From Macrostomum lignano (Eukaryota), in NCBI GenBank assembly GCA_002269645.1, contig NIVC01001435.1:62001-126000 (forward strand): a stretch of 64,000 nt of DNA, in the 5' to 3' direction. The position numbers and the translations under genes were made by a program. Shown here one piece after another: positions 1 to 64,000 of this stretch. Every line of letters starts with the position of its first letter. The first letter of the stretch is position 1. The notes under the pieces were generated by a model. The model made no database searches. It had not been told where the DNA came from and saw nothing but the letters and a program-made list of their open reading frames with translations.

Positions 1-890
1 ATCCTCAGAGTACCAGTTGACACCCTTAAAAGTGCCAGTTGACACCCTTAAAAGTGCCAGTTGACACCCTTAAAGTACCAGTTGACACCCTTAAAGTACC
101 AGTTGACACCCTTAAAGTACCAGTTGACACCCTTAAAGTACCAGTTGACACCCTTAAAGTACCAGTTGACACCCTTAAAGTACCAGTTGACACCCTTAAA
201 GTACCAGTTGACACCCTTAAAGTACCAGTTGACACCCTTAAAAGTACCAGTTGACACCCTTAAAAGTACCAGTTGACACCCTTAAAAGTAAAGTACCAGT
301 TGACATCCTCAGAGTACCAGTTGACATCCTCAGAGTACCAGTTGACACCCTTAAAGTACCAGTTGACACCCTTAAAGTACCAGTTGACACCCTTAAAGTA
401 CCAGTTGACACCCTTAAAAGTACCAGTTGACACCCTTAAAAGTACCAGTTGACACCCTTAAAAGTAAAGTACCAGTTGACATTTTCAGAGTACCAGTTGA
501 CACCCTTAAAAGTGCCAGCTGACACCCTTAAAAGTGCCAGTTGACACCCTTAAAAGTACCAGTTGACACCCTTAAAAGGACCAGTTGACACCCTTAAAAG
601 TACCAGTTGACACCCTTAAAAGTACCAGTTGACACCCTTAAAAGTAAAGTACCAGTTGACATCCTCAGAGTACCAGTTGACATCCTCAGAGTACCAGTTG
701 ACACCCTTAAAAGTGCCAGCTGACACCCTTAAAAGTGCCAGTTGACACCCTTAAAAGTACCAGTTGACACCCTTAAAAGGACCAGTTGACACCCTTAAAA
801 GTACCAGTTGACACCCTTAAAAGTACCAGTTGACACCCTTAAAAGTACCAGTTGACACCCTTAAAAGTGCCAGTCGACACCCTTAAAATT
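1..890. repeat. Tandem minisatellite, 21-22 bp unit GTACCAGTTGACACCCTTAAA(A)
   Basis: About 40 near-identical units read directly, with variant units containing ATCCTCAGAG. The array runs off the left edge of the window. Confidence 0.97.
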
Positions 891-1309
891 GCTGGGTGAC
901 AATGTGACTGAGCATAGTAGACTGAGCATAGTAGTACTCAGACAATAATTAATAATAAAAAACTTAAAGCTACACAAAGCGAGTAGAGACTTGGACAATG
1001 CAGTGTTGAGTGAACAAACTCCTATAAAGTTAGATCAGATACACAGGACAGCAAGCACAGAACATTGGACAATAATAAAACAAGATTGGCTAAAATATTT
1101 TACCCAGTTGAAATTAGCCCGTATTAACTATAGTCCCAATTGGACATTGCTCAGCAAATGACAATCTGAACTATAGTACAAAAGCGATTAACCTACAGAA
1201 ACAAACTTTTGTTTAATCACAACATTGCTGAGAAGAAAGGAAAAATTGCTCCAATAGCGTCGGGGCTTATTTTTTAAATAAAAAACTGTACTAAATGATA
1301 ACTGTACTC

Positions 1310-1890
1310 TTGGGAGGGCGGTGGTGGCCCAGCAACTGAGGATCTGGGAGGCTGGCCCAGCAGCTGAGGATCTGGGAGGCTGGCCCAGCAACTGAGGATC
1401 TGGGAGGGTGGCTCAGCAGCTGAGGATCTGGGAGGCTGGCTCAGCAGCTGAGGATCTGGGAGGGTGACCCAGCAGCTGAGGATCTGGGAGGCTGGTCTAG
1501 CAGCTGAGGATCTGGGAGGGTGGCTCAGCAACTGAGGATCTGGGAGGGTGGCTCAGCAACTGAGGATCTGGGAGGGTGGTCCAGCAACTGAGGATCTGGG
1601 AGGGTGGCTCAGCAACTGAGGATCTGGGAGGGTGGCTCAGCAACTGAGGATCTGGGAGGGTGGCTCAGCAACTGAGGATCTGGGAGGGTGGTCCAGCAAC
1701 TGACACTCTGGGAGGCTGGTCCAGCAACTGACACTCTGGGAGGGTGGCTCAGCAGCTGAGGATCTGGGAGGGTGGCTCAGCAGCTGATGATCTGGGAGGG
1801 TGGCTCAGCAGCTGAGGATCTGGAAGGCTGGTTCAGCAACTGAGGATCTGGGAGGGCGGCCCAGCAGCTGAGGATCTGGGAGGGTGGCGA
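1310..1890. repeat. Tandem minisatellite, 28 bp unit CAGCAACTGAGGATCTGGGAGGGTGGCT
   Basis: About 20 units, lying just downstream of the Rab11 stop codon. Confidence 0.95.
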
Positions 1891-1991
1891 TAGACAAAAT
1901 AGCAAATGCCTCAAGCAGACAGCAACAGTTCATTCAAAGTGGAACTAAGCAGAACCAGCAGTCCCAGCCAATCAGCGCATCCTGAGAGCAT

Positions 1992-4653
<2,662 letters not shown>

Positions 4654-5835
4654 GATAGCCAATTTAAGCAGATTTAAATGAAAAATAAACTTCTTTTAAA
4701 ATGAATATTTTCGAGCTTGACAAATCTAACTAAATTAAATATCGTAGATGCAGTTGCAGATTACTAGGACTTATTAATCTGTCGTCACCCGTACCGCTAA
4801 CTTCAAGCGCCAGGCTTCGCTCATCATAATAATGCCTCCGAAATAAAGAAGTTAAAATATTGGATACTTTAGCAACCGATAAAAACAAAGGTAATACATA
4901 GAAACTGTTATAAAGCTTCTATTGTACGTTGCCTGCTTCTTTTAAGCATAAACTGATATTTGAACTGATTTAAGGAGCAAAACTAAATGAAAAAACGAAT
5001 TTTGTGAAAAGCGGCTGCAGGTTTACTTAATTGTGAATCATCAGTGAGCAATCTGCGGTGTCTTTAATATTTCTGGCAACCTTGCGAAATTACTATTCTC
5101 AGATTCACGCCTAACTTAATTTTACTGTAGCCTCTCCTTCTTAAAAAGTACTACCAATTCTATAGAAAACTGAAAACCTGTATTATGGCTTTCGGGCTTG
5201 ATTTATTCGTATCCATGTGCATATGCATATCATTTTTAGTAAATTTTCTAAGTGACTACAGTGACTTACAGTGACTTTTAAATTGTTGAAAATAGAAAAC
5301 TTTTAGCGAAACGTGAACAACTACAATCCAATTTGCAGCAGTTACATGTGGCTAATAGTGTATTTAATCAAATTTAAAGTATGCATATACGAACTAGCAT
5401 ACATCTACAATTAGTTTCTATTTGTAATTGCAATATAGAAAAAAATACATATTTGCTACTTGTGCATGTACGTGTATTTTTCGAAACAGTTCGGAATATC
5501 ATTCAACTTCTTTTCATCCCAAATCAACTTCTGTTAATCGTAGCCTAAATATTCTCGTTCATTCATATTCACAGACTTGTCCCAAAAATGTCCCTAGGAA
5601 TGTACAAGAGAAGTACATTCCATATAAATTTCATTCAAATCCATCTATCTAATCCTGCAGCCAATCATCTTATTCTCAAATATTAGGCAAACATGAGCAT
5701 GCAAACATACATGCATACACGCAAAACATACACGCATAAGTGTACAATGCAATGATGCGAGACTTAAAAGTACACGTACGATTACAAAGGAAAGAATCTC
5801 TGATATGCAAAAAACGTCTCACTATTTTATAGTCT

Positions 5836-8800
5836 TCAATTTTTCTTAGCTAGTGGCAGCTGCGGCTTTTTTAGCTTTCCCTTTGGGATTTGCGGAGGAC
5901 GCGAAGGCCCAGCAGCGCCTTGACCACTGTTGAATTGCTGCACCATGGCGTGCACCGACAAGGGCTGGCTGCTAGACGTGGCATCTGGCTTCGATGTTGT
6001 CGGCTTTGACGTCGGTTTAGCTGGTTTCTTTGCTGGTACAGGTGTCGGTTTTGACACAGGTGTCGGTTTTGGCACTGGTGTCGGTTTTGTTACAGAAGTC
6101 GGTTTCGGCACAGGTGCCGGTTTTGGCACTGGTGTCGGTTTCGGCACAGGTGCCGGTTTTGGCACTGGTGTCGGTTTTGGCACAGGTACCGGTTTTGGCA
6201 CTGGTGTCGGTTTTGGCACAGGTGTCGGTTTCGGCACAGGTGCCGGTTTTGGCATTGGTGTCGGTTTCGACACAGGTGTTGGAACAGTTGTAGGTTTCAG
6301 CACAGATGTCGGTTTCGGTACAGTAGCCGGTTTCGACACAGGTGTCGGTTTCGGCACAGGTGTCGGCTGCGAATTCGACGCCGCCTTGAGCATCTGCTGA
6401 GAAATTGGCTGCACCACCGGATTCGGTCTCCGAGGCGATGATGGCACAGACCTAGTAGGTGACAATGGGTTTCTGGAGGCTCTGCTCAAAGCAAAATAAC
6501 AGAATTTAGCATAAGTCCGGCCCTCCCACACGATCTATCAAAGGCCTCACCTTGAAGGTGTCTCCAACGGGCTGCTGATCTTGGGTCGAACGCTGGTCGA
6601 AACCTGCGCTGTCTGCGACGCCTTCACCGACGACGGTCTAGGACGACGCCGACGCCGACCGCTGAGCAGGCGCGCCAGCCTCGACACCAGCGGCGGCGGC
6701 TGCTGCCAGCATCGGCTGCTGCGGCTTCCTCCGCCACCTCGGACTGCAACGCAGGCAGCTGCGGCCGCTGCCGCCAGGCAAAGCAGGCTGATCAGAACTG
6801 CGGCTATGATGCCACCTGTGCTCAGACCACTTCCTGGCGGGCCCGCTGGTCCGCTGTCGATGCTACCCCCGTTGCCTGGCCAGAGACAATCGGGTGGATC
6901 AAAGCCGGCCGGGCAGTGGCAGTTGCCGCGCGTGTTCACCACTCCGCCGTTGTAGCAGACGCCGGTTGCGACAGTCCGGTTGCGAACTCCCGACGCCGAC
7001 TGGCAAGCCCCGTCGAGGCACATACGCTCGCCGCTGCCTGCGCTGTCCACGTCGCAACGCGCCCCGTTCGGCACCAGATCCGGGCCCCGAACCGTCGGGC
7101 TGTAGTTGCACCCGACGGCGGTGCAGCTGCGGCCGCCCGACGTCTGCACCTCGTGGCAGGAGGCCCCGGGCCCGGAGGGAAACTGACTGCGAAGATTGGC
7201 GCACATCAGCTTTTCGCATTGGGAGCCGAAAGGCTGACCGAGCGGGCACCAGGCTCGCTGTCGGTTTGGGTTTCGGGGGTGAGTGCGTACGAGTATTGGG
7301 CGACAGAATAATTGATATATAGAGGGTAAAACAGAAGCGTAGAACCGTAGCATGACACCCCGGCGCAGACTCTCCAGTTTCTGGCTGACAGACGGCGTCC
7401 AACTGATGACTCACCCAGTCCAGGGCCAGCTCCTGATCCGGCTTTTTTGAATGATAATCAAAGAGCAAATTGAAGCTTATAAAGGACATGATTTCAATGC
7501 TGTCATCGTATAAAGCTTCGAGTCGAGGAGTGGCAACAATGCTTTGACAGCATGAAGTCCTCGTAACCGACCGATAGGCATTCTACTGGCAACTCAGTCG
7601 CTATTGATTGGGATCAGTTACATTTGCTACCGATTTGTAAGAGCGTATGGCTACTGTATAACCAGTTATCACTGTGCGCTTGTGCATGCATCCTCGAGCT
7701 CAAAGGAAGGTGCAGCAGGCTTCAGATCCGCGTCATTAGAAGGCAACCAGTCAAATATAAGTCTCACTCACAGCGTCCTCGGCAGTTGCGCCCCAGAGCA
7801 GCTGGCAGAGCGCCAACGCTGAGCCGCAGACTCCGCCAGCGCAGAAGTTGCTACCGCACGGCGTCCCATCTCTGGCGGCCACGTCGGCTGGGCAGGCGGC
7901 TCCGGTGCCGTCACAGAACTCGGGCAGGTCGCACTGGTCGACTGCGGCGCGGCAAACAGTGCCAGTCTGGTGCGGCTGGCAGACGGTCAGGTCGCAGCAG
8001 CGGCCGGCCGCGCAGGTGGCGTTCCCGGCTAGCTGGCAGGTGGCGGCGTCGCAGCAGACGTTGCTTCTGTTGGGGATGCGGAGGGGAGGGAGGGACTGCG
8101 TAGCTTAGCGGTAGACGCATCCGACTCTATCGCAGAGGGGAGGGAGGGACAGCGTAGCTTAGCGGTAGACGCATCCGACTCTATCGCAGAGGGGAGGGAG
8201 GGACTGCGTAGCTTAGCGGTAGACGCATCCGACTCTATCGCAGAGGGGAGGGAGGGACAGCGTAGCTGAGCGGTAGGCGCGTCTGACTCTATCGCAGAGG
8301 GGAGGGAGGGACAGCGTAGCTGAGCGGTAGACGCGTCCGACTCTATCGCAGAGGGGAGGGAGGGACAGCGTAGCTTAGCGGTAGGCGCGTCTGATTCTAC
8401 CGCAGAGGGGAGGGAGGGACAGCGTAGCTGAGCGGTAGGCGCGTCTGAATCTATCGCAGAGGGGAGGGAGGGACAGCGTAGCTTAGCGGTAGGCGCGTCT
8501 GACTCTATCGCAGAGGGGAGGGAGGGACAGCGTAGCTTAGCGGTAGGCGCGTCTGACTCTATCGCAGAGGGGAGGGAGGGACAGCGTAGCTTAGCGGTAG
8601 GCGCGTCTGACTCTATCGCAGAGGGGAGGGAGGGACAGCGTAGCTTAGCGGTAGGCGCGTCTGACTCTATCGCAGAGGGGAGGGAGGGACAGCGTAGCTG
8701 AGCGGTAGACGCGTCTGACTATCGCAGAGGGGAGGGAGGGACAGCGTAGCTTAGCGGTAGGCGTGTCTTACTCTATCGCAGAGGGGAGGGAGGGACAGCG

Positions 8801-11800
8801 TAGCTGAGCGGTAGACGCGTCTGACTATCGCAGAGGGGAGGGAGGGACAGCGTAGCTTAGCGGTAGGCGTGTCTTACTCTATCGCAGAGGGGAGGGAGGG
8901 ACAGCGTAGCTGAGCGGTAGACGCGTCCGACTGTAAAGTTACTTTTGTATATTGTAAAGTTATATTGTAAAGTTACTATGAGTAGTATTCGTGGAAACTG
9001 GACAGTGTGGCACTATCAAAACCAAATCCAACGCAAATCGTCACCATCTCACTAGGTAGATTTCGCAGCCACAAAATTGGAACTCACGAATCGCCGACTC
9101 CGCCGCGGCAGCCGCTCTCGCCGCCGCAGTCGCAGGCCTCGCCGGGCTCCAGGATGCCGTTGCCGCAGACGGCTGTCGGAGAATTCGCCGCGACTGGCAG
9201 GCGAAAGTCGCCCCAGGCGGTCGATTCCGGCCGCGGCAGCAGCAGGCAGTGCCTAAAGCCGGAGTCCAGGAAGTCCACCAGGGCGTCAACTGAGCAGCTC
9301 GACCAGCCGATGTGGCGCCAGTCGGTGATGGGGTGAGCAGTCGAACTCATCACGCAGGCTGAGGTGGGGCAGCCGCAGGCTCTGCCTGGATACTCGTCGT
9401 CGTGATTGACGCCCAGGTTGTGAGCCAGCTCGTGCGCCATCACCAGGCCGGTGGTGGCGAATATCCCGGATTTGTGGCTCGACTGAGTTTTATTAGGGAG
9501 TCATTGTGTTCAAATGAGTCACTGTGTTCTAATGGGTCATTGTGTTCTAATGGGTCACTGTGTTCTAATGGGTCACTGTGTTCTAATGGGTCACTGTGTT
9601 CTAATGGGTCACTGTGTTCTAATGGGTCACTGTGTTCTAATGGGTCACTGTGTTCTAATGGGTCACTGTGTTCTAATGGGTCACTGTGTTCTAATGGGTC
9701 ACTGTGTTCTAATGGGTCACTGTGTTCTAATGGGTCACTGTGTTCTAATGGGTCACTGTGTTCTAATGGGTCACTGTGTTCTAATGGGTCACTGTGTTCT
9801 AATGGGTCACTGTGTTCTAATGAGTCACTGTGTTCAAATGAGTCACTGTGTTCAAATGAGTCACTAAGTTGCAATTAATCACAAAGCCATTGGGTCACTG
9901 TGCCAAAAAGATTTGGCACTTACCACTGAGAATCCGGCGCAATCTCTCCTTGAGCACATGGTCATTAGCGACGCGAGTCCCGTTGTGGAGCCGTAGTACG
10001 GCCTGCCACTGAAAATGAGTAGCACTCGGGAATTATGAGGGTGGTTTGTTGATGATGAATCCTGGAAGGGGTTGGTCGATGATGGATTCTGGGGGTGATT
10101 GTTGGATGATGGATTCTGGGGATAGTTAGTTGATGATGGATTCTGGGGATAGTTAGTTGATGATGGATTCTGGGGGGTGATTGTTGGATGATGGATTCTG
10201 GGGATATTTAGCTGATTATGGATCCTGGGGGTAGTTAGTTGATGATGGATTCTAGGGATAGTTAGTTGATGATGGATTCTAGGGATAGTTAGTTGATGAT
10301 GGATTCTTCGGATAGTTAGTTGATGATGGATTCTGGGGGCATTTAGTTGATGATGGATTCTTCGGATAGTTAGTTGATGATGGATTCTGGGGGTATTTAG
10401 TTGATGATGAATTCTTCGGATAGTTAGTTGATGATGAATTCTGGAGGTATTTAGTTGATGATGGATTCTGGGGATAGTTAGTTGATGATGGATTCTGGGG
10501 ATAGTTAGTTGATGATGGATTCTGGGGATAGTTAGTTGATGATGGATTCTGGGGATAGTTAGTTGATGATGGATTCTGGGGATAGTTAGTTGATGATGGA
10601 TTCTGGGGGGTGATTGTTGGATGATGGATTCTGGGGATATTTAGCTGATTATGGATCCTGGGGGTAGTTAGTTGATGATGGATTCTTCGGATAGTTAGTT
10701 GATAATGGATTCTGGGGGCATTTAGTTGATGATGGATTCTTCGGATAGTTAGTTGATGATGGATTCTGGGGTATTTAGTTGATGATGAATTCTTCGGATA
10801 GTTAGTTGATGATGAATTCTGGAGGTATTTAGTTGATGATGGATTCTGGGGATAGTTAGTTGATGATGGATTCTGGGGATAGTTAGTTGATGATGGATTC
10901 TGGGGATAGTTAGTTGATGATGGATTCTGGGGATAGTTAGTTGATGATGGATTCTGGGGATAGTTAGTTGATGATGGATTCTGGGGATAGTTAGTTGATG
11001 ATGGATTCTGGGGATAGTTAGTTGATGATGGATTCTGGGGATATTTAGTTGATTATGGATTCTGGGGGTGATTGGTTGATGATGGATTCTGGGGATAGTT
11101 AGTTGATGATGGATTCTGGGGATAGTTAGTTGATGATGGATTCTGGGGGTGATTGTTGGATGATGGATTCTGGGGATATTTAGCTGATTATGGATCCTGG
11201 GGTAGTTAGTTGATGATGGATTCTTCGGATAGTTAGTTGATGATGGATTCTTCGGATAGTTAGTTGATGATGGATTCTGGGGGCATTTAGTTGATGATGG
11301 ATTCTTCGGATAGTTAGTTGATGATGAATTCTGGAGGTATTTAGTTGATGATGGATTCTGGAGGTATTTAGTTGATGATGGATTCTTCGGATAGTTAGTT
11401 GATGATGAATTCTGGAGGTATTTAGTTGATGATGGATTCTGGGGATAGTTAGTTGATGATGGATTCTGGGGATAGTTAGTTGATGATGGATTCTGGGGAT
11501 AGTTAGTTGATGATGGATTCTGGGGATAGTTAGTTGATTATGGATTCTGGGGATAGTTAGTTGATTATGGATTCTGGGGGGTGATTGGTTGATGATGGAT
11601 TCTGGGGATAGTTAGTTGATGATGGATTCTGGGGATAGTTAGTTGATGATGGATTCTGGGGGGTGATTGTTGGATGATGGATTCTGGGGATATTTAGCTG
11701 ATTATGGATCCTGGGGGTAGTTAGTTGATGATGGATTCTTCGGATAGTTAGTTGATGATGAATTCTGGAGGTATTTAGTTGATGATGGATTCTGGGGATA

Positions 11801-14800
11801 GTTAGTTGATGATGGATTCTGGGGATAGTTAGTTGATGATGGATTCTGGGGATAGTTAGTTGATGATGGATTCTGGGGATAGTTAGTTGATTATGGATTC
11901 TGGGGATAGTTAGTTGATTATGGATTCTGGGGGGTGATTGGTTGATGATGGATTCTGGGGATAGTTAGTTGATGATGGATTCTGGGGATAGTTAGTTGAT
12001 GATGGATTCTGGGGGGTGATTGTTGGATGATGGATTCTGGGGATATTTAGCTGATTATGGATCCTGGGGGTAGTTAGTTGATGATGGATTCTTCGGATAG
12101 TTAGTTGATGATGGATTCTTCGGATAGTTAGTTGATGATGGATTCTGGGGGCATTTAGTTGATGATGGATTCTTCGGATAGTTAGTTGATGATGAATTCT
12201 GGAGGTATTTAGTTGATGATGGATTCTGGAGGTATTTAGTTGATGATGGATTCTTCGGATAGTTAGTTGATGATGAATTCTGGAGGTATTTAGTTGATGA
12301 TGGATTCTGGGGATAGTTAGTTGATGATGGATTCTGGGGATAGTTAGTTGATGATGGATTCTGGGGATAGTTAGTTGATGATGGATTCTGGGGATAGTTA
12401 GTTGATTATGGATTATGGGGATAGTTAGTTGATTATGGATTCTGGGGGGTGATTGGTTGATGATGGATTCTGGGGGGGGGTGATTGGTTGATGATGGGTT
12501 CTGGGGGGTGATTGGTTGATGATGGATTCTGGGGGGGGGGTGATTGGTTGATGATGGGTTCTGGGAGGGTTGGTTGATGATGCATTCTGGGAGGGGTTGG
12601 TTGATGATGGATTCTGGGAGGTGGTTTATGATTGTTAATGATAGGTTTTTGGGAAATGTTGCAACACGGGTTTTAGCTTCAATAGTTCAGCCCATTTGAC
12701 TTACTTAAGCAGGTGAATGCAGTCGAATTCGATGTACTCGGGAATTTGCTTAGAATACTTCTTCACCAAATCCAACGTGCTGGATGCGTTGTTGCGCTGA
12801 TTGGTGAAGTCATAGCCGTACTTCGTTCTGGTGTGAATTTCCAAGGCGCTCACCACGATGTGCACATTGAACCGGCGATACATCTGATTTGGATGGATGA
12901 TTTAATAGAGGGTTGGGTCAGTTTTACTACTGCTTTCAGTAGGCATTACTGGAAATTTAACCCAGCTAGGGAACTGGAGAGAGGGTTATATCAAATCACT
13001 AAGGATCGGGGAAGAGGGTAACATCAAATCACTAAGGATCGGGGAAGAGGGTAACATCAAATCACTAGGATCGGGAAGAGGGTAACATCAAATCACTAAG
13101 GATCGGGGAAGAGGGTAACATCAAATCACTAAGGATCGGGGGAGAGGGTAACATCAAATCACTAAGGATCGGGGGAGAGGGTAACATCAAATCACTAAGG
13201 ATCGGGGGAGAGGGTAACATCAAATCACTAAGGATCGGGGAAGAGGGTAACATCAAATCACTAGGATCGGGAAGAGGGTAACATCAAATCACTAAGGATC
13301 GGGGAAGAGGGTAACATCAAATCACTAGGATCGGGAAGAGGGTAACATCACGGCCAAGTGGCTCGTCCTACTCACATTGTTCACAATGCTCACAATGCTC
13401 TGCACAGCGTCAATCACGGCCGATGAACTTGAGGCCTGGATTTGGTACTGAAAAATGCAAACAGGAAATGCGGCTCGGTTGCCAAGGCTATTTGTTCTGT
13501 TGCTAAGCAACCATCAATGGCAGTTAAATTTGGACCGATGCCTTAATTAGAATGTTTGAATTGTCAGGAGAGGTAGACGAGATTCGACCATCTTCCTGCC
13601 CTAAACCTGCCGTTGTATCTGTGCAGTCGCATTTGTATATTCAAATGAGTGCCCCTTGACTGCAGTGAGCTGATGTCTGTTCGTTGCCTATGAGGTTGTG
13701 CCTAATTCTTATACTAATATTAGCATACGAGCGTAATGCTAGAGGATTGTAGCCCAGTGGTTAGAGCGTCGGACTCACGAATTTAAGGTCGGGGGTTCGA
13801 TTCCCAATCCCACTGGAACAATTTGTGTCCTTGAGCAAGACACTTAACTCTGCATTGCTTCAGTTCACCCAGCTTTAAAATGGGTGCCAGCATTAGCTGG
13901 GATAACTGAGGTTAGGTGTGGCGACCCCCCAGTCCTTGGACTGAACAGCCGTACGCAGCCTTCAGATGCGCCGCGCAAATAGCTGCGGAGCTGTCGGTTG
14001 CACAACTGTCTATTAGGGCAGGTGTAATCAACTATGTAATACTAAGAACAACAGAAAGTTAACTCTAAGTAGTAATGCTTATCAAAATATAGCCATCAAA
14101 GTTTGGCTTTGTAAAGTACTCGGTAGAGCACTCGGTAGAGCACTCAGATGAGCACTCGGTAGAACACTCAGATGAGCACTCGGTAGAGCACTCAGATGAG
14201 CACTCAGATGAGCACTCAGATGAACACTCTGTAAATCATCCTTGAGGGCATTGAGCAGGGCACTCAATACCTAATTACCAATCAGCCCACCAGCTGTCAC
14301 CGTGGCATTCAATCCGCAACTTACAAATCCGCTGTCTGCAATGATGTAGAGCTGCAAAATGAACGGGCCGTGTCGAGTCAGAACTGGCCGCGACAAGTCC
14401 AGCCTGATTGCCCGATTCTGGCTCACTGACCGCCGGCTGCGTCTCTGTTTGGCGATTTTAAAGCGATTTTACGTGAAATTTACTTCGGAGTACTCTGGCG
14501 ATCTCTAGTGTACTCTGGCGATCTCTAGTGTACTCTGGCAATCTCTAGTGTACTCTGGCGATCTCTAGTGTACTCTGGCGATCTCTAGCGTACTCTGGCG
14601 ATCTCTAGCGTACTCTGGCGATCTCTAGTGTACTCTGGCGATCTCTAGTGTACTCTGGCGATCTCTAGTGTACTCTGGCGATCTCTAGTGTACTCTGGCG
14701 ATCTCTAGTGTACTCTGGCGATCTCTAGTGTACTCTGGCGATCTCTAGTGTACTCTGGCGATCTCTAGTGTACTCTGGCGATCTCTAGTGTACTCTGGCG

Positions 14801-17250
14801 ATCTCTAGTGTACTCTGGCGATCTCTAGTGTACTCTGGCGATCTCTAGTGTACTCTGGCGATCTCTAGTGTACTCTGGCGATCTCTAGTGTACTCTGGCG
14901 ATCTCTAGTGTACTATAGTTATCTCTATCGTATTTTTAATGTAACCCACTAGTAGCCTAGTTGCTGACTAATGTGCCTCACACAGATATATTAATGTCAA
15001 TTTCACCTGAACCAGCAGGCCATGAAACAAGTATAGCTTAGCCTTGCCACATCTTAATTGAATCTAATTAAAGCCGTGCAAAGCTGGTTGCAGCCGCTTT
15101 CGCCACTATCAGATTTCAGGTGTGTGTGTGAGTGTGTGGGTGTGTGAAAAACCATGATGCATATGGAAAAGCTGCGCTCGTACTGGCTGCTTTATTGCAC
15201 TCAGAATTAGACAGCACTGGCTAGCAACTTTCTGATGCTGAGTTAGCCAGCCTGTTTATAAATATGCCATGTTTACACTATTGACAATTCCATAGTCCTC
15301 TGCCAGAATAGCTAACGTACAGTAGCTGTGCAGGCGCTATTCGATTCAAGTTGAGGTGTCCAAGGGTTCTGAAAAACCTATTTGTCACAAAACTCGCGAG
15401 CTGTCTCACTGAAGAGTCACAGAGGGGTAAGCTGTCTCACTGAAGAGTCACAGAGGGGTAAGCTGTCTCACTGAAGAGTCACAGAGGGGTAAGCTGTCTC
15501 ACTGAAGAGTCACAGAGGGGTAAGCTGTCTCACTGAAGAGTCACAGAGGGGTAAGCTGTCTCACTGAAGAGTCACAGAGGGGTAAGCTGTCTCACTGAAG
15601 AGTCACAGAGGGGTAAGCTGTCTCACTGAAGAGTCACAGAGGGGTAAGCTGTCTCACTGAAGAGTCACAGAGGGGTAAGCTGTCTCACTGAAGAGTCACA
15701 GAGGGGTAAGCTGTCTCACTGAAGAGTCACAGAGGGGTAAGCTGTCTCACTGAAGAGTCACAGAGGGGTAAGCTGTCTCACTGAAGAGTCACAGAGGGAT
15801 AAGCTGTCTCACTGAAGAGTCACAGAGAGCTGTGGCGACCAGTCACTTACAGTATGTTTCAGTATTATTCATTTTGTCTTAGTTTTTAGACAAGGTAAAA
15901 TTTTACCAAAATCGCACTGGACTTACCAGTTGAACACTTCCGCCTAACATCTGAGCCACTTTTGACGGGGTCACTGGAATACGTTGAGTTGCGCTCTTTT
16001 GTAATGCAGTCACAATCATTAGTGAGCAGCACCTGAATTACCGCATCAGGTTAATTAGCCTTCACCCAAAGCTTACTTGAGGATATTCGTCTGGCCAGCC
16101 TCTCCTGAGCTGATTCAAGCTTCATCCTCTGCCACTTATTGTCCGCCACAGGGTACAGGCTGACCTGATAAAGCGGCCAGCTGGACCTGCCGAACCTCAA
16201 CCTGTGCCCAGTGGGTCGAATATGACCCAGGTACGTCGAACTGATTGGCAGAGTGCCGCTGCAAGTTGGGCGAATTTGGCTTGCAGTCTGGGTCTCGTGT
16301 GTTTGTCTGTGTGTCTTTGTATCTGTGTGTCTAGTGTGTCTATCTGTGTGTCTTTGTGTCTGTGTGTCTAGTGTGTCTGTCTGTGTGTCTTTGTGTCTGT
16401 GTGTCTCGTGTGTCTGTCTGTGTCTTTGTGTCTTTGTGTCTCGTGTGTCTGTCTGTGTGTCTAGTGTGTCTGTCTGTGTGTCTTTTTGTCTGTGTGTCTA
16501 ATGTGTCTGTCTGTGTCTTTGTGTCTGTGTGTCTAGTGTGTCTGTCTGTGTCTTTGTGTCTGTGTGTCTAGTGTGTCTGTCTGTGTCTTTGTGTCTGTGT
16601 GTCTAGTGTGTCTGTCTGTGTGTCTTTGTGTCTGTGTGTCTAGTGTGTCTGTCTGTGTGTCTTTGTGTCTGTGTGTCTCGTGTGTCTGTCTGTGTCTTTG
16701 TGTCTGTGTGTCTCGTGTGTCTGTCTGTGTGTCTTTGTGTCTGTGTGTCTAGTGTGTCTGTCTGTGTGTCTTTGTGTCTGTGTGTCTAGTGTGTCTGTCT
16801 GTGTGTCTTTGTGTCTGTGTGTCTAGTGTGTCTGTCTGTGTGTCTTTGTGTCTGTGTGTCTAGTGTGTCTGTCTGTGTGTCTTTGTGTCTGTGTGTCTAG
16901 TGTGTCTGTCTGTGTGTCTTTGTGTCTGTGTGTCTAGTGTGTCTGTCTGTGTGTCTTTGTGTCTGTGTGTCTAGTGTGTCTGTCTGTGTGTCTCGTGTGT
17001 CTGTCTGTGTCTTTGTGTCTGTGTGTCTAGTGTGTCTGTCTGTGTGTCTCGTGTGTCTGTCTGTGTCTTTGTGTCTGTGTGTCTAGTGTGTCTGTCTGTG
17101 TGTCTCGTGTGTCTGTCTGTGTCTTTGTGTCTGTGTGTCTAGTGTGTCTGTCTGTGTGTCTCGTGTGTCTGTCTGTGTCTTTGTGTCTGTGTGTCTAGTG
17201 TGTCTTTCTGTGTGTCTCGTGTGTCTAGTGTGTCTGTCTGTCTGTCTGTG

Positions 17251-17285
<35 letters not shown>

Positions 17286-17302
17286 GTGTCTGTCTGTCTG
17301 TG

Positions 17303-17347
<45 letters not shown>

Positions 17348-19647
17348 GACTGTCTGTCTGTCAGCCTGTCTGTCAGCACTCACTGCAGCAGTCCGGAGCA
17401 AAGCGACGCAACCCCTGGCTGGTCAGCTGGTTCATCGGTCCTGTTGCCCACAGGCCACACGGAGAAGTGGCACTGAGAGCGGTGCCTAACGAAACCCGAC
17501 CCCCTTCGATGCGGAAGTCCCATCAGTCTCACCGGAAATTCTTCCGGTCTGTAGGAGTAAATTGGATCGATAGTTGAAGCATGTCACCTGAGCTGCATTT
17601 TAGTAACTATTTGATCTTGTCAAAGGTGACGGTTTATCCGCTGCTGATTGACAGCTTTACCTCTTCACTGCCAGATAAAATATGTAGCGCCGTAGTGAAG
17701 GCATCGCCACCACTTCCAGGGCCAGGTTCGTGCCGGTGCCCTGAAACAGTTCAACATTTTTTGTCATTCGAATTGCTGCAACTGCTTCCAGCTGGAATCC
17801 TTGCGGCTAGATCAACTGCTTCCAGTTGGAACCCTTGTGACTAGATCAACTGCTTCCAGTTGGAACCCTTGTGACTAGATCAACTGCTTTCGGCTGGAAC
17901 CCTTGCGACTAAACAAATGGAATGAATCTGAGCTAATGGCATCTGCTTCCGGCCAGGAAACTACTTAAAGATTTTCTTACTGAGTACGAGCTTGTCTGCA
18001 GGTTAATTACAACTTGAAACTATTAGTAAAATTTATGATTCAGAAATTTCTAAGGAAAGAGTTTGCAACTGCATCGGGCTAAGAATTGAAGTACACATAA
18101 GCTTGCAGGCATTTTTCTGCGCTTTGCTTTTGAAAAGTTTGTAGCGGGCGGCCTTTGGCTGGGAGTGCAGTTTGGGTGCTGGCGGGCTCCGTGTTTCCGC
18201 CGCCTGTATTTTCACCTTTTCAAATTTGCAGTTGGCGGTTTCAAAACTTGTGCATTCGAATGCATCAATAGTGATTCTGGCGTTTCTGCGTTTTCAGCTT
18301 ATGTTCTTGGCTGGAGATGTTCGATTTCAGTGTGAGATTATCAGTGAGATTATCAGTGTGAGATTATCAGTGTGAGATTATCAGTGTGAGATTATCAGAG
18401 TGAGAATACCAGTGTGAGATTATCAGTGTGAGATTATCAGTGTGAGATTATCAGTGTAAGAATATCAGTGTGAGAATATCAGTGTGAGATTATCAGTGTA
18501 AGAATATCAGTGTGATATTATCAGTGTGAGAATATCAGTGTGAGATTATCAGTGTAAGAATATCAGTGTGAGAATATCAGTGTGAGATTATCAGTGTGAG
18601 ATTATCAGAGTGAGAATACCAGTGTGAGATTATCAGTGTGAGATTATCAGTGTGAGATTATCAGTGTAAGAATATCAGTGTGAGAATATCAGTGTGAGAA
18701 TATCAGTGTGAGAATATCAGTGTGAGAATATCAGTGTGAGAATATCAGTGTGAGAATATCAGTGTGAGAATATCAGTGTGAGAATATCAGTGTGAGATTA
18801 TCAGTGTGAGATTATCAGTGTGAGAATTGGCGGTCCTTAGCACCAGTTTTTCACCCCCACGAATCCACTCTCACTTTGTCAAGCGCGACCTCTGCGCCAT
18901 CGTTGGCGCGATGCGCTCGGATCCGGGCGAGAAAAGCCTCCGGTTCAGCTGAAATTCCACAGTGAGTGGGCGGATAGGTGGGCGGCTTGGCAACTATGTG
19001 GATTAGATCATCCAGTTTGAAATCTGTTTCTTAACGATAACGAATTTGGCCAACTTTTGGCAATAGTCAAAAGCGTTTAAAAATTCAGCTATTTCTACTG
19101 GCTCATTATTTATAGCGGATATTCTCCTGACTATGATCCAATGACAGTAATAAATAGCGATATGCTTTCACACTGATAATATCACTGATAATCTCACACG
19201 GAATATCTCATACTAATAATCTCGAACTGATAATCTCACACTGATATTCTCACACTGATATTCTCACATTGATATTCTCACACTGATATTCTCACACTGA
19301 TAATCTCACACTAATAATCTCACACTGATATTCTCATACAGCTCAAATGAAAGACTATCAAGATTATCCACACAAAACGAATAGAATGCACAAAATGTAC
19401 ACAGATACAAATGAATGCTCAAGTTTTTCAAATTTTCATATTCCGTACCATAAATAAAAATATCGCAAATGCGATGCAAAGAATCGCATTGACGCTACGA
19501 ACAGTGGGTAAATTTTATAATCGAATTGTGCTCTAACTTACATCCGGCGCACTGAGAGGAGCGGACACTGAGGCACAGGAACACCAGGCTGAGGTAGGAG
19601 GAGAGCAACGGATGCCGATAAAATTTTAGTGAGAAATGAAGGCTCAT
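5836..19647 (-). CDS. ADAM-family (reprolysin M12B) membrane metalloprotease-disintegrin
   Basis: Exons read by hand: 19647-19542 (signal peptide MSLHF...[15 protein letters not shown]); 18948-18875; 17740-17661; 17548-17384 (prodomain CHF...VASLCSGLL); ~16258-16060 and ~16030-15925 (boundaries uncertain); 14444-14325 (furin site [12 protein letters not shown]); 13447-13376; 12883-12705; 10008-9924; 9482-9088 (zinc motif [12 protein letters not shown], Met-turn [18 protein letters not shown]); 8066-7772 (disintegrin QCDLPEFC); 7257-6551 (Cys-rich, EGF-like, [26 protein letters not shown]); 6481-5836 (Pro-rich tail). Any exon within 7300-7770 is unresolved. Confidence 0.93.
6030..6370 (-). repeat. 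Coding 18-bp minisatellite encoding ([12 protein letters not shown])n in the ADAM cytoplasmic tail
   Basis: Plus-strand units GGTTTTGGCACAGGTGTC and variants, about 17 copies, in frame in the last exon. Confidence 0.9.
8090..8932. repeat. 54-bp minisatellite in ADAM intron
   Basis: Unit GCAGAGGGGAGGGAGGGACAGCGTAGCTTAGCGGTAGGCGCGTCTGACTCTATC, about 15 copies. Confidence 0.96.
9500..9865. repeat. 18-bp minisatellite (CTAATGGGTCACTGTGTT)n in ADAM intron
   Basis: About 20 almost perfect units. Confidence 0.97.
10040..12640. repeat. 27-bp minisatellite (GATGATGGATTCTGGGGATAGTTAGTT)n in ADAM intron
   Basis: About 95 units, with recurring variant blocks forming higher-order repeats. Confidence 0.97.
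12985..13348. repeat. 33-bp minisatellite (ATCAAATCACTAAGGATCGGGGAAGAGGGTAAC)n in ADAM intron
   Basis: About 11 units. Confidence 0.96.
13741..14035 (+). mobile_element. tRNA-derived SINE with CORE-like domain (copy A)
   Basis: A-box-like TAGCCCAGTGGTTAGAG and B-box GGTTCGATTCC, then GTGTCCTTGAGCAAGACACTTAACTCT...TAAAATGGGT, which resembles the MIR/CORE motif. The body is shared with copies at 36922 and 43066. Confidence 0.85.
14490..14915. repeat. 20-bp minisatellite (TACTCTGGCGATCTCTAGTG)n in ADAM intron
   Basis: About 21 nearly perfect units. Confidence 0.97.
15400..15828. repeat. 31-bp minisatellite (AGCTGTCTCACTGAAGAGTCACAGAGGGGTA)n in ADAM intron
   Basis: About 14 nearly perfect units. 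Confidence 0.97.
16290..17376. repeat. Complex TG/TCTG microsatellite-derived array in ADAM intron
   Basis: GTGTCTGTCT/TAGTGTGTC units, grading into (TCTG)n. Confidence 0.95.
17805..17912. repeat. 34-bp repeat, about 3 copies, in ADAM intron
   Basis: TAGATCAACTGCTTCCAGTTGGAACCCTTGTGAC repeated. Confidence 0.85.
18327..18826 (+). repeat. 14-bp minisatellite (ATCAGTGTGAGA(T/A)T)n
   Basis: About 35 units in ADAM intron 2. Confidence 0.96.
19168..19338 (-). repeat. Same 14-bp minisatellite in inverted orientation
   Basis: Units A(A/T)TCTCACACTGAT are the reverse complement of the 18327-18826 array. This copy lies in ADAM intron 1. Confidence 0.92.
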
Positions 19648-19865
19648 TCTAGTATCGAAAGTACGGCTTTGCAACGTTGTTTATATTCGATATAATTTTC
19701 TACGCTGTAAAACTACTTAGTAAGGACCAAATTTAAATTGGCGCCAAACTTATCTTCGAAGTCGTTGTCTACACACGAGCTCGTTGTGCAAAGAAAGCCG
19801 AAAAATCAGTACAAACAAACAAACAAACCAACAAACTAATTAACAAACTATTTAATTAACTAGCC

Positions 19866-24920
<5,055 letters not shown>

Positions 24921-25251
24921 TCAATACTTCAATACTCAATTTCGTTTCTCCGTGAGAGACATGGGCCAAGACAGAACGTATCACTACAGAATGCATTTCT
25001 CACCTTCAAGGCTTCAATATGCATATAAAACTCTTATGTGTTTCGTTTGAGATTGATCTACAAGTATTTTACATGCACACACAGGCAGACGCTCATACAG
25101 GTGTACAGCCGGTACTGACTTTCTCAGCGTCAGTCATGCAAACTCCGCGCCTTGCGGACGGTTCCTCATCGGTTTGAATTGCATGAAAAGCTCCACACGC
25201 CAAGCCATTAGCAACAGATTATTTGACTCAAGCAAATAAAAGAACAAATTC

Positions 25252-28200
25252 TCAAAGGCGCGTGTCAAAGTCAGCTTCGTTGACGACAACTGGTTGCACC
25301 CGGTGCCCACCTGTCGGGCGAATATTTCTGAGCAGCAGAACCAGCGGGTGGATCAGGGACACGCAGGTGAGGCCGGCGAGGATGTAGTTAATCTGCAGAG
25401 GGGTCAAAGGATGCAGCTAGTGTGTGGCAGTGCATATCTAGCTCAAGGACCACTAGGAACACTTCGTTCTAGTCTAGTAGCCCTTGATCCAGCTAAAGGT
25501 GCTTTCCTATAAGTGGAAAAAAGTACACATAGCACTGATGTTAAAGTCTACATGTAATCAATGAAGCTTTATGTATTGCCTAAATATTATGTGTTATTAA
25601 CCTATTCACTGCTGGTCCGTTTGATCTCAGGTAAGACTCAATTTTTAATAAGCAGTATTGCTAATCGACCTGTAGTGAAAATACCTTTTACGACGTACAT
25701 TGCCACTCACTGTCTATGGTGAAAGTTTGGGGCTTTACTCTGTTTGGAATTGATATGATTGTCTTGTCAATGGTTCAAAGCATGCCTTGCAGTTGCTCTT
25801 GCCAAGGAGTAGCACATTCTTAGTTGCTTAGTCAGTACAAATTTTCGAATATTTTCCATCTCACCGTGTCCGGAGTTCGCGAGTCCTGCATCCAGCTGGT
25901 GAGCGGCACAGTCAGAAACATGAATGGCGCAGCGCAGCAGAGGACTCCAGTGTACACGATGCCAAAGTTCTCCGGCTTGAAGCTGCGGGATCGGTTTTAG
26001 GATCGCGTGGCTGTTCGAGTGAAGCAGCTATCCCAGACTCCAAACTCCAAACGACCCGAACTCACACAGAGATGCAATAGTTGCTCAGTGTGGAGAACAG
26101 AAAGGCCCTGAACACTGCTGTCACAACAAAAGCTGGAATGAGGATGTCTGTGCAGTTCGGCAGCATCATCAAGCAGCTGATCAGTCCGATCAGACCCGCC
26201 AGAGTCAGCGTGGTCACCGTGTTGAGCTTGTAGGTCCGGTAAGTGTTTTGGCGTACTAGACTCGAATATGGAGAGGATTATAAAACGAAGCTAACGTGAT
26301 TGCTTTTTCTATTGCTTCTCAATCAATAATTATTTCAATCACGAGCTAGAAATGCATGCATAAACTCAACATGCTTATTTAGGAGTATACCTGCAACACT
26401 CTTTCATGCTTTCATGCAAATATGGCAAAGAAAAATATTTAGCAAAAGCATGCATTCAACCATCAAATGTAGTCTTTGTATCCTCACGTGTCGGTATGAG
26501 CCGCTTCTGCAGGTCCAGCAGCAGGCCGGGAAGCAGCGAGATCAACGGATTAGCAAGAAAGAAATAGCCGAACACAACAGCGTACTGCTCCACCAGATCC
26601 TGGTTCCCATCCGTGATCAAGTCCACGTAGGCGTTTAACGAGCCGAAGAAATAGTTGAGCCGGAGATTGTTGCAGATCATCCACAGGACCATGAGGAAGA
26701 AGTCTGTTGTCAGTAGAAACTGCAGGCCCGAACAGAAGGGCTGTGGTTTCTGTGAATGACATAGATGAGTCTTAAGATGAATGTAGGCTTAGTACTTGCT
26801 TCAGTGCCAGTAAAATCATAAGAAAGTCCCAACCTCGCTGGAATCCGATTCCCCATCTGATTCCGTTGTCTTCTGCCCTTGCTGCTGGGCCTCCTTCTTC
26901 GACTTGCGGCCGCGCAGCGAAGCCAAGCTGATATGCTGAGGCGCCGGGCCCGAGTCCACCTGGAGCCGGTTGTACTTTCCCGGGTAGACGGCGACTGTCA
27001 GGCTGATTGTGAGCACGCCGAGGCCTGTGTACACTCCGAATGCGATGAAGCCGTTGACGTTGCTGCGAGATATTTGCTGAATGAAAGGTTAAAATTAATA
27101 TTTTCAGGTGTAAGTAGTTATTTGTGTATACATTCTCGCAGACACGCCACTCGGCTACTGCAAAAAGAATAACAGAAATTTGTCTGTAAAAGCCTTTGAC
27201 ATAATGCAAATAAAATGTTGGAGGAAAATGGCGATTATAAAACTTTCATCATCCACACTAGAAATGGCTAGGACCGCGTGAGGCTGAGTTTCACTGATGA
27301 TGACGCAACAAAACCATCCAGTAGTTGGGAGACCATGCTTCCTGGGAAATATCCCGCCTGCGGCACTAAATTGCAAACCTTTTGTGTTGCTAACCTTCCA
27401 GACCGTCAAGATATTCAACGATTCTGCAGAAGGTCGGTGTTGTACTTTGAGGCAGCGTGGCCAAATGAATACGATGCGAGAAGCGATTGCAGGGTAGAAA
27501 AGCAACAAAGGCTTGAAAGGCCGGTGCGCACTTATATTATAATTTACCTACTAACCAGCATGATTCAGCAAACCCCCCACCCGGCCTAGGCCGGTCTGGG
27601 CAGACAGACAAAATCCCCCCAGCCAATCAGAACGCAAGAACCCTAACCGGCGTACAAGTCGTACACAACAGTCGGATTTTTCTATAAGCGCCAATCAGCA
27701 CTGCGCCTTTCCAAATCTTCAAATATCAGCACGTCGACAACATGTGTGCGCATCCTCTCTGACTTTGGTGGCTACTGGCCTTCATTCAGCCAGGTGGAAT
27801 TTCTAGACCTTTAACAGGTGACTATAACAACATGTTGCGAATCTTTTTAAGTTCACGGATGGAGCCTGGACAGTGGGCAAGCCTTATCTGCTGGACATCC
27901 TCATTTAGCCTCTCAAGCATTCAGTCGTCATCCTGACGCCGTCAGCATCTCCAACGTGCTAGATAAGTCACTCTGTCAAGTAGGGCAAACTGCTCACCAC
28001 AAGCACCGATGGCACCATTGTGCATGCGCCGAACAGGCCGCTAATCATTGCAGCAACCACGAATGGAAATTTCACCATGGTTGACAGCTGCAGGTTAGAC
28101 ATGACCACCTGGATGCCGGAGAGGCCCAGTATCAATGTGCCAGGAAATATCAGCCAGTCAGCGCCTGCGGTGCAGTTGGTAGAATAAAGCAATTGGGAAG

Positions 28201-29516
28201 AAGTTTTATTTAATACCAATGAAGCAAGCCAAAACCAGCACTCGTCACTTTCACTTGTCACTTGTCACTTATCACTTGTCACTTGTCACTTGTCACTTGT
28301 CACTTGTCCCTGTAAAATTTCACACCTCTACAAAATTTTAATTAGCTTCAAAGCTGTGCTTCTAATTAGGTAATATCAGCACTCGTTTTAAAGCTGAAAA
28401 CGTAAATTCAAGTCACAGAAAATGTCAAAGTAATCAAAAGTATTGTTTGGTTTTATAACGTGCAGAATAGTGGGGGAATTTTTCATTTACAGCAAAGATC
28501 AACGGAAGAAAATTGTACTTTAATTAACTATTCGTTGTAGCAGTGCGATATCGCACCTTCAAAGATAAAAGAGTTTTCTGTCGAGTGCACACGCCAATGG
28601 TTAAAATCTGAACAAAATGCTACTCAAACAAATTTAAGGCAGGTTTTCACCATTTTTTGCCTCACGTCAGTCAGTCATAGATCGACCTTAGGCACAGGGT
28701 CACAGGTGCGTCCAAAGGTGATAAATAACTTGATTGGAAAGGTGCGTCCACCTCCAATTCACGAGCACAGGTCAAAGCAGGTACACACAAGAGAGAAAGG
28801 ATAGAGAGAGTACGCTCGCAGACAGTTAAAAAACGGTGTTTTCCGACCTCGTTTAAATTGTGAGAATAGTATCAATGGCGGCTGTTAACAGAAAAAGCAA
28901 TGGTGTGGTAGGGGACGGATCAAAGATATACATGTACATGTCTTGGACCTACAGGGGTAAATAGAGCCCAAATAATGCAACTACATTAAGAAATCCCTTC
29001 GGTGTTTACCGAGTTACAATCCGTAGAGCCTCAAGAGTTAAATGCTCGGGATTCAGGTACCCAAGACTCCGATGTCGCTACTCTCCTGGCATCATTCGTG
29101 CCTCCCTGCCCTCACGCTGACTCAACTCTCTCACCCGGCTGCACCAGCGTGAAGCAGAGGCTTCCCAGTCCGAACAGCGCCGCAGCGATGGTCTTCACCA
29201 CTCGGAAGCCCCAACGGTCCAGGATGAACCCGGATGCGACATTGCCGAACGGTGTCACCACCTGGGTGATGGTGAACGCTAGAGTGATCTGATCGCGCGT
29301 TGCAGAACAGCTAGCGGTGGCGTTGGCGCCAGCTGTGACATTGGGTGCGCACAGGTGGCCGTAGACACCGCGGTCATTGAGCACGGGAACCAGAGAGACC
29401 ACGCCATAGAATAGACCGGAGAAGAGCAGAGTCTCCAGCATGGCGAGGCCGATGGTGACGGCGATTCGCAGGTTGGAAGGCGCTGCCAGAGGCGGCTTCT
29501 TCTCGCTGTCAGACAT
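25252..29516 (-). CDS. SLC43-like MFS transporter (LAT3/LAT4/ENBT1 family), paralogue 1, 7 exons
   Basis: Exons 29516-29135, 28164-27998, 27076-26834, 26749-26488, 26255-26066, 25982-25865 and 25392-25252, with consistent phases. The motifs LETLLFSGLFYGVVSLVPVL...LC, GFILDRWG and SNLQL match SLC43 architecture (recalled, not searched). The protein ends DTRL*. Confidence 0.85.
28245..28306. repeat. 7-bp microsatellite (CACTTGT)n
   Basis: About 8 units in intron 1 of paralogue 1. Confidence 0.9.
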
Positions 29517-30000
29517 GGCTAATGTACTTTACTGTTTCTTCAACAGCTGGAGCTCAGTTAATAGGAAAAAGGTATTATTTTAAGTTGAGCAGCAATAATT
29601 TATATTAGCAGCACAGCTCAATCGAGGGGTTGGTTGTCTTGAATAGCCGCGTAGTATTTTATCTGTGTGCGTGCAGTTTGCGGAGGGTAGAGAGGGGAAA
29701 ACCGCAGCCAGTGAGAACAGGTTACAGACTTGCACTTAGCTGCCGACTTTGAAGAGTTCTTTAACTATACCGACTAGTGCTGGATCAAGCGCACCGAAAT
29801 ATGAGGGCTATCTGTGTCCTCTAATATCCATAGAGATTTTTTAACAGTCATTGTTGAATGAGCATACTCCTAACCAATGTGTTTATTAATTTTTCCGCGC
29901 CAAGATTCTATTGGTCGCAAAGTGCAGTGCCCAATGAGAAATTGAGGTATAGTAGTTCTAGATTTGATACTGCTTTATTATTTAAATTATTGAAAGGATT
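29517..30000 (-). promoter_or_regulatory. 5' flank of SLC43 paralogue 1, duplicated upstream of paralogue 3
   Basis: Near-identical to 47961-48365 and contains CCAAT/ATTGG boxes. Confidence 0.6.
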
Positions 30001-30859
30001 TAATCACATACGTATTTCCAACTGTAACTCATATTGTTTTATTTGTCCGCTTCCCCGCTGTTATCTATGGCTAAAGCGGTCTCGCAGACCGAGTTAAGTA
30101 GGGCTCGGCAAAGCCGAGCAGAGGAGGCAAGCCTCGCTCAAGAAAGGGAGCATAAATATACTCGCAGCAGCGTTTCCCTGGCAGTTTAATAAGGCTATTC
30201 GTGAAATAAGGGATTGTCGCACACAGTCTATGGCAATAAGTGAGCCACGGGTCGTTTGTCATTGTTTTGCAATTTGATGATCATTATTCGTCAAACAGAA
30301 AAACAATGCAAAGAATCAGCGGTCGCAGCACGTGACGACGATTGGTCTATTACCGGCGCTCGCCAGACAATCGTTGTCACGCACTGGCGCTGATTATTTA
30401 TCCAGTGCATTCCTGCCCGAGGCATTAATTGACGATTACATGGCCGAAAAAATCATGGGACAACAATATTTTGAGCATTGTTCTCAGCATTGCTTCATTT
30501 GGAATTCAAAAGTCTAGAAGGTGAGAGATATTAGGAATTTTGTGCTAAAATCTGTCATCAACTTCCTATTTCGCTAAGCATTTTACAGCGAACATCATTG
30601 TTAGTTGTTCATGTTCATTCAGATTGCTACAGTAGGGCTCATTTCTTCGACCAAGCACATAGAGAATAGGAAAAAAGAACTTGAAGTGTTCAGCCAACAG
30701 CCGGTGCAGGAGGTGCCGCTGTTGACGCTGCAGACACCTTACCGGCTGCACCCGGACACTGGCCCGCGGTGCGGCCTACATTCGCACCCAGGCCCTGAAA
30801 CGCGCCCTGTGACGTTGTCTTTGCCTCTCTCTTGACTCGCTTGACTGGCTGAAAGCGTA

Positions 30860-30937
30860 TTTTGTTGTTTTTGCTGTTGTTGTTGTTGTTGTTGCTGTTG
30901 TTGTTGTAGTTGTTGTTGTTGTTGTTGTTGTTGTTGT
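30860..30937. repeat. (GTT)n / (CAA)n trinucleotide repeat
   Basis: About 25 units with rare GCT/GTA variants. Confidence 0.95.
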
Positions 30938-31563
30938 ATCTTTTGTGAGACAATATTTTTTGTAATAACGTCTCTGAAAATTCACCGTAATTGTCTTGAA
31001 TTCCTTGTTTTATTTGTTGATCTTACGTGCAAGGATTAACGAATATCTGGAGCGTCTGGTGGAATTAATCCACTAAGAACCCAACCAGTACACGAACACC
31101 AAGGACCACTGTAGTATAACAGTACCGAAAACTCAAAGATCGTGTAAATTTTTGAAGGCCAATTTCCCCGAAAAAATGTACACTGCGACAAAAAAGTCAC
31201 AGTGTAATTCTGACATGTCGAATCTGTTCTCTTTTTGAAATCCCAAACACGCCGTTTAGGCTCTCAATCTTATAAAAACAGGCCGGATCGCTCAACAACG
31301 GTTGAGCACTGGGTACAGCTAAATATTTTCGAATCTGCTTTCCGATTTTCTACAGTGGCGAACTGCGTCAAAAAGCCGCTTTTGTAAAGAAAAAGAAACA
31401 AAATGATTTAGTTAAGAAGCTCCCTGTTAATTAAAAAACGGTTTATTTAACTTTTCATTTCTACAAGCGCACATTACTTTGAAATTATTTCAGAACGATA
31501 GTGATAGTCTGGTTTTAGTCTGGTCCGTTGTGCAACGCTGGACGGGAGCAGAAGCATAGCGTT

Positions 31564-31833
31564 CTATTTGCCGAATATTTTGCGGGCGACTCGGCCGTAA
31601 AATCCTAAGACATTGCGAAGCTCCCTCTTTAACCTGAAATTCTTTAACCTAAAACGGAACTTCTTCTGCAGCTCAGCGGCCCTCTCGTCCGTCATCTCCG
31701 GCTCGTCCATGTCGGCCAGAGCCTCCAGCGCCGCCATCGCCTCCGCGTCCTCCTCCGACATCTCCTGGCTGTTGGGTCTGGCGGCGGCCAGAGCTGCGCA
31801 CAGCAGGAGCCCGAGAACGAACTGAAACCTCAT
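31564..31833 (-). CDS. Intronless secreted cationic peptide precursor (putative antimicrobial peptide, arminin-like architecture), 89 aa
   Basis: Hydrophobic signal MRFQFVLGLLLCAALAAA; acidic pro-region with 13 D/E; dibasic KK; cationic FRFRLKNFRLKRELRNVLGFYGRVARKIF; terminal GK amidation signal. A TATA-like CATAAATA lies at 31933-31926 and AATAAA at 31447-31442. GC-rich codon usage. The antimicrobial function is inferred. Confidence 0.8.
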   Translation of the reverse strand: MRFQFVLGLLLCAALAAARPNSQEMSEEDAEAMAALEALADMDEPEMTDERAAELQKKFRFRLKNFRLKRELRNVLGFYGRVARKIFGK

Positions 31834-31925
31834 GCTTGCTGGGTTGAGTTGTGTAGCCGGATGAAGCTGAGAGAATCGCTATTTAGCTTAGGCTTGGTTG
31901 ATCATTTCGGCTCGGAGAGGCCCTG

Positions 31926-31933
31926 TATTTATG
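31926..31933 (-). promoter_or_regulatory. TATA-like box of the peptide gene
   Basis: CATAAATA on the minus strand, about 95 bp upstream of the ATG. Confidence 0.5.
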
Positions 31934-32429
31934 CTGCAAAAATTGGCACGTTTTTCCGGTCGTGTGAATTAGGAGGTGGCAGGACCTCTTTTCACGTGCT
32001 TCAGAGTGCTTAGAGTTCGCCAATTGAACCCATAGCAAAATGCTTTGTGCCCGAGGCAACATTTCGAGACATTGAACTTGAATTACAATTTGTACTTTCA
32101 GCCTATCATTATGTTGCAGCAGGGTTGTCTAAAATGCGAGCTTAATTGAAACGCATAAGAGTGCAGAGCACTTGAGATGGGTTCGAGAGCACAAAGCGCG
32201 ACAATGGCAAATGCATCTGAGAGAGAATCTCAGGCAATTTCTCTTTCTCTCTTTCAGATGCATTTATGGCTGGCCACTAGGATTGGATTCATTCCAAGGG
32301 CATTTTTGTAGCCTATAATTTTTATTAACAACCTGCGTTTATCTGCATGTGTGTTAAAAAGCCATTGCTTCCAATTGACGGGGACTCTAAAGTTTCACTA
32401 AATATTCCTAGTAGCTTCGTGTCTTTTTT

Positions 32430-33440
32430 ATCCCCAGTCTCCTGTCTCTGTTATCTAGTCTCCTTTCTCTGTTATCTAGCCTCCTGTCTCTGTTATCTAG
32501 CCTCCTGTCTCTGATATCTAGTCTCCTGTCTCTGATATCCAGTCTCCTGTCTCTGATATCCAGTCTCCTGTTTCTGTTATCTAGCCTCCTGTCTCTGATA
32601 TCTAGTCTCCTGTGTCGATTATCTAGTCTTCTAAGTCCTGTCTCATGTCTCGTATATCCAGTCTCCTGTCTCTGTTTTTCAGTCTCCTGTCTCTGATATC
32701 TAGTCTCCTGTCTTGGATATCCAGCCCCTTGTCTCTGATATCTAGTCTCCTGTCTCGGTTATCTAGTCTTACAAGTCCTGTCTGATGTCTGTGTTATCTA
32801 GTCTCCTGTCTCTGTTATCTAGTCTCCTGTCTCTGTTATTCAGTCTCCTGTCTCTGATATCTAGTCTCCTGTCTTGGATATCCAGCCCCTTGTCTCTGAT
32901 ATCTAGTCTCCTGTCTCGGTTATCTAGTCTTACAAGTCCTGTCTGATGTCTGTGTTATCTAGTCTCCTGTCTCTGTTATCTAGTCTCCTGTCTCTGTTAT
33001 TCAGTCTCCTTTCTCTGATATCCAGTCTCCTGTCTCGGTTATCTAGTCTTACAAGTCCTGTCTGATGTCTGTGTTATCTAGTCTCCTTTCTCTGATACCC
33101 AGTCTCCTGTCTCTGTTATCTAGTCTCTTGTCTCTGATATCTAGTCTCCTTTCTCTGATATCCAGTCTCTTGTCTCTGATATCTAGTCTCTTGTCTCTGA
33201 TATCTAGTCTCCTGTCTCTGATATCCAGTCTCCTGTCTCGGTTATCTAGTCTTACAAGTCCTGTCTGATGTCTGTGTTATCTAGTCTCCTTTCTCTGATA
33301 CCCAGTCTCCTTTCTCTGATATCCAGTCTCTTGTCTCTGATATCCAGTCTCTTGTCTCTGATATCCAGTCTCTTGTCTCTGATATCCAGTCTCTTGTCTC
33401 TGATATCCAGTCTCCTGTCTCTGATATCCAGTCTCCCATC
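32430..33440. repeat. Degenerate 21-bp minisatellite (AGTCTCCTGTCTCTGATATCT)n
   Basis: About 45 variable units with internal block duplications. Confidence 0.93.
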
Positions 33441-34172
33441 ACAAGTTTTCCTGACTCTTAAATGCAGTCTTCTGTATCTAGTATGTTTCCTATCTCTAAA
33501 CTGTGATGAAAAAAATTACATGCGATTTAAAGAAATCATTTTAGTTGTAATTCTAGTATATAGGATAGTGTAAATTTTACTCCTAGCAGGCATATTTGAA
33601 TTCATTTTCGAATTAAAGCAGCACAGTGGTTTTGTGCAGCCAAAATGTTGCATTAAAATAATTTTTGGAGCAGTTCGTACAAGCGCGTTTAGCATTGAAC
33701 CTGAAAGCTCCTCACAATTGTAGCTCTCCTTTGCAGTTCGCAACAGAATTTGTTTTCAAACCCACGAAAAGCTGCTGCCTCTCGCCAGATGCTTAATTGT
33801 CAAAAAAGCAATGAAAAATCTGCCACGTAGGTTCATGGCTCATCAATTGAAAACTACCCAAGCTGCGTTCCGAACACCGGCACGAAGCTTCCCTACTGGA
33901 ACTGCGATTACTTAACGAACTTACCGTTTTACATCCCTCGAGAGCGGATTCAGCGCTTTCTTTAACAGATACGGCAGGTGAGGACAGGGCGTACTCTGTC
34001 CTCAATCTGTTTGTCTGCTGACTCTGGCGCCCCGGATTCGGTCGGCAACGCGGCCCCGTGTTCACACCCGAAACCGTACAGGTGCGCGCACGTGACGCCA
34101 CTGCAGTTTTTACAATCTTAACTGACATTGCTGTTAATAATACGAGCTAGCACGAAACTTCATAGGTTTCGC

Positions 34173-36827
34173 AAAGGGGATGTGAACTTCAGAGTCTAAA
34201 TAGAGCCTGAAGCATTGGGCCCGATTTTTCTACGCTAATCCCTTCATTCGGAACCAAATAGCTCCCGTTTTGCCAAAAACCCGACCACTTTAGCATTTGG
34301 GGGATCTCTATGGGGAGAAATGGGATAAATGGGGATTTCATGTGATGGAGATCTACCTGTGTTATTTTGATTTTAATATATTTCGATTGTTGCGCTCAGG
34401 AAGGCTCAGACTTCAGTAAGTAGCTTCAGTACGACCAAATGGCCTGCCCGAAGTTTGATGGAAGAAGTGCAGCGCCGTCTTTGAATGGCCAGGTTGACGG
34501 AGATGCGGCCATCTTAGTCACGGGTAATGGACGTGAGAAGGCGTCGAGTCAGCTCGTTGTCTTTGGGGCCATGCTTTCCATCGTCCTTCGCGATGCCGAG
34601 AACTTCGAGGAGCCGTTGTCGTTGTTGATGTTGAGGTAGGTGTTAGTGACGAGGACCTGAGAGGTCTTCGAGGACCCGAGGAGGAAGCTGTTGATGCTGT
34701 GGGCATCCGTGTCAGTGATAGCATTGTTGAGGATGGCTCCGAAGGGCGTCAAGTAGGCCGTTAGAATCGGTCAAAGAGCGAGGGCAGGAACGGCAGAGCC
34801 GGTGAGTAACTGGTTCACGTCGCCACCGAGAATGATATTGAGGGTACCGTCTGCATCATGATCGGGCGGAAGGTTGCAGACGCTGTTGTTGACACTGCTG
34901 AAGGTGTTAAGGACATCTTCAGGGAGCTTAACGGCCGGTATATATATCGGGGCTGCTAGCTGGTCGGAGGCGAGGGCTGCGATTGTCCAGCGACGGCCGT
35001 CTGGGGCGTGGAGGTCGAAACTGACGAGGTCCGCAGTAATCTGACGCTTGGACTCCGAGTGGAAGGTGGGGTGGCTATCGTTAGTCTCTTGGCGGCTTTG
35101 AGGCCAAGCTTGTGGGCAACTTTGCCGTCGAGATGCGAGTACGAGCGTATGAGCAGCCTGAGTCGAGAAGAATTGTGCAGTCGACCGAGCGGCATCTTTC
35201 GGGTTGACGGCCTTTGCCTGGAAGGTAGCCATGATCGTTGGCACGAGGCCTCCGTCGGCTGCGGGACTAGGGAGTTGGCTGTCTCTTTGGAGTCGGCGTC
35301 ACAACCTGAATTAACGTCGGCGTTTTGGCCTGTCTTAGACGAGCGATGGCTGGAGCGGGCGCTGTCAATGGTGGCCTCTGCAGCGAGGTGTGGTTTGTGA
35401 GGTCGCCTAAGGCAGTTGCGGCAAATGTTCTTGTTCCGTACTATTTTAAGCCGGGCATCGGGCTTGCGGATGTTGCAGAAAAACATGGGCATGGTCGGAG
35501 CTGTCGCAATAGAGGCATGGGCGGCTGGGCTTATGCTGCTGCTGGTTGGCGGTGGGAACGAAGCATTCGGAGGGACGAGGCGAGGGTTTGGCGCCCGTGT
35601 GAGGAGTGGTGGACTGGCGTCGATCACTGGGGTAGCGCGCTGCTGGCGGCCGAGAGTCAGTGTTGCCCAGGAAGCCGGCGGAAGCAAAGGGCGCTGTCGG
35701 AGTTGTCGTGGCGGCAGCCCTGGGAGTCCTAAGCTTAAAGCCAAGGTGGCTCTGGAGCTGTGCCATAGTGGGCATGAGAGGCTTCCCGCTTTCAGCATGG
35801 AGGTTGCGGATCTCGTTTCGGAGCTCGATCGAGAGGCGGCTCCAGATGGCGTAGACGTGGCTGTCGATGGTGCAGGCGAGCTCGCCAAGGCGAGGGCTGG
35901 CCGGTAGCGAGTCGGAGGGCGTCGGTGAAGGTCTCGAGCTCATCTATGTCGGAAGCGGAACTGCAGAATAGTGCGAGGAGGCGTTGGAAGCAGGCGTTAT
36001 TCTGCTCCTCGGCGTCCGCGTAGTTAGCCTGGAGGACGCGGCAGGCCTCGGGTTGGCAGGTGTCGGGGGCGCCCAGCTTTCTTAGGGCGGGGCCGGATAG
36101 GAGACATCGGAGTGCCTCGAACTTGTCGACGTCGTTGAGGCTGGATCGGTCGACACGGTAGAGGAAGGTGTCCCAGAACCCGGGCAATGCGGCAGGGTCG
36201 GTGCCGTCGATTGTCGGGAGACGAACCTTCAAAAGGACAGTGGAGCGGATGAGAGCGGCCGGATCGCGATCGACGCTGATTTCGGGGCAGGATGGGTATT
36301 AGCAGTGAGCTGTTCTACGAGAAGCTGATTCTGTTGCATCATCGCAGTCATGAAGGTGAGGAGAGGTTGACGTCGTGCAGCAGGTGACGAGGCAGTGATC
36401 GGGGATGGGACGGGAGGATCCATAGTCGGGGTGGCTGACGTTTCCGGCGGCGGGCAGCTGGGTTCGACGTACGGCTGCCCGCGGCAGGGGCTGCTTCAGC
36501 AGAGGCTGTAGTGCAGTCGTCCTGGGACTGATGGATCTGGTCGCCAGATGGGTCAGTCGTTGATCGCGTGATGACCATGTTAACGCTCTAGTCATCTGGT
36601 CATCATGGTCATCTCGTTATTTAAGAATTTGAAGCTCCTAGAGCCTTAAGTTCACATGAAATCCCCATTTATCCCATTTCTCCCCATAGAGATCCCCTAA
36701 ATGCTAAAGTGCAGTCGGGTTTTCGGCAAAACGGGAGCTATTTGGCTCCGAATGAAGGGATTGGCGTAGAGAAATCGGGACTCAATGCTTCAGGCTCCAA
36801 TTTGACTCTGAAGTTCACATCCCCTTT
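34173..36827 (-). mobile_element. BEL/Pao-type gag-protease fragment enclosed by ~175-bp inverted repeats
   Basis: Inverted repeats at 34173-34345 and 36652-36827. Broken minus-strand ORFs give an MVITRS start; RLPTIDGTDPAALPGFWDTF...LNDVDKFEALRCLLSGPA (DUF1759-like gag); CLYCDSSDH and ICRNCLRRPH zinc knuckles; and NIILGGD...TPFG (DUF1758-like protease region). At least 4 frameshifts. No RT and no LTRs seen. Confidence 0.8.
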
Positions 36828-36921
36828 CACTTGGTTTTTGTGCTAAGCATCCAGTTTTTAAGCTACCTGGATTTTGAGTCTTCGCAGTAAGAGACCGTCT
36901 TTACGATTGTCTTTACTTTAG

Positions 36922-37172
36922 AATCCCACTGGAACAATTTGTGTCCTTGAGCAAGACACTTTAACTCTGCATTACTTCAGTTCCCCCAGCTGTAAAATGG
37001 ATATTCTGCATTAGCTGGGGCAATTGAGGATGTGTGGCGACCCCCCAGTCCTTGGACTGAACAGCCGTACGCAGCCTTCAGATGCGCCGCGCAATAGCTG
37101 CGGCTGAGCTGTCGGTTGCACATCTGGTCCGATTGGGTCAGGTGTAATCAGTTATTATTATTATTATTATAG
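36922..37172 (+). mobile_element. CORE-like SINE, 5'-truncated (copy B), with (TTA)n tail
   Basis: Matches copies A and C from AATCCCACTGGAACAAT onward. Confidence 0.85.
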
Positions 37173-37729
37173 AATTTTGAGTACCACTTACTTATTCTGA
37201 TTTGAGTGTTTAGTCGCTCAATCAGAGGAGTCGCCAGGATCTAAAAATGAAGGTACAGAGTTCAAATAATTACAATTTGCATCAAAGGGTCAAATAGGCA
37301 ATAGTGGGTATAGGAAAGTTCATCATACTTGTGATGTGGCTCGATTTCGATCCATAGGTTATAGTCACCTGGTGTCACCCATTGAAGGGGGCGATGGCGT
37401 CTGGATGACTGGCTGATGATGTCCAGCAGATGAGGTTGCCCATAATTATTGAAGTTTGATCAGCGAAATGAAGGAAATTGGCAATAGGGTGTCCAGGGTC
37501 ACCTGGTACCACCGGTTCAAGGTCGAGAAGCTCCATCTGGGTGAAGGCCAGTGACATGGGAGCCTGGGTGGAGCTCCGCGCAAACTGACTACAATTGATC
37601 AATTTTTGGAACAGTCGACTAGAGACTTAAGACTCGACTTAGGCTCAGGATGGAGCAAGAAGCTTGCGCAGAAACTCTTAGAATCACACGATTGGACAGA
37701 ATTAGAAGGATCTATCAGAGCTTCTCTTT

Positions 37730-37895
37730 CTCAGGATGCCAGCCTCAGGATGCCAGTCTCAGGATGCCAGCCTCAGGATGCCAGTCTCAGGATGCCAGCC
37801 TCAGGATGCCAGTCTCAGGATGCCAGTCTCAGGATGCCAGTCTCAGGATGCCAGTCTCAGGATGCCAGCCTCAGGATGCCAGTCTCAGGATGCCT
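37730..37895. repeat. 14-bp minisatellite (AGGATGCCAG(T/C)CTC)n
   Basis: About 12 units. Confidence 0.95.
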
Positions 37896-39022
37896 CATGT
37901 TTATGATTCTCAATCGATTGTCAATCTCAAAAGAGCTAAATAGTAAAGCGTGCCCTTGGATATACATGTTGTTTGATCTTTGGCACCAGTGATCGGCTCA
38001 GCCGAATTACAATACAGCGAGTCACATACACAGCGATAATATTGGGTGGGCCCAGAAAATTACCTCTCTGGTCACCCGAGTCAAGCCAAGGCGACAGTCG
38101 ATACGCAACCAGCTGAGCACTGAGCACGCACACGGATACGTACGCAGGTACACGCTCACGCAGGGTGTACACAGACCCTGTGGACTAGACTTTCTAATCG
38201 TCAGGCATGTACAAAAGTAGTAAAAAAATTACAAAATGTTCGTCTAATGACACTTAAAACTTTATGCTTATAAAAATATAAAAATAATTATTTCACTGCA
38301 TAACTCTAGAAAATACAAGAGTAACATGCTGTGCATGCTAAATTAAAAGAAATGATAATCTTCACCCCAGATCAAAGCCCCAGATCAAATGCAATCATTG
38401 ATTTTGTGACCAAAAATGATTTTTCCTATCTCCACAGTGTATTTTTTCCATAGAAATGGGCCTTCAAAAATTGCACGATCCTTGTGTGTTGCGTCCTGTT
38501 ACAGTGATCCTTGATGTACACCATGGAGCTACATGTGGGAGGCTGCTGCTGTAGACACGCAGGCTAATTAAAACAGATAGACAGGTGCAAAAAACTGCAG
38601 CGCATGATATCTAGCATGAAAAACGTTAGTTACGCCATATTTCATTACAGATCGCACTAATGGTTGGGATGAATCTACACTGTAGCTCGTATGTCGATCA
38701 TACAATAATGACTGACAATAACAGGTAATATTCTTTGTTGTGGGACGCTGCTGTCACAGTCTGCAACTGTCAGATACAATAAGGTCGAACCTGATACAAA
38801 CTGTGGCATATCAAGAAATGTTTCAAATAATACCGAATAGATGCTTTTCTTACAAATACTTCCAATTACTAATTCACAGGCTGATCATAATTAGCTGTTC
38901 GACATTTAATAAAACCTAGTGAAAATACGGCATCTTTGTACTCTGGACTGATATTCATATGATTGAATAAAAAATTTATATCTCAGCATCAACCCCTTAT
39001 CTCGGGTACCGGGCTGTGCCGT

Positions 39023-41530
39023 TTAAAAGTCGGCCTTGTTGACAACAACTGGCTGCACCTGGTGCCCACCTGTCGGGCGAATATTTCTGAGCAGCAGAAC
39101 CAGCGGGTGGATCAGGGACACGCAGGTGAGGCCGGCAAAAATATAGTTAATCTGCGGGAATTCACGGCTTCTATAAGAGCTGAGACAGAGTCCTGGTTTA
39201 TTGGACAAGAGAATATTTTGAATCTGAGCTCACCGTGTCCGGATTTCGTGAGTCCTGCATCCAGTTTATGAGCGGCACAGTCAGAAACATGAATGGCGCC
39301 GCAGAGCAGATGATTCCAGTGTACACGATGCCAAAGTTCTCCGGCTTGAAGCTGCAAGATCGGATTAGTGAGCATGGGTAAAACAGAAATAGTAACAAAC
39401 TGACTGACAGACGACCCGACATTGGAGCACTTCAATCAAGACTCGGCATTATTACCGAGTTCAAGTGGAAGAGCGAGCCAACCTAGACTCACACAGAAAT
39501 GCAGTAGTTGCCGAGTGTAGAGTACATGAACGCCCGGAACACTGAGATTGCAACAAAAGTAGGAATGAGGATTCCTGTGCTGTTTGGCAGCATCATCAGA
39601 CAGCTGATCGCTCCGATGAGAGCTGTCAAGGTCAGCGTGGTCACAGTGTTGAGTTTGTAGGACCGGTGGTTGTTTTGGCGCACTGAAAAATGTCAGAAAC
39701 ATTTATTCGACAGAAGTTTCCTTATTCTCCTGTTAGGAAGTAATGACCATTAGCTGGTATGTTGCATCCTCACGTGTCGGTATGAACCTCTTCTGCAGGT
39801 CCAGCAGCAAACCGGGAAGCAGCGAAACCAGCGGACTTGTCAGAAAGAAATAGCCAAACATGGTAGCGTAGTGCTCGACCAGATCCTTGTCTACATCGGT
39901 GATCAAGTCCACGTATGGATTTAGGAAACCGAAGAAATAGTTGAGCCGCAGATTGTTGCAGATCATCCACAGGATCATGAGGAAGAAGTCTGTTGTCAGA
40001 AGGAACTGTATGGCCGGGCACCGAAGCTGCTTTTCCTGAAACAAAAACAATTTTTTTGATCCGCATGCACTAAACTCGACTCTTCACATAATTTAACTGT
40101 TTCGATTGAAACTTAGTGTACAATATTCATCGCTAAAGAGTTACCTAACAATTTCCCCTGACAAGTCGATATTGTATTTTATAACTAGAATGAAAGCTAA
40201 AATCTGAAGAGAGTTCCTACCTCTATAGCATCGGATGCCTCCTCTGACACGACACTGGATTCCGTAGTCCTCGGATCTTGCTGCTGCTGGGCCTCCTTCT
40301 TAGACTTGTGGCCGCGCAGCGAAGACAAGCTGATTGTCTGGGGCGCCAGGCCCGAGTCCAACTGGAGCCGGTTGTACTTTCCCGGGTAGAGGGCGACTGT
40401 CAGGCTAATGGTCAGCACGCCGAGGCCTGTGTACACTCCGAATGCGATGAAGCTGTTAACGTTGCTGCGAGATATTTGCTGAATGAGAGGTTAAAGATAA
40501 TGGGGTGACTTTGATCTTGAGTATCGTTGTTCGAGATACTCCTTGTACGAGAGCACAATCCCTCTGCAGATCCTACGTTATAATCTGAATTGCAAGCTCG
40601 TCTATTGATACAAACGAGCAAAAAGCTCTGATATGGTTAACTAGTATTGGCTATGTTTAGCTACTATTGTCGGTATTGGCACTCTAATCAGCTACCCAAC
40701 TGCTCACCACAAGCACTGATGTCACCATAGTGCAGGCATCGAACAGGCCGCTAATTATCGAAGCAACCACGAACGGAAACTTCACCATGGTTGACAGCTG
40801 CAGGTTGGACATGACCACCTGAATACCTGAGATTCCCAGCATCATTGTGCCAGGAAATATCAGCCAATCGACGCCTGAAAGATTGTTTCCAGGGCGATCA
40901 TTCCACAGATTTAACTGCTGGGAGAGACAACGTTTATAAATGGCAATTAGATAATGAAGTCGTAAATTCATTAAAATGACTTAAACTCCATAATACACTG
41001 TCAAGGAGGGCTGCGATAGATTAAAAAGTTTTTATAGCATGGTACCAGCAGACTATTTTTAGATAGAAAATATGAAAGTTTTGTTCCCCTCTGTGGGTGC
41101 TTTGCTTTCTATGCTCTTCTCTTTGCATTTATTAGTGCCATTTCTCACCTGGCTGCACCAGCGTGAAGCAGAGGCTTCCCAGTCCGAACAGCGCCGCAGC
41201 GATGGTCTTCACCACTCGGAAGCCCCAACGGTCCAGGATGAACCCGGATGCGACATTGCCGAACGGTGTCACCACCTGGGTGATGGTGAACGCCAGAGTG
41301 ATTTGATCGCGCGCTGCCGAACATCTAGCGGTGGCGTTGGCGCCAGCTGTGACATTGGGTGCGCACAGGTGGCCGTAGACACCGCGGTCATTGAGCACGG
41401 GAACCAGAGAGACCACGCCATAGAATAGACCGGAGAAGAGCAGAGTCTCGAGCATGGCGAGACCGATGGTGACGGCGATGCGCAGGTCGGAAGGCGCTGC
41501 TGGAAGTGGCTTCTTCTTGCTGTCTGACAT
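39023..41530 (-). CDS. SLC43-like transporter, paralogue 2, 7 exons
   Basis: Exons 41530-41149, 40874-40708, 40478-40221, 40035-39774, 39682-39493, 39351-39234 and 39151-39023. Same exon structure and phases as paralogue 1. The protein ends NKADF*. Confidence 0.85.
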
Positions 41531-43065
41531 GCTTAAAGAAGCGTTTGTGTCAGTAAGTTGGTCTTAAAGTCGAGGTTGCACTTGAACTGAGCGTAAAATG
41601 AACTTTGCCTAAACTTTAATCATTCAGTTTTATAGCTGGTAGTTACTTTCGGCTTTGCAGATATATGCATGTACGCTCGCTATGCGACAGCAAGATTGCA
41701 AACCATTAGAAATCCAACTGACTGGATTCAATCTTGGCGGAGGCTCAAAAGGGGTTCGGTTGGGTTCGCTCAGTGTGGCATGGAGTTTTATCTTTGCTTG
41801 TAATTTGCCAAGCAGAGTGAGGGCAAGGCAGATATTTTTCAGGAGAAGCCTGCTCTCACTTGGAAAGTTGTAATTTACGAGCGCGACTGCACTGAATTAC
41901 GTTTTAGTAGAATCATTCACGCCAACCAGTGAGTGATCCAGCGAAAAGAGTTGCAGGTTCTGCTGTTTGGAGCTAAGCAGTCGTACTCTACAAGCAGACT
42001 TCGTGGCAATGAATCAAGAGAAAATTGATTGCATTTTCTTGTGACTAAACGCTAGCAAGCGCATATCGTTTCTCACAAGTAGTTAAGAGAAACTGTTTTC
42101 AACTGTCTACTATTAGTAATAAGAAAGTATAACAAGATTATCTAAAACTTTAACAGAATGCCTCTTATACAAGAAATGGTTATCAAAATTACTCTGCCGG
42201 ATGAAGCATCTCTTTATTTGCGGGACAAGAATCCAATTATTGTAAAGGATACTTTTGCGAAAAATAAAAGACTTTTGGAACGTAAGACGGTGGAATTCGA
42301 TATGGGTCTAGAAAATAGACTAACAGTTTCTGAGGAAATGGCTCGAGTCTATGAGCATGCTAAATTTCTTTCAAAGTGATTTGCTAATTGGCGATCCTGC
42401 TCCCAGGGCCGGACTCACCCGGCTGCTTCGCTCCTCTTCCTCTTGCTCATAAATCGCTATGATTACTCGTAAAACTTCGAGTCACGAGTGGCTACCTCGG
42501 TGGAAACCTCTGTGTGACTTGTTAGCCTTCAACTCTCACTGCATCAACTGCACCGGGGCCCGCTGCTCAGTATCCATCAGTTTGCTATTGAAATAAAAGC
42601 AATGCAAGTATTTTATAAACACTTTAGTCCCACCCTTTGAGCTGAAGACGCGCTCGAGCATGAGATTTCTTAGAGGTTGAGCAAGTCGTTTTGTTAAAAA
42701 TTGAAACCATCACGACAGTTTCGAATCAATTCATCGTGGCAAAATTCAAGATTTGGGATAAACCAATTTGGGATAAACACCCTTCCGTATTTATGGAAAT
42801 AAAAATTGCAATTGAGTCCGATCCAGCTGTTGCTAAATGTAAACGTTATTTTTTGACATTAGCTCGTAAACATCAGAATCGAGCAAAATAGAATTCACAC
42901 TATTATTAGAATGAAGTCGTAACTGTATCTTACAACATCTGCGTTGCCCAAGCTGTCAAGAAGTTGCTATTACATCAATTGGAGAAAACCACTGACCCAA
43001 AACACTGGATGATTTATTCGCTGTCAATGCAATCCAAAGTTAGTTTCAATAAATAACTATTAACT

Positions 43066-43395
43066 GGAGGGGTTGTAGCCTAGTGGCTACAGAGCCGGAC
43101 TCACGACTGGAAGGTCGGCTGTTCGATTCGCAACCCACTCAGAACAATTTTGTGTCCTTGAGCAAGACACTGAACTCTGCATTGCTTCAGTTCACCCAGC
43201 TGTGAAATGGGTGCCAGCATTAGCTGGGGTAATTGAGGGTGTGTGGCGACCCCCCAGTCCTTGGACTGAACAGCCGTACGCAGCCTTCAGATGCGCCGCG
43301 CAATAGCTGCGACTGACGTCTCGGTTGTACATCCGCCTAATTGGGGCAGGTGTAATCAATATTAATAATAATAATAACTATAATAATAATATTAT
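43066..43395 (+). mobile_element. tRNA-derived CORE-like SINE, full length (copy C), with (TAA)n tail
   Basis: A box TAGCCTAGTGG, B box GTTCGATTC, shared body, AATAAT-rich tail. Confidence 0.87.
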
Positions 43396-43518
43396 ATCTG
43401 CGCAGAAAACCAGCAATGCATTAAACCGAAACCGAAAAACAGAGACAGAAAACCCTTAAACCGAAAAAACTGAGCCACCCAGCATCGAAGAAAAATTTCT
43501 CAGGAACTTCAGAATTTC

Positions 43519-46500
43519 TCAAAAGCGCGTGTCAAAGTCAACTTCGTTGATGATAACTGGCTGCACCCGGTGCCGACCTGTCGAGCGAATATTTCTGAGC
43601 AGCAGAACCAGCGGGTGGATCAGGGACACGCAGGTGAGGCCGGCAAGGATGCAGTTAATCTGCGGTAATTGACAGCTTCTTTGATAACCTTTTCGGTTGA
43701 AAGTATACCGAGTTCAAAAACTGGCAAATCCAAGAGTGCTGAGCTCACCGTGTCCGGGTCGCTCGACTCCTGCAACCACTGAGTGAGCGGCACAGTCAGG
43801 AATGCGAAAGGCGCCATTGTGCAGATGATTGCACAGTAAACTGTGCCAAAGTTCTCCGGCTTGAAGCTGCAAGATCGGTTTGCGTTAAGATTGATAAAGA
43901 AACTGACAGGCAAAAGAATTGACAGAGATATAATCCGACAGGCGGTCGGGTATACAGTTCTGCTGCAGACTCACACAGAGATGCAGTAGTTGCCGAGCGT
44001 AGAGTACATGAACGCCCGGAATACTGAGATTGCAACAAAAGTAGGAATGAGGATTCCTGTGCTGTTTGGCAGCATCATCAGACAGCTGATCGCTCCGATG
44101 AGAGCTGTCAAGGTCAGCGTGGTCACAGTGTTGAGCTTGTATGATCGGTGGCTGTTCTGGCGCACTGAAACGGGCAGGTGAGTTTGCAAGTAGAGTAGTG
44201 CATGCTTTGGCGGCTTTCTTACTTAGAATAATAAACGAAGCAAAAGACAATGCCATAAATTTTGCTTTTTAATGGCGGACACATACGAGGTCATGCTAGG
44301 GAGAGTCGTTACTTGGAAGTTGCTATGAGCTAGCTTACAAAAAACTTGAGGTGGGGTCTGAGTCAGTACTCTGCAGAGACCCCAACTCGTTTACCCTGAG
44401 GTGACCCCAAATCTTATAGTTGGGGTACACCTCCCCATACAAGGGGAGCTGCGCCGTCAACTAGTTAGGCAGTTACGCATTAGAGTGCTGGCGCACACGC
44501 TTGCACCCGTCGCAAGCAGACGGTCCCGCCAATCCACTTTTTGATTGCGATTCTCCGCCAGGGAGAGAATAAGCTAATAGCCATATTTACGTAGCATATT
44601 TTTGGCACTGACAATACACTGGAAAACAGATCTATCCTTACGTGTCGGTATGAACCGCTTCTGCAGGTCCAGCAGCAAACCGGGAAGCAGCGAGACCAGC
44701 GGACTTGTCAGAAAAAAATAGCCAAACATGGTAGCGTAGTGCTCCACCAGATTCTTGTCTCCATCGGTGATCAAGTCCACGTAGTCGTTTAAAGAGCCGA
44801 AGAAATAGCTTAGCCGCAGGCTGTTGCAGATCATCCACAGGACCATGAGGAAGAAGTCTGTTGTCAGAAGGAACTGTATGGCTGAGCAGCGAGGATTTCT
44901 TTCCTGAAAAACCCAATTGCATTTCGTCTAGCTGAAGATAAAAAATACTCAAATATTCGTAGCAGAATTGTGAGCACCCTGGCTCAACGCCTTCAGCAGT
45001 ATTGTCCCTGCTGACCCTGAGCACATACGAGCTTCAAGCACGCGAATACTGTACGCAGCAACGCACTCAAACACACCGTCACAGTGTGTAAAGCAGCCTT
45101 GACTTTCTAATCGTCTATCTAATCGTCTGACTTGTGTACAATTTTTCGTACACAAGCCCCGAATGAATGTCTTTGCGCACGGAATCAAGCCGGGGTAGTG
45201 ACGCGAGAGTCAGACGAGTTTACCTCTGAGGTGCTCTGCCCCCACCTCATTGACGCAATTTCAAACTAAGTATTACTAATTCTGTTACTATTCAAATAAG
45301 AGGTTGCCAACCTCGCTGGCATCAAAGATCTCAGTGGGTTTCACGTTTGATTCATTCTTCTCTTCATGTTGCTGCTGCTGAGTTTCCTTGTTCGAGTTGC
45401 AACTGGGTTTCTGTTTCTGGGTCGCCGGGCCCGAGTCCACCTGGAGCCGGTTGTACTTTCCCGGGTAGAGGGCGACAGTCAGGCTGATAGTCAGCACACC
45501 GAGACCTGTGTACACTCCAAATGCGATGAAGCTGTTGACGTTGCTGCGAGATATTTGCTGAATAAGAGGTAAGAGATGAGAGGGTAATGTTGTCTAATAG
45601 TTGTTGAGTATCATTCAAGATGGACATGGGCACACTTATGATTAGCTATTATGGCTTCTAGTTAGCATTAGTGCACTGAGTCATCTATCTGTTCACCTTA
45701 AGCACTGAGGCCACCATTGTGCAGGCATCGAACAGGCCGCTAATTATCGAAGCGACCACGAACGGAAATTTCACCATGGTTGACAGCTGCAGGTTGGACA
45801 TGATGATCTGAATTCCTGAGATTCCCAGCATCATTGTGCCAGGAAATATCATCCAGTCGACTCCTATCAGATTTTAATGTTGGAATTAAGTGAAAACTTT
45901 TAATGGTTTAAGGTACTGAAAAAAGATTCAGTCAGGTTGTTTTCTAGAGTATTTACGTGTAGTATGCAACAAATTTCCATCATTTTCAAGATACACTCTA
46001 GTGTCATTCCATCATTTTCAAGATACACTCTAGTGTCATTCCATCATTTTCAAGATACACTCTAGTGTCATTCCATCATTTTCAAGATACACTCTAGTGT
46101 CATTCCATCATTTTCAAGAGACACTCTAGTGTCATTCCATCATTTTCAAGATACACTCTAGTGTCATTCCATCATTTTCAAGATACACTCTAGTGTCATT
46201 CCATCATTTTCAAGATACACTCTAGTGTCATTCCATCATTTTCAAGATACACTCTAGTGTCATTCCATCATTTTCAAGATACACTCTAGTGTCATTCCAT
46301 CATTTTCAAGATACACTCTAGTGTCATTCCATCATTTTCAAGAGACACTCTAGTGTCATTCCATCATTTTCAAGATACACTCTAGTGTCATTCCATCATT
46401 TTCAAGATACACTCTAGTGTCATTCCATCATTTTCAAGATACACTCTAGTGTCATTCCATCATTTTCAAGATACACTCTAGTGTCATTCCATCATTTTCA

Positions 46501-47960
46501 AGATACACTCTAGTGTCATTCCATCATTTTCAAGATACACTCTAGTGTCATTCCATCATTTTCAAGATACACTCTAGTGTCATTCCATCATTTTCAAGAT
46601 ACACTCTAGTGTCATTCCATCATTTTCAAGAAACACTCTAGTGTCATTCCATCATTTTCAAGATACACTCTAGTGTCATTCCATCATTTTCAAGATACAC
46701 TCTAGTGTCATTCCATCATTTTCAAGATACACTCTAGTGTCATTCCATCATTTTCAAGAAACACTCTAGTGTCATTCCAATAACAAATCAACGAAAAGTC
46801 AGCATGCAAAATACGAGCTAGTTTTGGAAGGTCAATTTAGGGTCAGGCACGGCAGACAAGCTCCAGCCTTTCTGTAGAGGTTGTGAGAAGTCGTGTCAGT
46901 TCCGATAAAACTAATCATATGATTGAAGCAGCCACCAATGCAGGATAGTCTAGAGGCGTAGCGCTGTACAGAGCCTCGGATCGGATGAGGGTACATTTCT
47001 AGACAGGATTGCAGACGTACAAAAGCTTTGTGACTGCGTAACAAGTGCGTTTCATTCCATAGATTCGACTCCGTCCGATTCAAACAACTAAGTAACAACT
47101 CTAGCGACTGAGCCTGAGCGAAATTTCTATTTTTAGCTGACAACAGGAGGCGTAGCAGCAGAAGCAGCTCAAACCAGACCGTCTCCCAGTGCAAATTAAA
47201 AGTGCGAGGCTTAAGCCAAGGCAAGACAACCAAAATAACTTATGTCAAAGAGTACTTCATGTACTATCCAGCCCTCGGCTTCGTTCGCGTTACAATAATA
47301 GAGTCTACCTTTGAGTACTGGAGTTGCTGACTGTTATATTGTAAATAGTTGTGATAATCAGGTTTAACTACTACAGTTAAGAAGGTTTCTAAAGCAAAAA
47401 TTAAGCCGTAAAATATGACTATGCTGTGTCTTTAAAAAACAGCTGACTCCTAAAGATTCGTAGACGAGGGACAATGGTGTCAATTAGCATTTATTCAGTC
47501 GCTTTTTAAATTTACGTAGCCGTGACTCAGTACAGCGCATCCCCGATATCAATCTCTCCCGCCATTCACACCACTCACCCGGCTGCACCAGCGTGAAGCA
47601 GAGGCTTCCCAGCCCGAACAGCGCCGCAGCGATGGTCTTCACCACTCGGAAGCCCCAACGGTCCAGGATGAACCCGGATGCGACATTGCCGAACGGCGTC
47701 ACCACCTGGGTGATGGTGAACGCCAGAGTGATCTGATCGCGCGCTGCAGAACAGCTAGCAGTGGCGTTGGCGCCAGCTGTGACATTAGGTGCGCACAGGT
47801 GACTGTAGACACCGCGGTCATTGAGCACGGGAACCAGAGAGACCACGCCATAGGATATACCGGAGAAGAGCAGAGTCTCGAGCATGGCGAGGCCGATGGT
47901 GACGGCGATGCGCAGGTCGGAAGGCGCTGCCAGAGGCGGCTTCTTCTCGCTGTCAGACAT
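43519..47960 (-). CDS. SLC43-like transporter, paralogue 3, 7 exons
   Basis: Exons 47960-47579, 45863-45697, 45557-45312, 44903-44642, 44164-43975, 43866-43749 and 43659-43519. The frame is intact and the protein ends DTRF*. Confidence 0.85.
45977..46779. repeat. 32-bp minisatellite (CCATCATTTTCAAGATACACTCTAGTGTCATT)n
   Basis: About 25 nearly perfect units in intron 1 of paralogue 3. Confidence 0.97.
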
Positions 47961-49361
47961 GGCTGATGTACTTTACTGTTTCTTCAACAGCTGGAGCTCA
48001 GTTAATAGGAAAAAGGTATTATTTTAAGTTGAGTTGTTTTAAGCGGTTTGCGGAGGGTAGAGAGGGGGAAAACCGCAGCCAGTGAGAACAGGTTACAGAC
48101 TTGCACTTAGCTGCCGACTTTGAAGAGTTCTTTAACTATACCGACTAGTGCTGGATCGAGTGCACCGAAATATGAGGGCTATCTGTGTCCTCTAATATAG
48201 AGATGTCCTCTAATATCCATAGAGATTTTTTAACAGTCATTGTTAATGGAGCGTACTCGTACTAACCAATGTGTTTATTAATGTTTCTAGCCAAGATTTT
48301 ATTGGTCGGAAAGTGCAGCGCCCAATGAGAAATTGAGGTATAGTAGTTCTAGATTTGATATTGCTTAAATGTTTTAAATTATTTAATATTGCTCAATGTG
48401 TTATAAAATTCTTTTAAATACAATTTTGTTTATATTATAATTACTATTTACATACCTACAAATGTGTAATAATTTTGATACCAGGTTCGGGGTTCGGGGT
48501 TAGGTGTTCGGGTTTGGGTTTTCGGGTCGGGTTTAGGGTCGGGTTTTCGGGGTTTTTGGGTTCAAAGGAAATATAAACTTTAGCTATTTTAAAAATAAAT
48601 TTCTCCCAATGTCGTTATGAAACGCTTTTTAAGTATAAAAAGGCGAATATCTAAACTTCGAAAAACCGAAATCAATGCCAATTACCAAGTCTTCTAAACT
48701 GCGCCCATTACATGTAGTCCCCATTTGGTCGAACCTATGCTATGCAATTGTTATAAATAATTATAATAGTAAATAACGACCAATTTTTTGTTTTTGAGGT
48801 AAATGCAAAGTTTTTAATTAAAAAATTTAGGGTGTTCAGCCTTTATTATTTATTTATTTTTCTTTATTTAATTTATTTTTCCAAAAGCACAATATAATTT
48901 TTATGCCTTTATGCTACTGGCATTGCAGCAGGGAGGGTACAGAATATCATTTCTATGAGAGGAGATGTTTATACTTCTATTAGCACTGAACAATTTTAGG
49001 GAAGATCTTTCTGGCCAGTGAGGAATCAAGCGCGCCACTACAGACAAAAATGAGTGCTACGAGGGATACTCCAAAAGTTTTGCAATTCGACTAGTTTAAG
49101 TTACTACTGTCAAATTTCTCTATTATAATCTTTCAAAGTAGGCTCCCCAGAACTGAAAACACTTGTGCGCTCGTCCGAGCCACTTGTTTATGAGGCCCTG
49201 AAACTCTTTAATTAGGAAGCTACCAATCGCTTTCTTCGACGCCTGCTCAAGCTCCTCGTCGGACTGAATCCTGCGCCCCCTAAGCGACTTTTTGATTTCT
49301 GGAATAAGTCAGAAGTCACAGAGGGCGAGGCCTCGGGAGTAGGGCGGGTGTGGTAGCGTTG

Positions 49362-50209
49362 TGTAGTGACTGGCTGCTAACTGGCTATTCAGCAGCATTC
49401 ACTAGCTTTCCCTAAGGGCGCTGTGATCCGCTGCACAGTAGCTCAGTCCACCTGATCTAGTGAGAGAGATACTTTGTGCTGGGCCTATGTGTTTACTGCC
49501 CAATGACTCATCGCCTGAGCGGGCGCGGGCAGCCACACTCAATGTCTTCCCACTCGCGCTGAGGAAGCGTAGCAGGATGACTCATCACCTGCGCGGAGTA
49601 TAATGGCTGCCTAGACGGAGTAAACAGGATGACTCATCCGCCCATGTTCTATTTTTAGCACAGAATAAGCACGTGACTGTGCACGCACGCTGTGCGTGGC
49701 CACTGACCTTGAGTCACGCCACTGCTGCGTGACAGGGTTGCCTTATTTGGAAGTTGGCCTTGAATCACGCGTCGTTCGCATGATTTCAATGCCCAAATAA
49801 GGAAGTTTCACGCGCTCACCGCTTGAAACTCACGTGACTTTTGGGGGTCCGCTCGTCTATAAATACGGAGCATCTGCGAGCCATTTTTCTCCAGACTGCG
49901 TCGTCTCGCGGAGCATTGTGGCTAACTCGTGAAGCCTCTGCCTCCGAGCTCTCCTCTCTCATTTCAGGTTTTACAGGTTTTCAGGTCCGAGCAGCATTCA
50001 ACTAAGACGATCGACTGTCGAGACATTTTCAGATTTGGCCTTTGCTCCGATTGCCTTCGTTAATTTTATTTTAGGTGACGGATAGACAACTCTGCCTACG
50101 CGTCGAGTCCGCACACCAAGGTGGCAGCAACCCTACCAAGTCAAGGCTAACGTTTTAGGTTCAATTTTCAGGCAAATCGATAGGACCGAAGCAAAGGGCA
50201 AACGTTACA
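49362..50209 (+). mobile_element. Solo LTR (848 bp) inserted in the mariner transposase
   Basis: Starts TGTAG and ends TTACA, flanked by a 4-bp TSD GTTG (49358-49361 and 50210-50213). Internal TATAAAT near 49858 and several TGACTCA motifs. Removing it restores the transposase reading (SIATL/PHPPYS). Confidence 0.82.
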
Positions 50210-50739
50210 GTTGCAATGCTCTCTTAGTCCAGTAGCGCTTGAGTTGCAGCAGTCGTGTGGGCGGGGGCTTGTCGCGGTGAAGCTTCCACCCTCGCTAAAA
50301 TCACGACTAGCAAGCACTCTTCAGTTTACCATCGAGCAGTGACAGTAGCTTGACCCTCCAGCTTCACCATCGCCAACACGCCCTGTGAATCGAAGAAGAA
50401 GGCAAACATCCGCTTGTCCCAGCCCTGGGACCGGGACCATCTTGCCTTCAGGGTTCGTTGCCCACCTCCAGCCACCCACTCTGCACTTCTGCGCTTTGTC
50501 TCGACGTCAAAATGATACAGAAACATCTCATCACCAGTGATGACTTCAGAACGGTGATGATGGCTACCGTGCTCATATCGATCGATGAGAAACTCGCAGA
50601 ACTTTATGCGGGCCTGTTTCTTAGCACCTGTCAGGATGTAGGTATCCATCTTGCAAAAAGGTTCCTGACTGTCAGGTGATCGTGTAGAATCGTAACGACC
50701 GCTGCCGATCCGATGCCAATGCAGAGATCTCCAAACATG

Positions 50740-53700
50740 GTAGCCTACTAGAAGTAGTAAGATAAAATTTTGAACACCAATTTAAAAATAGCTATGCGTG
50801 ATACTCTATTTTTAGTAATACCAGTAACATCACGCAGACTGCGAGTGACTATGCTACTGTTCGAAAAACTGGTTCTCAACATCTATTTTTAGAACTTTCA
50901 AATATGGTACATGTTAACCTGAATGTGACCCAAGTCTCACCCTTTTCTATTCAAAAACCCCACCTGTCAAATAATAAAATTCCTTTTGTGACCTCATCAA
51001 GAAACCGGTTTTGAGCTCAAGGTCAACTCAAGGAGTCAAGGCCGACAAATTGTGTATAAATGCAAACGCAAAATCCGAGCTAAAAATCTCAGACTCGGAG
51101 CAGCCTCCAAAGATCTTGGGCTTTGCAAGAGCAGCCAAACGAGGCTATATCTCTGAGGAAGAGATAAACACCAATTGGTAAGCTTTGTTCGAGTCTTCGT
51201 TATTTGATTTTTGAGAGCGATTGTTATTGCCGGCCGTTACTGTTCAGTTGATTTTATTGATTTTATTGAGTTTGAGGCCTCCCTTTTCCTAAGGGATTGG
51301 ATGGGATCTGCGGACCGATTCCGATACCCTTAAAGGATTATCGATTGACTGATTTGGTTTTCCTAGAGTAACCGATAGGAGCACACGACTCCGATTCCGT
51401 TAGTTCTAGAAGAAGACGCCCTTTCTGGAGGACCTCGTTATTGTTATAGAGTTGACTTTGTTATTAGGGCGCGTCTCTGATTTCTGCAATCTGATGTAAC
51501 CACGCTCTGGTCGCGGGATAGGGCATGGGAACTTTTTCGAAAGTGCCTCCTATCCCGTGCACCCTCTGCACAGAGCTGTCGAGACTCGGCCAGGTCTCCG
51601 ACCGGGCCTGGAGACTCCCGCTCTGCTGCACCCCTCCTGCTGCCTTGGTCCCGTCTCTCCTGCCGCCACACCTGCCTTTCCGGAGCCCCTACCCCTTTCT
51701 GTACCTCCCCCTCCACCCTATCTCTTCTGTTCCCGCCCTATTCTTCCTGTACTTTCTCTACCTCCTCCCTTTTTTTGTCTCCCTCTGCACTCTTTTCCTG
51801 CGCTGTCCCCTCTTTCCCTGTGTCTACTTACAGTACTTTGTGTGCTCACCGTCTCCCCATCCCCTCTCAAACTCCCAAACGGTGACGCAAGTCGTGTGAC
51901 CCCTTCTCCCCTCGGTGACTCATCGATGACTCATCCCCCTCTCTTGCGCAACCTTTTCTCACGCTATTGTTCTCCTTCCCAAATTTCTCATGTGACACCC
52001 ACCCCACCTCCGCTTCTATTGTTCTCGTTTTTGCTTCTTTTGTTCTCTCGACCCCACCAATTATCACATTTTCTCCGATTTTCTCTTTCTTTTGTTCTCG
52101 TTTTCGCACCTAATTATCACCTTTTCTCCAATGTTTACTTTTCCATTGTTCTCAGTTTTCCCCAATTATCCCCGATTTCCAATTCCTTTGTTCTCGACCC
52201 CAGCCCTATTGTTCTCAATGTTTGCTTGCGCAACACTTTCGCGACCACCCGCTGCGCCAATTATCCCCCACCCCACCTCCGGATTGCGCAATTTCCCGAT
52301 TTCTCATGTTGCTATGCCGGTCTCATGCTTCTCATCATGACTCATTCTGACGTCATTCTGCCGGCAGCCAATCAGAGAGAGGGAGCCATGGTAACGACCT
52401 TGAGGAGGCGGCTGTGAGGTCTATAAAAGGAAGCGATTTCGGCATGAGAATACTCAACTGAGTTTAGCTCTGTTCCTCTCCTCGTCCTTCTTTGGACTTG
52501 CTGTCAGATTGAGTTCTGACTCATTCGTCTATAAGACGAATCCCTGCCGGCCCGCGGTCTGTTACCGCCAAGTTATCCTTAGCTCCCCAAGTGAGCTCGC
52601 CTATCGGCCAGCGGTCTGATACCGCCCAGCATCATCAGCATCGCCTGATCTACATCAGCGCCTCGTCGCTCCAGCGCATCGCCGCTTCACCGTCTGCCTG
52701 ACTGCAGCCTACAGCCGCCCTCGGTCACTCCGCCTCTCTCTCTCTCTGTGCAGCTGCCGGTAAGTTCCTACTACTAATTTGTGCTCTAATTGCCTTTGCT
52801 TATCCGGGGTTTGCCTATTTTCCATTGTCTGATTAGAGAGCTGAGCCAATTGTGATACCGTATCTTTTGCTGTATTTTACTCAATAGTGAAGCCGCCTAA
52901 TTGCCTGCTTATTTGCCTAAGGGCCTAATTATTAACTATTAACTAACTTCATCATTATTCAATCTTTCACCATCATTTCACTCATGGCTTGCTAAGCCTT
53001 TCTCCCGGGTGGCAAAGCATAAGGAAGTTTGGGTAAGCTAATGGCCTCTCCCCGTGCAAAGCCCGCCTGTGAGTGCGTGCTGCGGGGCCGCGTGTGCGTG
53101 CAGTAGAGGGATTAGCGAGTCTTGGCACAGAATGGCAGTAGGAAGGTTGCAACCCCATGCTAGAGCGTCCCTTCGCCCTGAGCAATCTAAACTGTAGACA
53201 GTACATGTTCGCCTCATACTACTCTTAGTAATCAAAGTCGCAAGTCAGCCTCGCTCACAGCCACAAAGGATCCCCTGCTGAGAAATCCTCCAGGATTGAG
53301 CCAGAGTTCCCGATCATGCCCCAAGCAGAGTCCCTGTACTCGGCTGCATGCGTCTCCCCTGTTAGCCTAAATCCCCTGGTAACCAATCCAGGCGGGGCTC
53401 TAGCCTCGAGAGGTCTGGTAGAAAGATCCAGGTGCGCCAGGTCACATAGAGTGGTGGCAGCCACTCGGTCATACTATGACCGAGTGACCAACTATTGCAC
53501 CTTGGCTACAGGTGGGGTCCATGTGGGTCCTTGGCCCTCTGGTCACGAAGCGCTACCAAAGCTACTAATCATGTGGGCGGGACAGTCTGGTGCTGGAGGT
53601 CCGTCAGGTCATTGCCCGGTCATAGGCAGCCTACGGTCATTGCCCCCTCTAGCCATGCGTTCGTCTCTCTACGGAGCGGACAGGCGACAAGGGCGGTTAC

Positions 53701-53957
53701 ATCAAATCGAGAAATACTTCGACGTCGACGGATTAAATTGTTACGCTCTCGCGTTCGGCCGATTTATAGAATTCAAGAAGACTACTCCGGAGGAAAAAGA
53801 TTTGAGAAACGAGCTCGGAGAACCTGCCCAACAAAGAAGAGGAGCCCGCAACAGTAAGTGATCACTGAATTCTGTTCCCAGGCTTAACGTCTGGAAGTGA
53901 GAGTTTTTTGAGTGACTGATCACCACCCGATTAAACTTTTCACCGACATTCATATCT
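50740..53957. mobile_element. ~3.2-kb composite insertion in the mariner, of unknown family and with LTR-like promoter sequence
   Basis: Flanked by duplicated AACATG. Removing it restores ...RITTDMFGDLCIGIGSAAVVTILH. Contains a CCAAT plus TATAAAA promoter-like block (52370-52430), TGACTCA motifs and a pyrimidine-rich tract. No recognisable enzyme ORF. Confidence 0.65.
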
Positions 53958-55765
53958 AACATGTCCGTGGTGATTCGCTGAACCTGATGGATCAGCTCCT
54001 GTACTGCATCGATGGTTTCTTCCGTCACTGCTGTCGGAGGTCTCCCGGGCCGGGGGTCGTCAGAAAAACTGGTCCTGCCGGCCTGGAACTCGCGGTACCA
54101 ACGTGAAACTGTAGCATATGTGCTACAGTGCTTGAGTCTCCGATGCTGCCAGTAACTCGGCATGAGTCTCAAGCGCCGTGAGCTTTCGCTTGCAACAGTA
54201 CCAAATCAGTAGCTGGTTTTGCTCGCAATTCAATTCCATGGCTGCAGCTGTACAGTTAAGGAGTCACTGACTTTGAATAGGGGCTGTGCAGGCGTATATG
54301 CATGAATTAACTTTAAAATTGAGGTACGGACTACACGCGCAAGTGGTTGAATTGCAAAACTTGTGAAGTAACCCTCGTATGTATGTAACCATACGGACAG
54401 ACTTGTGGCAATAAGTCTCTAAAAATGCGAATTCCCTTTTGACTACTGGTCTAGTCAAATGCACTCGTGTAACTGGTGTCCCAAAAAGGGCAACTTTTGT
54501 AACTCACTCCTGTCCAGCACTTTTTACGCCATCAGGCAACGCTGCATACGAAACGAAAACATCTGTAAATGATCTGTCAAACAGTAGCCCTAGAAAATAG
54601 GCAGCTTTGCACTCGGGCGAATGCAGACCATGGACAGCATCTTCCGGATCGGATTTGCGTCAGGGGCCGACACTGTCTCTCTTCTAAAGCAACTTCCGCC
54701 ATTTGTCTCGGGCTAAAGCTCCTGATACCAGATTGAGCTACAGTTGTTTTGTTTCGGCATGTCGCGTAGCCTAGAGATCACGGTGTAAGAGCGCCGTTGA
54801 TTCATTGGTGCACCGCTGGTGTGAAGCCGATTTTATAATATTGAAATCTAAAGGCCAGTTCGCATTGTCGCTAATAGCTCTGATTGGTCACAGATTGCTT
54901 GAATAAATTATTTCGTATAAAATGGGTCTGAATCAACTGAACATGGATTTCAGCCGGCCTTTAAAGGCTTGTTCACATCGGTTGCAGTCGGCGGTTCATA
55001 ACCAATGCGAACGGGCAGTGAGAGATGCATTGTCACCTTGAGTGAGTTATCGAGCTGTTTATTGTACAATATGTGATGGTTGCTTATCAGTTGTCATATT
55101 TAGTAAATTTAAGTAGAGCTTGAGCCATTTTGAGTAGAAACTCATTAAGGCTGCTCGAAACTACCCCATAATACGAGTGTATTAAAAAACGAGGCTCGAA
55201 ATATTTTTAGCAGTGTAAGAACTTCGGGCGAATTTCAAATCCAGGACGCTACCCCTCGGCCAAGAACTCAGCCTCCGACGAGCAAAGAACGAAGTTAGCT
55301 TATACATATCGTCATTGAAGAAATGTATTCAGAAACTACAGTGCTTATGATTCTTTAGACGCCTTCAACCATTCAGTTTCTCATCGTGCCGACCTCTTTC
55401 GGCAAATCTTTATTTATGCGCGGTGCAGCAGGGAGACAACTTTAATTGAAAAGACAAAAAGAAGAAGAAAACTGTAAAGTGCAGCTCCACGGTAACCATG
55501 GGGTGGGGTTGCATGCCAAACTACTCGAACATTGCCTAATAAGTTTGCAAATTAATAATTTACATGTAAATTCTAAATCTGCTCGTTTCTTGGAAATAAT
55601 GGCAATCGGACATACAAAGGCGGTGAAAATTGTTAGAGCTAGGGTACGCACTAACTACGTCTTCGAATAAAGGAATTCGTTGGCCAAATTAAAGTACAGA
55701 AGAGCCGACTGACACAGCCGAATGCCCCAGCGTCGAAGCAAATTTTCTCAGGAGCCCTCGCGACC

Positions 55766-57984
55766 TCAGAAGCGCCTGTCAAAGCCGGCGCTGACTTCAA
55801 AACACGGCTGGCTGAACCTCGTACCGACCGGTCGGGCGAATATTTCTGAGCAGCAGAACCAGCGGGTGGATCAGGGACACGCAGATGAGGCCGGCCAGGA
55901 TGCAGTTAATCTGCAGGGGATTGACAGCTTCTTTTGTGCGGCCAAGTGGGTTTTTGATTAACAATAAAACATCTTTTGAGCCCTGAGCTCACAGTATCCG
56001 GGTTTCGCGAGTCCTGCAACCAGCCTGTGAGCGGCACCGTCAGGAATGCGAACGGCGCGGCTATGCAGACGATGCCTGAGTTCACAATGCCAAAGTTCTC
56101 CAGTTTGAAGCTGTGTAACCGGGTTGGGGACCGGATTTCATGAGCTTTGAAAGTTAGGAAATATAAAAGCTGACAGACAAACCGCCAGACAAAGACCACC
56201 ATGCACTCTGACATACCAGCACAGTTGTCTGGAACTCACACAGAAATGCAGTAGTTGCCGAGCGTAGAGTAAACGAAGGTCCTGAACACTGAGAACACAA
56301 AAAATGTAGGGATAAGACTGTCTGTGCTATTCGGCAGCATCATCAAACAGCTGATCGCTCCAAACAAAGCCGTAAGACTCAACGTAGTCACCATATTAAG
56401 TTTGCAAGACCGGTGGTCGTTGTGACGCACTAAAATGTTTACGAGGATGAAATGTCGATGATGTCAACGTATGGTTTTGCAAAGTTACTGCAATGCTTCT
56501 GATGTGCTTTTGAGCCGTTTTTTTTCTTAAATCGATTACACACTCGTATACCCACCTACCGACAAGCCATTTTTGTATACCGGTATGGATCTGATATAAG
56601 ATTATTAATTAAACTAATTGGTAACAGAACTATCCTCACGTGTCGGTATGAACCGCTTCTACAGGTCCAGCAGCAAACCGGGAAGCAGCGAGACCAGCGG
56701 ACTTGTCAGAAAGAAATAGCCAAACACGGTAGCGTAGTGCTCCACCAAATTCTTGTCTCCCTTGGTGACCAAGTCTACGTAGTCGTTAAAGAGCCGAAGA
56801 AATAGCTTAGCCACAGGCTGTTGCAGATCATCCACAGGACCATGAGGAAGAAGTCTGTTGTCAGAAGGAACTGTATGGCCGAGCAGCGGGCCTTCTTTGT
56901 CTGATTATGAAAATATATAAAAAGACTAGGTGAGCTGCAGAATGTAGGTACGCAAAAATCATGTATCATGTGCAGTAGCATTCAAAAAACATTAATTTAA
57001 GTATTGATTGAATTGTTCCAGGATTAAATTTCTAACAGCTTGAAAAAAACAGTCCATAGAATGGAAGATCTCGTTCAGTAGGGCGAATCGTACATGTAGC
57101 TCGTAAAAGCGCAGATGGTACCAACCTTGCTGGCTTGGGAGGCCTCAGCCGATTCCATTATCGAGTTGCAACCAGGCGAACTAGACAAACTGGGCTTCTG
57201 TTTCTGGGTCGCCGGGCCCGAATCGACCTGGAGACGATTGTACTTTCCGACAGTCAGGCTGATGGTCAGCACGCCGAGGCCTGTGTAGACTCCGAATGCG
57301 ATGAAGCTGTCTACCAGCGTCAAATAGCGTATAAGTGCACCCCAAATGATTAATGTTTAATCTAATTAACTCACAACGAGCGCTAACATCACCATAATGC
57401 AGGCGTCGAACAGGCCGCTAATTATTGAAGCAACCATGCACGAACGGAAATTTCACCATGGTGATAAGGTGCAATTTAGACATAAAGATCTGAATACCGG
57501 AGATTCCCAGTAGGATTGTGCCAGGAAAGATCAGCCAGTCGGCCCCTATCAGATATTTGACTGGGAACATCAAATGTGAGTAACTGCTGGTATATTGGGA
57601 AAAACACGCGGACTCAAATCTCTCACCTGGCTGCACCAGCGTGAAGCAGAGGCTTCCCAGCCCGAACAGCGCCGCAGCGAAAGTCTTCACCACTCGGAAG
57701 CCCAAACGGTCCAGAATGAACCCGGATGCGACATTGCCGAACGGCGTCACCACCTGGGTGACGCGCGCTGCAGAACAGCTAGCAGTGGCGTTGGCGCCAG
57801 CTGTGACATTGGGTGCGCACAGGTGGCCGTAGACACCGCGGTCATTGAGCACGGGAACCAGAGAGACCACGCCATAGAATAGACCGGAGAAGAGCAGAGT
57901 CTCCAGCATGGCGAGGCCGATGGTGACGGCGATGCGCAGGCTGGAAGGCGCTGCCGGAGGCGGCTTCTTCTCGCTGTCAGACAT
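55766..57984 (-). pseudogene. SLC43-like transporter, paralogue 4, probable pseudogene
   Basis: Homologous to all 7 exons of the other copies, but with a 24-bp in-frame deletion in exon 1; a 4-bp insertion near 57435 giving a premature TAG at 57418; a 12-bp deletion near 57248; a 1-bp deletion near 56786; and no clear exon-3 acceptor. Confidence 0.75.
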
Positions 57985-60559
57985 GCTTATGGACTGAGAA
58001 AATACTACTTCACCTATTTAGTTGGTCCTTTAGACAAGCATAATGTACCTCTGCACCTTTTCAGCTTCGTTTTATAGCAGAATAATAGGAAAGAGACACG
58101 AGGGTATGCATTCTCCGTTCATGCGTGACTACAGTACATGTATTGATAGTAGTAGTTTGCTTAACCAAAGATCAAATGGAGAGCTCCATTCCAGGTTGGC
58201 TAAATTAGTTAGTTAAGCACCGTGCATGCATTTGGTTAAAGATTCGCGTCACTGAAAAATCTGTTGCTCTGCTTTCCGGGTGAAAGCTATAGCTGGTCTG
58301 GCCGTCCTGATATGCTGGCTAAAGTGTTGGCATGACCTAGCTTGAAACAGGATCATAGGTACGCATGCGTGCTCACATCTGACATGTACACGCAGCCATC
58401 GACTAAATCATGCGCCTACAAATTATTGGTAAAACTATTTAATATATGCATATGTTACGTGTACGGTAACTGCTTTAAAACACAATAGTTACAAGCTAAT
58501 GTATTATCTGTTGATTTTTTCAATAAGTGCTTACTTCGGAGAAGGCTTAGTGGTCGGATCAATTATTGTATGATTTTTAATGATGTGAAATCTGTTCCTC
58601 AAACAGACTAAGTCTATAAACACTTAGTGTAGTACTGTAAGTACTGTAGTCTTATCATAGAGAACTATTTAAAGGAAAAGCACGCTACATTCATGCGGAC
58701 ATAATTGTAAAGCGTATTGATGTGCTCGGCCTTCTTTAAGGGATCAGCAGATGCTTGTCGGGTCTCAAAACATAGAAATTACTTAATGCTCTGACCACCC
58801 ATCCCTGTCAAATGATCAGCCGCAAAGGTAGCATATGATGTGTCTACGAGAGCAGCTGGGTACATGGTGAAGAGCGGACACCGAGGGATAAACACAGAGA
58901 ATTTGAAAGGCAGAATCAGTCAGCTAATCCGGATCTAACCCCAACGCCACCAACCCGTGCAAATACCAAACCAGCTCTCTCGAAATCGAATGAAGTTTCT
59001 ATAATAGAATGAAATTTTTAAGAAGCCTGAAGAGAAAAATTAATAGGGAATAGGGAATAAGAAGAGAAGATAGGATAGAGAGAAGTAAAGAATAGAGAAG
59101 ATAGTAGACGAGAAAAAAAGGAATAAAATGCCATCGCTACTTGTAGGAGTAAGTTTAGTGCAGCAGGGGAAGTAGCTCATGTGCCGTCACATCAGTGCTG
59201 AAAGTCCGTCCTCGCAAAAGCAATTAAAGCTTTTTGTTCATGTATTATGATGCATTTCTCGCAGTTTAACTGACTTTACAGCATTTTAAATTGTGTAATT
59301 TATTCCTCATTTTGTATGTGGTATCTGCAGAAGAACTTTGAAACAAGATAAAAGTAAAAATCATTGTCTTATATCATGGCAGAGGGCCGCGCGCAGCTTA
59401 AAATATTAAAATATAAAATATAAAATATAAATTTAGCATCTTCAAACAGTTGATTAAACATTATTTCCATTCAAACAAAAACTGTCTAATCTGTCACGAA
59501 TACATAAGCAAAAATCTTTAGCACTTTTTGCTAAGTAAGAAAAGATGCTTGAAAACCTTTGTAAGAATTGAAACAATTAGTTTGCGTCAGAGTCATCCTA
59601 AATTTTAGAAATTTTAATTTACCTATTATCGCCACATTTTCGACCATGTTTTGTGACAAATCGCGAGTGTGACGTCTATGCGTCTATTTAATATTTGCGA
59701 AAAAATTCAGTCTTACGGGCTAAGGCTGAATCTTAGATAGAAAGTTGTATCATATTTATGCGTAAATAGGAAACAGAAGCATGATTCAAATTGTAGTAAA
59801 CATATGCCTTAAATTTTCTTGATAATTTTTTGTGGTAATTTACCTTCTTTATACTCGTATCTGTCCAACTTATTTATTTTCGTATTTCTTTTCGTTAAGG
59901 TAAAAACAAGACATGTGCCTCCTATTACATACCGCTTTAGAATGTAGCTTGAGATTGAGACTTAGAATTAGCATCTAACATTTTGTTCTTTAGTTTAGAA
60001 AGGCTATTTGTTGTAATTCTTTTTGACACGATATATTTAAATTCACTTCAGTTTTTCATCTGAAGAACAATATACAAAGTCTTTGTCCTTTGTCTTTTAA
60101 AAAATGTATAGGTCTACTTTATCTTTCTGGACGATTTACTTATAACTGCCATAAGTTTTTACATAAAAATATACATGGTAATATTATTAAATGTTTTGTT
60201 ATTTTTTTAATTTCCCTTCTCTATTAATTTGATTTTAATTTGTATTGTAATTAGGGAATGATAACTAGTAGGAAAGAATGGTATATATTTGTTTGAAAGT
60301 TATTACAACTTTAATTAAGTTGCATATTGTTAATAGCAAAGTTATTTCATTCTTTTTAAATAAAATTTCCAAAGATAGGTAAAATAGTGGAGTCTTTTAT
60401 TTCTGATAGTTACTAATAAACATATTTCTCTTCATATAAGCTCTGTATATGATAAAAATTTGTTAAAATCATCTGTTATTATATTTTCAGTCGTATTTTC
60501 TAAACTAGAGTAAAAAGCCAGAGGATATTATCTCAGGAATCTAGCGATAGCGCGGACTC

Positions 60560-61917
60560 ATGATCTCAATCGCGACAGCAGCAGCAACGGGCGTGGACTC
60601 ATCCGCCGCTGTCATTGACGACCTCAACGACGTCGTTCCTCTGGCCGACGCCGATGCCAATGACGACGAGGACGAGGACGAAGACGAGGACGATTGCGGA
60701 GGAGGCGGCGACGGTGCCATTGAGCTGTGCGTGCCGGACGCTGAGCACCCCAGCCTGGTCTGGTGCGGCCAGCGCAGGAAACGGCCGATTCTCGTCTTTC
60801 TGCCGCACGCAGTTGAACGCCGAAATCCGCAGGTTCGCTGCATCGGCGAGAAATACCATCTGGCATTTAAGATTGTCCGAACTGAGTGCAAACTGCTCAA
60901 AACCATCCTACTCGCGCACGGGTTCCACGAGACCCACCCTAACAGTTTAGACTTCAATCTGGTGTGGACTGGCGGCCACCTGAAGCCCTACAGCCTGCGC
61001 GGCATGACCGAATTCCAGAAAATCAACCACTTCCCGCGCTCTTACGAGCTGACTAGGAAGGACCGCCTGTTCAAAAATGTGCAGCGCATGCAACAGCTGA
61101 TGGGCGCGCGTCACTTTGACTTTGTGCCGGCGAGTTTCATTCTGCCAGCCGAGTACCAGGACCTCTGCAGCTATCACCACGCAGAGAAGGGGCCCTTCAT
61201 CGTCAAGCCGATCGCCAGCAGCCGCGGCCGGGGTATCTTCATCGTGAACAACCCGGAGCAGATCGTGCTGGACGAACAGCTCGTCGCCTGCAAGTACATC
61301 GCGAACCCGCTCCTAGTTGATGGATTCAAATTCGATCTGAGAATTTACGTAGCAGTGACCTCGTATGACCCGCTGATGATCTACGTGTACGAGGAGGGCC
61401 TGGCCAGATTCGCCACCGTCCGCTACCAGGCGGACGGCAGGCAGCTGCGCAACCAGTGCATGCACCTCACCAACTACAGCGTCAACAAGCGCAACCGCGA
61501 CTTTGTGCAAAATGACGACGCGGAAGTTGAAGACTACGGCAACAAGTGGTCGCTGGGTGCGCTGCTCCGCTACCTGCGCTCGGAGGGCCACGACACGGCC
61601 GCTCTGATGATGCGAATCGAAGACGTCGTCATCAAGTCCATCCTCAGCGTAGAGTCCGCCGTCTCGGCAGCCTGCAGGATGTTCCAGCCTCACAGGGGGA
61701 ACTGCTTCGAACTGTACGGCTTCGACATCATTCTGGATGAAGCGCTGCGGCCCTGGCTGCTCGAGGTCAACCTCAGCCCGTCTCTGGCCTGCGACTCGCC
61801 GTTGGACTTCAAAATCAAGTGCAACATGCTCAGCGACCTGCTGTCCTTGGTGGGATTCGTCTGCCAAGATCCCATGCTGCGAGTGCTGCACGCTCCGGGC
61901 GGGGGCGCCGGGGCAAG
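60560..61917 (+). CDS. TTLL5: Tubulin polyglutamylase TTLL5-like, large first coding exon containing the whole TTL domain (gene continues beyond this exon)
   Basis: KINHFPRSYELTRKDRL, IVKPIASSRGRG, KFDLRIYVAVTSYDPL, YEEGLARFAT, MHLTNYSVNK, EDYGNKWS and CFELYGFD...PWLLEVNLSPSLACD are characteristic of TTLL5. Splice donor AG|GTGAGC at 61917/61918. Confidence 0.9.
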
Positions 61918-62275
61918 GTGAGCTTCAGCAGATGCGCACTCATACACACGCTCACACAGGGTGTACACAGCGGTTCTTACTTTCTCTGTGTGGTTAGCTG
62001 GGGGGGGGGGTCAGCCCTCATAAGCAAGAGTCGGACAACTTCGAGCGCAAGCCCCAAATTAGCGTGACGGAATCAAACTCAGGGTAAGAGTCAGACGTGT
62101 CACCACTGAGCTGCTCGGCTCCAGAAATATTAGAATCGAAAGTAAACAGTCAACTCACTTGTTAGTGAAAAAGCATGTACGATAACTGGGCGCAACTTTT
62201 GAAATCACCTGGCCGTTTCCACGGGTAATGCACATGCGCAAGTCGCTATTGGCTGAGAGCGGTCACGCGACAACT

Positions 62276-63827
62276 CGTCGCCAACGGGGGGACAGGGGGG
62301 ACATGTCCCCCCCCCCAGTAAAAGATCTGAGGGGGACATGCCAATGCTTTGTCCCCCCCACCCCACCTTGTGACCCGTTATGGAAATCAATAATTTTGCA
62401 GCTGGGCGACAAAACATAGCGCCTGCGGCGCTAAAATGAGCATGCCTGCGGCGCCAAAATGAGTGCCTGCGGCGCCAAAATGAGTGCCTGCGGCGCCAAA
62501 ATGAGTGCCTGCGGTGCCAAAATGAGTGCCTGCGGCGCCAAAATGAGTGCCTGCGGTGCCAAAATGAGTGCCTGCGGCGCCAAAATGAGTGCCTGCGGCG
62601 CCAAAATGAGTGCCTGCGGTGCCAAAATGAGTGCCTGCGGCGCCAAAATGAGTGCCTGCGGCGCCAAAATGAGTGTCTGCGGTGCCAAAATGAGTGCCTG
62701 CGGTGCCAAAATGAGTGCCTGCGGCGCTAAAATGAGTGCCCGCGGCGCTAAAATGAGTGCCTGCGGTGCTAAAATGAGTGCTTGCAGAGCCAAAATGAGT
62801 GCCTGCGGTGCCAAAATGAGTGCCTGCGGCGCTAAAATGAGTGCCCGCGGCGCTAAAATGAGTGCCTGCGTCGCTAAAATGAGTGCTTGCAGAGCCAAAA
62901 TGAGTGCCTTTGGCGCTAAAATGAGTGCCTGCGGTGCTAAAATGAGTGCCTGCGGCGCTAAAATGAGTGCTTGCAGAGCCAAAATGAGTGCCTGCGGCGC
63001 TAAAATGAGTGCCTGCGGCGCCAAAATGAGTGCCTGCGGCGCTAAAATGAGTGCTTGCAGAGCCAAAATGAGTGCCTGCGGCGCTAAAATGAGTGCCTGC
63101 GGTGCCAAAATGAGTGCCTGCGGCGCCAAAATGAGTGCCTGCGGCGCCAAAATGAGTGTCTGCGGTGCCAAAATGAGTGCCTGCGGTGCCAAAATGAGTG
63201 CCTGCGGCGCTAAAATGAGTGCCCGCGGCGCTAAAATGAGTGCCTGCGGTGCTAAAATGAGTGCTTGCAGAGCCAAAATGAGTGCCTGCGGTGCCAAAAT
63301 GAGTGCCTGCGGCGCTAAAATGAGTGCCCGCGGCGCTAAAATGAGTGCCTGCGTCGCTAAAATGAGTGCTTGCAGAGCCAAAATGAGTGCCTTTGGCGCT
63401 AAAATGAGTGCCTGCGGTGCTAAAATGAGTGCCTGCGGCGCTAAAATGAGTGCTTGCAGAGCCAAAATGAGTGCCTGCGGCGCTAAAATGAGTGCCTGCG
63501 GCGCCAAAATGAGTGCCTGCGGCGCTAAAATGAGTGCTTGCAGAGCCAAAATGAGTGCCTGCGGCGCTAAAATGAGTGCTTGCAGTGCCAAAATGAGTGC
63601 CTGCAGAGCCAAAATGAGTGCCTGCAGAGCCAAAATGAGTGCCTGCAGAGCCAAAATGAATGCCTGCGGCGCTAAAATGAGTGCCTGCGGCGCCAAAATG
63701 AGTGCCTGCGGCGCCAAAATGAGTGCTGACAATAATTTACATGTAGGAAGTTAGTCATGTCATGTACGTGTATAATTGTTGGCTTTGTCCCCCCCCCCTC
63801 CACCAAAAATCCATGGCCACGCCCCTG
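62276..63827. mobile_element. Non-autonomous hAT-like MITE carrying an internal minisatellite
   Basis: Near-identical 8-bp flanks CGACAACT (62268-62275) and TGACAACT (63828-63835). The right end ...GGCCACGCCCCTG is TIR-like, the left end is degenerate, and GGGGGACA/TGTCCCCC motifs occur at both ends. Confidence 0.55.
62420..63727. repeat. 21-bp minisatellite (GCCTGCGGCGCCAAAATGAGT)n with a 483-bp higher-order duplication
   Basis: About 62 units. The diagnostic variant GTGTCTGC recurs at 62673 and 63156, a 23-unit period. Confidence 0.97.
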
Positions 63828-64000
63828 TGACAACTGTCTTGTACAGTAGCCGACTGACGTGCGTTTGTTTCTAATGGAAACGGCTGGGTGACTTCTAAAG
63901 TTGAGCATAAAATTGAATGTCTTACAGACCATTTAAAACTTTAAAACCCTTTTTAGTAAAGTAGTCCTTGCGGGTGTAGACATTGTAACTAGAATAGCGG

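Follow-up and report, generated by a model that had tools for sequence, protein, structure and literature searches.

A Macrostomum-restricted family of small secreted prepropeptides with a conserved 5' module and hypervariable cationic C-terminal peptides

A small precursor gene between transporter paralogues

We analysed a stretch of 64,000 nucleotides from Macrostomum lignano, referred to below as the window. On its minus strand, an open reading frame at 31564..31833 translates into 89 amino acids followed by TAG, and the gene is placed between tandem paralogues that encode MFS-like transporters. The features of the gene, in the direction of transcription, and of the neighboring exons are listed here with the basis of each assignment.

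31947..31957, minus strand: family-specific proximal promoter motif GGAAAAACGTG, 114–124 nt upstream of the ATG, found once in the window
31925..31933, minus strand: TATA box CATAAATAC, 92–100 nt upstream of the ATG
31834..31900, minus strand: inferred 5' UTR of ~65 nt, with the start site assumed ~25–30 nt past the TATA box
31564..31833, minus strand: complete CDS of 89 codons plus TAG (translation; paralogues by tblastn and blastn)
31780..31833, minus strand: signal peptide MRFQFVLGLLLCAALAAA, near-invariant across the family
31666..31779, minus strand: acidic pro-piece RPNSQ...AAELQ, 38 aa with 13 Asp/Glu and a net charge of -11 (translation and charge count)
31660..31665, minus strand: KK, putative processing site, kept in the six closest intact copies
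31573..31659, minus strand: hypervariable cationic tail FRFRLKNFRLKRELRNVLGFYGRVARKIF, 29 aa with a net charge of +9 (translation)
31567..31572, minus strand: Gly-Lys, C-terminal amidation signal (translation; family-wide ending)
31564..31566, minus strand: TAG stop (translation)
31442..31447, minus strand: AATAAA polyadenylation signal, 117 nt past the stop
29115-29528, minus strand: MFS-like transporter first exon (Pfam MFS_1, below gathering score)
41135-41563, minus strand: MFS-like transporter first exon (Pfam MFS_1, below gathering score)
47487-47972, minus strand: MFS-like transporter first exon (Pfam MFS_1, below gathering score)

Every element that a preliminary description had read from this ORF (signal, pro-region, KK, tail, GK, TATA-like box and polyA signal) is present at 31564..31833 and in its flanks. 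By the -3/-1 rule the signal peptide would be cleaved after A16 or A18, and an AF2 model places a signal-peptide helix at residues 2–17; downstream of the signal peptide the precursor has no Cys. The predicted mRNA of ~475 nt agrees in length with a 501-nt transcript, RNA815_1838.3, from a paralogue. Pfam assigned no domain to the precursor (best match PepSY_2, E = 0.34), and the protein database searched contained neither an entry nor a gene model for the product.

The gene probably lacks introns, as the preliminary description held, because the ORF is uninterrupted and its promoter, 5' UTR and prepro region are collinear with those of an intron-free paralogue. That paralogue is the source of RNA815_1838.3: the amplicon of its in situ probe is 364 nt long and the primers also lie 364 nt apart in the genome, and equal spacing in cDNA and genome means that this copy has no intron. 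The forward primer falls in the stretch equivalent to the 5' UTR of the window gene.

The surrounding DNA had been called a transporter cluster. Three exons that are paralogous to one another do match MFS_1 (E = 6e-5 to 1e-3), which supports the label, but all three matches lie below the gathering score. Pfam matches to DUF6944 and to coiled-coil domains at 62459-63754 arise from a 21-nt tandem repeat and were set aside as artefacts.

A gene family restricted to Macrostomum

A protein search with the window ORF returned three matches only, all of them 'hypothetical' M. lignano proteins that share 77–93% identity with it over the signal peptide, pro-piece and KK; past KK the divergence is complete, yet every one ends in GK. 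When 1.84 billion representative proteins were searched exhaustively with a profile, 10 clusters emerged, all from M. lignano except one 929-bp contig assembled from SRR31628392, and no non-Macrostomum protein was retrieved at E ≤ 1e-3. A profile census counted at least 19 protein clusters in which, as in the window gene, the signal peptide and acidic pro-piece are followed by KK. Their annotation is 'hypothetical' throughout, except for the single 929-bp sequencing-read contig, and two are chimeric gene models. Pfam assigns no domain to the family region in any member.

The members fall into a long subfamily with peptides of 18–34 aa, to which the window gene belongs, a short subfamily with peptides of 8–10 aa (for example FVRVRVRL, IFRVRVRI and WLRVRARVRI, each followed by Gly) and a few outliers. 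The signal peptide follows the consensus M[RK]WQ[FL][AV]LGLLLCAALA, in which positions Q4, L7–C12, L15, A16 and A18 are invariant; the window gene has MRFQFVLGLLLCAALA, with F replacing W3 and with Q4, L7–C12, L15 and A16 confirmed. A core of AMAALEALAD is conserved in the pro-piece, and the window gene has a similar core followed by KK. At the DNA level its prepro region is 81–84% identical to all copies except the L004b pseudogene, with which it shares 90.7% over 214 nt. The window contains no second copy of the family, but one genomic cluster is known elsewhere: at the 47-kb locus L004, three copies are intact, two are pseudogenes and another two survive as 5' fragments. One of these pseudogenes combines a lost start codon with a stop and a frameshift, the second defective copy has one 1-nt frameshift, and the fragments retain only the promoter, the 5' UTR and the first nine codons.

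When nine copies were aligned with their flanks, conservation was found to begin abruptly ~130 nt upstream of the ATG, with CGGAAAAACGTGCC, a gap of ~12 nt, the TATA box CATAAATAC and then the 5' UTR, in that order. The window has a single occurrence of the motif GGAAAAACGTG in its 64 kb, against 0.01 expected, and the motif stands upstream of every paralogue copy in loci L001–L005, 5' fragments included; in the loci that we fetched it was found upstream of family copies only, the divergent read-assembled contig among them. The TATA box is kept in seven of the nine aligned copies, the exceptions being a 1-nt deletion in L004a and CATGAATAC in the L004b pseudogene, while L005 has the variant GCATAAATA. 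A 5' UTR block, TCTCAGCTTCATC.GGCTACA, is common to all copies. All copies have one compact module, in which the promoter motif, TATA box and 5' UTR precede the signal peptide, the acidic pro-piece and KK.

Full-text searches with 11 Mlig gene IDs and with RNA815_1838 yielded no paper on the family, nor was a description found in the literature on M. lignano antimicrobial peptides or neuropeptides. The family IDs were likewise not found in the supplements of Grudniewska 2018, Grudniewska 2016, Mouton 2018 and a 2025 intestine paper, where many of the tables are cut short, so that absence is weak evidence. This is a real, Macrostomum-restricted gene family, previously undescribed in the databases and literature searched, and the window ORF, with the signal peptide, the acidic core and KK, the GGAAAAACGTG-TATA promoter and a cationic Gly-ending peptide, is a functional-looking member of this multigene family of small secreted prepropeptides. 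The preliminary description had foreseen both an undescribed family and paralogues with a conserved signal and pro-region but variable C-termini, and protein, tblastn and profile searches brought these to light. Its suggestion that the window gene might be the founder has to be dropped, as the gene is a divergent member among others and lies nearest to the P0002 type.

The cationic peptide, its divergence and its possible roles

The C-terminal peptides of the family are hypervariable, Arg-rich and 8–34 aa long, and abound in Arg/Lys and aromatic residues. An amidation signal, either Gly or Gly-[KR], closes the peptide in 17 of 20 members. Charge ranges from -4 to -16 in the pro-piece and from +1 to +16 in the peptide. 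The two are anticorrelated across members (r = -0.75, phylogeny ignored) and sum to about 0 in the long subfamily, a pattern that fits a charge-neutralising pro-piece. Most long members have their maximum hydrophobic moment at 100–105 degrees (z = 1.5–2.5). For the window gene, the helical moment raised in the preliminary description does peak at 100 degrees, but this is modest for the 29-mer (z = 1.5); the 17-mer past an internal KR reaches z = 2.3. AF2, run on a four-sequence alignment, gave one long helix at residues 49–87 with low confidence (pLDDT 63). The window peptide may thus be alpha-helical, as judged from the hydrophobic moment and this low-confidence helix only.

From these elements a route of maturation can be proposed. 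The signal peptide would send the precursor into the secretory pathway, and the acidic pro-piece would neutralise the cationic tail during storage. A convertase would cut at KK, with the internal KR as a possible second site in the window copy. A carboxypeptidase would strip the terminal Lys, and peptidylglycine alpha-amidating monooxygenase would use the Gly to form a C-terminal amide, giving FRFRLKNFRLKRELRNVLGFYGRVARKIF-amide or the shorter candidate ELRNVLGFYGRVARKIF-amide. Because RR, KR and RK pairs, which a typical convertase would cleave, are frequent inside the family peptides, the end products are uncertain.

We consider the chances about even that the window gene encodes a secreted, amidated, cationic and membrane-active peptide of the host-defence type. 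Such a product would most likely be antimicrobial or otherwise cytolytic, as are the Hydra arminins, and it may act in or around gonads and gametes, a site proposed from the in situ pattern of the paralogue described below. We infer function from architecture only; the family itself is a new one of a known kind. Several observations were counted against the host-defence reading: the paralogue pattern is given as 'gonads', which is neither gut nor epidermis, and its read counts are low compared with the very abundant transcripts of arminins (PMC10945409). The missing database entry for the window protein, omega values below 1, the frequent dibasic pairs, the modest helical moment and the low-confidence AF2 model were counted on the same side.

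Expression data exist for this one paralogue and show low-level transcription. RNA815_1838.3 (501 nt), which maps to Mlig001477.g4, appears in Table S11 of Brand et al. 2020 with the in situ pattern 'gonads' and a citation of Ramm et al. 2019; Mlig001477.g4 corresponds to copy L004a, and the probe primers map exactly onto it. This is the sole published localisation of a family member, and it points to a reproductive setting that was absent from the preliminary description. The positional RNA-seq data of Arbore et al. 2015 contain 93 reads of RNA815_1838.3 in head-only fragments, 94 in head plus testis, 49 in head plus testis plus ovary and 176 in whole worms, corresponding to about 90–180 reads per roughly 50 million, and the transcript was classed as [0,0,0], that is, without regional (gonad) enrichment. 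The 'gonads' pattern and the [0,0,0] class leave the site of expression unsettled.

These data bear on the main alternative, itself rather unlikely, in which the peptides are secreted from testis and/or ovary in connection with reproduction, as gamete or egg factors or as agents of sexual conflict, and their rapid divergence reflects sexual selection and not microbes. It draws on the in situ pattern, on the focus of Ramm et al. 2019 on socially sensitive transcripts, on the exact match of the probe primers and on the fast evolution of reproduction-related genes in the genus (PMC7336406). Against it stand the [0,0,0] class, with 93 head-only reads compared with 176 in whole worms, and the probe itself, since its 364 nt span the conserved prepro half and would cross-hybridise across the family. 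It also overlaps with the host-defence reading if the peptides are antimicrobials that protect germline or eggs, for which the Hydra periculins, a clustered and fast-evolving antimicrobial peptide family of the female germline and oocytes, offer a precedent (PMC10945409). The periculins thus show that a 'gonads' pattern of the kind listed for the Macrostomum paralogue has a parallel among antimicrobial peptides, although they contain Cys, are larger and are unrelated in sequence.

Next, we compared divergence on the two sides of KK. Across copies, dS is 0.11–0.30 and dN 0.02–0.11 in the prepro region (for the window pro-piece against its paralogues, dN 0.04–0.09 and dS 0.11–0.21), compared with a dS of 0.23 to saturation and a dN of 0.12–0.89 in the peptide region, which is hyperdivergent. 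Omega is below 1 in both regions, with values of 0.26–0.63 in the prepro region. We do not claim positive selection on the peptide region, given omega below 1, saturated dS and an uncertain alignment. Length changes in the peptide region keep the frame and preserve the GK-stop, and GGCAA[AG]TAG is kept in the DNA although the peptide upstream of it is unalignable. The low dS of the 5' module compared with the saturated dS of the 3' cassette possibly reflects gene conversion of the 5' module or focal hypermutation of the cassette.

In the window gene the change at KK is abrupt. Blastn homology to all the other copies spans 31963 to 31659, ending at the first base past the KK codons. There GC content falls from 0.66 in the prepro part to 0.43 in the tail, and the 3' UTR is unrelated to that of the other copies. 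Such a boundary would be expected if the window copy were a silent or decaying duplicate into which the 305-nt 5' module had been copied, leaving the tail free of selection; the lack of a gene model in the protein database and the existence of pseudogenes and 5' fragments in the family point the same way. We nevertheless regard this as distinctly unlikely. The ORF, promoter motif, TATA box, KK, GK-stop and AATAAA are all intact, and the prepro omega values speak against decay. The tail matches that of P0002 in residue order beyond composition (FR.R...RNVL; z = 3.4, P = 0.007), and the shared GRVAR residues carry synonymous differences. Among 1,034 stop-terminated 31-codon tails from the six frames of the window, 11 have a net charge of at least +10, and of these only the one at 31564..31833 also ends in G[KR]. 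We reject chance read-through following a truncated duplication as the source of the tail, given the order match to P0002 and this 1-in-1,034 uniqueness. From the sequence comparison, the window tail is homologous to the family tails.

A conserved prepro region with a variable peptide fits host-defence or toxin peptides and not neuropeptides. The same pattern is also typical of venom peptides such as conotoxins, and there is accordingly a slim chance that the product is a cytolytic toxin which gland cells or rhabdites release, offensively against prey or in defence against predators. The strongly cationic, amphipathic character of the peptides and the presence of paralogue transcripts already in the head fragment would suit a toxin, but no gland or rhabdite localisation has been reported, the listed pattern is gonads and expression is low. 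A neuropeptide or hormone precursor whose amidated product acts on a receptor is very improbable: the signal peptide, dibasic site and C-terminal Gly are there, and the amidated 8–10-aa peptides of the short subfamily are neuropeptide-sized (for example FVRVHVRF-amide and IFRVRVRI-amide, with two ending in RF-amide), but conservation is reversed, the spacer and pro-piece being conserved and the putative active peptide hypervariable, peptide length varies from 8 to 34 aa with F, L, I, P or C as the C-terminal residue, net charge reaches +16, each precursor holds a single peptide, tandem paralogues and pseudogenes are many and the paralogue pattern is listed as gonads and not as neural.

Gene-encoded immune effectors are poorly known in free-living flatworms, and the antimicrobial-like flatworm peptides that we found in the literature, mesco peptides and helminth defence molecules, come from parasites. 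The family supplies ~20 natural Arg-rich, amidated candidate peptides of very short to medium length and poses the evolutionary question of how a conserved 5' module is kept up beside a diversifying 3' cassette. RNAi, in situ hybridisation and stable transgenesis are available in M. lignano (PMC7053086), so that both the ~130-bp promoter and the hypervariable peptide family are directly testable there.

Comparison with Hydra arminins and other known systems

The closest likeness in layout is to the arminins of Hydra. Arminin 1a-C is KPWRFRRAIRRVRWRKVAPYIPFVVKTVGKK-NH2 (PMC6217004), as the preliminary description had stated; a doubled copy of this sequence served solely as a query to retrieve arminin precursors. 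The arminin 1a precursor (ARM1A_HYDVU) has 88 aa, divided as 18 + 39 + 31, compared with 89 aa in the window gene, divided as 18 + 38 + KK + 29 + GK, and both consist of a signal, an acidic pro-piece and a cationic C-terminal peptide of ~30 aa. The amidation signal is GK in the window gene and GKK in arminin 1a, both peptides start with K-x-[W/F]-R-F-R, and both families have clustered paralogues. Several Macrostomum paralogues align with arminin 1a-C over 17 residues without gaps (KKWLGRRRRVRIRWRKV compared with KPWRFRRAIRRVRWRKV) and share KxW..RR...R.RWR[KR]V with it beyond composition (z = 3.1–4.3, P = 0.001–0.01); for the window peptide itself the values are z = 1.5 and P of about 0.1.

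BLASTP gave no alignment between the family and arminins at E ≤ 100, and the exhaustive profile search, which covered 1.84 billion proteins, did not retrieve arminins. Aligning the two profiles with hhalign gave a probability of 84.6% (E = 6.9e-6) over 75 collinear columns. As a control, we shuffled columns and compared local scores with the real one of 26.3: shuffling within each of the three segments gave 14.5±3.5 (maximum 28.4), shuffling the peptide segment alone 20.6±2.7 (maximum 30.6), shuffling the signal peptide alone 19.0 and shuffling the pro-piece alone 27.2, with no loss. Most of the hhalign score therefore comes from the three-part layout, a generic signal peptide and the peptide start. 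The pro-pieces are unrelated, and arminins have no dibasic site before the peptide, whereas the window gene has KK. Arminins are also reported to be confined to the genus Hydra, where they are expressed in the endodermal epithelium with very abundant transcripts (PMC10945409); the Macrostomum family, whose matches are M. lignano proteins, lies outside that range.

We treat the resemblance as convergence, so that the gene would work like an arminin by layout, and consider true homology between the two families to be highly improbable. Were they homologous, an arminin-type precursor would predate the cnidarian/bilaterian split or would have moved between lineages, arminins would not be a Hydra-only 'orphan' family, and the K-x-W-R...R-W-R-K-V start would go back to an ancient functional core and not to convergence. 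Why cnidarian and flatworm peptides should be so alike is an evolutionary question in its own right.

The Trichoplax peptides AMP1-4 were named arminin-like by architecture alone: a signal is present, the N-terminal part is acidic, the C-terminal part is basic and Gly stands at the C-terminus (PMC12013895). By this description they resemble the Macrostomum family, but they differ in their precursors of 150–250 aa, DE cleavage motifs and epithelial expression. Within the Platyhelminthes, cestode mesco-1/2/3 and trematode helminth defence molecules are, like the Macrostomum family, small secreted cationic peptides, and for two of the three mesco genes a complete, intronless structure has been reported (PMC11546468). 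Helminth defence molecules are described as exclusive to trematodes (PMC11826375) and as lacking antimicrobial activity (PMC3708846). The acidic pro-piece, KK and Gly-Lys module is not in the descriptions of either group, whereas the Macrostomum family has all three elements. The Macrostomum profile retrieved no mesco peptide or helminth defence molecule, and the window protein, without a non-Macrostomum match at E ≤ 1e-3 in the profile search and without a Pfam domain, is not a helminth defence molecule.

The evolutionary pattern has its counterpart in amphibian preprodermaseptin-type genes and conotoxin superfamilies, in which a highly conserved signal and acidic pro-region precede a hypervariable mature peptide, synonymous and non-synonymous divergence are both raised in the mature part and many peptides are amidated via a terminal Gly-Lys. 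The preprodermaseptin genes of frogs have introns. Sequences and lineages are unrelated to those of the Macrostomum family; compared with these systems, the conserved module in Macrostomum additionally takes in the 130-nt promoter.

Divergence of the two gene halves

The homology of the window gene to all of its paralogues ends at window 31659/31660, on the base after the codons for KK, the putative processing site. The 5' module (promoter motif, TATA box, 5'UTR, signal peptide and acidic pro-piece up to KK) meets the 3' cassette, which encodes the hypervariable cationic peptide, at this boundary; GC content falls there from 0.66 to 0.43, and dS is saturated in the 3' cassette but low in the 5' module. 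Together, the end of homology, the GC drop and the dS contrast suggest one of two histories: the 5' module underwent gene conversion, or the 3' cassette was replaced and hypermutated.

Repeat arrays and chimeric models around family copies

Tandem arrays lie close to family members in the window and in L004, a 47-kb locus with several copies; L004 also holds truncated copies:

Window 32436-33436: 21-nt minisatellite AGTCTCCTGTCTCTGATATCT, ~49 copies, ~600 nt upstream of the gene
L004:11875-12961: array related to the AGTCTCCTGTCTCTGATATCT minisatellite (76-83% identical), ~1.6 kb downstream of the paralogue L004a
L004:33393-33545 and 35036-35188: two truncated family copies

All that is left of each truncated copy is the promoter motif, the 5'UTR and nine codons from the start of the ORF (MRWQFVLGL), directly followed by a tandem repeat whose translation reads QTGTDRHRQA... 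Two database gene models among the family entries are chimeric. P0001 (Mlig001477.g4) fuses the start of L004a to L004g, a copy 27 kb away, while P0004 (UniProt A0A1I8JEL3) is a 634-aa entry named 'Sushi domain-containing protein' whose C-terminal end is a family pro-piece and peptide (...KKWRIRLRRIRWRKVYRYARAAYRIYRHLHGK).

Candidate genes and other repeats in the window

The remainder of the window contains the following features:

10071-12618: 2.5-kb array of a 27-nt unit
13743-14035, 36923-37169 and 43070-43367: dispersed repeat of ~300 nt
19814-24920: (AACT)n microsatellite, 5.1 kb, ~1,278 copies, 98% match
29115-29528, 41135-41563 and 47487-47972, all minus strand: three paralogous first exons (MSDSEKKPPLAAPSDLRIAVTIGLAMLETLLFSG...)
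60560-61921, plus strand: 453-aa ORF
62421-63726: 21-nt tandem repeat, 62 copies

Each of the three first exons gave a below-threshold match to MFS_1/Sugar_tr, and the set resembles a transporter gene triplicated in tandem. The 453-aa ORF strongly matches PF03133, the tubulin-tyrosine ligase family (E=1.6e-90), and is apparently a TTL-like gene in one exon. Further copies of the dispersed repeat, 87-91% identical, occur at L003:17584-17893 (L003 being another locus with family copies) and L004:41731-41923, and the repeat is probably a small mobile element. The (AACT)n microsatellite accounts for a stretch with a GC skew of -1.0, and the 62-copy repeat creates ORFs of >430 aa on both strands, where matches to Pfam DUF6944 and coiled coils are probably repeat artefacts. 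Minisatellites with periods of 14-54 nt are unusually dense across window 1-18900, a run that includes the 27-nt array.

Short-peptide subfamily and a divergent member

P0006, a divergent member on L005 (a contig assembled from SRR31628392 reads), carries PRVRL repeats and lacks a terminal Gly; ahead of its TATA box the promoter motif stands twice in tandem, as CCGGAAAAATGTG and AGGAAAAACGTGG (L005:360-430). A short subfamily of M. lignano proteins (P0009, P0010, P0011, P0021-P0023 and P0025-P0029) has peptides of 8-10 aa in which hydrophobic residues alternate with Arg, ending in Gly (for example, FVRVRVRL, IFRVRVRI, WLRVRARVRI and FVRVHVRF). Two of the short-subfamily peptides would be RF-amides.
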